NCBI GenBank assembly: GCA_046563655.1 | Contig: CM102290.1 | Location: 13,330,001 to 13,394,000, forward strand | Length of the DNA stretch: 64,000 bases | DNA from: Yuukianura sp. NJ FZ-2021 | Lineage: Eukaryota | Reading direction: 5' to 3' | Shown here: positions 1 through 64,000 of the stretch, piece by piece | How positions within the stretch are numbered: the stretch's first letter is position 1 | Layout of the letters: every line of letters begins with the position of its first letter | Program-made: the position numbers and the translations under genes | Notes under the pieces: model-generated | What the model was told of the DNA's origin: nothing | Seen by the model: only the letters and a program-made list of their open reading frames with translations | Database searches by the model: none

Positions 1-48
1 ATACGAAACGAAGCGTGAACAAAAATAAGACAAAATCGGGTTGAGTTA

Positions 49-1286
49 TTAACCTGTTTTGCAATAGTCAAATACGTCCTTGAACTCGTCACCAAGGCAA
101 TGAAATCCTTTCAGTTTCTGTTGATATTCCCCATCTAAGCAAATCCAATCCGACCTGGCATCGCAAACAAGTTGGTTGTCTTCATGATCTTCCTGTTCTC
201 GCCCAACCCGGACAGTAGACCGAGTCGAGTCCAGCAGAACTTTGAAAACGTTTTCTGGCAAGTAAGTCAAATTTCTGTTTCCCTCCAGATTGACCTCTGC
301 ATATGGACTGATCCCTTCAAAGCATCCAGGGGACAGCAACTCTGATGAAATTTGATTTGATGCCAAATTAAGTAATGTGAGAGTTGGCTGATAGGCAAAT
401 GGACTTAGCCCAATTTCCTTGACATCCGTGGAATCAAATTCAATCGTCTCCAGATATCGCAGACCTTTGAATGCATTATCCACAATTGTGGAAATTCCAT
501 GTGAAAAAAATGACAGATATTTCAAATTTGTAAAACTTCTGATGAAGGGATAAACATTGTTGGATCGACCATGTTGAATAACGATAGTCGTTGTGTACTG
601 GTGTGTGCTTGGAAATGCATCACTATTGATACTGAGGTGTTGAGTACTGCTGAGAATGAACTGAATTGTTCCAAATTTGAGTCCAGTCATCACATTTGCT
701 GGAATTGTGACTTCGTAGGCGGAGGGGCTGGAGCTTATCGTTAATTCCTCAAATATTGGGTTTGTTCCTGAAGCTTCAGATATTTGATCAAACATTTTCT
801 TGTAGTCCGTCCCTGTGGAAACTGTGCAATTGACAGTTCGCTCAAACTCGGCATTCTGTTCGCATATGCACTCCACCGGAAACGATTCTGAAGGAGGACA
901 TTCTCCACCCAAGGTTTCTATAGCAACAAAATAGCATTAAGAGGTTAAGCAATAAGTCCCGCTTTCAGAAAATCTCTCCCCAAACTTTTTTTTCACCCAA
1001 GTTTCACCCAGACTTGTTTTGTGCAAAAATGTAAATGTTTGCACCAAACTTAACGTTCAAAATGAATGAAAAAAATTCGGTTTCCAAAAATCGCCCAGGA
1101 AACTAGACTTGCCGTGATTGTCTTTTCATTTTTGCAATTTTGGGGGAATAAAAAATAAAAAGCGACTTATTGCCTAACTTGTTAAAGAAAAAACTATTTT
1201 CTCGTTAACGAACCTTGTTGTCCACCAGCTGAAACTTTTAGCACAGGAGCCAATAATACCAATAGGAACAATTGTAGCCGTTGCAT
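49..1286 (-). CDS. Secreted leucine-rich repeat protein (~313 aa), 2 exons (1286-1214, 917-49)
   Basis: Exon 1 encodes a signal peptide (MQRLQLFLLVLLAPVLKVSA). It joins in frame to ORF 49..912, which has LRR motifs (LKYLSF, LTLLNLASNQI, VNLEGNRNL) and Cys-rich caps. The only intron is a TIR element. Confidence 0.85.
910..1217 (-). mobile_element. CAAGG-TIR element forming intron 918-1213 of the LRR gene
   Basis: Termini caaggttt...gaaccttg; 9-bp TSD ttctccacc (901-909) / ttgtccacc (1218-1226); on the minus strand CAAG|GTTCGT ... GCTATAG|AAACCTTG. The interior aligns with copies at 6076 and 7134. Confidence 0.92.
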
Positions 1287-2458
1287 AATTGACTTCTCAA
1301 ATTTATATTTTGCACTTGAAATTCTGATTTAAATTTAAATTTCGTTTTGCCTCACGATTTTAGCAGCTTACTTTTCTGAACCTTACTCCAAATAAAACCA
1401 GCAAACTAATCATGCACTTTTAAAGGTTACTTTTGGATCCGTATTACATCAGCAAATATAAATAATCACATCATACACGTTTTCTATCTAAAACTAATCT
1501 TGATCACTACTTGAATTGGAGTAAGTGTATTGTTTTTAACAAAACAAGGAACAATGGTTTTCAAATTTTTGAGTGATTTCTGGCTTTTTACTGATGTCAC
1601 CTGTTATGCAATCTGGGTTCGAAGTCGGTAACTTACGTCATGTAGTCATGTTGTAACTTACCGTCATACATTACGTAACTTTCAAAAGGGTTTTGTAAGT
1701 TACTAGTTTTATCATACGTACTTATGTTAGTTACGTAACTTATGTATTTTTGGTGAAAAATACCGTAAACTTCGAACACCCTGTTTGAAATACAAATTTA
1801 GACACATATGAAAACATTCAGTTTTTCAAAATCATTTTTTCCATGTTCTACTAAAACTTTTTGGCAACTTCTTCCATTAGGTTATTAGACAACATTTAAA
1901 AAAAAACTGTTAACTTCAAGAAACATGTCAACGGTCTAAGGCGACTGGAATTTTTTTTTACAAATTTGAAAAGTGTCTTTTCAAAATAGGCAAATTATAA
2001 CTGATCTTCTGTTTTAAACAGTGACAATGCAGTGTAAAACTCAACAAAAGATCGGGATTCACCGTAAATTGGTTAGCAGAAACAGAACTGGATCCACCCC
2101 TAAATTAAGTGCATGGTTCTTGCATGACGAAAGGATGACCACCGTAATTGTTCAAATTAAACGCGTGGGTGAAAGCAAATCACGTCATTCGGCTCTCAAG
2201 CGGAGAAAAGGACTGTTTGATGTTCCAAAATGACAATTCCACCCTCTTCAAAATCCCGTTCTTAACTTTTCAGTCTTTTTAAGACTGAAGTCTTTTTAAT
2301 TTTGTTTTGAAAAATGTGACAAATTTTATACATGTTGAATTCATCTCCTCCCTCCTTGGATTCAGCTTCAATTAGGAAACTAGAAATACAGTAACTTACA
2401 CTGTAGTTCAGAGCTCAATATTGTAGTGGTGTTTAGTTGGACAAATTCTGAACGAACC

Positions 2459-2716
2459 CAAGGTTTGTTGACTTTGAATTTCTTTAACAGGTTGAGTAAT
2501 ACCTCATGTTTTTTCAATTTTGCACAAAAACAGTGTCATTCATTTCATGGTATCGTAGTCATAACAAAAAACAGCTGAATTTTCTAGATTTTACTACAAA
2601 TTTTTGGCAATTTTTGTTTGGATTGGAACCAAAATTGGTACCATTTTTTTTTGTCAACAAGGAAGGTAGTACTCAACCTGTTAAAGAATATTCATTTTCG
2701 TTGTCAAGGAACCTTG
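2459..2716 (+). mobile_element. CAAGG-TIR element, non-coding copy
   Basis: caaggtttgttgac...gttgtcaaggaaccttg, subterminal ttaacaggtt/aacctgttaa; degenerate 9-bp TSD gaacgaacc/gaacatacc. Confidence 0.8.
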
Positions 2717-5082
2717 GAACATACCCAAATTACGTCATCTCAATTCTAAAATATTTTGACAAAATGAACTAAAACGTTTTTAGCAACATTGTTGCTATAT
2801 TTAAGATTAGAGGTATGTATATCATATGCATGTGCTAACTATGCCACAAAGGTAATGTATTGGCTTAGGTAGAAATTGACAAATTGAAAAGCAAAGAGCC
2901 CCAAAACATAGATTCCATAGTGAGAAATTTACGCTACATACAGAATCAATGTAAAATTAGAAGTCAGAAGGGAAAGAAGCGAGGGACCGGAACCAAAAGT
3001 TCCAATGAAAGCATCGCTTCCTCAACATCTTTTATTCTTCATGTCCAATCTGCATCAGACAGGCTTTCATTTCACTTCTACATAAATTCCCACGGACACT
3101 TCAAAACGCTTTCCCAAATACCGAAATTAGTAATTGTTTTCGTACTGTTCCACAATCAATCTTGAAGATTGATTTTGAAGTGCTAGTTGTTCCAAACCGC
3201 ACTAAACTTTTTTCTGTGTATTCAATTGACATTGTACTATTGTCAAAAATTGCCGCAGTATTTCATTTGTCAACGGAATTTACAAAGAACGACCTAAAAA
3301 TCTTAGAGGCCAATCGAATTGCGAAGTTGTTTTTACGTTTCTACGAAAAGAAGTTGCATTTTTTCAGGTTTCTTACGCTTCCCAGTTGCATTTCTTGGTC
3401 GAGAAGAAACACAGTGTCAGTTTCTGCGTTGATTTCGAATACTAAATCATTCTCCTTATATTTATTGATGTTTACTAGAATCACTCAAAAATATTTGTAG
3501 TAAGCAACGCTTCTGCGTCGATTTTATCATCAGAAGGTGAGCAATTTAATTCCATTTGTAATAGAACACGAGTTTGTAAATAATTGTTTTCATATTTAAC
3601 AAATTGTGGTAGAAAAAAATACACACAAAATCTAAAAATTTTTTTTGTACTCAAAAGCATTAGTAATACATGTGATACATGTATACTACATGTCTAATAC
3701 ACGTGAAAAATTTCTTTTCAAATTCAAGCTGTGCGCTTCCGCTACTTGCTTATGCTCGGTTTGTATCCGATTAATTTTTGTAACACTCAACTGCACACTT
3801 CTTTAAAGTCATTTGTCGTCATTATAGTATTTAATAATACGATCCATTGAACAATAAGGCGTACATCGCAGGTTAGCTATTGTTTTTGCTCTACCGTGTC
3901 TAATAGATACTAAAAATTTATGTACAAAAGTACATGGAATTAAACTTGTTAAATGGCCATGGGCAAAGGAAACGGACGGGAAGTTTCTACAAGTGGAATT
4001 TTAACATTTCTCATTCTCATTAACATTTCAAAAATAGAAGGGGGCACTCTTCCCATAAAAAAATTTTTTTTTCATTTTTTGTCCCAAATCGATTAAAAAG
4101 TGTTTCTCACATTATAAAACATGAAATGAACAAAAAAAAAAAACTTTTTGTGAAAATTTCAAAATGGACTCAGAATTCTTCGTATCCGAAAAATAAACGT
4201 TTTTTTTTTCTTCCTTTTCAAATTTTTTGACGTTTCAAGCTTATTTCCAACCACTTACAAAAAAAAAATTTTTTTTATTGGCAGGGTCCCCTTTTGGCAT
4301 TTTTGAATCAAAAAAAATTTTTTTTTTCACTTTTTGTTCCAAACCGATTTAAAAGTGATTCTCACACTATAAAACCTGAAATGATTCTTCTATGGAAATT
4401 GGAACGCGTCGGTAATGGAGCATTTAGTGTACACTAACTTTTCAGGAATATTTAGAGGCTGGGGTTTGAATTGTTATTTGCACGCTTTTCACTTTGAAAT
4501 TAAAAAAAGCAATGCTACTGAACTTTATTGACTCGATTTCTGATGGTTTTCTTTTTAATTGTATCAGCAATAGCTGTGTCACGATCAAACCGAAAGAATA
4601 AACCATTTCATGAGCATCTCACCACAAAGCTTTTCCTTTTCTTTTACGGAATACAAAGCAAACCGTACGATCAAGTGAACTTCAATGAAAAATTGGTTCT
4701 CCATTTGCGTTTTTGTCGTAACGCAGTTTCAGAAAGTTTTAAGGATTCTACCAAGCAGTTTCAAATGCTGTCTTAAAAAAGGATAATAAAATTGGAAGCG
4801 CTTTTTTGTTGCCATTACTCGGCGCCTCAACATGGATGAATTAAGAACTTTGAAATAGGAAAAGTTAAATGTAATGGAAGTTAGTAATTCTTTGTTCTGT
4901 TTTGGACGCTCCGAAATTTACCATGCATAGCGTAGCGTAACCAACCTCAACATATGTCAATACATTCTGTACGGTTTTGAATGTTCCACCATTTTGGTTT
5001 TGGTGTTCAGAAAGAATGAGAAGAATCAATTTGTCATCACATGTTACCGTAGATTTCCAACTAGTAACCCAGGGGTGTACTA

Positions 5083-5540
5083 CAGTAGAGACTCTCAAAT
5101 TGTAACTCCCTTTTTACTTTTATGGCGGAACACCGCAAAACTGAAGTACTAAACTTGAAGCCAGTCAACTGCTGACACTTTGGGTTGTCCCAAGGTTCGT
5201 AGAAAAACAAAACTTTCTTTCTACACCAGGTTGTCCAATAACTCCATGTTTTGAGAATTGTTAAAAAATTCGCAAAATATTTCCCCCGTTACTTGTCTAT
5301 GGTAATTATTTATATGTTGTGTAGTGTTGTGTAGTGTCCTAATGGAAATTACAGGGAAAAAATTATTTTTGCAAGATTTTTCAAAATCCCGAGTAATTGG
5401 GCAACCTGTTGTAGGAATACATTTGGGTTCTTAAGGAACCTTGGGTTGTCCTATACGATAGCTGGGATGTAATCCGTTTGCGGTAAATGTTAATCAAAAC
5501 AAACCAATCACAATGAGTTGCAATTCGAGTGGATCTACTG
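5083..5540. mobile_element. CAGTA-type MITE (Tc1/mariner/pogo-like, TA TSD) interrupted by a CAAGG element
   Basis: ta-cagtagagactctcaaattgtaactc...gagttgcaattcgagtggatctactg-ta; ~197 bp after removing the insert, similar in size to the copies at 28363, 30129 and 32947. Confidence 0.8.
5191..5443 (+). mobile_element. CAAGG-TIR element, 8-bp TSD subfamily
   Basis: caaggttcgt...ttaaggaaccttg; TSD ggttgtcc (5183-5190 / 5444-5451); subterminal ctacaccaggttgtccaataactc shared with the copy at 59869. Confidence 0.85.
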
Positions 5541-5619
5541 TATTTGGAAATCTACGGTAATCTAAAAGAAGTTAAATCCAAAGTTCTTAGTCACCGTATC
5601 TGTTTATTTTCTGTTGAAG

Positions 5620-8600
5620 ATGGTGGTGATTCTACAACAAACAACAACGGATAACGGAAAACGATTTGTGTCAACACTCGTCGAGGACCAACAAGGCACA
5701 GTAACGACGAGTCGATTGGCGGGAAATTTCAACAGCACTTTGACTAATTCAGTGTCCGAGCAGAGCGCAATTTACAAACAAAGAATTGACAGTTTATTTG
5801 GATGCCCAAAGGGTCCACCTCCAACTACAATCGTCACCACAGCAACTCCATTCAGAAAAACGTTTAATCTGCCCAAATTTCTGCCGTTAACGAGCATGTC
5901 AAGCATTAAGGCCGACATTGTTACCTCAGAAGACGAAGGTTATCAACGAATTGACGAAGATGAAGTTAATTCATCTCTGCTTCCGGATTCTCTGAACTTT
6001 GACACCGGGGTATCCAGAACTAACTTTCCAGATTCTAGTCCTTGGAGGAACAGAACTTACTGTAACATGACCAGCCAAGGTTCGTAAACAAGAAAATAGT
6101 CTTTTGCTTTAACTGGTTAGGCGATAAGTCGCTTTTTTATTTTTTCATCCCAAAATGTCAATAATAAAAAGACAATCACGGCTAGTCTCATTCCCTGGAC
6201 AATTTTTGTAAATCAAATTTTTTTCATTCATTTTGAACGTTCAGTTTAGTACAAACGTTTACATTTTTGCACAAAAAGGGTGATAAACCACTCTGTGTGA
6301 AGAAAAAGTTTGGGAGAGATTTTCAGAAAGCGGGAGTTATTGCCTAACCTGTTAAAGAAATTATATTTTGTTGCTATAGGAACCTTGATGACCAGCAGCC
6401 ATTTTGCGACTGATATTCGGCGACAACTGGACGATGAAGTGAAACTTCCAATTTCATCTAACGGAATTCTTCAGTTTCCAGCACAATACTTGGGGTCCGT
6501 TGGATTGCAAGGGGCGACCGCCACTTTGCAGGATCTGCAAAGTCCCCTGCGATCTTTGTACTTAAACTTTTTAAAAAACAGGAACATTTCCTCCGGTCAA
6601 CTGTCTATAGCTTCAGAGGGACTTCAGTTTGACTGTAAAACTCTACGCCTAATCAGTCCGTTTTCGACAATTTCTGTTTGGGCGGCTATTAAATTTGTTG
6701 TCCGCGGTGATCCGCCTATGGAATGTGCCTTTATGCCACTCATTTCCGATCCGGAAGGACAAGACAAGCGAAGACTTTTTGGAAAAATGGATTCTGACCT
6801 TGGACATGCCTATTTGACTTCCTTGAGAAGTGCGAACCTAACGGGATTCCGAAATCCGCCGATCTTTGCCTGTGTGACACGACAAGGAGTGCCTCAACGG
6901 TCCGAATGTGTTGGATTTACATGCAAGTCGGCTGAAGATGCTATCGTTATCGCTGCAAATTTGTATCAACATCTATTAGTCAATGAACTGAAGACACACA
7001 AGGAAGGAGAAAGTGGCTACGGCAGTTTGACCAACACTTCTCCGATGACAACCAATCAAAATTCTCCAAACAGCAGCAGTCGAGAAGAAGTCAACCGTCC
7101 ATTTTCTTCAGCATCTTCTCTATTGACTCCAACCAAGGTTCGTAAACAAGAAAATAGTTTTTTCCTTAACAGGTTAGGCAACAATTCCCGTTTTCTATTT
7201 TTTTCCTCCAAAATTTCAAATACAAAAAGACAATCACGACAAGTCTCGTTTCCTGGGCAATTTTTGTAAATCGAATTTTTTCCATTCCACTCATTTTGAA
7301 CGTTCAGTTTGGTACAAACGTTTACATTTTTGTACAAAAAACAGCGATAAACAACACTGGGTGAAACTTGGGTAAAAAAAAAGTTTGGGGAGAGATTTTC
7401 TGAAAGTGGGACTTATTGCCTAACCTGTTAAAGAAAAATATTTCGTTGCTATAGGAACCTTGGACTCCAACTAATGCTTCCGGAAGCACATCTTTTGAGT
7501 CTCGGAAGCCAGACAAGATTAAAGACGCAGCACCTCCTTTGCGACCTCCGCGTCGTCATAGAAACGACGCAGCATCGAGCCGAGGATGTTCGAAGGAATA
7601 CAATTCTGACGACTCTTGTTCCGTTGTTCTCAAGGTGCCAATCCAGAGAAGAAAGTCGTTCAAAACTTACAGTCATCGCTACCAGCGTTCGAATCCCGCC
7701 AAGCTCAAAAAACGTGTCAAAATTTCAACGCCACCAGACCATGGACCTTCTACTGACACAATTGAACGAATCTTGGACAAGCTGGTACATCCAAGAAGCA
7801 GGTCACTCAATGACCTCAAACCTTCTTATAAAAAGTTAATTTTAAAGTTAGCTTTGATTTTAACCCACGATCATCGGTCTAAAAACAAAGAAAGTCCACG
7901 GAAACGACACGGTCGGAATACAAACAAACCGGCAGTGTCCAAGTTACGCAACCAAAGAGAAGCAGAACAAGTTGGAAATCTAGGTAAACCATTGGGCAAA
8001 ATGGCGCTAGGAAAAGGCGGAGCTTCACCATTGCGGACTAATCCGGGGACAGTATCTGCTAATCCTATGGTCAAAGGAGAAATAGCAGGTCAGAGTTCAA
8101 GGTCAACCAAAAGTCGGCATGATTTGTCAATTTGCAGTGGATGTGTCTGTAACAATTGCTCAGACAAATGCTACTGTTCTTTACCGACGAATACTTGCAA
8201 GTCTGCGGGTTCGTCATCTGCGAGCCAAGGTTTGTAAAACAAGAAGATAATTTTTTTTCTTCAACAGGTTAGGCAGTAACTCGAACTTTTTAAATTTTGT
8301 TAAAAAATAAGCATAACTTAGTGCATCGTGCCTTCCAATATCTATAATCATTGCCATATGGCAATGATTTATAAGAAATCAACTGGGATTGGAGGAAAGT
8401 TGGAGGAAAAAATTGTTTGAATTCGAGATTTTTCGAAAACAAGACTTGTTGCTTAACCTGTTAAACAATGACTATTTCGTTGCTGTAGGAACCTTGTCTG
8501 CGAGCAGTACTCCATGTCGACGGGATGGTGGCAGTATCCAGTCAAGCAAGAAATTAGGACTGTTGAAGCCAAGGGACACTGGTTGTGGTTACATGTGTTA

Positions 8601-11098
8601 CGAAACGGAGAGTTGCGCAGAGAGTGAGAAATGTTACTGTTCTCTCCAAGGTGTCAAATCCAATGGTCTCAAAGTGTACAACATCAATTTGGACACAGAG
8701 ACTTCCGATACAGACACAAACTCATATGACCTACAGTCATTCAATCACAGTTCAACAATTCCCAACATTCATTGTAATGACATTGCGGGTCAGCGGGGTC
8801 AAGGGTCAACCCCCATTAAAATCCTGGCGTACAATCCAGGAAGACGACATTCCAGTGACTCTCAAGTGTCAAGGGAGATGAGTGGACTTGTACATAGACA
8901 AAATTCAAATGGAAATGGACCGCCGTCTTCCAAAACGAAAAATGAAACTACTCTGGTAAAGTCAACTTTGAATTTCAGTTTCATTTCGAAATTTTAATAA
9001 TTATGCAGTCCAAAAATTTCAAGATTTTCAAAAACTAAAAATGTTGGGGAAGAACTAGGTTAATACACGACAAATCAGAACGGTTCTGCATCAATTCAAC
9101 TTGAGAGCCACACGTTTTCCCAACTGCAGCCTTGAAATACATTTTGTGAAATGATTTACTTTCAGTTTTGCTTTCGTTTTTTGAAGTACCGTAAAACTTC
9201 TAATAATCGTCGGGTCTCTATGATACTCCGCGGGGTTCAACTCAGACTTAGAATTGAACGAGGGGATAAATGTTGAGAGTTTGAATAAACGGCCGGACGT
9301 TTATTAGGAGTTTTACGGTACAAAACATAGCCATAGGTTGCTATAGAACTCATTATTTATAATAATGCGCTAACAGGTTATGCCATAACTCCATTTAAAA
9401 AAAAACACGAAAAAAACAACAACTTTTGTACCAATTTTGTTGATTTTCACAATAATCTTTTGAATTTTTTTAATTTTCATCTTAGTGAGTCATAGTGTTT
9501 CTACAGAAGGACTTTTGGAAAAAGTAAGGATTAGGCTAACAAATTCACTACAGTGCATTTTCCTTTTTTATGGAAATTTAAAAAATTCCAGAATATTGAT
9601 TTTTAAAAACAGCATCACACCTTCTAACTTTCTACAGAAGGACTTTTGGAAAAAGTCAGGATTAGGCTAACAAATTCACTACAGTGCATTTTCCTTTTTT
9701 ATGGAAATTTAAAAAATTCCAGAATATTGATTTTTAAAAACAGCATCACACCTTCTAACTTTCTACAGAAGGACTTTTGGAAAAAGTCAGGATTAGGCTA
9801 ACAAATTCACTACAGTGCATTTTCCTTTTTTATGGAAATTTAAAAAATTCCAGAATATTGATTTTTAAAAACAGCATCACACCTTCTAACTTTCTACAGA
9901 AGGACTTTTGGAAAAAGTCAGGATTAGGCTAACAAATTCACTACAGTGCATTTTCCTTTTTTATGGAAATTTAAAAAATTCCAGAATATTGATTTTTAAA
10001 AACAGCATCACACCTTCTAACTTTCTACAGAAGGACTTTTGGAAAAAGTCAGGATTAGGCTAACAAATTCACTACAGTGCATTTTCCTTTTTTATGGAAA
10101 TTTAAAAAATTCCAGAATATTGATTTTTAAAAACAGCATCACACCTTCTAACTTTCTACAGAAGGACTTTTGGAAAAAGTCAGGATTAGGCTAACAAATT
10201 CACTACAGTGCATTTTCCTTTTTTATGGAAATTTAAAAAATTCCAGAATATTGATTTTTAAAAACAGCATCACACCTTCTAACTTTCTACAGAAGAACTT
10301 TTGAAAAAAGTCAGGATTAGGCTAACAAATTCACTACAGTGCATTTTCCTTTTTTATGGAAATTTAAAAAATTCCAGAATATTGATTTATAAAAACAGCA
10401 TCACACCTTCTAACTTTCTACAGAAGGACTTTTGGAAAAAGTCAGGATTAGGCTAACAAATTCACTACAGTGCATTTTCCTTTTTTTATGGAAATATTAA
10501 ACGTTTGAAACGGACAGACCGACAGTACTTTTTACAAATTAGCACCTTCAATTCTAATCAACAACTCGAAGTTATTTTCTTGGCAACGGCATAGGCCCTT
10601 CTTCGTCTAAACCCCATAATTATAGGTTTGTAAATTCCTTTCATCGTTAAATTCCAGGAAGATGAAATGCATCCTAAAGGTCGAAGTTCACCAAGCCGGC
10701 GGCAGCGTAAGAAAGTTCTTTTGCTGAGTGATTGCTCAACGTCGTCCAGAGAAGACTTGTTGATGGGCCATGACGATTGTTCAGCACAACGTCAGTATAA
10801 CAGACCCAGCAGAGTCCTTGGTCACATTCCAGAGGATGACGATTGTAGCCTTACTTTCCCAACGGACAATTCCATCCACTCAGTTCAAGTGCTGGACATG
10901 AAGAAAACGGCAGAAATTGAAGCAATGTTTACAACTCTCAACATTGGGCAAAACCGTACCGTAGTCGATGGAAATCCAAGAATTGGGAGAGATCAGGAGG
11001 TTGTTCCTATACGCAGAAAATCATGCGCTGCACTCAAAACTGTTCGCTACTCTTCAGTTACAAGTGACTTTCAAACGTCTTTAGGTTATCTTCCATGA
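5620..11098 (+). CDS. PTB/PID-domain protein (~966 aa); exons 5620-6079, 6380-7137, 7455-8229, 8489-8955, 10658-11098
   Basis: Exons join in frame (2901 nt). PTB-like core FPAQYLGSV...WAAIKFV...ECVGFTCKSAEDAIVIAANLYQ, Cys motifs (SDKCYCS, SEKCYCS), C-terminus SLGYLP. Confidence 0.8.
6076..6387 (+). mobile_element. CAAGG-TIR element forming intron 6080-6379
   Basis: Perfect 9-bp TSD atgaccagc (6067-6075 / 6388-6396); CAAG|GTTCGT donor; CTAAC at 6344-6348; GCTATAG|GAACCTTG acceptor; spliced product MTS-QGTL-MTS. Confidence 0.95.
7134..7462 (+). mobile_element. CAAGG-TIR element forming intron 7138-7454
   Basis: Perfect 9-bp TSD gactccaac (7125-7133 / 7463-7471); same splice signals as the 6076 copy; spliced product LTPT-KEPW-TPT continues into the RPPRRHRN frame. 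Confidence 0.95.
8226..8496 (+). mobile_element. CAAGG-TIR element (divergent interior) forming intron 8230-8488
   Basis: Perfect 9-bp TSD tctgcgagc (8217-8225 / 8497-8505); CAAG|GTTTGT ... GCTGTAG|GAACCTTG; spliced product SAS-QGTL-SAS. Confidence 0.93.
9189..9318. mobile_element. TA-flanked MITE (CCGTAAAACT...AGTTTTACGG)
   Basis: Terminal inverted repeat ccgtaaaacttctaataa / ttattaggagttttacgg with TA on both sides, in an intron. Confidence 0.75.
9332..9475 (+). mobile_element. Left-end fragment of a CAAGG/CATAGG element
   Basis: Starts cataggtt; ataatgcgctaacaggttatgccataactcca...caattttgttgattttcacaataa aligns with the copy at 31974; no right TIR found. Confidence 0.6.
9498..10494. repeat. 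131-bp tandem repeat, ~7.6 near-identical copies, intronic
   Basis: ctacagaagg/ctacagaaga recurs at 9501, 9632, 9763, 9894, 10025, 10156, 10287 and 10418. Confidence 0.97.
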
Positions 11099-11950
11099 TT
11101 CCAGTACATTTTCAAATTTTGGATTTTTTATTACCCTAATTCCTCGCATATAACGCGTAAACCACATCCGTAACAGGCGAAATGGTCACAACAATTTAAA
11201 CAAAAATTGAAAAGGCCAAAAAGTGAAAATATCAATCATTACAAAAAAGGAGGTTATATTTGGTCTAGGTTTTCTTGTGTTGTTGATCTTTTCACTTTTT
11301 GACCAAATTGTTTTTGAACATATTGCAAGGAACTCAAGTATATTTTTTATTGTTGCGTTAAGAGTACGAATATGTGGGAAGCAATTGAATTGAATCAACT
11401 GCGATCCAAACAACGGAAATTCTATCACCGCAATTGAATCAACTGCAATTTGGTGTTAAAGTTAAAATTGAGTAATTAAAGATAAGCAAAATAGTGTAAA
11501 AGATAGGACTTGCAGTGAACGCAACAAGAAAATTTGAAAATTTTACGTTCGTTTTGAATACAAATTTTCAGTCAACTTTAGATAAAATACATCGATATGC
11601 TTGCAAAGTTAGTAAATTAAAAACATTTCTTCGGAGCAACAAGTACATACATAATGCTAGTTTCTTGGAAATAAAATTTTAGAAGCGCTGCATTTGTATC
11701 CACGAATTATCATTTTTTTGCAATTTATTTGCACTGTCATAAAAGCTTGCTTATGAAAATCTGTACAAATGCAGTATTTGCAGAACATAAAAAAATCAAA
11801 GGCTTTTGGTTTATGAGCGAGAGGCTATGTATAGAGCATGCAAGCCTTCTAAAAGATGTTTTATACTTGTAAAGACGTTTAAAAAGTTAAAGTTCTAAAA
11901 GTTATTCAGTTGTGTGACTTTCTTGAACTTTACACGTTCGGAAGTTCAAA

Positions 11951-13174
11951 ATGGCGGGATACATTGAACAGCATACGCCAAGAGCGTTTCGGGTTACACT
12001 TCAACACAACGGTAAACACGCATTTCAAACTCATATTTTTTTCGATTTTTTTGAAAAACGATTTTCAAATTGCCTAATTTCTCAATAACTTTCTACTGAC
12101 CGTCTATTTTGATTGTAGGGAAAGACTTTTGGGTGTATCCTGACCACAGTCCTGCCAGTATTTTGCACAACTACATCAAGGCTTCTGATTTTAAAATGAA
12201 GTTTGAGTATGGCAACTCTCAAAACCAACATTCCGCAACAGTAGTCGTTCAAGGCGCTTCGTATGCAACGGGCTACGGACAAACTAAAATGGCCGCCAAA
12301 CAAAGCGCGTGTAAAGTATGCCTCCAAATGATTATCCCACAGATCAAGAACTACTGGATCAACGACAGCGGCATTAGTATGGACAGTTCTGAGTCGGAGG
12401 AGGTGGGCTAAAGTTTTATTTTGCCATATTTTTATGCAATCTGATACTAAATTTTAACTACTGTAGCAAATTCCGGAGATTTTTAACAAAAATGTTTGAG
12501 TTCGGAGCTTTTCGTAGATCTTGCTTGACTTTGTGCTGGTTTTCAGGAAATTGGAACGACTTCTGTCGTGGGCATGGACGTAATTTCTTTGTGCTTGAAA
12601 CTGGACGAGCCGTTTCCATACAAATGTCTCGAAGTTTGCTTGAAACGGTAAGAAAACCTTGACTAAGAGTATCGTTTTGAAAAAAAAATTGAGTTTTTTT
12701 TAAAAAAAATTCAGAAATTTTGGATTTCATGGGCTTGACGTGAAAGAACTCAAAGCGACTTACATCCAAATAGAAACTGGTTACCAGTGCATGCTGACCA
12801 TCCAAGATACTACTGGCGAAGGAACTGGTGAAAGCAAAAAGATGGCAAGAGAAATTGCCGCCAAAAATTTACTGATGGTAGCACATTTAAAAACGTTTAA
12901 ATTTTTTTTTAATTCTGAAAACACAATTTCCAGTCAATTTTGTTTCTTGTCTTGTGCGAAGGAATTGCATCCCGTCGTGCCGAACTTTGCTGGAATTCTA
13001 CAATTGTATGGAAAAAAGTCCAGCACGTCGCAGTACTTGGAGCGCCGTGAACAAGAGAAACAAAAGGTCATCAACTGTCATTTCAGAGACGATGGTCCGG
13101 CAAAGGTCAACTTCCAACTGTTGGCAAAACTAAGGGAGGAGATGCGCAAGTGCTCCAAAAACACTGCGCAGTAA
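11951..13174 (+). CDS. Short Pasha/DGCR8-like protein (~282 aa: dsRBD1, dsRBD2, C-terminal tail); exons 11951-12011, 12119-12402, 12467-12493, 12547-12647, 12715-12877, 12962-13174
   Basis: KDFWVYPDHSPASILHNY resembles DGCR8 KEFVINPNGKSEVCILHEY; PYKCLEVCLKRNFG resembles PYQILHECLKRNHG; LHPVVPNFAGILQLYG resembles LHPHVKNWGSLLRMYG; NFQLLAKLREEM resembles NLHILSKLQEEM (DGCR8 motifs recalled from memory). Confidence 0.8.
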
Positions 13175-13308
13175 ACGAGTAACAAGTTAACATATGGGAT
13201 TGTTATTGACTTTAACCTAATTTATAACAAAATGCAATGTTCAGCGTCATGTGCAGAGCAAATTATCAAGTGGAGAGAGCTGTTTTATACTTTAGATCTG
13301 CCTGTATG

Positions 13309-14594
13309 TTAATCCAGTCTGAACTTGTACTTCGAGTGACTCCATGTTGGATTCTGGATATCCACGGGAGTGTCCATAGTCCATTCCATGAAGGTAACCC
13401 AGTCTTCGTCATCTACAAGGATGATAGTATGTGTTCTGTAAAAACATTATTTTCAAATTATCCAGTGTTTTACTTCTCAGTGACTTGATTTTGTTGGTTA
13501 TATTTTGATGTAAATAGACAAATTTTAAATTGTTTTCGAAATTATTGTACTTTAATTAAATTATTCAATTACCTTGAACCGTAGCCACTTGATGGAATCC
13601 AAACGAATTTACTCGACATGTTTTGTACCGCCGTTTCACTATAACTTGGCACTTGAGCTGTCATTTGAGCATCAGGATAGTGTCTAGAAAAACAACGTAA
13701 GTGAATTCATCAACGAAAGAGACATTTATGAACATATAAAGTTCATTGCATACAAATAATTTCAACAAAGGTTACAGTAATTCATACTTTTCACGGCTCT
13801 TCAGAATTTCCAAAAGACCAGCGACAAGTTGTTCTTCACTTTCTTTCGTAGAATGAAGCCGCACGAGTTGTTCAACTTGACGTTTACCGGCTAACACTTT
13901 CTGGAATGGGAGATGATAAACACTGTTGCCAAAGGCATAAACGTTGTCATTCCCGCAGATTTCAAACTGGATTGGCTCTGCTCCGGCTGACTCGCTGGAG
14001 TAATAGGTAACCGTAGGCTCGACATTTTTTCTGCATGTAAATCACATAACCAATGTTAGACGTAAAGTTATAGATTGTGTTTCAAATATGCTGGGATTAC
14101 TGTAACTCGATTGCGACGAAGTTGAAGGGATTGTAGAGGTGAGCCTTGGCTTGTAGAGATTTTCCGTACTGAAAGCCACTTAAGTCCCCATGAAGAAAGT
14201 CATTGACCAAAAAGCCACGCCCAAGCTTATCTGGTGCTATCGGAACGTCCGTAAAAATGTTCAGTAGAGTGCCAATTTTCCCGCTTTTTTTCAAAGCCAG
14301 CCACGTCCCGCCTTCTCTTCCAGGCTCCATGTCCTGACCTGCGATAATTAGGAAAATGGTTCCGATAAAGAAAAATTACACACATTGTATTCACGAACAA
14401 TTCGAAATCGAAAATAAGCACTCGTTTGAAAAACAAAAAATGTGCGTATTACCTCCGACAATGTCAGGAAACTCGGTCCAAAATTGGGCAGGATTGGTTG
14501 GTCGAGCAAATGTTTCATCTCGGTTTGATGCTAAGATTAATTTGTATCCTCCAGGACACGGATTTTTAGACAGCGATAAAAAAAGAATACACAT
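13309..14594 (-). CDS. TANGO2: Transport and Golgi organization 2 (NRDE family) protein, multi-exon
   Basis: MCILF...YKLILASNRDE...GGTWLA...GRGFLVNDFL...YNPFN; last exon THTIILVD...RLD stop at 13309. Confidence 0.93.
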
Positions 14595-15431
14595 CGTTGA
14601 TGCTGCAAATACTGCCTCCTGTTGCTACTGCAAATACTTCTGTTAGGATATTGTACGGAAGTGTGTCAAAGGTCAAACTATTTTTGTTGAAAAACGCAAG
14701 ACAACAAAGTTTCATTCCAGATTTGTTCCATGGAAGCGTTGACCCCGTCTGCAACTACTATTTGTATAAAAGTTGTCTGAATTGCTATAAAATGAGTGAA
14801 TCGAATCAGGATTTCTGGATGCTGTGAAGAGGGCTTTGGACCAAACCCTTTGGTAAACAAATTAGGAAGTCTGCGTTCTGTAATCACTTGAAGTTGTAGT
14901 CTCTCTTCACTTGTTTACTTAACTTGGCAAGAGAGATAAAGATAAGCGAAGCGTCAATCGTCAATTGAATAAAATGGCAATACTTGTCAGCTGTTTTCCA
15001 GTCCGGCTTGAGCTTTTATATCTGCTGGTTTTGAGTTAAAACTTCTTTGGTTAGCCGCCTGCTGCAGAGTCGCTTGCTCACACCGGAGAATACCCGGGTA
15101 TTTAAAGGCATCAAGGTCCAGAGTAAACTCTTGCTCTAAATTTTGCATAAGCTCAATACTGCTTTTGTTCTTTCTTCGTCTTGGTTGGTGTAAATAAGAA
15201 GCGAAAGGTATTTTTTTTGTTTCTATTTGATTAAAATCGTAATTTGTATTGTTGTAATTTACTTCACTTAATTTTAAGGAAGACGATTGTCCCGGACGCT
15301 GGTCGCTTCTCCATCTATTCAAAACTAACCATAACTTTGGCCAATACGAACGACTGATTGATATTCCTGAAATCTGAAAATGGATTAACGTTTCGGGTTC
15401 GAGTAGAAGACATCGACAATAACGCAACGTG

Positions 15432-16939
15432 ATGAACTCCGGGCGACGTGTTGTCGTGACTGGTCTTGGACTAGTGACACCAGTCGGCACTGGAGTGGAT
15501 TTCGCATGGCAACAGATCATCAACAAGAAAACGGGAATAAGAGCACTCAAAGGCAAAGGATACGAGAAACTGCCATGTCGAATAGGAGGCATGGTCCCCA
15601 GAGTCCCAAATACGGAAGGTTGGTTGTTAATTGATCATAAAAATATTGAATACGTTGCATTATCGCCTTATTTTTTTAGGGAACTTGGACTTGGATCAGA
15701 AATTCAGCGAGGCCGATCGACGATCTTCATCCGTTGCTACGCTGTTTGCACTCGTTGCGGCAGAGGAGGCTGTCAGATGTAGTAAATTGAACCCAGCGAC
15801 CAAGACTGATGATCAACTGTGTCGTATTGGAGTTGAAATTGGCATGGGACTACCGGATTTACAAGATGTCCAAGATACTGGGAAAGTCCTGAACGAAAAC
15901 GGCTACAATCGCGTATCACCCTACTTTATTCCAAGAATACTTCCTAACTTAGCAGCAGGACAGATCAGCATGAAGTATGGATTCCAAGTATGATATCAAG
16001 CTGCTAGCAAGCGGTGTAACTCAGGATGATTGACAACGTTTCACTTACTTAATTTTCATTTTATTTCAAAGGGACCAAATCACTGTACCTCCACAGCTTG
16101 TGCTACAGGAGCCCACAGCATTGGTGACTCTTTTAATTTTATCCGAAACGGATACGCTGATGTCATGATTTGCGGTGGCACTGAAGCCTGCATCAATCCT
16201 CTTTCAATTGCCACGTTTTGCCGTCTTAGAGCGCTGTCAACAAAGTTCAATGCCGATCCAGAGAGAGCTTCCAGGCCTTTTGACTCCAGCCGAGATGGGT
16301 TCGTAATGGGAGAAGGCGCTGGAGTGTTGATACTGGAGGAGCTCCAGCATGCCATCGCCCGTAATGCCAACATTTATGGCGAAGTTCTGGGATATGGCTT
16401 ATCGGGTGATGCCCATCACCTTACTGCTGCCCGTGAAGATGGAAAAGGTGCTTACAGAGCTATGAAACAGGCACTGGACATGGCTGGAGTAAGTCCTACA
16501 CAAGTATCCTATGTCAACTGTCATGCCACTTCAACACCTATAGGAGATCGTGCTGAAATCACCGCCCTGAGGAAACTTTACGATTCACCTAATGTAAGAC
16601 CACAATCGTTTTAAATTCTTTCAAAAACGTTGCTCCGAAACTAATTTTTCTCAACTTCAGCTCAATGGAGTTGCAATTTCTTCAACCAAGGGGAGCCATG
16701 GCCATTTGTTAGGAGCAGCAGGCGCAGTAGAATCGATCTTAACAATACTGGCTTGCCATACTGGAGTGATACCACCTTCGTGCAACATACTCAGCCTTGA
16801 CGAAGAGTTTAGAAATCTAAACATCATAACTGATGCTAACTATCAAGTCAATACCCAAACACCAATCATAGCACTCAAAAATTCATTTGGTTTTGGAGGA
16901 ACAAATGCTAGTCTTTGTTTTTCGTCTTTCCGTTCCTGA
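15432..16939 (+). CDS. OXSM: 3-oxoacyl-ACP synthase (KAS II type, mitochondrial FAS), 4 exons
   Basis: [26 protein letters not shown]...[35 protein letters not shown]. Confidence 0.95.
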
Positions 16940-17062
16940 AAAAATACGAGTAGCCACGAAAATACTTAAAAAGAGAAGGAATCTTAATAAATCAACTAAA
17001 ATGCCAACAAATTATCAATATTTTAGAAAATTATTTGCTTCTAAGGTTGTCTTTAAAAATTG

Positions 17063-20496
<3,434 letters not shown>

Positions 20497-21835
20497 AGTT
20501 TAATTGATTCTGAGTGTCTCCGTTTTACAGTGCTGGATGACAACTAATGTCAATCGGATGCAACGTTAGCCGACACGGCCAGGTCCACCTCCAGCCTTTC
20601 TGTAAAAATTCACTGGCTCCAGCCACCGTCCACCTTAGACAAATATTGTTAAAATGTTAAAATTAACACGTGATGATTATTGATTTGACTATGATCGATT
20701 AATTAACGTTACGAAATACCTGAGAAAACAATACCGTCGCCGTCACTATAAGTTTAGTCACTAAAAAAACCTCCACTCCATCATCTTTGCATGTGGCTGT
20801 TTCCTCCATGTGCTTCAGTTTCAAAGTTCCACACATTCCCGCCATTGGAAAATTTAAAAATAAGGCTGTAAAAATCAGCATGTTTTTGAAAGATATCAAA
20901 ACTACTAACAACTTTACTAATTTATAGCACGGGATTTTTGGAAGCCAATGTAACTGAATGGGTTTGTGCAGCAAATAGTTAAATTTGGAATACTTTAAAC
21001 ACGCGTTAATGCTTATGTTAATTGGTCATTTAGTTGCAAATAATCATGAAAACACAGGAGAGGTACAATGTAAGTCATGTTTGCACAATGGTAGTAAAAC
21101 GGAATAAATTGCTGTGTTTTTCCACTATTGTGCGGCTGCGGATGATAAAGTTTTGTCTGTATGATCAGGTGGAGAACGTGTTGATTTTTATAGGCCATCT
21201 CAGCTGGATTTTATTTTATTTACCTGCTTCCTGTTGTGTGTTGCTGACTTTTAACTCGTGGTAATTGATTAACAATTTAATCCAAAGAGGTCCAGTCAAG
21301 ACGTCAAATTGTGACCAGCAGAGTAGTAGTAGTGATTTGAAAACACCTTGCGAGGACTGGTGTATCAAGACTCTAATCTAAGATATGTGTCAATACCAAT
21401 ATCAATGTAGTTAACAACTGGATCTTTAGTTACTCAAAAATGATCTGGTAACGTTGTTCTGGGTGACCGTTTGTCTCTTTCTCCTCAAGGAGGTAATATC
21501 ATTGTCCGTTTTTCAATTGGATTCTTTCAGTAGAAATGGTTTGCTCTAAGGTATGGAATTAGTTTAGATTTGAATTAGCTAACAATAGATTTATAGTTAC
21601 TTTGTTGAGAATGAGGCTGGAAATGACTTGTGTATTAATTGCATTGTCTGATTTGTTTGCTGGATTACTGACATGAGTGGATTTGGTCTTTAGTGCTTTA
21701 CCTTAGTACATGTACTGGATGTGCTTGCTAATATTACGCAATGATTTGAACTGATATCATGTTAACGGTAATTCCTTGTTTTGTTTGTCATAGTAGACAC
21801 TTAGTCGTGGAGGTCGACTCGAATTTAAAGTATTG

Positions 21836-23604
<1,769 letters not shown>

Positions 23605-24806
23605 AAATTGCCGTTAATTGTCTGCATTTATCCCTTCTTAGCAGCATCTTTAGCTCAATTTTAACTTACTTTCGACATTTGCATCGAGTCTAATAGCTTA
23701 GTACAAACTCCGTACTCTAAACCTAACTTACTCAATAGGGACGTCTGACGCACTCATGGGGCATTTCCTCGATTATAATTTTTGTCTTCTGCTCATTGAT
23801 CTAATGATTTATAGTCTTTCTGTGCATGCCACTTTGTGGTTATGATAAGTTAACTTTTGGCTATATTTGCCAGTGAACAAAATACTGATTGAACAAACTA
23901 TGCATAGACTAGTCAATAATAATAATAATATTTCCCAGTAATAACGCATTCGCAAACAAGAAATAGGAATTACCTGAACGATATCTGACTCTAATAAGTT
24001 TTTACCTTAAGCTGTATTACTAAAGCGTTCAAATAAATACGCTCACTCAATTGACACATTTTCAATTTAATACTAATGGCAATTAAGTTGAACCTTGAGT
24101 TAGAGTTAGGTTAGTTAGATAAAATCATAACTAACTCTTACTAACAATTGGTATTATAATTGTAATTAACTATATTCCTAGTACAATTAGTTTTAACTTA
24201 TTGTTTGAGAAAGTTTATCAATAGAATGACCAAAGTGGCTTCACTTTCCTTTGGAATGAAGAAAATACTCGAATGGAACGGGATCCAATTCCACACCTTT
24301 CGGCTCATCCCATTGTTGTCTTGGTCTGACTCTGACTCATAGTAGAAGGTGAGGAGTCAATCAGATGAGATGTCAAGGAATTGTTCAATTGGGTGTGGCA
24401 CGGTGTAATAAGGACAAGTCAAAGGTCAACACCCGACACAGGTAATAACTAAGCTCGTACATCTCTTTACTTTGTTAAATGAGGCCTTTTCTGCTTTCTT
24501 TTTCGTCGTCCAAGTTTTCGTTAGTTTTTAAATTGAATCAATAATTGTGTTAATTTGTTCACTTTTGACAGGATTTGCATTAGTGGAGGTCTTGGTCATC
24601 CCATAAGCAGAAGAACATCATGGACTGAAGAGACTGAAATCGGAATTTTAACAGTAGAAAAGCTGCTGATTTTTGCTTTAAAACGGTAGTGGGTTAGCAA
24701 ACTCTCTTTTTCATGACAAGGTAAACATGGCTAATGCTAAATCATAACACGACTTATCTATAAAGTCATAAGTTTATGCGAATTATATTTTTTTTATATA
24801 TTTAGG

Positions 24807-27800
24807 ATGAGGAATTACTTGTCACGATGTTGGCCTCAATTGCTATGGTTTCTGGTACTTGTCAACGCTCAGCAAAGGGAAAATACGTTTAGGACTCCAT
24901 TCGGAACGTCACGAGAAGCCAACAGTGTAAATGCACCATTCGTTCCGAATTTTGTACCCCAGGATGAATCCAACTTCGGCACTAATACCGGTGGAAACTT
25001 TATTCCTCGGGATCGAGATTTTAACAATTTTGACAACTCAAGAGACGTGCCATTGTTTCCAGTGACACAACGTAATACAAACGGGTTTACCAACTTTGGT
25101 ACTACTCCGAATCGAAATTTTGGTTTGGGTAGTAATCAAAGTCCACGATTAGACTTTGGTGACGGACAATATCCGTTTACAAGTCCAGAAGAAAAGGAAT
25201 GTCCGCGAGGCTGGGACACGTTTCGACAAAGTTGCTACCGATTTGTCCGGTCTCCGATACACAAATGGGAAGATGCTAAACGAAACTGTCAGGTATTTAG
25301 GACAAGATGGAATGAAAGATGGATAAGAATTACTATTAAACTGGATTTCTTGTGTTGTTGCAGGCTTACGGAAACGGAGCTGACCTGCTTAGTGTTAACA
25401 CCATTGAAGAACATACTTGGATTTCTAGGAAACTGACTTCAATTGACCCTCAGCATCGTCAGTGGTACATGTCTGGTAGACAAACTGCTCCTGGAAATTG
25501 GGTAAACGGCGATTCATCGCATTTGTCCACATTAGATCAAGTATTTCTCCAGGATCAACCGTCGGTTGTATCCAATGTATACAATAACTACCTCTCATAC
25601 AGGTAACCCTGTCGTCATTTTGGTTTCGGTTTTAAACACAAGTCGATTAACAAAGTTTTTCCCGATTTTAGTTACTCGGAACGGAGAAAGTTGTGGGGAC
25701 TTCTTAAGGTATCTGGAGAAGATCTGCTCTTGTATATCTGCGAAATTCCATTGGCCCTTGTACCTTACATTGACAAAAGCCTTGAAGACAGAAATTTTGA
25801 ATATGGAATTGAAGTCGAAGATGTACGAAAGATCCCGAGAGGACCCTATTTCATTCAAGAACCGAAGAGTACTGTGTTCGATCTCTCCAGGAACACTCAA
25901 AGTGCCTATGTGTCCTTGAGGTAAGGATTTGAATTAGAACAAGTATTTATTTATACTAAAAAATAAAAAAAATTTTGATTGTGAAGCTGTTTGGCGGATG
26001 GATGGCCAGCACCGACTTATGAATGGTACAAGGAAGAGTACATCAATCAAACACTTTCTGCCAAGTACTTGGATCCACTACAAAACTCAAAGTATACCAT
26101 CAGTGGAGGCATGCTCATCATCGACTCGCCTCAACAAATTGATGACCGTGGAAATTATCACTGTGTTGCATCCAATGTCTTCGGTTCAATCATTTCCGAA
26201 ACCGTTTCAATCTCTTTTGGATACATCGGAGAATTTATTGAATCTCGGGATGCTGAAGTTGCGAGTCAGTATTGGGGAAAGGCCATCTTTTGTGATCCGC
26301 CAAATCATTTCCCACGTAAGGATTTACCGAAAAATCGCTTAATTTAAACCAGAATGCAGATATTTTTTTTTACGTTTTTTTCACAATCCTAGGTGTGCTG
26401 TACTCCTGGTCTCGACGATACTTTCCGAATTTCGTGGAAGAAGACAAACGTGTATTTGTGTCATATGATGGAAACTTGTACATTTCGTCGGTTGAAGTTA
26501 GTGACAAAGACGAGTACATTTGTCATGTCCAGAATACGGTTGCCAGTAACGGCCGGACTGGTCCAACTTTTTCACTTCAAGTTATTCCAGATTGTAATGA
26601 ATGATCGACTATTCCATGTACTCTATGTATTCAGAATTGTACTGAAACGTTTTTGTTTGCCTAACAGCTAACTACCAGCAGCTGAAATTTCCAAACAACT
26701 TTCCAAAGTCATTTCCAGAGTCTCCGGCTGCTGGAGAAGACGTTCGTTTGGAATGTGTTGCTTTTGGATAGTAAGTTTTTGTTTATACAGTAGACCCTCT
26801 CATTGCGAAACCTTTAGCTCCGCCTCCCCTGAAGGTGGGAAAGCGTTAAACTTAAATTTTTGAAAGGATTGCTCGCAACATGTCTCATGCTTATTATTAA
26901 TTTTTGATTTTTTTCCGCTTAGTCCCGTGCCATCTTACAATTGGACTCGGAAGGGAGCCCCACTTCCTCGAAATGCTGTCCTTTCAAACTATAATCGAGT
27001 CTTAACTATTGCAAACGTTCAAGTGGAGGATCAAGGAGAATACATTTGTCATGCTGCCAACAACCGCCTGTCTACTGAAGACAGTGTCACCCTCAGTATC
27101 CAAGGTTTGAATTTTCTGAAAAAGAAAATGTTTAGTAGGTTTCGCGCAAGTATTAACGTCAAATTATTATTGAACTTTCTTAGCTGCTCCGAATTTCACA
27201 ATTCCACTCGGGGACAGGCACATGGACGTTGGAGACAATCTAACGTGGACATGCGAAGCTTTTGGAATCCCGGACGTATCGTATCAGTGGTACAAGAATG
27301 CAAAGCTCTTGACCCCAGAAGGACTCTTCCATGAGTTTGGTCCGCGATATGTTATGCGGGACAATGTACTGAACATCTACTCATTAGATGCCGAACGGGA
27401 TGCTGGAATGTATCAATGCAGAGCAAATAACTCCCTGACTGCCAAATTCTCTACCGGGCAACTTAGAATTCTTAGTAAGAAACTCTAACATGATTTTCTG
27501 TTTATTACAAACCTATACTAACTAACCATGCGTGATGTTTTTAGCAATTCGGCCGAGTTTTAAGAAGCGACCGTTAGCAACGGAAACGCTTGCTGCTGAG
27601 AATGGAAATGTTACGATCAAATGTGAACCGGAAGCTGCTCCACGTCCATCTTTTGTCTGGCGGAAGGACGGAAACAGAATTGGAGCCGAAGGGCGGCGTC
27701 GAATTCTGCCAAATGGAAGTTTACTTATCAATCCAGTTTCGAGAGAAGACGTAGGAATCTACACATGCGTTGCCAAAAATATTCTCGGAAGTGATGAAAG

Positions 27801-30503
27801 TTCTGGACGTCTCTCAGTGTTACAAGGACCAAACCTTGTTGAACTACCAGCAGAAACAGAAAATTACACCATTGGATCACAACTATTTCTGCGATGCAGA
27901 GCCGAAGCAGATCCATCACTTGACATCGCTTATGTTTGGAAACTGAATGGAGTTCGGTTGGATGACATGACACATCGTGTTCGTGTTGATCATAGAGCAG
28001 GATATGTTGAAATTGACAACGTGACTCTGGCGGATAGAGGGGATTACGCATGTGAGGTAAATACATGGGTTGGAAATTCAAAGGCCGTGACACACGTTCA
28101 CATCATGGGACCTCCTGGACCAGGTATGCTAATCATTCCTTACTTGGCATCTAAGTTCGAGTAGTTGTTGATACTTTTCATTTGTTTATTAGTTGGCGGA
28201 GTTCATGCAGAAGTTTTGAGCTCTCGGACTGCACGGATTGCCTGGACAGATGGAGCAATGAATGGTGCACAAGCATACCTATACACGATTCAGGGCAAGA
28301 CACAATGGGATACCACTTGGAAAAACATAGTAGAAAGTAATCATATCTCTGCAATTCATCTACAGTAGGTCTTCTCACATTGCAACTCGTTGTGATTGGC
28401 TGGTTTGATTGACAGCTCCCGTAAGCTTACAGATTATATTCGGCATTCTCCAGGTATTGGACTACCCAGAGCGCCAACAGCTGATTTGTTTGAAGTTAGC
28501 CTCCGTTGAAAATACCTTAGGGTTTACGGTGTCCCGAGAACAAAATGTTGCAATTTGAGAGGGTTTACTGTAATTTAACTTCAATAGTTCAAAGTCTTAC
28601 GTGAATATGTTATATGTAGACGTTGAGCCCGACCGCGGTGGGGTTGATCTACGAATAAGAGAAAACAGCCGGAAAGAGAAGTTGGTAAATGTGTTGTCAC
28701 CTTGGTCAACATACGAATTTCGTATCTTAGCTGCCAACAAGCATGGATATGGCACACCTTCAGCTCCGTCACCACAAGTTCGTACGCCTTCTGACAGGCC
28801 GTCTACTTATCCCAGAAACATTCGTGGTGGTGGTGGAAAAACTGGAACTTTAACGATTCTTTGGGATGTAAGTTCGTTCAACTCACAGTTAATTTGAAAT
28901 TTGTGCTTAATCGAGTCATTGTTTTCACAGCCTCTCCACTATAGAGATCATAATGCACCAGGAATTTATTACAAAGTGTTCTGGAGACTACATCGACAAT
29001 ATGGAGAAGAGCCTTACCAGACTGCCACTTTGAAGAAATGGGGAAATGTTGGCTCGCATGTCGTCAATATTCCGTCAACACATTACTATACTCTGTATGA
29101 CGTCAAAGTTCAGGTAAGTGCTGAAGAATATTGACGTTGTTGTTTGGATGTTGATAAGGCTGAAAGTGTACACTTGATTTGTAGGCATGGAATGACGAGT
29201 GTATTCCAGATGATCTAAGAGGTTGTGGTCCAGAGTCACCTCCAGTTACGATCTATAGTGCAGAGGACATGCCACAAGTTGCTCCGTCACTAGTAACACC
29301 GCTTCCATTCAATTCTACTGCAATCACTGTCACTTGGACCCCAGTGGACGAGTCACGCGAGAAGATGAGAGGGAAGCTGATTGGTTATCGAGTAAGATCC
29401 AATTGACAAATAATCTTGAAATTGAAAGTTCTGAGCTTTAAATTAGTGTACTTTTGTATATTTTTGATTAGCTTCGGTACTGGCCCAAGATTGAAACAAA
29501 CTTGTACGATCCAGAAGCACTCAACTACTTGAGTCGTTCAACTAAACCACAAGCTCTAATTGTTGGTCTCTTGCCAAATACGTACTACTATGTTCAAGTA
29601 ATGGCTTATAATGCTGCTGGTCCTGGGCCAGCTAGTGAACCACAATTTGGTAAGTCTCGTTTTATACTAGTTTTACATGCGTTGGTTCAAGAGCAATTGA
29701 GCATTTTGTTTTGTACAGAGCGGACACTGCGAAAGGCGCCACAGAAGCCACCAATCAACGTGGAAGTGTCGTTAGTTAATCCTTCGACTATCAAAGTAAC
29801 TTGGCGCTATGTCGGCACAACTGCACAGGAGGAAGCACTGTCTGGTTTCAAGGTAAACGATTTCCTAACGTTATAAACGTTGAAAAGTGACTCCTAACGT
29901 TGAAAAGTGTTAAACTTGGTTCAGGTTCGAGTTTGGGACGCAGATCAAGACATGTCAACGGCGAAAGACACATTCGTCAATTTTGTGGACCGTTCATTGG
30001 AACAGGAAGTGACGGGACTACTTCCAGCGAAGAAGTATATTGTCCGAGTACTCGCATATTCTCCGGGTGGTGATGGAAAAATGTCTCCACCTCAAGAAAT
30101 CATTCTCGGTTAGAAAAAATACTTACTACAGAGTATCCTCTCTTTTAGCAACTCGTTGTGATTGGTTCGTCGGCCGGAGAATACCGAAACCTTCCAATCA
30201 TGGGCGTTGAACCGCCTATAAGTTTATAGTTGCTTTTTAAAGTTGAGCGCTCTCCAGGAACTTTGGTTTTTACTATGTTCCGGCTAGGAGGAAGGAATTG
30301 CTAAATGAGGGGTTCTTCTGCATTTTAAAATATTGGTTTCGTAACGCGAAATTCTATGTTAATATTTTCAACACAATTTGCTGTTTACAGGGGACCCTCA
30401 AGCTCTCAAAAACGGAAATTGCGGAACAGCCAGCTCTTTTGTTATTGTTTGGACTCTGCTAGCCTTTGTGCTTGGTCAATCAGCGCCTTCAATGTCGCTT
30501 TAA
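24807..30503 (+). CDS. Cont: Contactin (signal peptide, C-type lectin, Ig domains, FN3 domains, GPI signal), multi-exon
   Basis: CPRGWDTFRQSCYRF...WEDAKRNC lectin; repeated D.G.Y.C Ig motifs; FN3 motifs (LSPWSTYEFRI, LLPNTYYYVQV); hydrophobic tail VIVWTLLAFVLG ending at TAA 30501-30503. Confidence 0.93.
28363..28570. mobile_element. CAGTA-type MITE in a Contactin intron
   Basis: ta-cagtaggtcttctcacattgcaac...gttgcaatttgagagggtttactg-ta. Confidence 0.8.
30129..30320. mobile_element. CAGTA-type MITE (degenerate) in the last Contactin intron
   Basis: ta-cagagtatcctctc...gcaactcgttgtgattgg (shared with 28363)...gaggggttcttctg-ca. Confidence 0.65.
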
Positions 30504-31013
30504 TATCCATGAGCCTTCTGAACTCATATCTTTCAGCGATCTGACCTTGGAAATTGTCAATCTGAAAACCTTTACTTCAACGACTGCCGTCCATATTCTA
30601 GTGCTGAGCCCGATGACGCTTTGTAAGGAAAATTATAAAAAGATGCAAATGCAAAGCTATTTAAGCAACTTTTCGCTCTCTTGTTTTAATTTTTATGATA
30701 AACTTTTTACACAGTTAATATTTAGTCGTTCAGTCTTCAATTTTGTACCCTAAAATCTCGTTTGTTTTCCGGTAATTTAGTTTTTAATAATGTATAAATA
30801 TTAAAGTTTGCTCGTTTAAAAAATAAATCCAGAAAGTAGACAGCCATTTTTTGATATATTTTCATACACATTTTGGAAACCGTTTCAACCCCTCAATAAA
30901 CGTAAAGTATTTCAGTATGAAGTTTTCCAAGAATCAGCACAAGTTCGGCAGCGCCAGTAGTACTGCTCCAGCATTCGTCTTTCCTTGTTCCAGTTGCGAA
31001 CGGTTTTGGACAT

Positions 31014-31684
31014 TTATAGTGGCGCTGATGCTGGTACGGGTGGGAGCTGATACAGCGTTCGTCTTTCAGGAAAATAGAACGCTCCGTGTTTTTTCCTTTT
31101 AGCTTTTTCTAAAAATTGTGAAATAGAAATTTTGAAATTGAAAATGGATAAAAACATTTTTTTCGTTTTAGATTTACGCATGTAATCTTCGTATTTGGCA
31201 AGGACTTCGATTTCTTCTTCGTCAAACTCTTCCTCGTCAGATGAGAATTGGTAGGCATTGCTAATGAATGCTGGGATAACGTAGGTATGTGGATCTCGAA
31301 CCTTATGATGACATGTAATGACGCATGAGACGAGCAGGATGCTGCTCAAAACCAATACAAATTCATTAGTACTTGGTCTGTTATAGTGAACTTTGACCTT
31401 ATCTTACTATCCAATGCTGAGAATGGAGATAAGGCCAATGAAAAGCAGCAGTAGCTGTATCCAAACTGAGTCCAAGTCAAACTGGTCTCTGATGAATCTA
31501 ACAAAAATTTTGGAATTAGAATCTGCTGTGCCGGGATTGACATCCGCAGTGCCATTTTTTGGTTCAGGTGACCTCTGAGGTCAAAGTGGACTTACAGATT
31601 GCCAAGAATGAGCTGATCCGAAACTTCTTCATCAGAGAGGTTATCCCAGCCGTCTGAATACCAATCCCTGGTCTCGCTGTTCAT
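31014..31684 (-). CDS. Small membrane protein (~150 aa), 4 exons, uncharacterised
   Basis: Manual splicing gives MNSETRDWYSDGWDNLSDEEVSDQLILGN-LFIRDQFDLDSVWIQLLLLFIGLISILSIG-YSILLVSCVITCHHK...acidic stretch...LPPVPASAPL*, with canonical GT-AG introns in frame. Confidence 0.65.
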
Positions 31685-31973
31685 AAATGAACGGAATGGC
31701 GGCCAGCTTCAATTTGGAAGCAGACACTTCCGTAGCCTTTAATCTCAGCTTCTTTCGTAGCTAGCTGCCTCTGTCAATGTCAACAACCAAACGTCACGGC
31801 GGCATCGAGCCGCAGCTCCAGACGTTCGTTTTATAAGTTGAAAAGTAACGAAATCCTGAGTGCAAACAAAAACAGACAACAAGTGGAAGACATGTTTCCT
31901 TGTCTTTGTTTCCATGGTGACGCAGATGTAAAATTCCATGGTAACAGTGATGCACAATGTCTAGCCACTGAAC

Positions 31974-32253
31974 CAAGGTTTATAGGTTTATAGCGCCCAT
32001 TTATAATGCACTAACAGGTTATACCATAACTCCAATTTTCTTTTACAAATACGAAGAAAAACAACTTTTGCATCAATTTTGTTGATTTTCACAATAAATC
32101 TTTTGAATTTTTACGTTGCTGAGTATACTTTTGATTTTGAATTGCCAACACAATGGAACCGTGTGAGATGTGCGGTTCAAAAAAATTGGAAAAAGGAGTT
32201 ATGGTATAACCTGTTAAGAAAAAACAAACACAATTTGAATTGAAACAACCTCG
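31974..32253. mobile_element. CAAGG-TIR element, non-coding copy lacking an acceptor AG
   Basis: caaggttt...aacctcg; subterminal taacaggttataccataactcc / ggagttatggtataacctgtta; 9-bp TSD ccactgaac/ccaccgaac. Confidence 0.8.
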
Positions 32254-32946
32254 CCACCGAACTTAGACCAAAAAAACTTCAGTTTATACGTTTTTTTTAT
32301 TGAAGTGTCTCGCTTACTTAATCTTAATAGTATGTTAGTAACCAAACGGTGGACAATAATCCTAAAACACTGCATATTGGACAGTGACTCTTCACCTTTA
32401 AAAAGAGACGTTTCTGAAGAAACAGTTAAAAATTTATAATAATTATTCAATAATACTTAATTTAAACAAAGTATTAAACAACAGGTTTGAGACTTTTTTT
32501 TATACCTCAAGTCTCAATCTGGAATTCTCAAATACTTTGAGAAATCAGGAACTACTGTAAAACTTGATAGCTTGTGCTGAGGTGTTCAATAAATTAATTC
32601 GTTCAAATTAGCGTAAGTTGGGATATCGTAGTAACAAATGTGTTTTAAATTAATTGAGTAGTATCAAAATTACAAATATAGTAGTTGAATACGTGGAGTA
32701 AATAAAGTTGTTTCACTTCCATTCCCAATATCATTTTCTCCCCAAGTTATTATAATTGACATAATCAGAAACTAATTCTAATTCACAATTGATAACAACT
32801 AAGAAGGCTATAATAATTTAACAATCTGAACTTGGACGGAAACTGAAGTTGGTACACAATGGGCATTCTGCTAACTTCGGAAAACAAAAAGTTCGCTATT
32901 AGTTTCCGTCCCTAATCGGTACACTCTGCGTGATAAACGTTTAGTA

Positions 32947-33141
32947 CAGTAAATCCTCTCAAATCGCAACTTTCTTGGCTAGAAACTTAAGCTGTTGGGA
33001 GGGAGATGAACCTTACACAAATCAACGATTGATGTTCTGGGTGTATTCCAATAACACTGATGCAGTCTACGGAGAAACTTTACGGTAAGTGCCAATCAAA
33101 CTAACCAATCACAGGAAGTTTCCATTTGAGAGAATCTACTG
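32947..33141. mobile_element. CAGTA-type MITE
   Basis: ta-cagtaaatcctctcaaat...atttgagagaatctactg-ta. Confidence 0.8.
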
Positions 33142-33241
33142 TAATACCCTACTGATTTCTGAATTTCATAATTAAAGCACATTGTGTGCTACTCTGAATA
33201 AATAGTGAAGTTCTTGATACGCTGTTTCCTGAGGTAAGATG

Positions 33242-36200
33242 CTAATCCAGGATGACAATCTCGTCACAGAACATGGATTCTGGAGAGGTGGGGGTAGTGT
33301 CTGGAAGTGGTGAGAAGATGATCTCGTCATCATCAGGTGCCAGTGGATCCTTCAAGCACAATAACATCCACGCCTCCACCTTTGACAAAAAATCCCCAAA
33401 TATTAGCTCAACAGTTTCCAGTATTCCAGTTTTTGTTCTACATTGTACTTATACATACCTTTCGGTCCATCGTAGCGTTCTTTGGCTCAGCTTGTACAAA
33501 CTTCTCAGGAACAAAAAGCTCACCATGATCTACTTCAACATGAAGCTTGAAAGAATTCATTGTCCAGGAACGATTCCCACAAACTTTGCAGGTATATCTG
33601 TAACAGAAATGCAAGTACTAAAATGAAAAGACAAAGTTAGTAACAAAAGTAAATAAATCAAATACCGATGGTAGTTGAGATGTTGACGCAAATGGGTCCT
33701 CATATTTTCCGCAGATTTGGTTCTGTACGTGCCACACTGACAACAGGCATACAGAGACGGTATTTTTGGCAAAGACGTAGACGGCAAAGTTTGTTTTCGC
33801 CTGTTGGCTGGTGATGGTTTTAACTTTGTAGGTGTTTTGGGATTCGGTTGAATTGATTTCACTGGTGATGATGCTTTGGTCACTACAGTCTCAGGAACCA
33901 CATTGACTTCGTTCTCATGCAAGTAGTATATTCCACGAAGATGATCGCGTGAATTCACTCGTCGCCAGATCGGTAGTCGAAAGTTTTCGTCTCCCAGCTC
34001 AGTCCTGGATATTCACAATTCAGAATTGAAATAACAAGAAAAAATTTCATTTTTTTAACAAATTCTGTTTACCGAGAGAAGAAAACCAAGAAACGACCTC
34101 CTTCGCCTTCAGGCTTCCAGCACTTTTTTGACGTCACATGCTTCCCTAGTTGAAAGATGCTGTCCGAATGAAATGTGCAAGAGTCACACATGAATTGGGA
34201 CTTGACTTTGTGAATTGAACGAGCATGGTCCTTCGCCACCGTCCAGTTTGACAAGTTCAACTTGCACGTTAGGCATCTCCACTGCCCTGAACCTTTTGTA
34301 CCCTCATCAGTCCCAGTACCGCTGTAAATATCCAGAATCATAAGGTTCTAGTTAAGTTAAGTCCAAAAATTAAGAAAGCGAAAAGCGAACACTAAACTAA
34401 AAATACATACCGTTTACTAGCACCAGCTTCGTCTTCAGTGCCGCGAATTACAAAGTGATAAGGTCGCAGGCCTGGATGCTTGTCGACCAAATGCTTGTCC
34501 ATGAAATTGGTACGAATAGTGATGAAATCACAGTGTGGACATTTGAGTAACTTTGCTCCATGCAATTTGAGATGAGTGCCTAATTTATCCACGGGGACTG
34601 TGTAGAGAGGGTTTGATCCTACAAAAAAAAAACACAAATTATTACGTAACAATTTGCAACATTTTAAATGAATGTAAAAATGCGTCTTCTTACGTGTACC
34701 ATCCAACAATTGACAATGAGGGCACATGTATGTGTCGTATTCAGAATGAAGGGCTTTCATATGTGCTCTGAGCATCGAATCGTCCACTGTGATTTGAGCA
34801 CAACTTGGTACGCTACACACGTATCTGAACTGAGCTTCAACAAACTGCGGCAGTGTTTCTTTGGCTGTCGCAGAAACAACTCTGAAAGTAAAAACAACAG
34901 TAAACACCTTAAATTTCGTGACCTAAGGAACACAATCACGCAAGTCAGTATTTAAACTTACGCCTTAGCATTATGTGTACTCCCAGCCCAGTTCGTCATT
35001 TTGTCAAACATCATCTCTTTCCTTTCCAACCAAGGAACTGAATTGACCGTAGCTTGAGCAGGTACAAGTGTAGTTGAACCTTCTTCCTCAGCCCATTTGT
35101 GGAGATTCAAATGCCGTGTCATGTTAGTTCGTACTTTGGTGGAGTAGGAGCAAAGAGCACAGTGTACTTCTGACCTGTGTGTCCAAACAGATAGAATTAC
35201 ATTGTTAAACTCTGTTAAAGATACTGCTTAAGTTATGAATTAGCATTTGACTAAACTTACAACAACGTGCTGGAAGGCGGAATGTCATCGATTTCATTAG
35301 GATGAAACTGTATGCGTGGAACATAAACCAATGGATTCTTCTGAATAAGGTTGAAATCAACTGGATTTGACAGTATGTCTTTCGGGTACCAAAGCCCATC
35401 ACACGATTTCGGTAAGTTGCAGTGAGTACTTTTGAAAATCATTGTGACGGCACTGTACTTGTGATAAGACTGTAAAGCAGAATAAGTTAGGATTAGAAAA
35501 TTCAAACTGTTCGTCACATTCACAATATTACTGAAGTACAATTTTACCTTCAAATGTTTTTTCATCTCAGTAGCATTACGGCCTTTGTATGAACAAAGAG
35601 CACACCAATTGTTGGCTTTCCCATGAAGATTGATGTGTTCAAAGAACGAGGCTGGAGTTAGGTAACGCCTTCCACAGTGTGGACAAACATGACCAATCTC
35701 TGGGTTGAAGAATTTGCATGACATGTGATGATGCACTTTCAGCAATTGCAAAGTGAGGCTAGAAAATTCACAACCTATATTTGCGCACCGGTACAAATCC
35801 GTCCCTGAAGAAAAAAAAACAAATAAATAAAGTTAGTACTGTCTTTAGTATTGATTTTTTTAAATACTAGAATTAAATACTAGAATACAAAAAAAATTAG
35901 ATATTGAGAAATTAGACAACCTTTTTAAGAAATATAATTCGGTTGTCAAGGAACCTTGCTTACCTTCGAGATCAACCATCAAGCCAATGTCAGAATGTGG
36001 ACTTGCTGGACAGCTATGACTAGTAGATGGCGGATTACTAACAGGAGTTTGGCTGTGAACCGAAGCACTAGGTGTTAGGACCGTGGATGAAATGGAACGT
36101 GGACTGGCCAACGGCGTTTGAGGAGAACGTGTGCTTCCAGCAGCAGCAACGCTATTTGAAACCGACTGCACAACTTCTTCTGTAATTTCATATTTCTGTG

Positions 36201-39200
36201 TGAACGTAACGCCGTCGTAGTCCAAACTTTCAGAGTCTGATTCCTCCTCAAATACTTCTTCCCCGAAGAAGTCATTGGCTTCTGCATCGTCTTCTTCGTC
36301 GTTGACATCACTTCCATCTCCATAACCGCTTGTCGATTGTGATTCTTCATTTATATCTCGGATTGAAAGTGAACCGTCCATGTTTACAGGAGTTGAACTG
36401 AAGGCAGCCTCGCTCGTACTCACGACAGGAACCAAATGTCGGATTTCATCTTCTAGTTCTTGGAGATTGCAAAGAGTGTCCAACAGGAGACGAACAGTCG
36501 CTTTAGCATCTTCCAAGACATCGGCTTCTGATTCCTCCAATACAGCAGGGTCCTCTGATTCCATTTGAGAGACATACAACTTCTCACTAACTTCACAGCA
36601 TTCAAGAATGTACGACACTCGTGGTCGCTTGAGTCGTTTGTATCGAGGAGCCTCAGCCATTTGAATTTTAGGTGATTCTGGTAACGTCGAAGGTTCTCCA
36701 AGGAACACAATTGACGGTGAAAGTAATGGAGGAATGACGGGCTGCTCAGAACTGTTTCCAGGATCGTTAATGTCTTCAGGCGGCGGTTTACTTGCAGTGT
36801 TAAGAGTATTCAAGGCTTCAGCTTTCTTTGACACAGACTTCCTTTTCTTAGAGGTGCCTGCAAACTTGATACAAACGACGTCAGTCTCACAATGCTTGGT
36901 CAAGTCAAGGTGCTCCCGAATGGATTCCGAACTAATCTGGAAGTATTTGCATTCTCGACAAACATATCCGTAGAATTCATCTGCATCTTCTTCCATGCCA
37001 AGCTTTGTTTCTAAAATGGTGGTAGGCAGAGTTGTGTTGTCTTTCTTATGCAATCGGCAGTGAAATGCAGTGGCCTGTTTTGCGAAAAACTTCATACTGC
37101 AAGTGGAGCATTTGAATCTAAATTCTCCCGTGTGTCCAGTAAGGTGTTGACAGTACTTAGAGACATTTGAGAGCATGATGTTACAAAAGATGCATCTGAT
37201 GGATTCTGCTCTGCTGAATCTTACTTCCATCAACTGTGGGCTATCAGACTTGTTTCTCTCTTGGAGTGACTTGAACGCTTCATCAGTGAGACAAGCTTGC
37301 GGAATAGTTGTTCCTGGATGTTCATTGACGCAGTGAGCTACTATTTTAGTTGAGGTACCAAAAAAATCACAGTTCAAACATGAAATTGCTGCGCTTACTC
37401 CCCGAGCCACTTGCTTCTTTCCTCTTCCACGATTTGGATCTGTGGCAACTCCATCCAGCGGAACACTGTCGGTGGTCGTCGTGTCTTTTGAGCAGGTTGA
37501 TGCAGAACTCAGATTCAAAGTATCAATAGCTCCTAACCCCAAATCGTTAATGACAAAATCTTCAGCTGAAATACCAGGATCTTCATCAGCCTTCAAATTA
37601 GGGATATCTTCATCACTCAGAGTGACTGCAAAGTCTTCAGGTTTGTACAGATAATCCTCATCTTCTTGAAGCCCAAACTCTGCAGGATTCTTCTGAAGCT
37701 CTTTGCCCAAATCCATTAGCTCTGTCTCCGAATTCACAGGATTGATATACTCTAGAGGTGCAGTTTCACGTTCTGGAATATCATCGTTTGCTGCTTTCGG
37801 TAAACCGGGGCCTGGTTCTGAGTTAGACTTGGACTCTGGTTCGGTATTCATTTGGATAGCTTCAAGAGACACAGCACCTTCATTGTCATCATCAGTTTCG
37901 ATGTAATCTTGCCTTGATTTCTTCGACGGAGGACAATCGTGTTGGATCTCTTCATCAGTCGGATTTGAGACTTCCATGTCGTACGATTTACCAGCTGACT
38001 TTTTGGCTTGCCTCGAAGGGCGCTTGCGTCTACCACGGTTATTTGTAACATTGTTCATCTCAGGCATTTCCTCATCTGCTATACGTGATGGTGACAGAGA
38101 TTCGCTCCTAAGACGCGATTGACCACAATTCTTCAACATCACGACTGGTGAAAGTTTTGGAGTAGGAATTTTCCCAGCTTCTGATCCTGCCTGTTCCTGA
38201 GTGACTTCCGCTGTTAAATTATTGTCGCTTGGAGTCTTCGTCTTAAAAGGAAAAAAGAGCAAAATTAATTCAATATATTCAGGAATTCAAACGAAAATAA
38301 AAAGTTTAACTAAACTAACCGCATTACGACGTCGTCCCAGTGGCATCATGGGGTCAAAGTTCATCTCTCGAAGGTCATCATGTAGCCGCTCTAGTTCGTT
38401 TTTCTTCACTGGTACTTTCTTACTACTACGCGTAACTCGTCGTGATCTTGCATCCTCTTCAGCATGATCTTCTCCATCCTTGAATTCTGCATTGTTTTGT
38501 TGAATAGTCGAACTGGTACCAGAGTCAAACTCCTTGGAACTTTCTCCACTCATTTGCCGTGTGCGTTCTTTGACCTTTGCACTTAGTTCTTCCTTCAGTT
38601 TAGCCAAAGCAGTTGCCAAGTAGTCTCCACTGGAACGCAGGACTTCTGCTTCTTCAGTACTGAGAGACTTAAGCAACAGGGACTCTATAAGCTCATCGGA
38701 AACTGCTGGACCTGATTTGCTTGGTTCCTTGTCTGGACCAGGAGCAGAGGAATTCTCGACTACTTGAGTCGAAGATGCAATTGTGACATTGCCAATTGTC
38801 GCAGCAACACAGACAGAATTGTTAAGCTGCTCTTCTTGGGATTCGTCTTCATCTTCACTCCTGTCACTCTCATCCTAAACAGAAATTAATAAAAAGTGAA
38901 TCAATTACATAAAACTGCATACTTAACAGTAAATATTTGGACTTACAATTGGTGGCGGTGGCGGTGACAAATCTATTCTGAGGTCATTGTCTGAATCACT
39001 CACGTCGGTATATCTGTCCGCGGATTCGTCAGTCGCTGTTTCAGAAACTGCTTTCTCCGAACATGTTCCTTGCGAACCTGTTTCGGTAACGCTTGTTTCC
39101 GAAGCTTCTGATTCAATCACAGTCGTTTCGGAGTCATTTGCCTCCGAAGTCTTTGGCTCAACGACTGGCGCCTGAGAAACTACTGGGTCTGGCGGAATAG

Positions 39201-41861
39201 GTTGGAATTCAGTCCTGGCATTTGCAAATCGAAAGGCGTCTATTGGTTGTCGGGGCTCACGAGGTTTCAGTCTAGGATCCAAACTTGGCGCTGATGCTCT
39301 CACTGACGAATGATTGTAGAGTGACATCGGATCCATTGCAGAGCTAAATCCATTGGAAGGTTGAGATCTGGAATTCATGTTTCTGTTACTGAAACATTCA
39401 GCAGCTCTTGCCTTAATCCTTGACATCATAATTTCCTCTTCAGTTTTCCCACCAACCTCCACGGTATCAACTGATGGAACTTGTGGTTGTGGAAAATTTG
39501 TACTGGAACTCGGGAATCTAGCAGTTGAACTACTGTTGACTAAATTTGGTGTCGGCAGAGGAAGTAAACCGGCACCTTGGGCAGCCACAGATGGAAATCC
39601 CATTAGTAGTTGAGCCTGTCTGATGATATTAGTGGCTTCCAGGGAACTCATAAACTGATTGAAGTTGAGTAAATTCATCGGTGGAACAAGCGGAGGATAC
39701 TGTTGCTGTTGTGCTTGTGCTGGGTTGTGAATTGTAGATGCTGGATCTGTACCGGGTAGTGTTGATCGACTGTTCAAATCTGCCGTTTTGATGGAATCTG
39801 ACAAAAAGCTTAACGGTGGAACTGGCAACTCCTCTGGCTCGGGACTACGTATTTCTTCTGGAAGTTTAGATTCAGAGCGAGAGTGAGTGTGAGAAAATTT
39901 CAGATGAGGAGTAGCACCAGCTGATTCGGAGATTCTCAAGTCTTCATCCAAATACTTGTTCCACCGGCTAGGAACATCTTCTTCATCACTACTAGTTTCT
40001 TCCCATTCCTTCATTCTTCGCTCCATTTCAGCTTTCTTTGAAAGAACATCAGGATCTACGTCGGCCTTTCTCTTAGGCGGTGGCTCGTCGTTATTAACGT
40101 AGTTTGTCTCTGGTTTCCTTCGTTCAAACAATTCTTCCTCGGCACATGATGTTGTTGATTCAGGTTGGCCATGACCATAGTCATACACCCTGCTATCGTT
40201 GTTCAGTCTCAAGAATTGGTTCTCCTGGGTAGTATTGGCAGCATTGGTATGACTGATACTTCGGATAGGTGCTGCAGGCACAGTCGGCAAATACTGAGTA
40301 CTCAGGGTCGACCTGGGAGCAGCAGCAGTTGAGTTATAATTGTTTGGATGGCCAAGTCGGATGTTTGGAGCAAAGTCTGTGCTGGGAGCAGCAACTGGTG
40401 GTTCAACCCGCTTTGAATTGAATGTTCCCTGGAAACGGCTTGGAGGAAAATTGGATAAAGGATAAACCTCTCGATCGGTAGGAATCACTCTGGGATAAGA
40501 CTCTGCAGCAGGTCCATTACGACGCGTAAATTGAGAATCCGTGAGGGTACTTGGTGGAGACGGACTCCTTGCGGAGTATATCTCGTCACGAGAGACGCCG
40601 TCGGATCTTGGCTCAATTGTACTTATAGTGATAGCAGCCTAGAAGGATAAAACATACGTTTTAATACACACAGTTTAGGAAAAACAAAACGATTTATTTA
40701 CAACTCACCTTTGGTGCCGTGATGGGACCTTTGTTAATTAGCGCCATGACTTTATCCTGTGCTCGTTTCAAGGTTTGCATTCCGACATTTCTGTTTAAAA
40801 ATCCCAAGAACATTTCCAACTAAACTTCAGTTTCAATTTAAAAACTAAACAGTTCCTTGGTCTTCAACTTACTCGTCACGTTTTATATCTTGTATTACAT
40901 CCAGACACCAATCAATATCATCTACTTCCTCTTTCAATTCTTTCTCTCGTCGAAATTGAACAATGGAGGCTTTACGTGCAGTGAGCCAGGGAACATACTC
41001 TTTCAGCCTGTGTTGTAATTTTTCGATTTCCAGTCCTAGAATTCAAAAAACAAGAATACGTAAATTAAACGTTATCATAAGATTGATGACAAAATACCAA
41101 AAAGGTTGCCAGTCATACGAAATCATAAGCTAACCTTGTTGTGGGTGAAGTGGATTTTTTGAACGGAAAACTTCAACGGAAGACCTTTTATCACTTCGAG
41201 CAGAACCGAAATCCGGTTTATTCCATGTTGGATGATGTGAATCAGCAGCGACAGGAACCTTCGGCTCATCCCTGAATCTTGATGTTACTCCGCGTGGTGG
41301 TGGAGAAGAATTCTTTGAAGACGTACTGTGCTGAGATGTGTTGGATAAACGTTGAGGAGGAAACGGATTGATATAGGCTGAAGGAGACCTTGATCGGTTT
41401 TCTCGAGGCCAATGTGATGACGATGTCGTATCAGAACGAGATCGTTCGGATTGGGAATACGGCAACAGTGCAGCATGAGAGTTGTTTCTGGGTACTTGAT
41501 TAGCCCGAAAATCACCGTCTCTGGAGTACTTCCAACGATTACTACCGTCGTCACCGCTTCGTCCAGAATTGTGACGATGGTGATACGAATCACGATGATG
41601 AGATTCCCTATGGTTATACTGGCTTCTATCAAAATCAGCATGTCTGTTCCGGTAAGAATCGTCTCTGTTGGTATTGCTGCTTCTGCTTCTAGTGTACTTG
41701 GCACTGCCGTGATCCGCATTCGTTCCTGAATCAGCAGGTGGAACGTAACGAGAGTAAGAGTAGTTGATTCCAGAAGATGAGTTGTGATTTGACCTCGGAT
41801 TGGAACCGGCATTAGAATAGTTGGATCGGTTGTAACTCCAGTTACGATCGCTGTCGCCCAT
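33242..41861 (-). CDS. Large multi-C2H2 zinc-finger protein with low-complexity N-terminus, multi-exon
   Basis: Consecutive minus-strand ORFs with GT-AG junctions; many CxxC...HxxxH motifs (CIFCNIMLSNVSKYCQHLTGH-TGEFRFKC, CPHCGRRY...HINLH, CPHCDF...HLVDKH); last exon ends IVILD* at 33242. Confidence 0.85.
35905..35958 (+). mobile_element. Solo terminus of a CAAGG element next to a splice donor
   Basis: aacctttttaagaaatataattcggttgtcaaggaaccttg resembles the right end of the 2459 copy; no partner TIR in this 159-nt intron. Confidence 0.6.
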
Positions 41862-42805
41862 TCTGATTACGATGTCATTAGATGTTCAGCAGAATCATTC
41901 GAAATTGGTGATCTTATGGCAAATCAATCAGAAAATCTGTAAAATAATCATCCAGTCATAAGAATTAAAAGCAATCCAAACTTGTCATGCAGTGAGGACA
42001 TGTACTACGTACAGTCTATGAATAAAACGAATCTCCAAAATCGACTATTTGTCGTTTCAGTATTGCACCTATAAGGCGTGAGATGGATTCCAAACGTAAT
42101 TAATGATCATTTAACCAGTTGACAGGATTGAAACGTGGTCATTTACGTTAACGGGTATCCTAAGTTCGTTATCCGGACTGCTACGAATTAAAGGCCTGGC
42201 GTACCGTATACCGTTCGTTTCCAGACACCTACGAAAGTGAACGTTGAGAGAAAGTACTGGCGAGTGATGACTTGGAGATTTTGCGAGTTAATTGATGAAT
42301 ACTGTTTATATTCAATATGGAATTGGTAATTTCTTAACTGGGATTCGGTGAATTATAAGACGAAGTAGAGCCATTCCCTTGTTCTCTTTCTCCTTACAAT
42401 TAAAAGGGAAAGATGGGTTACATAGAAAGAGAGAGTATAATCTAAATATTTCCAATAAAAGTGCTCTCTTCTCTCAGGCCCACTTTAGACACTAAAGTGG
42501 GGCAATTCGAAACTTATTTCAAAAAACAAAGGATGGTTTCGGATAAGCGTTGCCAAACCGGCCCAGCGCCATTTGTTTGTTTGTATATTCTCCGGCCCAC
42601 TTAATAACGATATAAAACGTTTTAAATTCGTTGTTTTTTATCACAAATGTGCAACTTGTGTGAAAATGTACAAATGGTTTGTATGCGCTGCACAAATTCC
42701 TTTCGGAATTGTGCATTGTATACAAACCGTGTGGGCGACGTCGAAACTGAAAGAAAACATTAAAATGGAGAATTTTTGATAATAAAATTACCGTTAACCT
42801 CGACC

Positions 42806-44161
42806 TTAAAAGTTTGAGCCAGAAAAGTTTGAGCCAGAAAAGCCTGATCAAGAAAAGTCAGACCCGGAATAGTCTTATCTGTCAGACCCGGAATAGTCTT
42901 ATCTAGAAAAGTCTGATCAAGAAAAATCTGACCCAGAAAAGTTTGACCCATAAAAGTCTTATCTAGAAAAGTCTGAGCCAGAAAAGTCTGATCAAGAAAA
43001 GTCAGATCCGGAAAAGTCTAATCCAGAAAAGTTTGACCCATGAAAGTCTTACCTAGAAAAGTCTGATGCAGAAAAGTCTGATTCAGAAAAGTTTGAGCCA
43101 GAAAAGTCTGATCAAGAAAAGTCAGACCCGGAAAAGTCTTATCTAGAAAAGTCTGATCCAGAAAAGTTTTAGCCAGAAAAGTCTGATCAAGAAAAGTCAG
43201 ATCCGGAAAAGTCTTATCTAGAAAAGTCTTATCCAGAAAAGTCTGATCAAGAAAAATCTGATCCAGAAAAGTTTAACCCATAAAAGTCTTATCTGGAAAA
43301 GTCTGAGCCAGAAAAGTCTGATCAAGAAAAGTCAGATCCGGAAAAGTCTAATCCAGAAAAGTTTGACCCATAAAAGTCTTATCTAGAAAAGTCTGATCCA
43401 GAAAAGTCTGATCAAGAAAAGTCAGACCCGGAAAAGTCTTATCTAGAAAAGTCTGATCCAGAAAAGTCTAATCCAGAAAAGTTTGACCCATAAAAGTCTT
43501 ATCTAGAAAAGTCTGATCCAGAAAAGTCTGATCAAGAAAAATCTGATCCAGAAAAGTTTGACTCATAAAAGTCATCTAGAAAAGTCTGAGCCAGAAAAGT
43601 CTGATCAAGAAAAGTCAGACCCGGAAAAGTCTTATCTAGAAAAGTCTGAGCCAGAAAAGTCTGATCAAGAAAAGTCAGATCCGGAAAAGTCTAATCCAGA
43701 AAAGTTTGACCCATGAAAGTCTTATCTAGAAAAGTCTGAGCCAGAAAAGTCTGATCAAGAAAAGTCAGATCCGGAAAAGTCTAATCCAGAAAAGTTTGAC
43801 CCATAAAAGTCTTATCTAGAAAAGTCTGATGCAGAAAAGTCTGATCCAGAAAAGTTTGAGCCAGAAAAGTCTGATCAAGAAAAGTCAGACCCGGAAAAGT
43901 CTTATCTAGAAAAGTCTGATCCAGAAAAGTCTAATCCAGAAAAGTTTGACCCATAAAAGTCTTATCTAGAAAAGTCTGATCCAGAAAAGTCTTATCAAGA
44001 AAAATCTGATCCAGAAAAGTTTGACTCACAAAAGTCATCTAGAAAAGTCTGAGCCAGAAAAGTCTGATCAAGAAAAGTCAGACCCGGAAAAGTCTTATCT
44101 AGAAAAGTCAGATCCAGAAAAGTCTGACCAAGAAAAGTTCGACCCATAAAAGTCTTATCCA
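42806..44161. repeat. 15-bp tandem array (consensus ccagaaaagtctgat), ~90 units with recurring variant blocks
   Basis: Direct reading: aaaagtc/aaaagtt every 15 nt, with variants tctgatcaag, tcagacccgg, tcttatctag, tttgacccat. Confidence 0.97.
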
Positions 44162-44300
44162 TAGTCGTAGTTCTGCTCCTGAGCACGGAAACAGAATACG
44201 ACTAAAGTCGTGTTCAGGCCCCTGAGCACGCACAGAAAGTACGACAATAGTCGTATTCAGGCCCCTGAGCTCGCACAGAAAATACGACTAAAGTCGTATT
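44162..44300. repeat. ~40-bp tandem repeat, ~3.5 copies
   Basis: agtcgtattcaggcccctgagcacgcacagaaa.tacgac repeated. Confidence 0.85.
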
Positions 44301-46114
44301 TAGGGTTCAAGAGGTTAAACACAAAAACAAAACACGTCAGTACTATTCAAAACTCAAAATGGAAATGACCTTTAAACACGTCTGAGCAAGAAATCGCACT
44401 TTTTAAAAACAAGCATTGATGCAGCAAAACCGTTTCCATAGCAATGACCACTCAAAAGTTAGAAATTGTGCAAGATAAAATCAAAAACACGAAGTTTGAA
44501 ATTGTGCAGCTTCGGCAAACGAAACCCAGAATTGTGCACATCTTGGTGGTAAAAATTACATCCAGCCGGATGATTTAAACGGATTGTAATAATCAAGAAA
44601 AACTTGATTATTTCCTTAGAAAACTAGTCAACTTTGGGTACACTTTTAAGGGTACTAATCGGTGGTACTCCATTCTAAATTTTTTAACATAGCTTCATCG
44701 ATGATATACGATGCTCATCCTAAAATTTCATGATGTAGTACCACCGATTTCATCTTCATTTCCGTCCTCAAAGTTAGCATCGATACCCGAAACCAACCTT
44801 TGTTTCAGTTGGCGCCACTATTTGAATTTACATGTAATTCAAACTCTCAGACATCAGATGGAAAGATCAAATATGGTTTGAATTCTCTGGTGATGGCTGA
44901 TTTGCTGACAATTTCTGATAATCAGTCACAATACTGATGTTTTGGTCCCCGACTGATTAATTACTTAATTAATTAATTGATCTGTGATATGTTCTGTAGG
45001 ATTAACAACAATACAGCATATCGTATTCCCCACCTTTGCGTTAACCCTTTAAAAATGGGGATTCCTTAGCTCCAGATCAGGTTCAGAATTGGCAGGCAAA
45101 ATAGAACCGGGTATTGATTAGTCGTTAATCGGTAACTAATTGAGGGTAGGTCATGCGAATGACCTGCTTTAGCTTTGAACAGTGATTGAAGATTTAGGCC
45201 CCTCTGTAAGTGATGGCAGGTCAAAATCCATCGTTATTGGTGGTTTAAGCTTAAGATGGACTGTCCAGATAGATATTTACTGTTGGAGTGTCCAGTACGC
45301 ATGGTAGTCGTGGACGCTTGAGTCATTTGTGCTGTATGCTGACGTTATTGGCACTAGGGGTAGAAACCACAATTAGGTTTTATGAAGATCAATTTCCGAT
45401 CAATCGTACTTGTCCATGGCTGGCAAGTTGCCAGCCTTCCAAGAAAAAAGAAAATGAAAGTAATAAGCTACGCCGTTTCATATCTATGACTTTGTTTGGG
45501 GTCATTGACAGACTTTACGATTTTATAGTATGCTTTCATGTAAAAAAAAGTGCATGAGTCCGTCTCCGGTTAAGATTACGTTTAGTTGAGATAAACGTCT
45601 TAATTAGTGACGTTTGAATAGCTAATTGTTAAAACTGCACTCTCAAGGAGACATCCAGCTTCGGATTGTGCTGATTCCAGAATGGAATAGGACAAGGAAT
45701 AAGGAAAGAAGAGGAAGATAGGAAGGAGTTGTCTCTTACCTTGGTGGTGGTGGCTTTATCAAGGTTCAATGTTTATTAGAAAACGCTAGTGAAACGTTGG
45801 TTCAGCGACCCCAGGACGAGTGTGGCTGTCACAGGAAGTTGATGAGTGTCTTACCAATCAATCGTTAATTTGTAGTAAAAGATCAAAGATTAGGAGAAAT
45901 CCAAGGTCTTTGTGTCTTTGAGGCGTACGTGCGGTTTTGTTCCTGGATGATGGAGGAGAGTTCAGTAGAGAAAGATACCCGAATGAACATGGAATTATGC
46001 ACATAAAGTAAATGTAAAGGCAGGCGAGTGCTGTGCGGGGTTGAAGTACGGCAAACGTAGCCCCTACGTACATTCCTTGAGAAATAATCGGATGCGATAA
46101 ACTTTGTAGTTAGA

Positions 46115-46306
46115 ACGGTCATCTTTGTGGCTACTAATATGAATTGCTACGATGGGGTGGCATTGGCAACCAATGTGGTTACATTCATTAGGTTCGCTGC
46201 ATAACCTTAGCTAAAGTGGCGACATAAGTTGCCACATAGGGTTGCCTGTCACCTTGGCGTCCATTGTAGCCATTGCAATGGGCTACGTGGTTACACAGAT
46301 GATCGT
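46115..46306. mobile_element. MITE of the GTAGCC-rich family (degenerate)
   Basis: acggtcatctttgtggctac / gtggttacacagatgatcgt inverted ends; interior aaagtggcgacat...ttgcca shared with the 54920 copy. Confidence 0.55.
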
Positions 46307-47328
46307 TTTGTTCACCTCAACCGTTTACAGCAAATTAAGTAAAAGTAGGCGGTTAATTTAAATTGGCTGGTACTGTAGCGTCTAATTTAAAAACGAAACT
46401 TACGCGAATTATGTAAGATATCTCTTGAGATATCTTACAGCTGAGGAATAAGGTGTAGCAAACATGGAGGAGATGCGTCGTACCGATCGGTGAATACAAT
46501 GAAACGAAGAGGTGCATCAGTCTTACTTCAACCGAGCGTGTGGCATGTTGCTCCGACAGAATGAAAAATACGCAAATAACATACGTTAAGTTTCATTTTA
46601 CATTAAATTCGCTTAATATGTTAATTACTATTACTTGTTAATGTTCAAGTTACTGGCTTTTGGCATAATTTAGGTCCAATTAGTTTGAATGCGAAATGAG
46701 GCCTTTGCCCGATCGTTTTTGCATTTTATTTAGCAAAAAAACATGACCCACCTTCAAATTCAAATGAAATTGATCAAACAGTTCTCAAGTCCGTTTGATC
46801 TTTGGCTTCGTATAGCTCTAAAAAGAACTTTTACTAAACATTCAATGCTTGCAGTTAAAAGCCGTATCAATTCATAATTAGTTACTGAATAATTAACTCC
46901 TGGACATCAACAAAAACAATTTTTATTGAGTTCAGCCCTACCATGTGCTGAGGAATACTGGCCAAGTCATGAATAAAATGAAGACTGCCCTACGTAGTCG
47001 GCGTTCTGAACAGCCAGTTTTTGCAACAAAGTTGAAGGTATATTTTTTAGCTTGCCGGGAAAATTCATGCTTGATTGTATTTTAATTTTTAACAGTTCCT
47101 GCCCAACCGCCCGAATCGGGTAGCCAAGATACTTTGGTGGTACCGAATTGGTACCCGAGAAAAACACAAAATTTTATAAAATGTTATTAATTTTAGGTCC
47201 AATTAAATCCATGTATTGGTATCGGGGTCAAACTGCACGACCGGCATTACAGATGTACCCGCCACAACTCAAACAACATTGGACACAACTACCGCGCATT
47301 CCTTGTTCCAGGACCTACACTGAATGTA

Positions 47329-47335
<7 letters not shown>

Positions 47336-47359
<24 letters not shown>

Positions 47360-47424
47360 CGGTTTATTTTAGTTTCACAGTCACCTGCCAAAGGCAGGTT
47401 GAGAAAAGAAGTAGGGTAAAAAAA
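47336..47424 (-). mobile_element. Short poly(A)-tailed retroposed fragment
   Basis: Minus strand ends AATAAA-CCG-A(~26); flanked by direct repeat aatgtaattaatt (47323-47335 / 47425-47437); internal hairpin acctgcc-aaa-ggcaggt. Confidence 0.65.
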
Positions 47425-47438
47425 AATGTAATTAATTA

Positions 47439-47486
47439 TTAATTAATTAATTAATTAATTAATTAATTAATTAATTAATTAATTAA
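47439..47486. repeat. (TTAA)n microsatellite
   Basis: About 12 consecutive ttaa units. Confidence 0.9.
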
Positions 47487-47610
47487 TATTAGTAAAAAAA
47501 AATGTAATTAATTATTAACAAAACATAGCCAAGTTTACTTGTTGTTCAAAATCTTCCATCTAATTATTTTTGTGACTGATGTCGACGTGACTGTGACCTG
47601 TGGATTTGCT

Positions 47611-49868
47611 AGACATTTGGAACTCATGACGATTGGATTTCAGAACAAAACTATAGAAAATACACAGAAACGGACTCAAGACCTGTGTCGCCCTCTCCAT
47701 CAGTCTTCCGACATCGCAGTAAAAAAAGCGTAAGGTGAGCAAGCATTCTGGAAAATAAATTAAATGAAATTACTTACTAATTAATTAAATTATTAATACA
47801 ATTTAATTACAACAGTGGAAGAAGGACTAAGGTGCGGAGATGCATTACCCCGGAACCGGACGGACACCTCTACTCGCGTCGTGTTCTGATTTTGGATTTG
47901 AGAAAACTCAAGAGCATCGACGTTCTTCCGCGCCAGGGCAGCCTTACTTCAACCGGAACCATGTCGTCTCTGGATGACAGTGAAGACAACGATGTCTATG
48001 GAGCGCATGTCCGCCGTAAACCGGTCGTACCTACTCATGCGCATTTGGTTTTGAATTCGTCGAATCGCACCAACAGAAACACGCGAACTCAACTTCACCG
48101 GTTAGGCTCATTTCCAGTTACTGGTTCCGGGTCATCGCTTCCTCATATTCTGCAAGAGGTAAGTCATATAGCCTTTGTAGTTCAATTTTGTAGTTTTTGC
48201 TTGAATTCGGGCTCGTTACTCTCCAGAATTTTTCTGGCTCCGGCTTCTCAGTCAATAATTTGGAGCGCTGCGTCAAGCAAACCGAGTTTTAGCAGCAGCG
48301 CGAAAGGTTTCTAAAGGTGTTAACCTGAAAAAGAAAGTCGAATTATGGATTCGATTGAAGATAAAGCAGAGTTAATGCATGCAACTTACCTTTTAGGAGT
48401 GTTTACATGTCAATTTCCTGTCAAATGTCAGAAAGGTGTCTATTGAAGTCATGTCCACACTAAACAGCAAAAAAAAATGTTGAATATGAATTTCCAATTT
48501 TTTTTTCGAACTTCCAATTTTTCTTGTTTGTCAGTCGCTTTTTGTGCTTCGAACACAGACATGACCTCCTCTAATTCTTTTGACCTGCCGCCGGACTTCA
48601 TTTCCTTTATAAATTCAAACTACGAAAAAATTTCAATCATTCGTCAAAAAATTCAACAGTTTTATGAGAGGTCAGAGTTAACGCGGCGGACAAAGTCTGC
48701 GTCTGAACTGAGTTTCGACGACCCGGAAGAACGTCCTCCGATAATTCGTGCCAAACTAAGACTTAAACCCGAAGTTCTTCAAAAACTAGACACAGTAGAA
48801 ATTGGGTCAGACTACTTGAGTCCAACTGGTCAAAACGAGTTGCCCAGTAGTACTGGTGACCTTGACCTGCTGCGCAGATTCCCTCTACTTGTGTTAGCTC
48901 CTGCGCAGTCTCACTTGGATGAACAATGTGACACTGATTCCTTACTGGTAAAAGGAATGGGCATTACATTAGCCAATAGGATGACAGGAAAAGCTAACAT
49001 TTCTCCCCATAGGAAAAAAGTGACACGATGGTCTAAAAACCAATCAGGTTTGAAGAGGCCAAAAAAACTAAAAGTAAAACGCCGGAAACACGCCATCAGC
49101 AGTGCCACGGAGAAAGATCATTTATCAGCGCTGCTTCCATCGCTGCACGAAATCGCTTGGGACATTTATTGTAAGTATTACACTGACAATGACTTGGATT
49201 CTGTTTCACAGACGGCGTTTCCACTCCAATCGTCGTCAGTCCTAACTCTGCTCAGTCAGAATCCAGCGGCCGAACTTAAAATTGGAGAAGACGGGCCTGG
49301 AACGAAACAAAAGGCAAGTAAAAACTGGTAAATTCAACATTTAAATTCAAAAACGCTTACATTTACTGTGCCTCTGATAGAAGTTGAGACGACATGGACG
49401 ACGTCGCAAAAGCTCAAGTCATGAAAACTTAGAAGATGATAAAGAAGACACAAACGAAGTGGCTGAACAAGGTGAAGCAGTTGACAAGAACAACACGGAA
49501 AGAGAGCCAGGATCAGATAGACTAAATCCTGAACATGCTGAAGTTGACGGTGTGATCGACGATCCGGAGCCAACAGCATCGCAAGCCACAAGTCCATCGT
49601 TGTTCCAAATTTTAGAACAAAGTTTATCCAAGAAACGGTGGTACCTCAGTGTAAGTAAAACCTGAAACACAAAATTTGATTTGAATTTGAAGAATTTGAA
49701 AACTGTTTAAAAAAAAAATTTCAGCAAAATCACCTGAACAAAGAAATTGAAGAATTGGAGAAACTCTTCGGCAAGCGAGATAGAGTTCGACGCACTGCTG
49801 CCACCTTGAACGAAGACGCCTACCTCAACCTTCCAACAGATTTGAAAAAACGACTCTGTTTAACATAA
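47611..49868 (+). CDS. Uncharacterised multi-exon protein; 5' end uncertain (candidate exons back to ~46936)
   Basis: Exons from 47611 through ORFs 47832, 48477 and 49384 can be joined in frame to a last exon QNHLNKEIEELEKLFG...LCLT* (49868); no recognisable domain. Confidence 0.55.
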
Positions 49869-50118
49869 GCGTCTATGTCAAAACAATTCGTTTTTGCCTT
49901 GCTTGCGATTTATTTTAATTTTGGCTAATTATATATTCGTGTTGCGGTTTCTCTGTCAAAGAGAAATCATGTAAATATATTATGAACCTGTAGTAATCTG
50001 CGACCATGCAATATTTCACGTTATGCATGCCATTTTTGTAAAGAAAAGTGATAAACAAGGAGATGAGCCAATTCAACCAAACGATGAGTGGAAATTTCAC
50101 ATAGTAGGCTAAGGCTAT

Positions 50119-51294
50119 CTAAATTCCAAACATCATCCCCAGCGTTTTCTTGCTCTCAAATACTTTCTTGGTCCCGTTCATAACCAGCTCCTCCATCTAT
50201 CAAAATTTGAATCAATTACTCAAAAGTTTTAAGCATTTTAACTTTTAAGAAAATCTTACGATTTTTTGAAAATGTTGCTGCCGTTCGTCTCCAGTGTCAG
50301 GCTGTTTGATCTGTCGAGATTCAGCAACGCATGGTACATCAGGAGCGTCGTTTCCAATTGCAAGAATGCTGCGAAGGCTGTTGCCCAAGTGACGTGCTAA
50401 ATCCTCTTGAGTAGCAGTAGTTGCCTGTTGCGGTGGCGGGTAGCAGCTGTTTTTGAGAATATGATTTTCATCTTCGGTGCTGCGAGCAGCGGACGGATTG
50501 CCTTGCGAAATAATGTCGTGGTTGTCCCCATTGGCCATCAAGTTGGCCCAGAACTGACGAAGGTCGGATTGAGGTGCTTCGGGAACTGGAGTTTCCTGAA
50601 GCGTTTCCGGTTCTTCCTTTTCAATTCGTTCCTTGGCAACGTTCCGCTGCTGCTGAGGCAGGTCAGGCGTAACAAGCGGTTCGCGTTCTGGACGATAGGA
50701 GGATCCCATGGGTGCATTTCTGTATCGGTTGTTCAATCTCGGCTGACCGCCACTGTAAGTTTGACGGTAAGAAAGCGTTGGTACAAATGGAGGACATGGA
50801 TCCAGACCCTGAATGCGTGGAGCATCCAGTATAATTCCCAAATGGTATGGTAGGTTCTCTGGTTTCTTTCTACATGCTGGGTTACGGAAGCAGTTGATAA
50901 GGAATTCCTGCAAGAAAAGAAACAAAAGAACACACATAAGCTGTCTTTCAGTTGTGTTGAAGATAAAAGTAGCTCTGACAATGTCAAAGACAAAAGGATA
51001 CAAATACATTTTAAGACCTGGTCAGTGGTCAAGCTACTTTTCATTTACAAATGGATAACTTAAGACAGACTCCTAGCATTGAACTTTTTTCAGAAAAGAT
51101 AATCAAGATACCGACCTGGGCTTTGTCGTAATGACCAAAAGCTTTTAAAGTTTTAAAGACAAGTATACCTTAGGGTAGATAATCCTGGATCCATTTGGCA
51201 GACGGAGCGGTCGAATTTGAACATCCAACAGTACTGAATCCGAATTTTGTGATCGATCGGCGGGCTGGGCTCGGACAGATGCAGTTTCCTCCAT
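50119..51294 (-). CDS. ~283-aa protein with a canonical eIF4E-binding motif; exons 51294-51169, 50907-50260, 50196-50119
   Basis: Spliced junction reads GSRIIYPK|EFLINCFRNPACRKKPENLP (YxxxxL-hydrophobic); the rest is P/Q/E-rich low complexity. Confidence 0.7.
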
Positions 51295-53664
51295 TTCGGT
51301 CAATTTAGTAGTTAGCACTGCAATTCAAACAAAAAAAACACGTAATAAAAACGTTTGCTTCGACTTTCCTTCCTGTCACTACAAAAAAACTAAGTTTCAC
51401 TTCGTAACCCATTAGTTCCATTTACCATTTCGGCTTGGAAAACATTACTTTAGTTAACATAAAAGTTAGTGACATTTCTAAACCTACTCACTCTTTATGC
51501 TTTATGCACTCTGTTCGCTTATCTGACAGTCCTCATACTGTCGCAGTATCGTTCGCAAATGGTTAGACTATCGTTCCTAATGGGTTTGAAAACGCAAACA
51601 TTCTTGCCAGCTTTATACGATACCTTGACAGTAAGATATAGTCGAGTAACAAGATACAGTTACAACAATGCTAAACTTAAATTGATACGAGAGTTCAACA
51701 AACTTACCAAGCGTAGAGTAGGAAGACGGACAAATTAGACTGGAACTGGAGAGGAAAGAGACAAGGAGTTGCAACGACTACTGGCTGAAGACGAGTGACG
51801 AAGACGGTAGAACTAGACTAGGAGGAGGACTGACTGAAGATGACCAAAAGGAGAGTGACATGAAGAAGACAGAGTGACTAATTGAATACTGGACATCATA
51901 TTTACAAATTGTGGTGTCCCCAAAATAAACAAGACGTTTTCACAGTGAATACAGGAAGGAGGAGAGGAATCATCTGGTGGTCTCTGACCCCTCACCGCCC
52001 TACAAACAGCAGCAGGGATCTTCTGCGTAACAGAAAACGTAAACTCCTCCTCCCTCTTCTCTTTAGCCAATTCTTCTTCGCAGTCACTGCGCCTGCGTAC
52101 GCGTCAAAAAAATTTTTATGGCGGGAAAACTGATGAGGAAGTAACCAAATTCATTCCATTCCACAAGGTTACACTGCAATTCTGCGCCGCGCTGCCAACG
52201 GTACCGCCGCCGGAAGGATAATTTCACGGTGAAATTTCCACCGTAACTGCAAGTTAAAAATACGGAAGTAGGAAACAGGAAAATCCGAAATTCAAAAATT
52301 CCAGACAAAAAAAAGGAAATTTTTTTAACTAACAACTAATAGAAACCACTCCAGTACTACTTAATTGTAACGAATTTAAATTCAACCAATTTTATACCAC
52401 AATTCTCGTAGAATTTTTCAACTAAACATGAGAGGGATGCAATTCAAGCGCTTAAGCAATTAACTATTAAAACAAATTAGTATTATTCTATTTCCTAACA
52501 AATTAAGCCTCACACTCACAGTTCACGTCGGAAACTTACCGAAGGAAAACGGTCTATGGTGCTTTACGAGTTACGACTTGCGCGTTACGAATAAGACTGG
52601 GGCTATAGTTGTCATAAAACGGAGCTCAAGTGACCTTGAAGTTGCTAAACGGCCCTTCAGTGCGACACCTCACCGTGCTCTATGTATTGTAGTCCTTTTA
52701 CTATTGATTTGTCAAGGTTAGATGACTAAAGGAGCGACGCGGAGTCGATATGATCGGCCAAATTTAAAATTATGAATTGAGAATGAGATTTTGGTTGTTT
52801 GGGCAAACAGAAGCTCTCTTCGTCTTCTCGCTCTCTGTCGTCAACTTTCATAAGCAGGAGTAGTAGAGCTAACATAAATACAAAAAACCAAATTCAAAGG
52901 ATTCTTCTAGAAGAAAATTTGTGTAAAATCTCACGGTATTTTACATTTACACCAAATCATACTATTTTAGCATAACTTTGCACAACCACCTTCGTCACTA
53001 CTCACTTCGTGATTCATTCTCCGTCAGCCAGTCGTCGTTTCCACGTTTTTTGTGCGGAGTGCGGAGGAATCAATCGTCAGCAGTAGAAGTTGCGAATTGC
53101 GATTAAATGTGATTTGGAAACGTCGATTGACGGATACCCAGTTCCTGTAACTGCTTCACACAATAGTCCGATTAACGGAGGTTGTTTCTAGCGTTTGAGA
53201 CTGATTTGATCTCCTTCGTAGTCATTCATTAGCAAAGCAATACATCCGGACCGGACGTCGCCGTCGCCACGTTTTAGCTGCAAGTTTGCAATTTGTGGTA
53301 ATCTGCTTTTTTTTCTTTTCTTTTTTTTAAATTTTACGATCGGAACCCCACAGCCGTATTGAATTTTATGAGTTTTTTACACCCGGTAGAAGAGTGTCCA
53401 TACTGAGAAACGTGTGCTAATCGTAACAAGAACTCATAAAAATACACTAGGGGTCCACGATTTTACTGAAATTATGTTTACACAAGTAAGTCGTATCTAA
53501 TTGGCGTATGTCATTTACAGCCTAATCAAACGGAAGGAAGAACCAGAAGTCAGGAACTGGAACAAATCAGTGGCTTCAAGGAATCCACGAATCGTACGTA
53601 TTAGTAATAGAGTCGTAGCAGTCCTCAAGGCCATTCCTGACTTCACTGGAAACGAATCTCTACA

Positions 53665-54474
53665 ATGGCAGCAACACGCAGACTTCAAAAGGTTAGTGCA
53701 GTGCTAGAAATACTTAAAAGTTAGGGTAACGTAACGGCGAAGTGGAAGTCCAGTGCGACTACTTACTTGGTTATATTTTATTAATATGTTTATGATTGGA
53801 TGATTGGAACTTTCAGGAATTGCTGGAACTTCGAGCTACCGGAATGAAAGCCTTTCGGGACATTGTAGTTGACGATCATAATATCCTTTATTGGCAAGGA
53901 CTTATTGTTCCCGTAAGTAAAAGCAAAGTACTAGGTGTTAGACTTTGAATTAAGTGAGATGATTTACATATATTATGTTACTTAATTACAGGAAAATGCT
54001 CCATATAATAAAGGTGCCTTCAAAATTGAAATCAATTTCCCGGCAGAATATCCTTTTAAACCACCGAAAGTCAACTTCCGTACAAAGATTTACCATCCGA
54101 ACATTGATGAGAAGGGGCACGTTTGCCTTCCTATCATCAGTGCTGAGAACTGGAAGCCTGCTACAAAAACTGATCAAGGTTAGTAATAGTTTAGTTATAA
54201 CTAAAACCGTAAAAGATAATATCTCTACTTAGCATGTCATCTTATGATGGACGACTTAACTTTCCTTCCCACTCTTAGTCAGTCGTGAGTGATGACTTAT
54301 GTTTATTGATTTTATACAGTTATTCAAGCATTGGTGGCTTTGGTAAACGATCCTGAACCTGAACACCCACTAAGGGCCGACATTGCCGAAGAATTTGTCA
54401 AGGACAGACGAAAGTTTTTCAAGAATGCGGAGGAGTTTACTAGGAAACACGGGGAGCGGAGACCAGCTGATTAG
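53665..54474 (+). CDS. UBE2L3: Ubiquitin-conjugating enzyme E2 L3 (UbcH7), 4 exons
   Basis: [15 protein letters not shown]...[34 protein letters not shown]...[51 protein letters not shown]...RPAD*. Confidence 0.97.
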
Positions 54475-54919
54475 AGTCACGATTAGTTCGTTTTGTCGCA
54501 GCACTTGGACAACCAATTCATGTTCAATTCAGACTGAGTTCATGATTTAAGCACAAGAGGCCAGAGGCCCCAATAATCGTCTGTCCTGGCTTCTATTGTT
54601 TTCGTTACCTACTAAACTAATCCCACTTTATAATTCAAAACTTAATTTAAATCATGTTGTGCTCGTAATAACTAGGGAGGTAACAAGTTTGTTAATTACG
54701 ACCATAGCGCTCCCCAGTCCAGCCACTCATTTAGAATATTGACATGACTCACACTTTGTGAGTCTACAAATCATGTGTTACTGCGGTAAGAATGGTATTT
54801 AAAAGAATTTTATTTCTATTAAACACACAAATACGATAGCGATAGTTTATGGAAACGAATTTAGAAATTGTAGCTCTTTGGTCACTTCCAGCTCCAATTC
54901 ACGGTCGGAGTAAGCATTA

Positions 54920-55047
54920 ACCACCGTCAGTGTATCCAGTGGCCACCTTTTGTGGCTACGCCTACGTGGTATCTTATATAGCCACTTTAACCTAGCCTAA
55001 CTTAAAGTGGCAACATTTGTTGCCAGGATGGCTACAATGACGGTGGT
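54920..55047. mobile_element. MITE of the GTAGCC-rich family, TA-flanked
   Basis: ta-accaccgtcagtgtatcca...tggctacaatgacggtggt-ta. Confidence 0.7.
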
Positions 55048-56470
55048 TAAACCTTACTATTCTTGGTAGAGCAATGATCAATTCAAATAGTCGTTGGTGC
55101 TAATGGCAACAATATAAAATGATTGCCTGAGGCGACAAAGTCCAAACATGTCACATGTGACTATTTTCACCATCTTCCAAATTAAAGCGGGAACATTTAA
55201 ATTCGAACGAACTTTGAAATGAAAAACTTCCGATTTGTTTGCTGTCAGAATTTTGAGGTTACTGGAAATCAGTTTTTTAAATGTTCGCATTTTAATGCAT
55301 CGTTTGGTAATAGACTTTCCATTTTCTCTTTTAATTTCCATTTCTTCAAACGTTTTTGTAATTTTGGAGTGTAGGACAATCATAATTATTAATTTGGTAG
55401 TTCAGATTGAAATTGTTCAGTTTCCCTGCAGGTTTACACTGGACTTTTTTGACATGAGAGGCATTAGGCGAACCTACGTTTAGTAAATAAGTTAAGGTGG
55501 TTACAAATTACGATATATAAAGGGTATCTCATAACATTCTGATTCTTACAAAGGAATATATCAAGGGCGTATGAGAAATGTTTGACCTTTGACCTTGTCT
55601 ACTGAGCTTTAGTCTCTCATCTCATAGCCAGGAGTTTACTTTTAGTACTTTTGTATATGAAGGAAATGGAAGGTCACAAAAACGGGGGTGACCAAACGTT
55701 TACAATACGTTTTAGCACTTTGGTCTCATTCTCAAACTTCCTTTGTAAGAACATAGTTAATTAATAGTTGTATAACAAACGAGCAGTTCTGTTCATTTGA
55801 ACTAAACTACAAATTTAATATTATACTTAACGTATAAGTTACACAGTAACTACATTCCTAAGGTTTTAAGTTTTTAGCAACGTAGTAAATTCACTTTTTG
55901 TTTTTGTGGATTTTAATACGTAAATTGGTGTGACAATTTTCCCTAATTTTCAAGTCTTCAATTCTGGACATTTAGTTCTTAACCCACTCAGCTTATTTGT
56001 TTGTCCCCACTCCAAAACTAGTATATCATTCTCTTTTTAACGTTAATCGTAAAATTTTTAACGTTAAAGTACTGTTACCTTAATTAATGATTAACTGGAA
56101 AATGACACTTATTACTAAACAGGGTGGACACCACAACTAAACCTGACTTTAGTCATTTCTTCTTTTTTTTGATTTTCTGTTACCAAGCGCTTGCCAAGTT
56201 CTGAGAACTGAAGATGCGATGTAACTGAAATTTCACTGACTTTCTAGTTAGCTATCAATTCAATTAATTTTCTGTTCATATGTTAAAGGTTGCATCGCTA
56301 GATCAGTTGCATTTAGGTTGAGTCAAAACGTTATTTGGAAGAATCAGGGAACGGTGTTGAGTAAAAACTGTTTTTTTTTTGGCCATTTGATATTCCAGTT
56401 CCTGTCAACAATGGACAATTTGTTCTCAATTTTTAACTGTAGGAGCATTTTCAGGTCAGAGTAAGGAATA

Positions 56471-56631
56471 ACGACCATCCTTGTAGCCACCAAGGCCGGC
56501 TATCTTTGGTGGCTACAATAGCCGCTACACCTGAGAGTGACAACTTGTGTAGCCAGAGCCACCTTAACCTTGTGTAGCCGCTGAAGGTGACCACCGGAGT
56601 TGCTACATTATGCGGGTACAACGACGGTCGT
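56471..56631. mobile_element. MITE of the GTAGCC-rich family, TA-flanked
   Basis: ta-acgaccatccttgtagcc...gggtacaacgacggtcgt-ta, with multiple internal tgtagcc/ggctaca motifs. Confidence 0.65.
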
Positions 56632-57928
56632 TATACCTTACGCCAACCAAATTTCCGTTCAAGACACTGCGACACTACCAAACGACGCTGAAACAACAAA
56701 AACTACTAAAATTTTTAGTTCACGATTTCCATAATTTCTATCACGTACAAAGGAAGAAAACTTCCCATGGAAAAGTAAATCGTGTTAAACTGGGTACAAA
56801 TTTAGTAGTTTCGTAGATGTCAAAATTAAATTTTCGTAACTAGCTCAATCTCAGTTCAAGTTTCCCGCCTCCTTCAACAGTTTTACATCACTGGGTGCTG
56901 GAAAAATGGGCAAATTTGATAGCACGGACATTACTATTGAAATAATTTAAAGTACATAGTAATTAAATGGAGACACTTTCAATGATTAACTTAACTTCTC
57001 CATTACTCCTGAACAGTTGTAGGGACAGGAGAAAACACAAAATGCTTTTGCATAATTTTGAACCGAACCCATTTGTAAAAATATTTCAGTAATATTTGAG
57101 TTTCATTTTCTTGTTTAAGCGTTTCCTAAATCTTAACAAAAAAAAACTTTTAGACGAAACATAATGAACAATAGGCATTACTCCCTTGAATATAAAATTT
57201 AATACCTAAACTTAACTTATAACTAAAGTGCTTAAAATCATATAGAGACAAACAAATCACAGTTTTTTTTTGTTTAGCTTTTCTTGCTTTCTTATATGCA
57301 ACACTTTTTTTTAAAACCAAAATTTAAGTTAAAATTCTTTCCAGATGAGTTAATGGAAAGGAAGGCGGTGTGTACTGAAGTTACAACTAAAGTTAGACTT
57401 GTAGCCTATGCCACCGGGATTTGTTTCAGATTCATAACATAACGTTTTTAGCAAGCATTTGAAATAAATTCGGGTTTTGTAATGCGCCAGAGCAGAAACC
57501 AAAATGACTTTTCAAAATTTCTTAGATGAAACTTTTAACATGACAGCGACAGAACCTAATGCTACACAGTGTTTCTTTTCTACTAGACTATTCCGTGAAC
57601 CTGTAAACAGAAAGTTTTTACTCTTCAGCAAAATTAGTTTTTACCAATACCAATTAGTTTGTAGATTGAAGGATTTCCGTATATAGTAGAACTACCTAAG
57701 TATTATAACTTATGAAATTTTGACTGCTTTTAGATCTGATACATGCTAAAAATAGTGATGGCTTAACTTAAGATTACAATGATATTTATGGTTTTTAGTT
57801 GGATTCGGCGGCTTGGTTCCGTTACAGAGCTTAACGGGCAAAACTTGCAAGTATTCTTCTGAATCAGTAGTGTAGGATCTGAATGATTCTCTGGTTTTGT
57901 AGTAGATGGGCTTGGGAGACTAGACGTG

Positions 57929-59254
57929 TCACTTACAAATTTTGTCTTCATAATACTGACCAATTTCAACGTTTGAAGTAGCGATCATGGCCTTCTCCAA
58001 TATATTGAAGCCTGTGACCAAACCAATATAAAGTATTATATTACTACTATAAGTATGTATAGAGTTTGCGCTATCAATAATTTATACGAAGTATAGAATT
58101 TATAGCGCGTAGTGACGTCACTAATATTGGGGAGTTTCAGTTATAAATAATTTATAGAATTTATAGGAAGTATAGAATTTATGCCGGTAGTGACGTCATT
58201 GATATTAGGGAGTTTGCGTTATAAATAATTTATAGAATTTATAGAAAGTACAGAATTTATGCCGGTAGTGACGTCATTGATATTTGGGGAGTTTCCGTTA
58301 TAAGTTATAGAATTTATAGGAAGTATAGAATTTATGCCGGTAGTGACGTCATTCATACTTTCTATAAATTCTTTACTACGTAAAGTATTCTACGAAGTTA
58401 TAAATTATAAACTAAACTTTTTTTAAATAACTTTTCCCGGGAAATTCTTCTCTAGGAATTCGTCCTTACCATTCATTTTACCGGAATTCTTGGCAAGAAG
58501 AAATGTTGCACCTCCTGAACAAACAATTTCCAACTTTAGCATATAACTAAATCACCAAATAACTAAACAACTTCAGTAATTATCTTAACTAATCGTAAAT
58601 CCAATTAAGTAAAGTACCTGTTGGAGAATTGGCCAATCGGTCGATGGCAATTCCCGTCATCGAGGAAGGACTAATGTTTCTGGTTAGAAGGCTAATCGGC
58701 CCTTTGTCCGAAATTCCGTTCATACCATTAACCTGCCCGTAGAACTTGTTGCCAACGTTTTTCTCGGCTACAAATCATTCGTCCAGTTACAAAATTGACA
58801 TTATGCAGAGTATTATCCAGTATGTACAGTATGAACCAGAGAAAATAGACTCACTAATGTGGATGTTGTTGACAGTGAGTGACAAGGGTTGCTGTGAGTC
58901 GCTTCCAGAGTCATCCAATTCCATATCATTGTCATGTCCAGAGACATGGCCTCGATTGATATTATTGGTGGGACTGCTAGAGTCGCTGCTCTCAGAGTAT
59001 CGACTGTCCAGAAAGACGCGATCTGGTGACAGCGTCACAGTAGTGTCAGTGCTTGTTGGACTTCGGTGACAGTCCATTCCATCAACATCTGATTCAATTC
59101 CTTCTCCTCCAGCTCTCCAGTCTAACTGGTCCCATTGGCCCATATGACTGCTCATGTCCTTCTTCATGATCTGAAGTCGTTGCTGGAGAGCAATCTTGTC
59201 CCGGGCAAGTTTCTCCAGTTCCTGCTCCAAATCCTTCTCCTTCCGTTTTAGGTT
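57929..59254 (-). CDS. Mnt: 3' exons of Max-binding bHLH-ZIP repressor Mnt (partial; bHLH exons not found in the window; 3' end tentative)
   Basis: NLKRKEKDLEQELEKLARDKIALQQRL resembles the MNT zipper (SLKRKEKEYEHEMERLAREKIATQQRL, recalled); acceptor ttgcag at 59255. Confidence 0.75.
58050..58355. repeat. ~78-bp tandem repeat, ~4 copies, each containing TGACGTCA
   Basis: agtgacgtca at 58111, 58189, 58267 and 58342. Confidence 0.9.
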
Positions 59255-59868
59255 CTGCAAATACCAAACAAAACTCAGTTAATCTCAGTTTGTCTTTTGA
59301 TAAAGGCGTAGTTATGGTCTTAACCACTAAATCCGGTCAAGGGTCAAGTGAGTGAGGTCAGGATTTGTAACTCGGCCTTAATCAATTTAGCTTAACTCAA
59401 GCTAACCCTTAGGGTGTGCCAACTTAACGAGGGCAGGGCGTGACTTTTATTTTTTTTATAGTTGCATTTAAGTTCAAACCAGCATTCTAAAATTAGTTCA
59501 ACTTGCGTCAATCAAGTTCTTCCAGAACAGAACCAGAACATCTCCGTTACGCAACTACTTAACCATTGCGAAATTTTTACCAAACACATTGCAATGTACA
59601 AACAGTCTGTGAAATCTGCAACCCACAAACTAACCTTCACTTCGTCCACACCCACCCACACTTTATACTTGATAGGCCACTGAACTTTAGCTCTTCCCCA
59701 ACCTAATCCCTCCTTGAAAAAACAGAACTTTGGTAAACTAAAAGCACAATCAACAAACAGCACTGCATCGCCACAATTCCATATGTTTGATTTAACTTTT
59801 AGTTTCAGTTCTTTTTATTCGTTAAAGTTTCATTTTTCATAGAAAATTAAATCATACCCTATTCAATT

Positions 59869-60089
59869 CAAGGCTCCTCGACAACCGAATTGTATTTCCT
59901 ACAACCGGTTGTCCAATAACTCAGGATTTGCAAAAATTTTGCTTGAAACAATTTTCTTCCCCCAATTCAAATTGCTGTACATAAAAAAAATTACCATAGG
60001 AAAAAAGATTTTCAAATTTTTTTAAAGTGAAAGGCATCGAGTTATTGGACAACCTGGTGTAGAACAAAATTTTCTGTTTACGAACCTTG
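59869..60089 (-). mobile_element. CAAGG-TIR element, 8-bp TSD subfamily, in the putative Mnt intron
   Basis: Minus strand caaggttcgtaaacagaaaattttgttctacaccaggttgtccaataactc...gtcgaggagccttg; TSD attcaatt/atccaatt. Confidence 0.85.
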
Positions 60090-62640
60090 ATCCAATTGCA
60101 AAATCAAATGCATATATAGTAAATAAACGACTAAAACCCGAATTTGCCTGCAAATATGCGATTAGAATGATCTCAAATATGAACATCAAGGCGTTTCAAC
60201 ATTGAGGCCTATTTGCCATGCACAAAAGTTGTCGAAACAGGGTTTGGGCGACCACCATTGTAGTGGTGCACCACCGCCACGCTCATGGCTTCCACGTGGA
60301 ACTCTGTTAGCATTGTGTGAAACCCTAGGCGGAAATGACTGATACATTTTTGCAACTTGCTCAGGAACGGCAGGTATGCTTTATAACTCTAGCGAATAAT
60401 AGTAGTACAAGCACGTGTAATGTGCAAAAAAAAGTAGAGTAAATGGTCTTTGAGCTTGAAATAGGCTAAAGAAAAACGCCGGGTTTTTCTCTCATTCAAC
60501 CCGTCTGTCTACTAAACGAGTCAATCAGTTCCGTAAACGTCATCACAACATACGAAACTAATTGTTAAGTTCACATTTTAAGTAATATCAACCAGCTATT
60601 CCTGGGTAAAGCATTTAAAACAATTTTTTAAACAAATTTTAGAAACAAGAATGTTTCACATACTTGCTGGGGCTCCGCCCAACACCAATTCAATCGGCCT
60701 AATCAAAGTTATATCGTTTTTTCCCCAAAACTAACAGATTATTATTATTATTTGCATTTTTTTAAACAACATTAGTCGTCTGGATCTAACAAGTTAGTGC
60801 ACTCAAATTTTCCATTAGTTCAATGCTACACCAATATGAAAAGCTGACGAATATGATGATGACATTTTCAAAACTAAACTGAAACTGGGTCGAACTCGAA
60901 ACACAAAACATTTAATATGAATCATTGCGAGGTTGAAGACCCATGAGGTCTCACTGTTAATCTTCTTTTTAACCTACATTAACTAGTATGACAATGACAT
61001 ACAGCAGAAACACAAACTCAAATTATAAATTCCCATTTCCCAATCATGTTTAGATTCACGAACCGGCTAAGGTGGCTGGCAACTTCTCAAAATAACAATT
61101 TAAGCCAACAGCAGTTTTTACAGGAGCAGCTAAAAACGCCAATTGAAATACCGATATCCATTGCCAAAAGGCGCATGATGATGAACGACACTTGAAAAAT
61201 TCCTTAAGGCGAACCATTTCAAATCAAGAGACACAAACTTCTCATCTCGGCTTTAGCCAACGTTCTTCCCGTTAAGTTACTTTGAACCCAGTATGATTCA
61301 AATTGCAGCAGTTTCCAAAGACTTGTGATTTTGCCAAAAAACATTCATTCTTAATTCCATTCCGCCTAAAACGTGTCATTACAACTAATTAGTAATTGAG
61401 AACCATAAGCCATGCGAAGTACTGGCAGCACATTTCATGTGAGGCGCTAGAAGCCATCTTTTAATGCCAGAAAATTTGGCTCCTAAATCATTCCATCGAC
61501 GTCAAAGTGAGCAAAACAACAGAAATGCTGCTGCTGCAACGGTACTAAAACTTTTGTCAACATTCGCACGTCGTCCCTGTCAAGTGTCAACTGCAAACTC
61601 CTGTTGCTAGAACTCAAAAACAACTTATTTTTGCGCAATGCCATGTGCCAAATAGCCTGGATCACCTCCAATGGCAGACTTTTAAGCGAATTAAAAGAAG
61701 CATGTGGTTTACTTTCAGCTTTGAGTGAAACTAAAATGTCAGTTCCATGAATAAGATCAAAGTCTTTCAACAAATCCTACACGAAACTTCGCTTTCAAAA
61801 AATAAAATTAATTCTAATCTAATAATATCGTCCATGTTTATAAAACTTCCGGTGGACAGGGTATAAAACAGGGTATTAAATTCAACAAATCCGAAAATTT
61901 CGGATTCGGATTTAATTTTGCCCGAAATTAGATTTGCACACTCCCGAGTCCCGAATGTTCTTCCAGTGACAGTGACTGAGATTTAGTCGAATTAAATTAA
62001 AAACGAATATTTCGAGCTCCATATAAAATAAACTAAGGAATCAACGTACGACGTGTTGAAATCCCGTGGCCAATTGCGTAGTATTGGCTGGGACACGGAA
62101 AACAACAAAGTTATAAACAGGCTTGTCAAAAATATTTATCAAAAATATCACAATATTGTTGTAAAAAAAAACTTGTTAAATCGAAAAAAGCAATAAACAA
62201 AATTTGACCAAAACTCGGAAAATATTATTTAATAACATTACACAGCCTTAAAAACTAAATATTTTTGATAAGCCTAACAAAAAAAAAACAGACGGGAACT
62301 ACTATTGCTCGAGTATAGCTCTAACTCCAAGCAAAAAAAAATATTTAGATTGGAAAACAGCGATTCTGCACGACCAAAATATTTCGGCTCATGATTAATA
62401 AAGTAAAAACCGTCATCAGCAGTTTCCTGCAGACAGAAATTCCGAAACGTAGGGGAAAAGCTAGCCAAGAAAACAGTAGAGGTCATCCAAAAAATGGGAG
62501 AAAAGAAAATCCATACATCCGGTTCTCATAATCAATCTGTCCAACTTCCTCTACACATGCTTTCCAAAATTTCTAAAAACCTACGCTTCAAAATAATCCC
62601 CTCCAAAAATAAAAAAAAATCTAAAATCACCCAATTTACG

Positions 62641-62808
62641 GGCTCCATGTAATATGGTCAAAAACAATTTGGTCAAAAAATGAAAAGGTCAAAAAAGTGA
62701 GGTCAAACATAACAAAATATAGCCTAACCTGTAATTTGTAATAGTTGACATTTTCAATTTTTAACCTTTTCACTTTTTGATCAAATTATTTTGACCATTT
62801 CACCTGCT
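62641..62808. mobile_element. Possible MITE with ggtcaaaa/ttttgacc subterminal inverted repeats
   Basis: atggtcaaaaacaatttggtcaaaa...ttttgatcaaattattttgaccat inverted arms; TSD unclear. Confidence 0.45.
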
Positions 62809-63469
62809 TAGCAATTTACAAAATTGACCTAACTGCTGTCATGCTTTTAGGCTTTAAAAAAATTGACATAATCTGCGAACTTCTGTCAACAAATGAACTC
62901 CCAAAATCCACAATTTCTAAAAGTATAAACAGAATCCTACTCAGAGCTAAAAAGAGAGACAGCACTTGAGAAATATAGATTTGGAAAATATTTCGCAGAA
63001 TCCAAAATGTGTAAAAATGGGAGTTGAATCTCACGATGAGGGAAATGGGGCGGGGAGGACAACACAGACGCTGTTTACGAGGGAGGAGACAAGCCAAAGC
63101 CCAAATCTTCCTCAACTGTGCAAAAACGTATGAAGGAAGATGACGAAACCATGAAAGTTGGTTCAAGGCTACCTAACCAAAAAGCGTCCATTTTCCTATG
63201 TACACGCGTATAAAGTAAAGTAAGTACGTGCTGCTCATGGCAAAAACCTCTCAATTGTTCTCGTGACGAACCGCTTGTTTATTATACTAAAGGCGATGAA
63301 GACTAAGTCTAGTGTTTCCATTCATGAGGTCATTCCAAATATATTTTACGTGGAATTGTGTATGTACTACCTACCTACACAAACAAACAACTCTGACTAA
63401 ATGAAGTTGGGCGCATGCTCACTAACTTTTAGTTTTCCAAAAAAAAACACAATTTACTAAAAGTCTGAA

Positions 63470-63726
63470 CAGTGTTACCATTTTCGGTCACTGGAACGCC
63501 CTAAAGTGACATTCGGACATTTCGGACAGACATATTTCAGTCGACTGAAATGACCAAAACTTATTTTAACATTATAAGAGGCGCGGTAAATTTGAAAATG
63601 TTGGGGGTGTGGCTACGGTTTGCAAATGACGCATGCCCATAGCGTCTATGCATTTGGTCGTATATTTCAGTCATTTCAAAAATTTCGGACAAAAATTTGA
63701 AAAAGTGACCGAAACTGGGAACCCTG
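63470..63726. mobile_element. Possible hAT-like MITE
   Basis: cagtgttaccattttcggtcac / gtgaccgaaactgggaaccctg inverted ends; no matching TSD. Confidence 0.45.
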
Positions 63727-64000
63727 TCTATTAGACTATTCGGACCACGATAACATGGCTGACCTCAAACTCACTCGTCACTCCTCCAGTCGAGTCACAG
63801 ACTAATAAAAGTAGTTTGCAAACAACAAAAAATGGTTCGAAAGAATCGAGATTGCTTTGAAGTTTAAGCTACTAACACAAACATATGACATTGTCATTGT
63901 AAGAACTCGTTAAGTTGGCAGCACTCATTGATACGCCTCGGCACAACTCTGTGAAAAAGTCCATTGATGTGGGAGTCAGAATGTTGGAAAGACCATGTCC

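Follow-up and report, generated by a model that had tools for sequence, protein, structure and literature searches.

A MITE family with its own predicted splice signals as a probable source of new introns in a likely springtail genome

A MITE family that carries its own splice signals appears to enter coding exons and to become new introns by way of a 21-nt scar, a reading to which we assign a probability of about 0.75. In the window (the whole 64-kb stretch of DNA analyzed here), we found eight full copies and one fragment of a single element family. Four of the full copies interrupt the coding regions of two neighboring genes, and each of these is probably excisable from the message as a new intron, with seven extra codons left behind.

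A family of short transposons with 9-bp duplications

The sequence-only reading of this DNA had described four elements, all in the sense orientation of their genes and bounded by CAAGGTT...AACCTTG, and these are found exactly where it placed them, with the stated ends and orientation; its count fell short, as four further full copies and the fragment also lie in the window. The four exonic copies are E1 (910-1217, minus strand, 308 bp), in the coding region of an LRR gene, and E4 (6076-6387, 312 bp), E5 (7134-7462, 329 bp) and E6 (8226-8496, 271 bp), all on the plus strand in coding exons of a PID-domain gene. The 9-bp duplications, which had been noted for all four, are perfect around E4 (ATGACCAGC), E5 (GACTCCAAC) and E6 (TCTGCGAGC), whereas the two copies flanking E1, at 901-909 and at 1218-1226, agree at 8/9 only, a mismatch not mentioned in the sequence-only reading. 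E1, E4 and E5 are mutually 86-88% alike (83% by BLAST with gaps), so that they do not represent one very young burst, and the internal sequence of E6 differs from that of the other exonic copies. The remaining full copies lie in non-coding DNA. E2n (2459-2716, plus strand, 258 bp), with duplications matching at 7/9, belongs to another subfamily, which has only the ~60-nt terminal repeats in common with the rest and shows the deepest coverage in the public runs; E3n (5191-5443, plus strand, 253 bp) shares its strand with the PID-domain gene and precedes the ATG at 5620 by ~180 nt; E8 (31974-32253, 280 bp) is diverged and of ambiguous orientation, with a right end reading AACCTCG and duplications (CCACTGAAC and CCACCGAAC) that agree at 8/9; and E7 (59869-60089, minus strand, 221 bp), whose duplication is eroded, has an open frame on neither flank. 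Across the eight full copies, the duplication is perfect in four (including E3n, where GGGTTGTCC is perfect only if the terminal G is counted as shared), matches at 8/9 in two and at 7/9 in one, and is eroded in one.

The elements measure 221-329 bp, their terminal inverted repeats are ~60 nt long, and a Pfam domain search of the frames over them returned none; these features, together with the constant length of the target-site duplication, are those of a class II TIR transposon or MITE. The Mutator/MuDR superfamily is marked by duplications of ~9 bp and by a MULE transposase in the autonomous partner, and the 9-bp duplication of the present family would fit the former. A transposase was sought in the window and found in none of the 72 frames of at least 90 codons that were scanned (of 91 listed). 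In the six copies located between 910 and 8496 the ninth base of the duplication is the same on both sides, and an 8-bp duplication is ruled out, as this base agrees even where it is A instead of C. The hAT superfamily has 8-bp duplications and termini of the form YARNG; the terminus CAAGG fits this form, but hAT membership was rejected because the duplication is 9 bp rather than 8.

Coverage over the elements is ~10- to 275-fold that of their flanks in all four public DNA runs. Dozens of contigs start or stop exactly at 2458/2459, 2716/2717 and 7134 and then continue into unrelated sequence (51, 32 and 33 contigs, respectively, in X1). A search for further copies, proposed for the whole genome by the sequence-only reading and made here in the window and the public-run contigs, thus confirmed a family that is multi-copy at unrelated loci, as introners are, and bore out the claim of a TIR transposon with target-site duplications and many copies. 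A highly repeated family whose contigs break at element ends is also what could mislead an assembler into misplacing repeats within exons, and we find such an artefact barely credible here, given that junctions of E1, E4, E5 and E6 are bridged by contigs from public runs of two studies that reach into unique sequence on one side. Both E4 junctions are spanned with 0 mismatches by X3 records 22 and 23, the filled E4 junctions being covered by X2 and X3 contigs. For E6 and E5, contigs span the right junction (X1 record 8 and X4 record 29, respectively), and for E1 both (X4 records 25 and 26). The window itself may derive from one of these runs.

Predicted splice signals and the 21-nt scar

Three of the four exonic elements have the donor CAAG|GTTCGT and one has CAAG|GTTTGT; at the acceptor, GCTATAG| (three elements) or GCTGTAG| (one) precedes RAACCTTG, in agreement with the sites CAAG|GTTYGT and GCTRTAG|RAACCTTG originally proposed. 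The predicted introns, which would leave four element bases on the left and eight on the right (+4/−8), extend over 1213-918 on the minus strand in E1 (296 nt) and, on the plus strand, over 6080-6379 in E4 (300 nt), 7138-7454 in E5 (317 nt) and 8230-8488 in E6 (259 nt). At the level of sequence, the junctions put forward earlier restore the frame: 6079^6380, 7137^7455 and 8229^8489 connect exons 5620-6079, 6380-7137, 7455-8229 and 8489-8958 of the PID-domain gene (5620-8958, plus strand) into one open frame of 821 codons starting at 5620 once E4, E5 and E6 are removed, and 1214^917 on the minus strand, with E1 removed, joins a signal-peptide exon (1286-1214) to the LRR exon (917-52) of the LRR gene (52-1286), for which our search detected no homologues. 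The PID-domain gene probably continues downstream of 8958, since its frame ends at GTAAAG and its orthologues are longer. As had also been claimed, the unspliced upstream frame meets a stop in all four elements, 9, 133, 9 and 21 nt into them.

The predicted scar consists of 4 + 8 element bases and the 9-bp duplication, hence 21 nt or seven codons, and its 12 element-derived bases are free of stops in all three frames. A 21-nt scar would keep the frame at any insertion phase; frame restoration is therefore automatic, and the four copies do not constitute four independent tests. The exonic elements hold 9, 7, 22 and 8 frame-restoring GT/AG pairs in total, and E4 and E6 have a GTAAAC or GTAAAA donor at +8, with AGs in the downstream duplication, so that the elements could instead be removed inefficiently or via other or several splice sites, with a scar that is not always 21 nt. 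We regard this as quite improbable, as (+4, −8) is the only homologous frame-restoring pair common to all four exonic elements, and in every exonic copy the −8 acceptor alone has both a pyrimidine-rich tract and a CTAAC branch-like motif before it, the latter ~31 nt 5′ of the AG. The frame-restoring GT and AG both lie inside the element, which upholds the claim that the splice sites come from the element rather than from the duplication. As judged from the DNA, the exonic copies would be whole introns with their own splice sites, as introners are, and we infer that the spliceosome uses the +4/−8 sites.

The end motifs are more frequent in the window than expected by chance: CAAGGTTYGT occurs 7 times versus 0.40 expected and AGRAACCTTG 7 times versus 0.45 expected, and none of 100 shuffles reached 7 for either motif. 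TAG is present at the acceptor of all four exonic copies versus none of the four non-coding full copies, which have AAG (E2n and E3n), GAG (E7) or no AG (E8) at this position (Fisher p = 0.029, or 0.008 with the AAG fragment included, values that are descriptive only because the copies fall into subfamilies and are not independent). This distribution suggests a route from ordinary MITE to introner. The sense orientation of the exonic copies (4/4, n = 4 only) gives p = 0.06 alone. The element donor does not follow the usual consensus at positions +3 and +4, and native intron donors in conserved genes of the window include GTTGGT (15619) and GTTTGT (20157), indicating that T at +3 is used in this genome. 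At 259-317 nt, the predicted element introns are 3-5 times as long as the short native introns that we placed (61-101 nt). Folding is predicted to place the 5′ splice site in a 9-bp terminal helix, which could hinder or help splicing.

In the model that we propose, a high-copy, non-autonomous cut-and-paste MITE family would be active now or recently in a likely springtail genome. In some subfamilies, the two terminal repeats would have diverged at a few bases, such that a 5′ splice site (CAAG|GTTYGT) can be read in the left arm, and the right arm would supply the CTAAC motif, the pyrimidine-rich stretch and TAG|RAACCTTG. From a sense copy in an exon, the spliceosome would excise everything except 4 + 8 element bases, and these 12 bases together with the 9-bp duplication would lengthen the message by 21 nt, or seven codons. 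With the frame kept and the scar free of stops, the insertion would be tolerated and become a new intron. We infer that the terminal stem helps by drawing the two ends together.

Probable gain of introns in the PID-domain gene

The nearest relatives of the PID-domain gene are springtail proteins (53-60% identity), which bears out the assignment of this DNA to an animal genome, and all four of its exons encode blocks conserved with other springtails. The host is most likely a springtail; a protein of the same species was sought in protein collections and not found. The alignment of orthologues for empty sites, as suggested by the sequence-only reading, was done with two related metagenome contigs, L001 and L002. 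The L001 orthologue is a single unbroken frame of 927 codons and that of L002 has one GTAAGT...CAG intron, located elsewhere (ISDP|EGQDK), so that all three predicted PID-gene introns are missing from both contigs. At the first site, springtail proteins display a gap of 7-9 residues opposite the window's seven extra residues. In addition, X4 record 28 runs from 6066 directly into 6388; the missing 321 nt correspond to the 312-nt E4 plus one copy of the 9-nt duplication. This contig is an empty-site allele of E4, the one copy for which we found such an allele, and E4 is polymorphic. With ~3-8% divergence from the window, the contig may stem from a second individual or from a closely related lineage present in the same sample. 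The orthologues and the empty-site contig point to recent gain at the PID-gene sites, as is characteristic of introners.

Old introns into which MITEs merely inserted would provide a different account, and the window offers one possible instance: the right-end fragment (35906-35958, plus strand), which reads AAG|GAACCTTG, lies antisense within an ordinary-looking candidate intron of 159 nt (35963-35805) in a large minus-strand gene, 5 nt past the intron's own GTAAG donor. In the four exonic cases, however, the 9-bp duplications are coding, and intron and element share their ends; the intronless sites of L001 and L002 also argue against old introns, and for E4 the idea is contradicted by the empty allele, which restores a continuous coding sequence. 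We therefore consider it very improbable.

The copies could also be ordinary unspliced MITE insertions that recently created gene-breaking (null or hypomorphic) alleles, the GT/AG sites and the 21-nt sum being coincidental. E4 is polymorphic and its empty allele, found in the same sample, is intact, which would be compatible with such insertions, as would the location of four of the eight full copies in non-coding DNA and a donor that is not a strong consensus site. We nevertheless judge this unlikely in view of the four insertions, three in the PID-domain gene and the fourth in the adjacent LRR gene, all in sense and in otherwise intact frames, of TAG acceptors confined to exonic copies, and of CTAAC, the pyrimidine-rich stretch and a G at +5, all correctly spaced. 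Moreover, the E1 duplication already has a substitution while the LRR frame is still open, and diverged X4 contigs (records 25, 26 and 29) include E1 at its two junctions and E5 at its right one, so that these insertions are not brand new.

Beyond the reading of the elements as spliced-out insertions that become introns, we lean, at somewhat better than even odds, toward a springtail lineage that is gaining introns now through a specialized sub-lineage of an abundant MITE family, with alleles still segregating. The terminal repeats of this sub-lineage would provide a full splice set (donor, branch point and acceptor) and a stop-free in-frame scar, and it would have placed three new introns in one formerly intron-less gene, with filled and empty alleles segregating.

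Relation to known introners and significance

The claim of a recent intron-generating family holds as a gain at the DNA level, with one empty-site allele, but its novelty was overstated: this kind of family is already published in Aureococcus, and the new part is a new, unusual host. In introner family 4 of Aureococcus sp., both splice sites lie in the element (Gozashti et al. 2022, PNAS, PMC9860276, Fig. 2F-G), and the scar is described as 4 nt plus an 8-bp target-site duplication, i.e., 12 nt or four residues (PMC9860276). Compared by description, family 4 and the present family are both of the DNA-transposon type, and the present family, like family 4, would keep element bases and the whole duplication in a multiple of three and add whole codons relative to an insertion-free orthologue. 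They differ in the scar, which in the present family would comprise 4 + 8 nt and a 9-bp duplication (21 nt, seven residues) versus 12 nt, and the present family has ~60-nt terminal repeats and a hexapod-like animal host, whereas Aureococcus is a marine alga.

Introners of Micromonas pusilla and Aureococcus anophagefferens were reportedly described by Huff, Zilberman and Roy in 2016. Micromonas and Aureococcus introners are presented as short non-autonomous DNA transposons with target-site duplications that form introns on insertion, with one splice site of their own and the other from the duplication, leaving the message length unchanged (PMC11282704, PMC9860276). Relative to these accounts of Micromonas and A. 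anophagefferens, the present family would differ in having both sites inside the element and in adding 21 nt to the message. Animal introners are listed for TARA metagenome-assembled genomes labelled Lepeophtheirus (a copepod) and Oikopleura (Dataset S1, PMC9860276) and described in the purple sea urchin (PMC12130899); as characterized there, they resemble the introns predicted here in being transposon-derived recent introns in metazoans, and their hosts are all marine. Allacma fusca, Folsomia candida and Orchesella cincta are entered with zeros in the tables examined from both introner surveys (PMC9860276, PMC12130899), and a literature search for a report of introners in springtails found none. 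The Tm1 Mutator/Foldback elements of root-knot nematodes, with mostly 9-bp target-site duplications and no clear target consensus (PMC3169594), likewise form an animal TIR family with MITE-like members; in the description given, they have repeats of tandem 14-bp units, other termini and no splice function, unlike the present family. Euglenid non-conventional introns are thought to be MITE-derived, with inverted repeats that pair and thereby join the intron ends (PMC11282704). Their junctions, as described, are non-canonical and not GT-AG, whereas the predicted boundaries of the present family are canonical GT...AG.

The origin of new spliceosomal introns is a long-standing question, and introners are, to our knowledge, the sole mechanism able to yield bursts of intron gain. 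Published work puts the share of aquatic, unicellular or fungal species among introner hosts at >98% (PMC12130899), and in the accounts considered here introners are known from algae and, in animals, from a few marine groups only (PMC9860276, PMC12130899). If our reading is true, introners would for the first time be known from Hexapoda, and possibly from a land arthropod; this would conflict with the reported rule that nearly all hosts are aquatic, unicellular or fungal and would test the aquatic/horizontal-transfer idea. Intron birth could then be tracked in populations of an animal, in a possibly tractable system with insertion polymorphism and seven-residue scars visible in proteins, where sister subfamilies, some with a good acceptor and some lacking one, would provide a useful comparison.

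Element anatomy and copy number

We assign a probability of about 0.75 to the reading, made from sequence, that the window carries a MITE-type family of introners (small non-autonomous transposons that generate introns) in a springtail-like genome. The donor, a probable branch point and the acceptor would all come from within the element, supplied by its asymmetric terminal repeats, and excision of the element as an intron would leave a 21-nt in-frame scar in the message. The observation as first made from the sequence-only reading is confirmed as a whole and extended. Re-inspection found the limits of the four exonic elements to be exact, namely E1 (910-1217, minus strand), E4 (6076-6387), E5 (7134-7462) and E6 (8226-8496), and all four start with CAAGGTT and end with AACCTTG. 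The target-site duplications of 9 bp ascribed to them are perfect in three cases (ATGACCAGC, GACTCCAAC and TCTGCGAGC), but that of E1 matches at 8 of 9 positions.

The family, described at first as four members, also proved larger. BLAST of the known copies against the window, together with inspection of end motifs, found four further full copies, all non-coding, at 2459-2716, 5191-5443, 31974-32253 (right end AACCTCG, duplications 8/9) and 59869-60089 (minus strand), and a non-coding right-end fragment at 35906-35958. The motif CAAGGTTYGT occurs seven times in the 64 kb against 0.40 expected, and AGRAACCTTG seven times against 0.45, a count reached by none of 100 shuffles in either case. E1, E4 and E5 form one subfamily (86-88% identity in a MAFFT alignment, 83% by BLAST with gaps), with which the remaining copies have in common only the ~60-nt terminal repeats, including a conserved AACAGGTTAGGC-type subterminal motif, their interiors being unrelated. 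A single 3985-bp element spanning 31974-35958 was also considered and rejected, as its flanks mismatch and the end at 31974 pairs with one at 32253 instead.

Other repeats lie nearby. Just downstream of the plus-strand PID-domain gene that hosts E4, E5 and E6 is a 131-bp tandem array (9498-10501; 7.6 copies, 99% matches). The 140 nt preceding it (9333-9470) match the first part of the diverged element at 31974 (31982-32113) with ~80% similarity, with a subterminal CTAACAGGTTAT motif common to both, and the array may lie inside a truncated relative of the family. Two 76-nt direct repeats, 88% alike and 255 nt apart, with inverted arms of 48 nt in which runs of A and T abound, occupy 4025-4384 and are probably another small repeat family; 4055-4156 and 4255-4336 were flagged as repeats. 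A 29-nt inverted repeat at 9186-9321, with arms that are 90% complementary and 78 nt from each other, resembles another miniature element.

Despite a CAAGG terminus, which resembles hAT ends, assignment to hAT elements, which make 8-bp duplications, was rejected because the duplication measures 9 bp: in each of the six copies at 910-8496 the ninth base is identical to the left and right of the element, also in the one copy where it is A. A 9-bp duplication fits Mutator-like or Merlin-like elements. No transposase domain was detected in the 72 frames of at least 90 codons that were scanned (of 91 such frames in the window), nor any Pfam domain in frames lying over the elements. An Rfam search of 1-9400 returned three matches at E <= 0.1, all far under the gathering scores, and so nothing to suggest descent from a tRNA/SINE or a known RNA. 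The terminal-repeat motif had no match in IMG/VR viral contigs and two in contigs of prokaryote genomes, both without the CAAGGTT terminus and the second arm; one of these, at 579-621 of a contig of 4.6 kb binned with a Syntrophaceae metagenome-assembled genome, aligns over 46 nt at 78% to the left repeat of the element. We treat both as chance or as stray eukaryotic DNA (in the Syntrophaceae case, within the bin). PMC3169594 describes a Mutator/Foldback family of an animal with 9-bp duplications.

Reading frames and putative splice signals

Frame restoration, as claimed from the sequence, holds for both host genes. Removing 6080-6379, 7138-7454 and 8230-8488 from the PID gene yields one 821-codon open frame from the ATG at 5620, and removing 1213..918 from the minus-strand LRR gene (52..1286) joins a 24-codon signal-peptide exon, with its ATG at 1286, to a 295-codon frame carrying LRR_5 and LRR_8 domains. 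The unspliced upstream frames run into the stops that had been noted, ending 9, 133, 9 and 21 nt into the four elements. Exon 2 of the PID gene has as its best relatives proteins of the springtails Allacma fusca, Orchesella dallaii and Folsomia candida, which are 53-59% identical to it across 82-87% of the query; two of these carry the UniRef name PID domain-containing. A beetle and an amphipod protein come next, at 35-39%. An exhaustive search of representative proteins clustered at 50%, a level at which a same-species protein could be hidden, returned the same top matches, none closer than 60%. Judged from this single gene, the host is most probably a springtail, or a near relative of springtails with no proteins in the collections searched. 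In the protein alignment each of the four exons contributes conserved blocks, and the C-terminal one, in exon 4, is nearly invariant. For the LRR gene, none of 384 candidate homologues reached E <= 0.001.

The frame of the PID gene ends (8955-8997) soon after CTG/GTAAAG (slash, splice boundary), and springtail orthologues extend some 100-250 residues further; at least one downstream exon beyond an ordinary intron is likely. Elsewhere on the minus strand, 34395-41885 holds a series of long open frames (808, 571, 251, 195, 191 and 176 codons) with no Pfam family beyond a weak zinc-finger match, in which the frames at 35863-38286 and 38290-38874 share a phase and have one stop codon between them.

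The predicted splice sites lie inside the element and not in the duplication, as the sequence-only reading had proposed: the frame-restoring GT is at +4 from the left end and the AG 8 nt inside the right end. The exonic elements offer 9, 7, 22 and 8 GT/AG pairs that keep both frames open, and a single pair is homologous in all four. Since 4 + 8 element nucleotides and the 9-bp duplication would add 21 nt, or seven codons, the frame would be preserved whatever the phase of insertion. Read directly, the 12 element-derived bases are stop-free in all three frames, the sole stop risk being the TGA that arises in one phase if an A comes next.

The two terminal repeats are not identical, and the few bases that set them apart make the element directional. 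The left arm carries the putative donor AAG/GTTCGT or AAG/GTTTGT, with G at +5; reverse-complemented, the right arm would read GTTCCT there. The right arm carries a pyrimidine-rich stretch and TAG/, a place at which the left arm, reverse-complemented, lacks an AG. Some 31 nt upstream of the AG, and so at a normal branch-point distance, the right repeat has a CTAAC or TTAAC motif, a probable branch point. All four exonic copies are in sense orientation, as originally described, and all four have TAG at the acceptor position, compared with AAG, AAG, GAG and no AG in the non-coding full copies and AAG in the fragment (Fisher p = 0.029, or 0.008 with the fragment; descriptive values, as the copies are few and grouped in subfamilies). 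Folded with their flanks, E5 and E6 RNAs form long stems from the terminal repeats (z = -5.0 and -5.5, equalled by 0/100 and 0/200 shuffles). In the predicted 9-bp terminal helix, the donor region pairs with the retained 3′ bases and the AG sits at the helix edge; such a helix would bring the two splice sites close, and could mask the donor.

In the window's conserved genes, native introns could be placed at points that offer few frame-keeping candidates. These lie at 15619-15679 in a ketoacyl-synthase gene (aag/GTTGGT, 61 nt), 15988-16071 (GTATGA, 84 nt, single candidate), 16594-16660 (GTAAGA, 67 nt), 27475-27544 (GTAAGA, 70 nt, single candidate) and 20157..20057 in an FtsJ/Spb1 methyltransferase gene (tag/GTTTGT, 101 nt, one donor and two acceptors). 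Native donors thus appear to use T at +3 as well, in the introns at 15619 and 20157. At 61-101 nt, the placed native introns are much shorter than the predicted element introns (259-317 nt). In a large minus-strand gene, a candidate 159-nt intron (35805-35963) starts with GTAAG followed directly by the antisense right-end fragment at 35906-35958; either the fragment was inserted into an old intron, or the whole is an element-made intron that has decayed and uses a flanking donor.

Mobility and putative intron gain

We compared positions 1-9300 with contigs from four public DNA runs of two studies (X1-X4). In each run, the elements exceed the flanks in summed contig depth by a factor of ~10 to 275, a ratio that is not a copy number; in X1 the depth reaches 55,142 over 2481-2790 and 14,988 over 7131-7440, against about 100-435 in unique bins. 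Contigs of X1 start or stop at element ends (39 and 51 at 2458/2459, 32 at 2717 and 33 at 7134), and contigs beginning or ending at element boundaries run on into unrelated sequence, with a consensus agreement there of ~0.4. That dozens of contigs break exactly at these points marks the element ends and indicates many different insertion sites. The family is a mobile DNA element.

One insertion, E4, is still polymorphic. A 1590-nt contig (X4 record 28) covers 5223-6066 and then 6388-7160, skipping 321 nt, which equals the 312-nt element plus one 9-nt duplication and is therefore the structure of an empty site. Filled E4 junctions occur in X2 record 15, from a sample shared with X4, and, with 0 mismatches, in X3 records 22 and 23, from the other study. 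Divergence between the empty-site contig and the window is ~3% in exon 2 and ~8% upstream, so that the contig may represent another haplotype, another individual or a close lineage. Diverged X4 contigs span both E1 junctions (records 25 and 26) and, in record 29 with 48 element bases, the right junction of E5, which makes those insertions shared and older; the left E5 junction, with just 27 element bases in X3 and X4, falls short of the 31-letter minimum and was not counted. At E6, the alignments of X4 records 29 and 30 end 20 nt short of the element and 13 nt past it. Within E1, contigs of X1, X3 and X4 replace 106 nt of the interior (within 1012-1119) by 28 other letters, an internal length variant of the same insertion.

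The comparison with orthologues that had been suggested from the sequence bore out the expected absence of these putative introns. One related metagenome contig (L001) carries the PID gene as an uninterrupted 927-codon frame, to which window residues 1-784 align as one single tblastn segment, and a second (L002) is unbroken at all three window sites. Its single intron, of ordinary type (GTAAGT...TTGCAG, 133 nt), separates ISDP from EGQDK, a point within continuous coding sequence in the window. The seven extra residues of the window at site 1 lie exactly opposite a gap of 7-9 residues in three springtail proteins. Extra residues in the window show the expected pattern of three residues, four element-derived residues and the same three repeated; sites 2 and 3 fall in poorly conserved stretches, where the protein-level comparison is less clear. 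On this comparison of sequences, the three putative PID-gene introns are gains, demonstrably absent from related loci.

Relation to known introners

Gozashti et al. 2022 (PMC9860276) report introners in 175 of 3,325 genomes, in only two groups among animals and land plants, both of them animals, and describe a range of splice-site recruitment; Gozashti et al. 2025 (PMC12130899) add a sea urchin and some land plants as hosts. According to the former, an Aureococcus family has both splice sites in the element and adds 12 nt (4 of element and an 8-bp TSD), so that the protein has four residues more than in an isolate without the insertion, the same principle as proposed for the window elements. 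In those supplementary tables of the two papers that were compared, zeros stand in the entries of Allacma fusca, Folsomia candida and Orchesella cincta. Among the matches listed, introner literature from 2024 on has no springtail or hexapod case by title, and a literature search on both subjects found no paper linking introners or intron gain with Collembola or springtails.

Taken together, the phenomenon is of a kind already known, and an architecture with both sites in the element and an in-frame scar has published precedent. What makes this family worth following is its host lineage, its density, with three copies in one gene and one next door, and the contrast between its exonic and non-coding subfamilies.

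Follow-up and report, generated by a model that had tools for sequence, protein, structure and literature searches.

P-superfamily MITEs with 8- and 9-bp TSDs in Yuukianura sp. and the association of the 9-bp class with coding exons

The stretch of Yuukianura sp. NJ FZ-2021 DNA analysed here (64 kb of contig CM102290.1, positions 13,330,001 to 13,394,000; hereafter the window) raises the question of why related short elements should carry a TSD of 8 bp where they lie outside genes and of 9 bp where they lie within exons. A first, sequence-only reading answered this with a split in the family, such that a non-coding 8-bp subfamily stands beside 9-bp subfamilies that may have become exon-tolerant through a one-base change in cut stagger. 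In the present study, the elements of the window were compared with their relatives across the genome, with the autonomous element that shares their ends, and with the host genes that they interrupt.

The window holds seven complete MITEs of 221–329 bp with imperfect TIRs of about 55 bp. The 253-bp copy at 5191..5443 (plus strand; imperfect TIRs of about 55 bp) is non-coding, ends 177 bp upstream of the start of a predicted PID-domain gene, and is flanked by mutually identical 8-bp TSD copies (left, 5183..5190; right, 5444..5451). Another non-coding copy, of 221 bp, occupies 59869-60089 on the minus strand (59861..60097 with its 8-bp TSD, which has one mismatch). Open codons on the two sides number 14 and 13 for the 5191 copy and 6 and 35 for the 59869 copy, neither lying within a long open frame. 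As first described, the two have in common a 24-nt subterminal motif and have GT and AG at equal offsets (in splice orientation, the GT lies at +5 and the AG ten bases short of the end). Of 116 non-exonic 8-bp copies in the genome-wide sample, 101 retain both dinucleotides, which have probably been kept as part of the terminal repeat, with no need of a special origin; belonging to that repeat, they are by themselves no sign of splicing. The TSD at 5183-5190 is identical to eight bases of the element's own subterminal motif, for which about one chance case is expected per 150 copies on a rough estimate. The reservation that it abuts a run of G was fair: taken alone, it could be a 9-bp TSD from which a single G has been lost, but in its cluster the commonest length is 8 bp (12 of 15 called copies). 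A 258-bp copy at 2459-2716 (2450..2725 with its TSD, plus strand), the seventh in the window and absent from the sequence-only reading, is non-coding and has a TSD that is best fitted as 9 bp, with two mismatches.

The other four copies lie within two host genes and, as claimed, have 9-bp TSDs (with 1, 0, 0 and 0 mismatches for 910, 6076, 7134 and 8226, respectively). The first, of 308 bp (910-1217; 901..1226 with its TSD, minus strand), interrupts a gene for an LRR protein with a hydrophobic N-terminus (49..1286, minus strand; LRR_5 and LRR_8 matches). The remaining three, which are 76–83% identical to one another, interrupt a PID/PTB-domain gene (5620..8997, plus strand) whose best homologues are from springtails; they measure 312 bp (6076-6387; 6067..6396), 329 bp (7134-7462; 7125..7471) and 271 bp (8226-8496; 8217..8505), all on the plus strand. 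If each element is cut after its base 4 and before its last 8 bases, giving predicted introns at 1213-918, 6080-6379, 7138-7454 and 8230-8488, the open frame is restored in both host genes with a scar of seven added residues per insertion, and in the PID-domain gene an 833-codon frame persists through all three insertions. Over residues 1-786, the 833-residue protein predicted from this gene can be aligned with its best springtail homologue (38%), and all three insertion sites fall within the aligned part. These sites lie in indel-rich linkers, where the homologues are heavily gapped, so the alignments cannot resolve the 7-residue scars; and since further in-frame donor/acceptor pairs are present at several sites, the exact junction is a prediction.

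The genome (98.7 Mb, 22 contigs) was searched for relatives, using four of the window's copies together with three patterns of the termini, and ends were paired with a TIR profile, giving 201 distinct paired copies, a sample biased to intact ends and to relatives of the window copies; 70 further listed matches of one terminal pattern lie outside it. Two rows were excluded, L182 (a tandem copy having its TSD in common with L184) and L044_1414 (a nested duplicate), the latter still being within the counts based on 202 elements. The TSD was 8 bp long in 109 copies, 9 bp in 36 and 7 bp in three, and 53 had none at one mismatch or fewer. Shuffled flanks gave chance matches at rates of 0.08% (8 bp) and 0.025% (9 bp), so the calls far exceed chance. 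When two mismatches were allowed, provided that the other register had at least four, the totals became 115 eight-bp and 44 nine-bp copies. Assignment to a window copy required at least 100 bits and was achieved for 168 of the 201 copies, and subfamily structure was judged by clustering and nearest-neighbour tests, without a tree. Twenty unbiased 10-kb stretches contained three paired elements, from which about a thousand copies may be expected in the genome; a number this small does not amount to a census, and the stretches served as background for the exon test. Exons were defined by open-frame length and not by annotation, because coding scores based on codons and Markov models discriminated weakly (66% true positives for 2% false positives), and this definition misses short exons, such as that of window copy 910, which fails the 90-codon test.

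Termini of the CANRG type combined with TSDs of 7–8 bp are typical of the P superfamily; the first five bases of these elements presumably also fit a hAT terminus. The autonomous element was sought, and its transposase proved to be of the THAP/P type. When the genome was searched for the GTP-binding domain of P transposases, four matches were obtained. Two of them, at L067:3035-6430 and L068:3593-7201, represent one element of 3.4–3.6 kb in two copies that are 99.4% identical. Its termini correspond to those of copy 910, and its TSD is perfect in both cases, being 8 bp long around one copy and 9 bp long around the other. Their transposase has Pfam matches to PF05485, PF12017, PF21787, PF21788 and PF12596 (THAP, P-element HTH, RNase H, GTP-binding and C-terminal domains), its best match is the Drosophila P transposase 6P5A (E 5e-26 and 4e-8), and the catalytic residues D230, D303 and E531 align to D, D and E (manual count on the 6P5A alignments; numbering from PMC7776569). 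The difference in length between the two copies, both apparently recent, is a tandem array of units of about 54 bp within the transposase gene. Fourteen distinct insertions have both exact 18-nt ends of this element, and their TSDs are all perfect, 12 of 8 bp and two of 9 bp. Young derivatives are 93–100% identical to the autonomous ends, and the ends of window copies 910, 6076, 7134 and 8226 are 71–83% identical to the autonomous element. A second P element (L066:2891-6487) has an 8-bp TSD, and the ends of the 5191 and 59869 copies are closer to this one (77–88% over 24–86 nt), by matches so short that the P assignment of these two is weaker. Judged by their ends and by the coding sequence of the partner, the MITEs are non-autonomous members of the P superfamily, with the autonomous element in hand. 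A third THAP/P-type transposase gene (L065; G000 C9, near 580,000) had no matching TIR within 10 kb, and may belong to another family or be a domesticated gene.

Tabulated genome-wide, TSD length did not track subfamily, an outcome that the sequence-only reading had itself named as incompatible with its proposal. All four groups were mixed and dominated by 8 bp, with 8:9 counts of 23:5 for relatives of 5191/59869, 22:11 for those of 910/6076/7134, 34:5 for those of 8226 and 14:7 for those of 2459; the 8226 group, supposedly a 9-bp subfamily, is thus mostly of 8 bp. The nearest sampled relative of the 59869 copy (L025, 84.6%) has a TSD of 9 bp. Three 228-bp copies that are 100% identical have TSDs of 8 bp (L184 and L244) and 9 bp (L192), and the members of another pair, 99.2% identical, have 9 and 8 bp. 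Among non-exonic copies, nearest neighbours were both of the 9-bp class in nine cases against 8.8 expected (p=0.50, n=153); when exonic copies were included, the figures were 20 and 12.6 (p=0.06, n=165). The ends of the second P element, being nearer to 5191 and 59869, indicate that real subfamilies exist, yet both lineages give mixed lengths.

A milder proposal can be entertained tentatively, namely that every subfamily makes both lengths, with a 9-bp rate that varies by transposase lineage or epoch, so that some subfamilies would yield more exon-tolerant insertions. The 9-bp share of non-exonic copies ranged from 10% to 37% between clusters (4/42 in the 8226 cluster, 11/30 in the 2459 cluster), and the 13:4 ratio in favour of 9 bp reported for BuT5 in D. 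mojavensis (PMC3698922) suggests that such ratios can vary among P families. Permutation tests of the cluster rates at three cut heights gave p=0.077, 0.12 and 0.053, none of them below 0.05, the nearest-neighbour test was null, and the 2459 cluster, the richest in 9 bp, is without any copy that passes the exon test at 60 codons. Such variation is compatible with the explanation that we prefer, and both can hold.

That explanation, which we consider highly probable, is that these are P MITEs inserted with a flexible 8/9-bp stagger, and that 9-bp insertions in sense orientation within exons are tolerated by way of predicted in-frame splicing, so that selection acts on each insertion and exon residence is not a subfamily trait. 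THAP-domain P transposases whose genes lie at other places in the genome move the MITEs, as the shared ends and the internal-deletion derivatives show. From the TSD lengths, cuts would be staggered by 8 bp in about three quarters of insertions and by 9 bp in about one quarter, in every subfamily, and one transposase would make both staggers. Base 4 of the terminal repeat is followed by a putative donor, and in most older copies one end also has a putative acceptor before the last 8 bases, so that a sense insertion in an exon could be spliced to leave 12 nt of the element plus the TSD. The frame arithmetic first put forward is sound: together with the 12 nt, a 9-bp TSD makes 21 nt (seven residues) and an 8-bp TSD makes 20 nt. 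The 21-nt scar would be tolerated in flexible linkers, the 20-nt scar would be a frameshift, purged unless the host supplied another splice site, and selection would in this way remove 8-bp and antisense insertions from exons.

The proposed link between a 9-bp TSD and exon residence was borne out in the larger sample. At least 90 open codons were found on both sides of the empty site in 7/44 9-bp copies versus 2/115 8-bp copies (p=0.002), a 9-bp rate that may be inflated, as the sample favours intact ends, which exon residence would preserve. Outside the window, the counts were 4/38 and 2/113 at the same threshold (p=0.035), and 4/38 and 3/113 at 60 codons, the latter not significant (p=0.067). 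The seven 9-bp exon cases are all in sense orientation. The exon test was passed by 7.0% of 3280 unbiased background positions, and the 8-bp copies fell below this level (p=0.011); by another count, exon-resident copies made up 15 of the 202 sampled, compared with 11% of background positions at the same threshold, a comparison of open frames that leaves introns and UTRs aside. In a test that is independent of TSD length, 11 of the 202 elements had frames of 90 codons or longer on both sides that the canonical sense splice would join, and five shifted or antisense controls gave 1, 1, 0, 2 and 1. Seven of these 11 had been called as 9 bp, L165 and L227 fit 9 bp only with three mismatches, L212 has lost its acceptor, and L007 has an 8-bp TSD. 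Copy L100, in sense orientation with a 9-bp TSD, keeps the frame across 35 and 69 codons. The reverse strand has an AG at the corresponding offset in 22 of 187 non-exonic copies; the acceptor of the older copies is thus one-sided, which explains the sense bias, and the youngest derivatives have an acceptor at both ends.

Could the exonic copies instead be unspliced, lying in dead or dispensable genes with a frame that fits by chance? Splicing is predicted from frame alone, GT and AG are kept in most non-exonic copies as well, and a young 8-bp copy (L239) interrupts a reverse-transcriptase frame from which no splice would remove it in frame. This alternative is nevertheless improbable, given 11 frame joins where the controls gave 0–2, and an 833-codon frame that has survived three insertions 76–83% identical to one another.

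The description of the 8-bp class as non-coding holds in that such copies are rare in exons (2/115), but they are not absent from them, the two cases being L239 and L027. The former is consistent with a dead insertion. The latter (L027:1482-1724; G000 C1, near 1,195,940) lies in a folate-synthesis gene of the FOL1-like type, within its FolB domain, and the gene's tandem paralogue (L259) is uninterrupted at this site. Two in-frame routes of removal are available, one joining the element's donor to an acceptor of the host, 4 nt beyond the TSD, with a change of one residue, and the other using an upstream acceptor inside the element; this copy could be removed in frame by such predicted splicing, or this copy of the gene could be dead. 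L007:2412-2876 (minus strand) has a TSD of 8 bp with one mismatch. Here long frames on the two sides would be joined by the canonical splice, but they are out of register across the 8-bp empty site, which may reflect a compensating one-base change. L212:1501-1811, also flanked by long frames, has a mutated acceptor, and the left and right copies of its drifted TSD contain motifs resembling a donor and an acceptor, respectively. Pfam searches of the exon flanks named only three of the candidate host loci: the FOL1-like gene, a reverse transcriptase and Spondin.

The 9-bp copies had also been linked to Mutator-like elements, for which TSDs of this length are typical (PMC2774946), and three matches to the MULE domain do occur in the genome. 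It is very improbable, however, that a Mutator-like or hAT transposase recognising the same ends moved these copies: a complete P element, with a P-type transposase between its TIRs, itself has a perfect 9-bp TSD, two of the three MULE loci (7 kb each) were examined and contained no match to the TIR profile, and A at −3 and T at +3 are common to 8-bp sites (56% and 53%, n=70) and 9-bp sites (71% and 62%, n=21), as expected of one kind of enzyme. Very improbable, too, is the model of a non-coding 8-bp subfamily and exon-tolerant 9-bp subfamilies separated by a heritable one-base change in stagger, which can draw on the 8/9 pattern within the window, on two related P transposases (43–78% identical exon by exon), of which the second resembles 5191/59869 and the first 910/6076/7134, and on the 9-bp TSDs of 5/11 non-exonic copies in the tightest 6076-like cluster, but which is contradicted by the mixed and mostly 8-bp composition of every group, by the occurrence of both lengths on identical copies and on one autonomous element, and by the lack of a nearest-neighbour signal among non-exonic copies (p=0.50).

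Flexible stagger in P MITEs, and introners that carry both splice sites, are each already published. In Drosophila, the BuT5 MITE and a P element of the repleta group have 8- and 9-bp TSDs on highly similar copies, which the authors read as flexible stagger (PMC3698922). The present family is like BuT5 in being a P-superfamily MITE with an autonomous partner and with both TSD lengths on highly similar copies, and differs from it in its 8-bp majority, TIRs of about 55 bp, copies of 200–330 bp and splice-like sites in the termini; no mention of an intron role for BuT5 was found in the part of PMC3698922 consulted. With the P element of D. melanogaster (PMC7776569; PDB 6P5A) it has in common the THAP domain, an RNase H domain with equivalents of D230, D303 and E531, a GTP-binding insertion, TIRs and a mode of 8 bp, whereas 9 bp makes up about a quarter of called TSDs here and non-8-bp TSDs only about 2% in that species (as cited in PMC3698922).

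Introners of Aureococcus sp. bring the two splice sites with them and contribute codons (Gozashti et al. 2022, bioRxiv 10.1101/2022.06.06.494994, legend of Fig. 2F-G). There, as here, the element supplies donor and acceptor, and TSD and retained bases together make whole codons, 4+8=12 nt (four residues) in the Aureococcus family described and 12+9=21 nt (seven residues) in the present family. The two differ in that only the minority TSD class is in frame here, and so most copies are non-exonic; introners were enriched in genes in 161 of 175 genomes in the same preprint. In Polarella glacialis, introner-like classes 9, 12, 13 and 15 have one TSD length each and create introns in several frames (bioRxiv 10.1101/2020.10.14.339549). 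A family that forms introns in several ways by recruiting host splice sites recalls what is proposed for L027, but the flexibility lies in splice-site recruitment in Polarella and in TSD length here. According to a 2025 survey, most introners are non-autonomous, about 72% are unclassifiable, and Allacma fusca, Folsomia candida and Orchesella cincta have no introner families (PMC12130899). The terms 'P element' and 'P-element' were not found in the main text of that survey, the figure or supplements of which may class some introners as P, nor was 'P element' found in a 2024 review (PMC11282704). In a literature search that took in few subscription papers, no account was found in which intron formation depends on a minority class of TSD.

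Elements with TIRs and TSDs whose ends fall at or near predicted splice boundaries in coding exons, the pattern by which introners are recognised, were found here as in-frame joins in 11 of 202 elements, compared with 0–2 in controls, and in four copies of the window. In its 9-bp minority, the family thus appears to behave like a scar-leaving introner, with splicing predicted from frame. A bolder view, to which we give about even credence, is that a recently active hexapod P family is an introner solely through imprecision of its transposase, the roughly one in four insertions made with 9 bp being near-neutral in coding exons and each adding an intron and seven residues, with maybe tens to a few hundred introns added in all and with the youngest derivatives able to do so in either orientation. 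If this is true, intron gain would be gated by sloppiness in the cut site, and a single genome would suffice to measure this, the 8-bp copies being an internal control. Most introners being non-autonomous, it is of value that the autonomous partner is known here and is a P element, and the 8-bp majority is a built-in control by which it is directly testable how costly, in terms of selection, an insertion into an exon is and what part TSD length plays in the gain of introns. A caution also follows for annotation, in that neither superfamily nor subfamily should be assigned from the TSD length of a few copies.

The window is dense in these elements, with seven compared with the three paired elements across the twenty unbiased 10-kb stretches. 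P elements show local hopping (PMC7776569), and the four exonic copies within 8 kb may reflect this or a permissive region. Several partial or repeated forms were also seen. The region 9336-10583 opens with half an element, at 9336, and continues as a 131-bp tandem array whose units are nearly identical, a degenerate related element occupies 31974-32253 (9-bp fit with one mismatch), a solitary right end lies at 35905-35958, and an array of 15-bp units begins at 42781 and extends for more than 1 kb. Elsewhere in the genome (L182-L187; G000 C1, 4,803,116-4,807,836), several young MITE ends occur in tandem, flanked by the same 8-bp sequence, which suggests a tandem duplication of the element together with host DNA.

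Follow-up and report, generated by a model that had tools for sequence, protein, structure and literature searches.

How can a gene that carries three transposable elements within its coding sequence still be read through to its conserved C-terminus? This question is raised by the window analyzed here (the entire stretch of springtail DNA, 64,000 nucleotides long), in which such insertions interrupt an orthologue of a PID domain-containing protein. Springtails are mainly soil-dwelling hexapods, and no source of new spliceosomal introns is better supported than introners. The answer that we consider quite probable is that a nonautonomous cut-and-paste DNA transposon (MITE) behaves in this springtail as an introner, being spliced at positions +4 and -8. 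In the proposed mechanism, the element, which has imperfect terminal inverted repeats of ~60 nt and is flanked by a 9-nt target-site duplication, would carry a complete set of splice signals in its termini. Since its 5' repeat reads CAAG/GTTCGT (here and below, a slash within a motif marks a putative splice junction), the element would supply its own exonic AAG as well as the GT donor. When it inserts into a coding exon in the sense orientation, the transcript would be spliced at +4 and -8, which would take out everything except 12 nt of the element. Together with the 9 duplicated nucleotides, these would make 21 nt, or 7 codons, so that the frame would be preserved in all insertion phases; the sole exception would be a TGA stop that arises if the insertion follows codon position 2 and the duplication begins with A.

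The reference copy at 6076-6387 is a 312-nt MITE with the terminal inverted repeat CAAGGTTC and GAACCTTG. The whole feature (6067-6396; Table 1) has the order ATGACCAGC, CAAG/GTTCGTAAAC ... TTGCTATAG/GAACCTTG, ATGACCAGC, the GT donor and the AG acceptor being set 4 nt in from the 5' end and 8 nt in from the 3' end of the element, respectively. An independently run repeat search recovered the 9-nt direct repeat (6067-6075 and 6388-6396, 100%), the inverted terminal arms (6076-6086 and 6377-6387, 91%), and, in addition, 34-nt subterminal arms; the 9-nt duplications that a preliminary description had reported for this feature and the other exonic copies were thereby borne out. The predicted intron spans 6080-6379 (300 nt, GTTCGT...CTAAC...TATAG), and the 3' repeat contains, in this order, TTGCCTAAC with the branch-point-like CTAAC, a pyrimidine-rich stretch, and TATAG/GAACCTTG. 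In the RNA folding model, the termini of 6076-6387 are paired (-91.7 kcal/mol, z -7.1), and the predicted hairpin, with both splice sites in its stem, could either impede or aid splicing.

Table 1. Host gene, reference element, and other family copies in the window
Feature	Position	Strand	Remarks
Host gene, springtail orthologue of "PID domain-containing protein"	5620..11098	+	conserved C-terminus ...SLGYLP
Coding blocks of the PID-domain gene	5620-6079, 6380-7137, 7455-8229, 8489 to ~8997, ~10634-11098	+	
Target-site duplication, copy 1	6067..6075	+	ATGACCAGC; exonic, encodes MTS
MITE/introner copy, 312 nt	6076..6387	+	predicted to leave CAAG (5'-terminal 4 nt) and GAACCTTG (3'-terminal 8 nt) in the mRNA
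Target-site duplication, copy 2	6388..6396	+	ATGACCAGC; exonic, encodes MTS a second time
Second exonic copy, 329 nt	7125..7471 (element, 7134-7462)	+	duplication GACTCCAAC on either side
Third exonic copy, 271 nt	8217..8505 (element, 8226-8496)	+	duplication TCTGCGAGC on either side
Exonic copy in LRR-protein gene	901..1226 (element, 910-1217)	-	duplication GGTGGACAA and GGTGGAGAA (8/9); 3' end AAACCTTG
Related copy	5191..5443	+	56-64% alike inside; duplication GG(G)TTGTCC; ends CAAG/GTTCGT ... CTTAAG/GAACCTTG
Sister-subfamily MITE, intergenic	2459..2716	+	termini CAAGGTTTGT ... GTTGTCAAGGAACCTTG
Family copy, 221 nt	59869..60089	-	termini CAAGGTTCGTAAAC ... GTTGTCGAGGAGCCTTG; noncoding context
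Truncated family terminus	35910..35958	+	...GGTTGTCAAGGAACCTTG; antisense in a short intron of a minus-strand gene

The same anatomy is repeated in three further sense-oriented exonic copies, at 7134-7462, 8226-8496, and 910-1217 (minus strand), which brings the exonic copies seen to 4, with the KEP phase represented by 1 of these. The predicted introns of the second and third copies are 7138-7454 (317 nt) and 8230-8488 (259 nt, GTTTGT...GCTGTAG), and that of the copy in the LRR gene is 918-1213 (minus strand). All 4 exonic copies have GT at +4 and AG at -8, and their spliced frames are open and colinear with the orthologues. Each copy is thus predicted to retain 4 + 8 + 9 = 21 nt, an arithmetic already put forward in the preliminary description and confirmed by in silico splicing at these positions. 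The four peptides predicted there were likewise recovered: splicing of the PID-domain gene yields a single frame of 834 codons with MTSQGTLMTS (MTS-QGTL-MTS, from the 6076 copy), TPTKEPWTPT (TPT-KEPW-TPT, from the 7134 copy), and SASQGTLSAS (SAS-QGTL-SAS, from the 8226 copy), and splicing of the LRR gene yields ...KVSAGGQ-QETL-GGECPP... (footprint GGQ-QETL-GGE). Reading through any of the elements would instead run into a stop after 2-43 codons. When all flanking bases were tried, the retained 12-mer gave a stop only in the phase ending in TG followed by A, just as had been claimed, and the third insertion phase gave the product x-R-N-L-x. We infer that the spliceosome uses exactly the +4 and -8 sites and that the seven-residue insertions are present in the proteins and tolerated by them.

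The insertion sites lie in poorly conserved linkers or after a likely signal peptide; the footprint in the LRR gene directly follows a stretch that, judged by eye, resembles a signal peptide. Two occurrences of CAAGGAACCTTG, at 2705 and 35947, were considered as spliced or retrocopied footprints and rejected, both being natural 3' termini of sister subfamilies. Since this 12-mer occurs unspliced at such termini, DNA-level searches for CAAGGAACCTTG yield false positives.

In the PID-domain gene, introns 1 to 3 are predicted to be the three elements, i.e., the 6076, 7134, and 8226 copies. Five colinear blocks of this gene, through the conserved C-terminus, are matched at 32-61% identity by named orthologues from three springtails. 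These blocks are in frames 1, 1, 3, 1, and 2, and predicted introns of 300, 317, and 259 nt exactly join the first four. Because the orthologue-matching blocks are colinear to the C-terminus, the gene is, by its sequence, alive. The protein is no more than 59% identical to those of Folsomia candida, Orchesella cincta, and Allacma fusca, so that the species is none of these, and the "longer" and "near" length searches of a set of 5.8 billion proteins returned nothing above 66% identity.

Two orthologous loci of springtails have no interruption at any of the three insertion sites: in one of them (L001), residues 1-784 are matched in one unbroken frame, and in the other (L002), the sole intron is at residue 278/279, elsewhere in the gene. 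In a related springtail locus, the stretch with the three independent element-derived introns predicted here is thus a single exon. None of the footprint motifs is found in any of 6 orthologues, in line with the absence of the seven residues where the element is absent, though the sites are too variable for this alignment to be decisive. Near the three sites the alignment is loose (window identity 0.13-0.21, partly lowered by the insertions themselves) and is therefore, taken alone, no proof that the seven residues are new. Conservation percentiles at the sites are low (6, 24, and 23) but partly circular, because the inserted residues are themselves scored as unconserved.

The exonic copies at 910, 6076, and 7134 are mutually 87-88% alike, and the 8226 copy is only ~64% like them inside but has the same termini; the predicted footprint and the termini are thus the same in two subfamilies that are only ~64% alike in their interiors. 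The target-site duplications are perfect (9/9) in three exonic copies and 8/9 in the fourth, in the LRR gene. Across family copies, the terminal arms are 11-12 nt long and 91-92% complementary, and the subterminal arms are 26-37 nt long. An nhmmer search found ~9 family copies or fragments within the 64 kb, and the 5'-terminus motif CAAGGTTCGTAAAC, with up to 2 mismatches allowed, occurs 7 times in the window versus 0.48 expected, a count reached in 0 of 100 shuffles. The copy at 5191-5443 lies 177 nt 5' of the ATG of the PID-domain gene, in the same orientation as the gene, and may be inside its 5' untranslated region. The truncated terminus at 35910-35958 sits immediately after the GTAAG donor of the host minus-strand intron. 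With copy lengths of 253-329 nt and longest stop-free stretches of 39-93 codons, the elements have no room for a transposase and are nonautonomous. No transposase family was detected among 23 window frames scanned against Pfam, and no autonomous partner with a matching transposase and the same termini was seen within the 64 kb; the 9-nt duplication presumably makes the Mutator-like or Merlin superfamily a candidate assignment. A scan of the whole window against Rfam gave 0 matches at the gathering score, a metagenome scan for the element 3' end TTTYGTTGCTRTAGRAACCTTG found 0 stretches, and an nhmmer profile of the element had no match in 24 orthologous loci.

Mobility was assessed in four public DNA runs aligned to window positions 1-10500. 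In one DNA contig of run X4 (record 28; length, 1590 nt; depth, 15.6, as for single-copy sequence), 6066 and 6388 are immediate neighbors, letters 1-767 falling on 6388-7160 and letters 768-1590 on 5223-6066. It lacks exactly 321 nt, i.e., the element plus one copy of the duplication, and represents an empty-site allele, which provides, from one contig of one run, the allele without the seven residues. A spliced transcript would have lost 300 nt, not 321, and the record also reaches the next element and sequence 5' of the ATG; it is therefore genomic DNA. The insertion at 6076 is present in X3 record 22 (5895-6245, 0 differences) and in X2 record 15. Judged by sequence comparison, these introns, which are absent from the orthologues or from an allele, are a case of intron gain. 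Over each family copy in this region, contig depth in the four runs rises at least 10-fold, and the runs contain numerous additional copies with differing flanks. By far the most abundant family type in the runs is that of 2459-2716: summed contig depth in the bin 2451-2800 is 64,877 versus ~200 in adjoining bins, and loose contig ends are numerous at 2458/2459 and 2716/2717. In X2, 40 contigs with unlike, AT-rich flanks terminate exactly at 7134. Near 8226, among the X4 contigs listed, record 29 stops at 8205 and the match of record 30 begins at 8509.

There is a small chance that the elements are indeed spliced out but in more than one way, with the +8 donor or exon-internal cryptic sites being partly used; the 21-nt footprint would then mark one of several isoforms, the rest being frameshifted and probably degraded. 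A second GT is found at +8 (TTC/GTAAAC; GTAAAC or GTAAAA) in 4 of 4 copies, and some copies have in-frame options of their own, such as a net 0 nt at 8226 via an exonic GGG/GTTCGT or 3 nt at 6076. The donor at +4, GTTCGT or GTTTGT, is also atypical at its positions +3 and +4 compared with GTATGA and GTAAGA of two host introns inspected, which are ~67-82 nt long versus 259-317 nt for the element introns. However, use of the +8 donor with the -8 acceptor would add 25 nt, break the frame, and destroy a gene that is conserved downstream to its C-terminus. By our own count against the textbook consensus MAG/GTRAGT, 7 of the 9 positions agree for the +4 donor and 4 of the 9 for the +8 donor. Moreover, no donor-acceptor pair other than +4/-8 is both in frame and found in 4 of 4 copies. 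Uniform splicing at +4 and -8 accordingly remains the preferred reading.

It is very unlikely that the elements escape splicing altogether and are young insertions that disrupt the genes and cut the proteins short (as null or hypomorphic alleles or as pseudogenes), the footprint being an accident of 4 + 8 + 9. One insertion is polymorphic and could be a young deleterious allele, splicing is deduced here from sequence, and a net change of 3n has a prior probability of 1 in 3. Yet the PID-domain gene has taken three insertions while its downstream blocks stay open and retain their similarity to the orthologues, and the older copy in the LRR gene lies within an open reading frame 295 codons long. 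Each of the 4 exonic copies is sense oriented (with n = 4, p = 1/16 at best) with intact GT, AG, CTAAC, and pyrimidine tract, and the termini are unchanged across the two diverged subfamilies. In place of DNA transposition, the introns might have been copied through RNA, by reverse splicing or intron transposition, or have been segmentally duplicated; some fungal introners without inverted repeats or duplications are so interpreted in the available extracts of PMC9860276. This is scarcely credible for elements whose similarity reaches 4 and 8 nt past the predicted splice sites into the exon, whose every copy has inverted termini and a site-specific 9-nt duplication, which also occur outside coding sequence (2459, 5191, 59869), and whose empty allele is missing the element plus exactly one duplication copy.

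Three element-derived introns, one of them absent from an allele, point to a hexapod that gained introns recently or is still gaining them. We lean, with some reserve, toward an active introner family that makes springtail introns, at least one of which is segregating, with each exonic insertion leaving the same seven-residue scar in the form xyz-QGTL-xyz, xyz-KEP(W/C)-xyz, or x-RNL-x with duplicated flanks. The self-contained splice signals would make insertion independent of the target sequence, and the fixed seven-residue insertion would provide a simple proteome marker for old gains. Should the family prove to be genome-wide, it would be the first case from a hexapod and would offer an animal population system in which to date, count, and test selection on intron gain and peptide microinsertion, including the predicted loss of TGA-creating insertions.

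Intron gain driven by transposons in an animal genome, which the present element shares with other animal introners, has been described, in the extracts available, for copepod and Oikopleura MAGs (supplementary table of the 2022 survey, PMC9860276) and for Strongylocentrotus purpuratus and Styela clava (named in PMC12130899). The same two large surveys, as far as their extracts go, portray introners as uncommon among animals, with a strong bias toward aquatic hosts, and give a count of 0 for the springtails listed, which were Folsomia candida and Orchesella cincta in the 2022 survey (PMC9860276) and these two plus Allacma fusca in that of 2025 (PMC12130899). Judged from titles and the openings of abstracts, the papers retrieved on introners in Collembola or springtail intron gain contained no earlier report. 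The springtail host and the 21-nt footprint look new; in-frame footprints made of element bases and a duplication have already been published, so the advance is in host range and detail, not in concept.

Like ordinary MITEs, the springtail elements are small, have inverted termini and a target-site duplication but no long open frame, and exist in many copies with mostly AT-rich flanks; they differ in that their termini hold a donor, a branch-point-like motif, a pyrimidine tract, and an acceptor, which would allow them to survive in coding exons. The introners of Micromonas, Symbiodinium, and Polarella (PMC9860276; Roy et al., 10.1101/2020.10.14.339549; PMC11282704) are also MITE-like, with target-site duplications and often inverted termini, and, in the extracts of these sources, make whole new spliceosomal introns, many per genome. 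There, one or both splice sites come from the duplication or the flanking exon, so that mRNA length is unchanged and the target has to supply AG/GY, whereas the springtail element has no target requirement, at the predicted price of a seven-residue insertion. A close parallel is found in the alga Aureococcus, whose introners, in the part of Gozashti et al. 2022 available (PMC9860276, Fig. 2F/G), have both splice sites inside the element and add codons. Both systems are DNA-transposon-like with internal splice sites, and in both a gene copy without the element has been compared. In both, too, a few element bases and the target-site duplication remain in the mRNA (in the springtail, by prediction), and the retained total is a multiple of three that adds amino acids (again predicted for the springtail). 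The likeness, between a marine alga and a springtail, is one of described anatomy. According to the same extract, 4 nt and an 8-nt duplication make 12 nt and 4 residues in Aureococcus, versus 12 + 9 = 21 nt and 7 residues here; unlike its algal counterpart, the springtail element also brings the exonic bases next to both junctions, AAG on the donor side and G on the acceptor side.

The stretch at 6067-6396 reads (slashes mark predicted splice junctions) ATGACCAGC, CAAG/GTTCGTAAAC ... TTGCTATAG/GAACCTTG, then a second ATGACCAGC; the repeat search detected a 9-nt direct repeat (100%) flanking an element at 6076-6387 with terminal inverted arms (6076-6086 and 6377-6387, 91%) and subterminal inverted arms of 34 nt. 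This element, whose family ranges from 253 to 329 nt in length and lacks a long open frame, is a MITE with a 9-nt target-site duplication. Duplications of this length are usual for Mutator-like or Merlin elements. Family copies were located in the 64-kb window by BLAST and an nhmmer profile (see the table); 7 instances of the 5' terminus motif are present versus 0.48 expected, a count reached in 0 of 100 shuffles. The window is ordinary animal DNA (35-44% G+C), and Rfam had zero matches anywhere in it.

Element copies and genes in the window
Feature	Position	Strand	Basis and remarks
Full copy	910-1217	-	BLAST + nhmmer; duplication 8/9
Full copy	5191-5443		BLAST + nhmmer
Full copy	6076-6387		BLAST + nhmmer; duplication 9/9
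Full copy	7134-7462		BLAST + nhmmer; duplication 9/9
Full copy	8226-8496		BLAST + nhmmer; duplication 9/9
Sister or partial copy	2459-2716		BLAST + nhmmer
Sister or partial copy	~31986-32224		BLAST + nhmmer
Sister or partial copy	35910-35958		BLAST + nhmmer
Sister or partial copy	59869-60089	-	BLAST + nhmmer
PID gene, four open blocks	5620-6079, 6380-7137, 7455-8229, 8489-8997	+	
PID gene, fifth block	~10634-11098	+	
Beta-ketoacyl synthase gene	15423-16939		Pfam; ordinary neighbour
FtsJ/Spb1-type rRNA methyltransferase gene	17063-20075	-	Pfam; ordinary neighbour
Ig/fibronectin-III protein gene	25985-29876		Pfam; ordinary neighbour

The nearest relatives of the PID gene are the "PID domain-containing protein" entries of Allacma fusca, Orchesella dallaii and Folsomia candida (56-59% identity in the second block), which identifies the host as a springtail other than these three species. 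With these three proteins, tblastn yielded five colinear blocks in frames 1, 1, 3, 1 and 2, reaching the conserved C-terminal ...SLGYLP, so the gene is intact downstream of the insertions; the gaps separating blocks 1 to 4 are the three elements. The 910-1217 copy lies inside a minus-strand gene whose next exon encodes LRR_5 and LRR_8. The large intron between blocks four and five contains a tandem array (9337-10456) of a 131-nt unit, in which the ORF listing has an identical 57-residue frame recurring every 131 nt.

All four exonic copies, which constitute the entire sample, are in the sense orientation and carry a GT 4 nt inside the 5' end (AAG/GTTCGT, with GTTTGT in the 8226 copy), an AG 8 nt inside the 3' end (TTGCTATAG/G), and, ~30 nt before the AG, a CCTAAC leading into a T-rich stretch. 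When all GT and AG dinucleotides near the element ends were enumerated, this +4/-8 pair was the only frame-keeping one common to the four copies; a second, competing GT at +8 (TTC/GTAAAC), also found in all four, would add 25 nt. Unspliced, every element terminates the frame in 2-43 codons. Scripted splicing at +4/-8 from window coordinates removes predicted introns of 300, 317 and 259 nt (0, 2 and 1 mod 3), exactly the lengths needed to link the frames of the conserved PID blocks, and produces one 834-codon frame with MTSQGTLMTS, TPTKEPWTPT and SASQGTLSAS, as well as ...LLAPVLKVSAGGQ-QETL-GGECPP... in the LRR gene. These are the peptides listed in the preliminary description (the last as GGQ-QETL-GGE), whose anatomy of 6067-6396, with a predicted in-frame footprint of 21 nt (12 retained element nt plus the 9-nt duplication, seven residues), is confirmed by the repeat search and the in-silico splicing. 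Depending on phase, the 12 retained bases encode QGTL, x-RNL-x or KEP(W/C) and, as had also been claimed, give a stop only with TG+A. The spliceosome probably uses +4/-8, and the proteins would carry the seven residues, although the +4 donor is atypical when compared with the two inspected introns of the beta-ketoacyl synthase gene (GTATGA and GTAAGA, ~67-82 nt long).

Four public DNA runs cover the stretch; X1, X2 and X4 share a sample, and X3 comes from a different study. The contigs of all four were placed on positions 1-10500. Summed contig depth rises at least 10-fold over every copy in this region, and 40 X2 contigs with dissimilar AT-rich flanks end exactly at 7134. The family is thus present in many other places, chiefly in AT-rich DNA, and the contig ends put the element boundary at the position given by the inverted repeat. 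The single X4 contig record 28 (1590 nt, single-copy depth 15.6) aligns by letters 1-767 to 6388-7160 and by letters 768-1590 to 5223-6066; exactly 321 nt are therefore missing, the element (312) plus one copy of the duplication (9). A spliced RNA was rejected as its source, since the contig reaches 23 nt past the start of the next predicted intron and also covers sequence ahead of the ATG; moreover, a splicing event would take out 300 nt rather than 321. This one contig is an unoccupied allele. The X3 record 22 (5895-6245, 0 differences) and X2 record 15 span the 5' boundary, which rules out an assembly error as the origin of the insertion; the insertion is thus polymorphic in the sequenced material. 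The preliminary description had named, as one of two ways to refute it, the presence of the seven residues in orthologues without the element; the unoccupied allele lacks the 21 nt, so the description withstands this one.

Among the X4 contigs listed near the 8226-8496 element, record 29 stops at 8205 (322 further letters unplaced) and record 30 begins at 8509 (first 126 letters unplaced); X4 may carry a different allele at 8205-8509. At 1012-1119, within the 910-1217 copy, X1, X3 and X4 contigs have 28 other letters replacing 106 nt; this is length variation inside that copy or inside related ones. Nowhere else in the stretch does summed contig depth reach that of the 9337-10456 array (up to 327,246 in X1 versus ~200 elsewhere), which thus looks like a very abundant satellite-like repeat. 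The 2459-2716 copy, with the 3' end GTTGTCAAGGAACCTTG and a degenerate duplication (GAACGAACC and GAACATACC, 7/9), represents a sister subfamily (bin depth 64,877 in X1) far commoner in the DNA runs than the exonic one. If the transcript starts further upstream, the 5191-5443 copy, which has the +4 GT and the -8 AG and lies 177 nt ahead of the ATG in PID-gene orientation, would be a fourth element-derived intron (5' UTR). At 35946-35975, a truncated family terminus (CAAGGTTCCTTGACAACCG...) immediately follows the GTAAG donor of a short, ~175-nt intron in a minus-strand gene (...VDLEG/GTAAG/CAAGGTTCC...); this may represent either an ancient intron derived from the element or an insertion into a pre-existing intron.

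A profile of the PID block retrieved 24 loci from metagenome contigs, none of which (0/24) matched the element profile. In the orthologous springtail locus L001 (49.8-kb contig), residues 1-784 of the spliced window protein are matched in one unbroken frame; in a second, L002, the match is clearly broken just once, by a conventional GTAAGT...TTGCAG intron at residue 278/279, a place without an intron in the window gene. Residues 153, 406 and 664 are free of introns in both loci, which makes the three predicted introns gains on the window's lineage. No footprint motifs were found in the protein alignment of six orthologues; the three insertion sites fall in variable, gap-rich linkers (window identity 0.13-0.21 versus a median of 0.36; the insertions themselves account for part of this low value).

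The element itself provides the exonic AAG that precedes the donor and the G that follows the acceptor, so that creating an intron would need nothing from the target site; such self-contained signals would cost a fixed 12 nt, and the sum 12+9 is by chance a multiple of three. Two subfamilies ~64% alike inside share the same termini, and the +4 GT and -8 AG recur in sister subfamilies lying outside genes; splice competence thus seems to reside in the inverted repeat itself. The predicted RNA fold is a long hairpin pairing both termini (-91.7 kcal/mol, z -7.1), which could either juxtapose the splice sites or conceal them.

The element is probably an introner, an established kind of intron-generating transposon. 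A literature search for introners in Collembola or intron gain in springtails found no report. Gozashti et al. 2022 (PMC9860276) places animal introners in two groups only, with zeros for Folsomia candida and Orchesella cincta in its supplementary table. In a 2025 study (PMC12130899), the taxa newly validated include sea urchin and Styela, and 0 introners are given for Allacma fusca, F. candida and O. cincta. A Polarella preprint (10.1101/2020.10.14.339549) and a review (PMC11282704) describe families in which a splice site is taken from the duplication. In most introner families, according to PMC9860276, mRNA length is unchanged; the codon-adding introners it describes share the mechanism proposed for the springtail element, with different numbers. 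The earlier interpretation of an in-frame peptide-adding element is thus largely right but not new in principle; what is notable is the host lineage, an insertion that is still segregating, and three gains within what was once a single exon.
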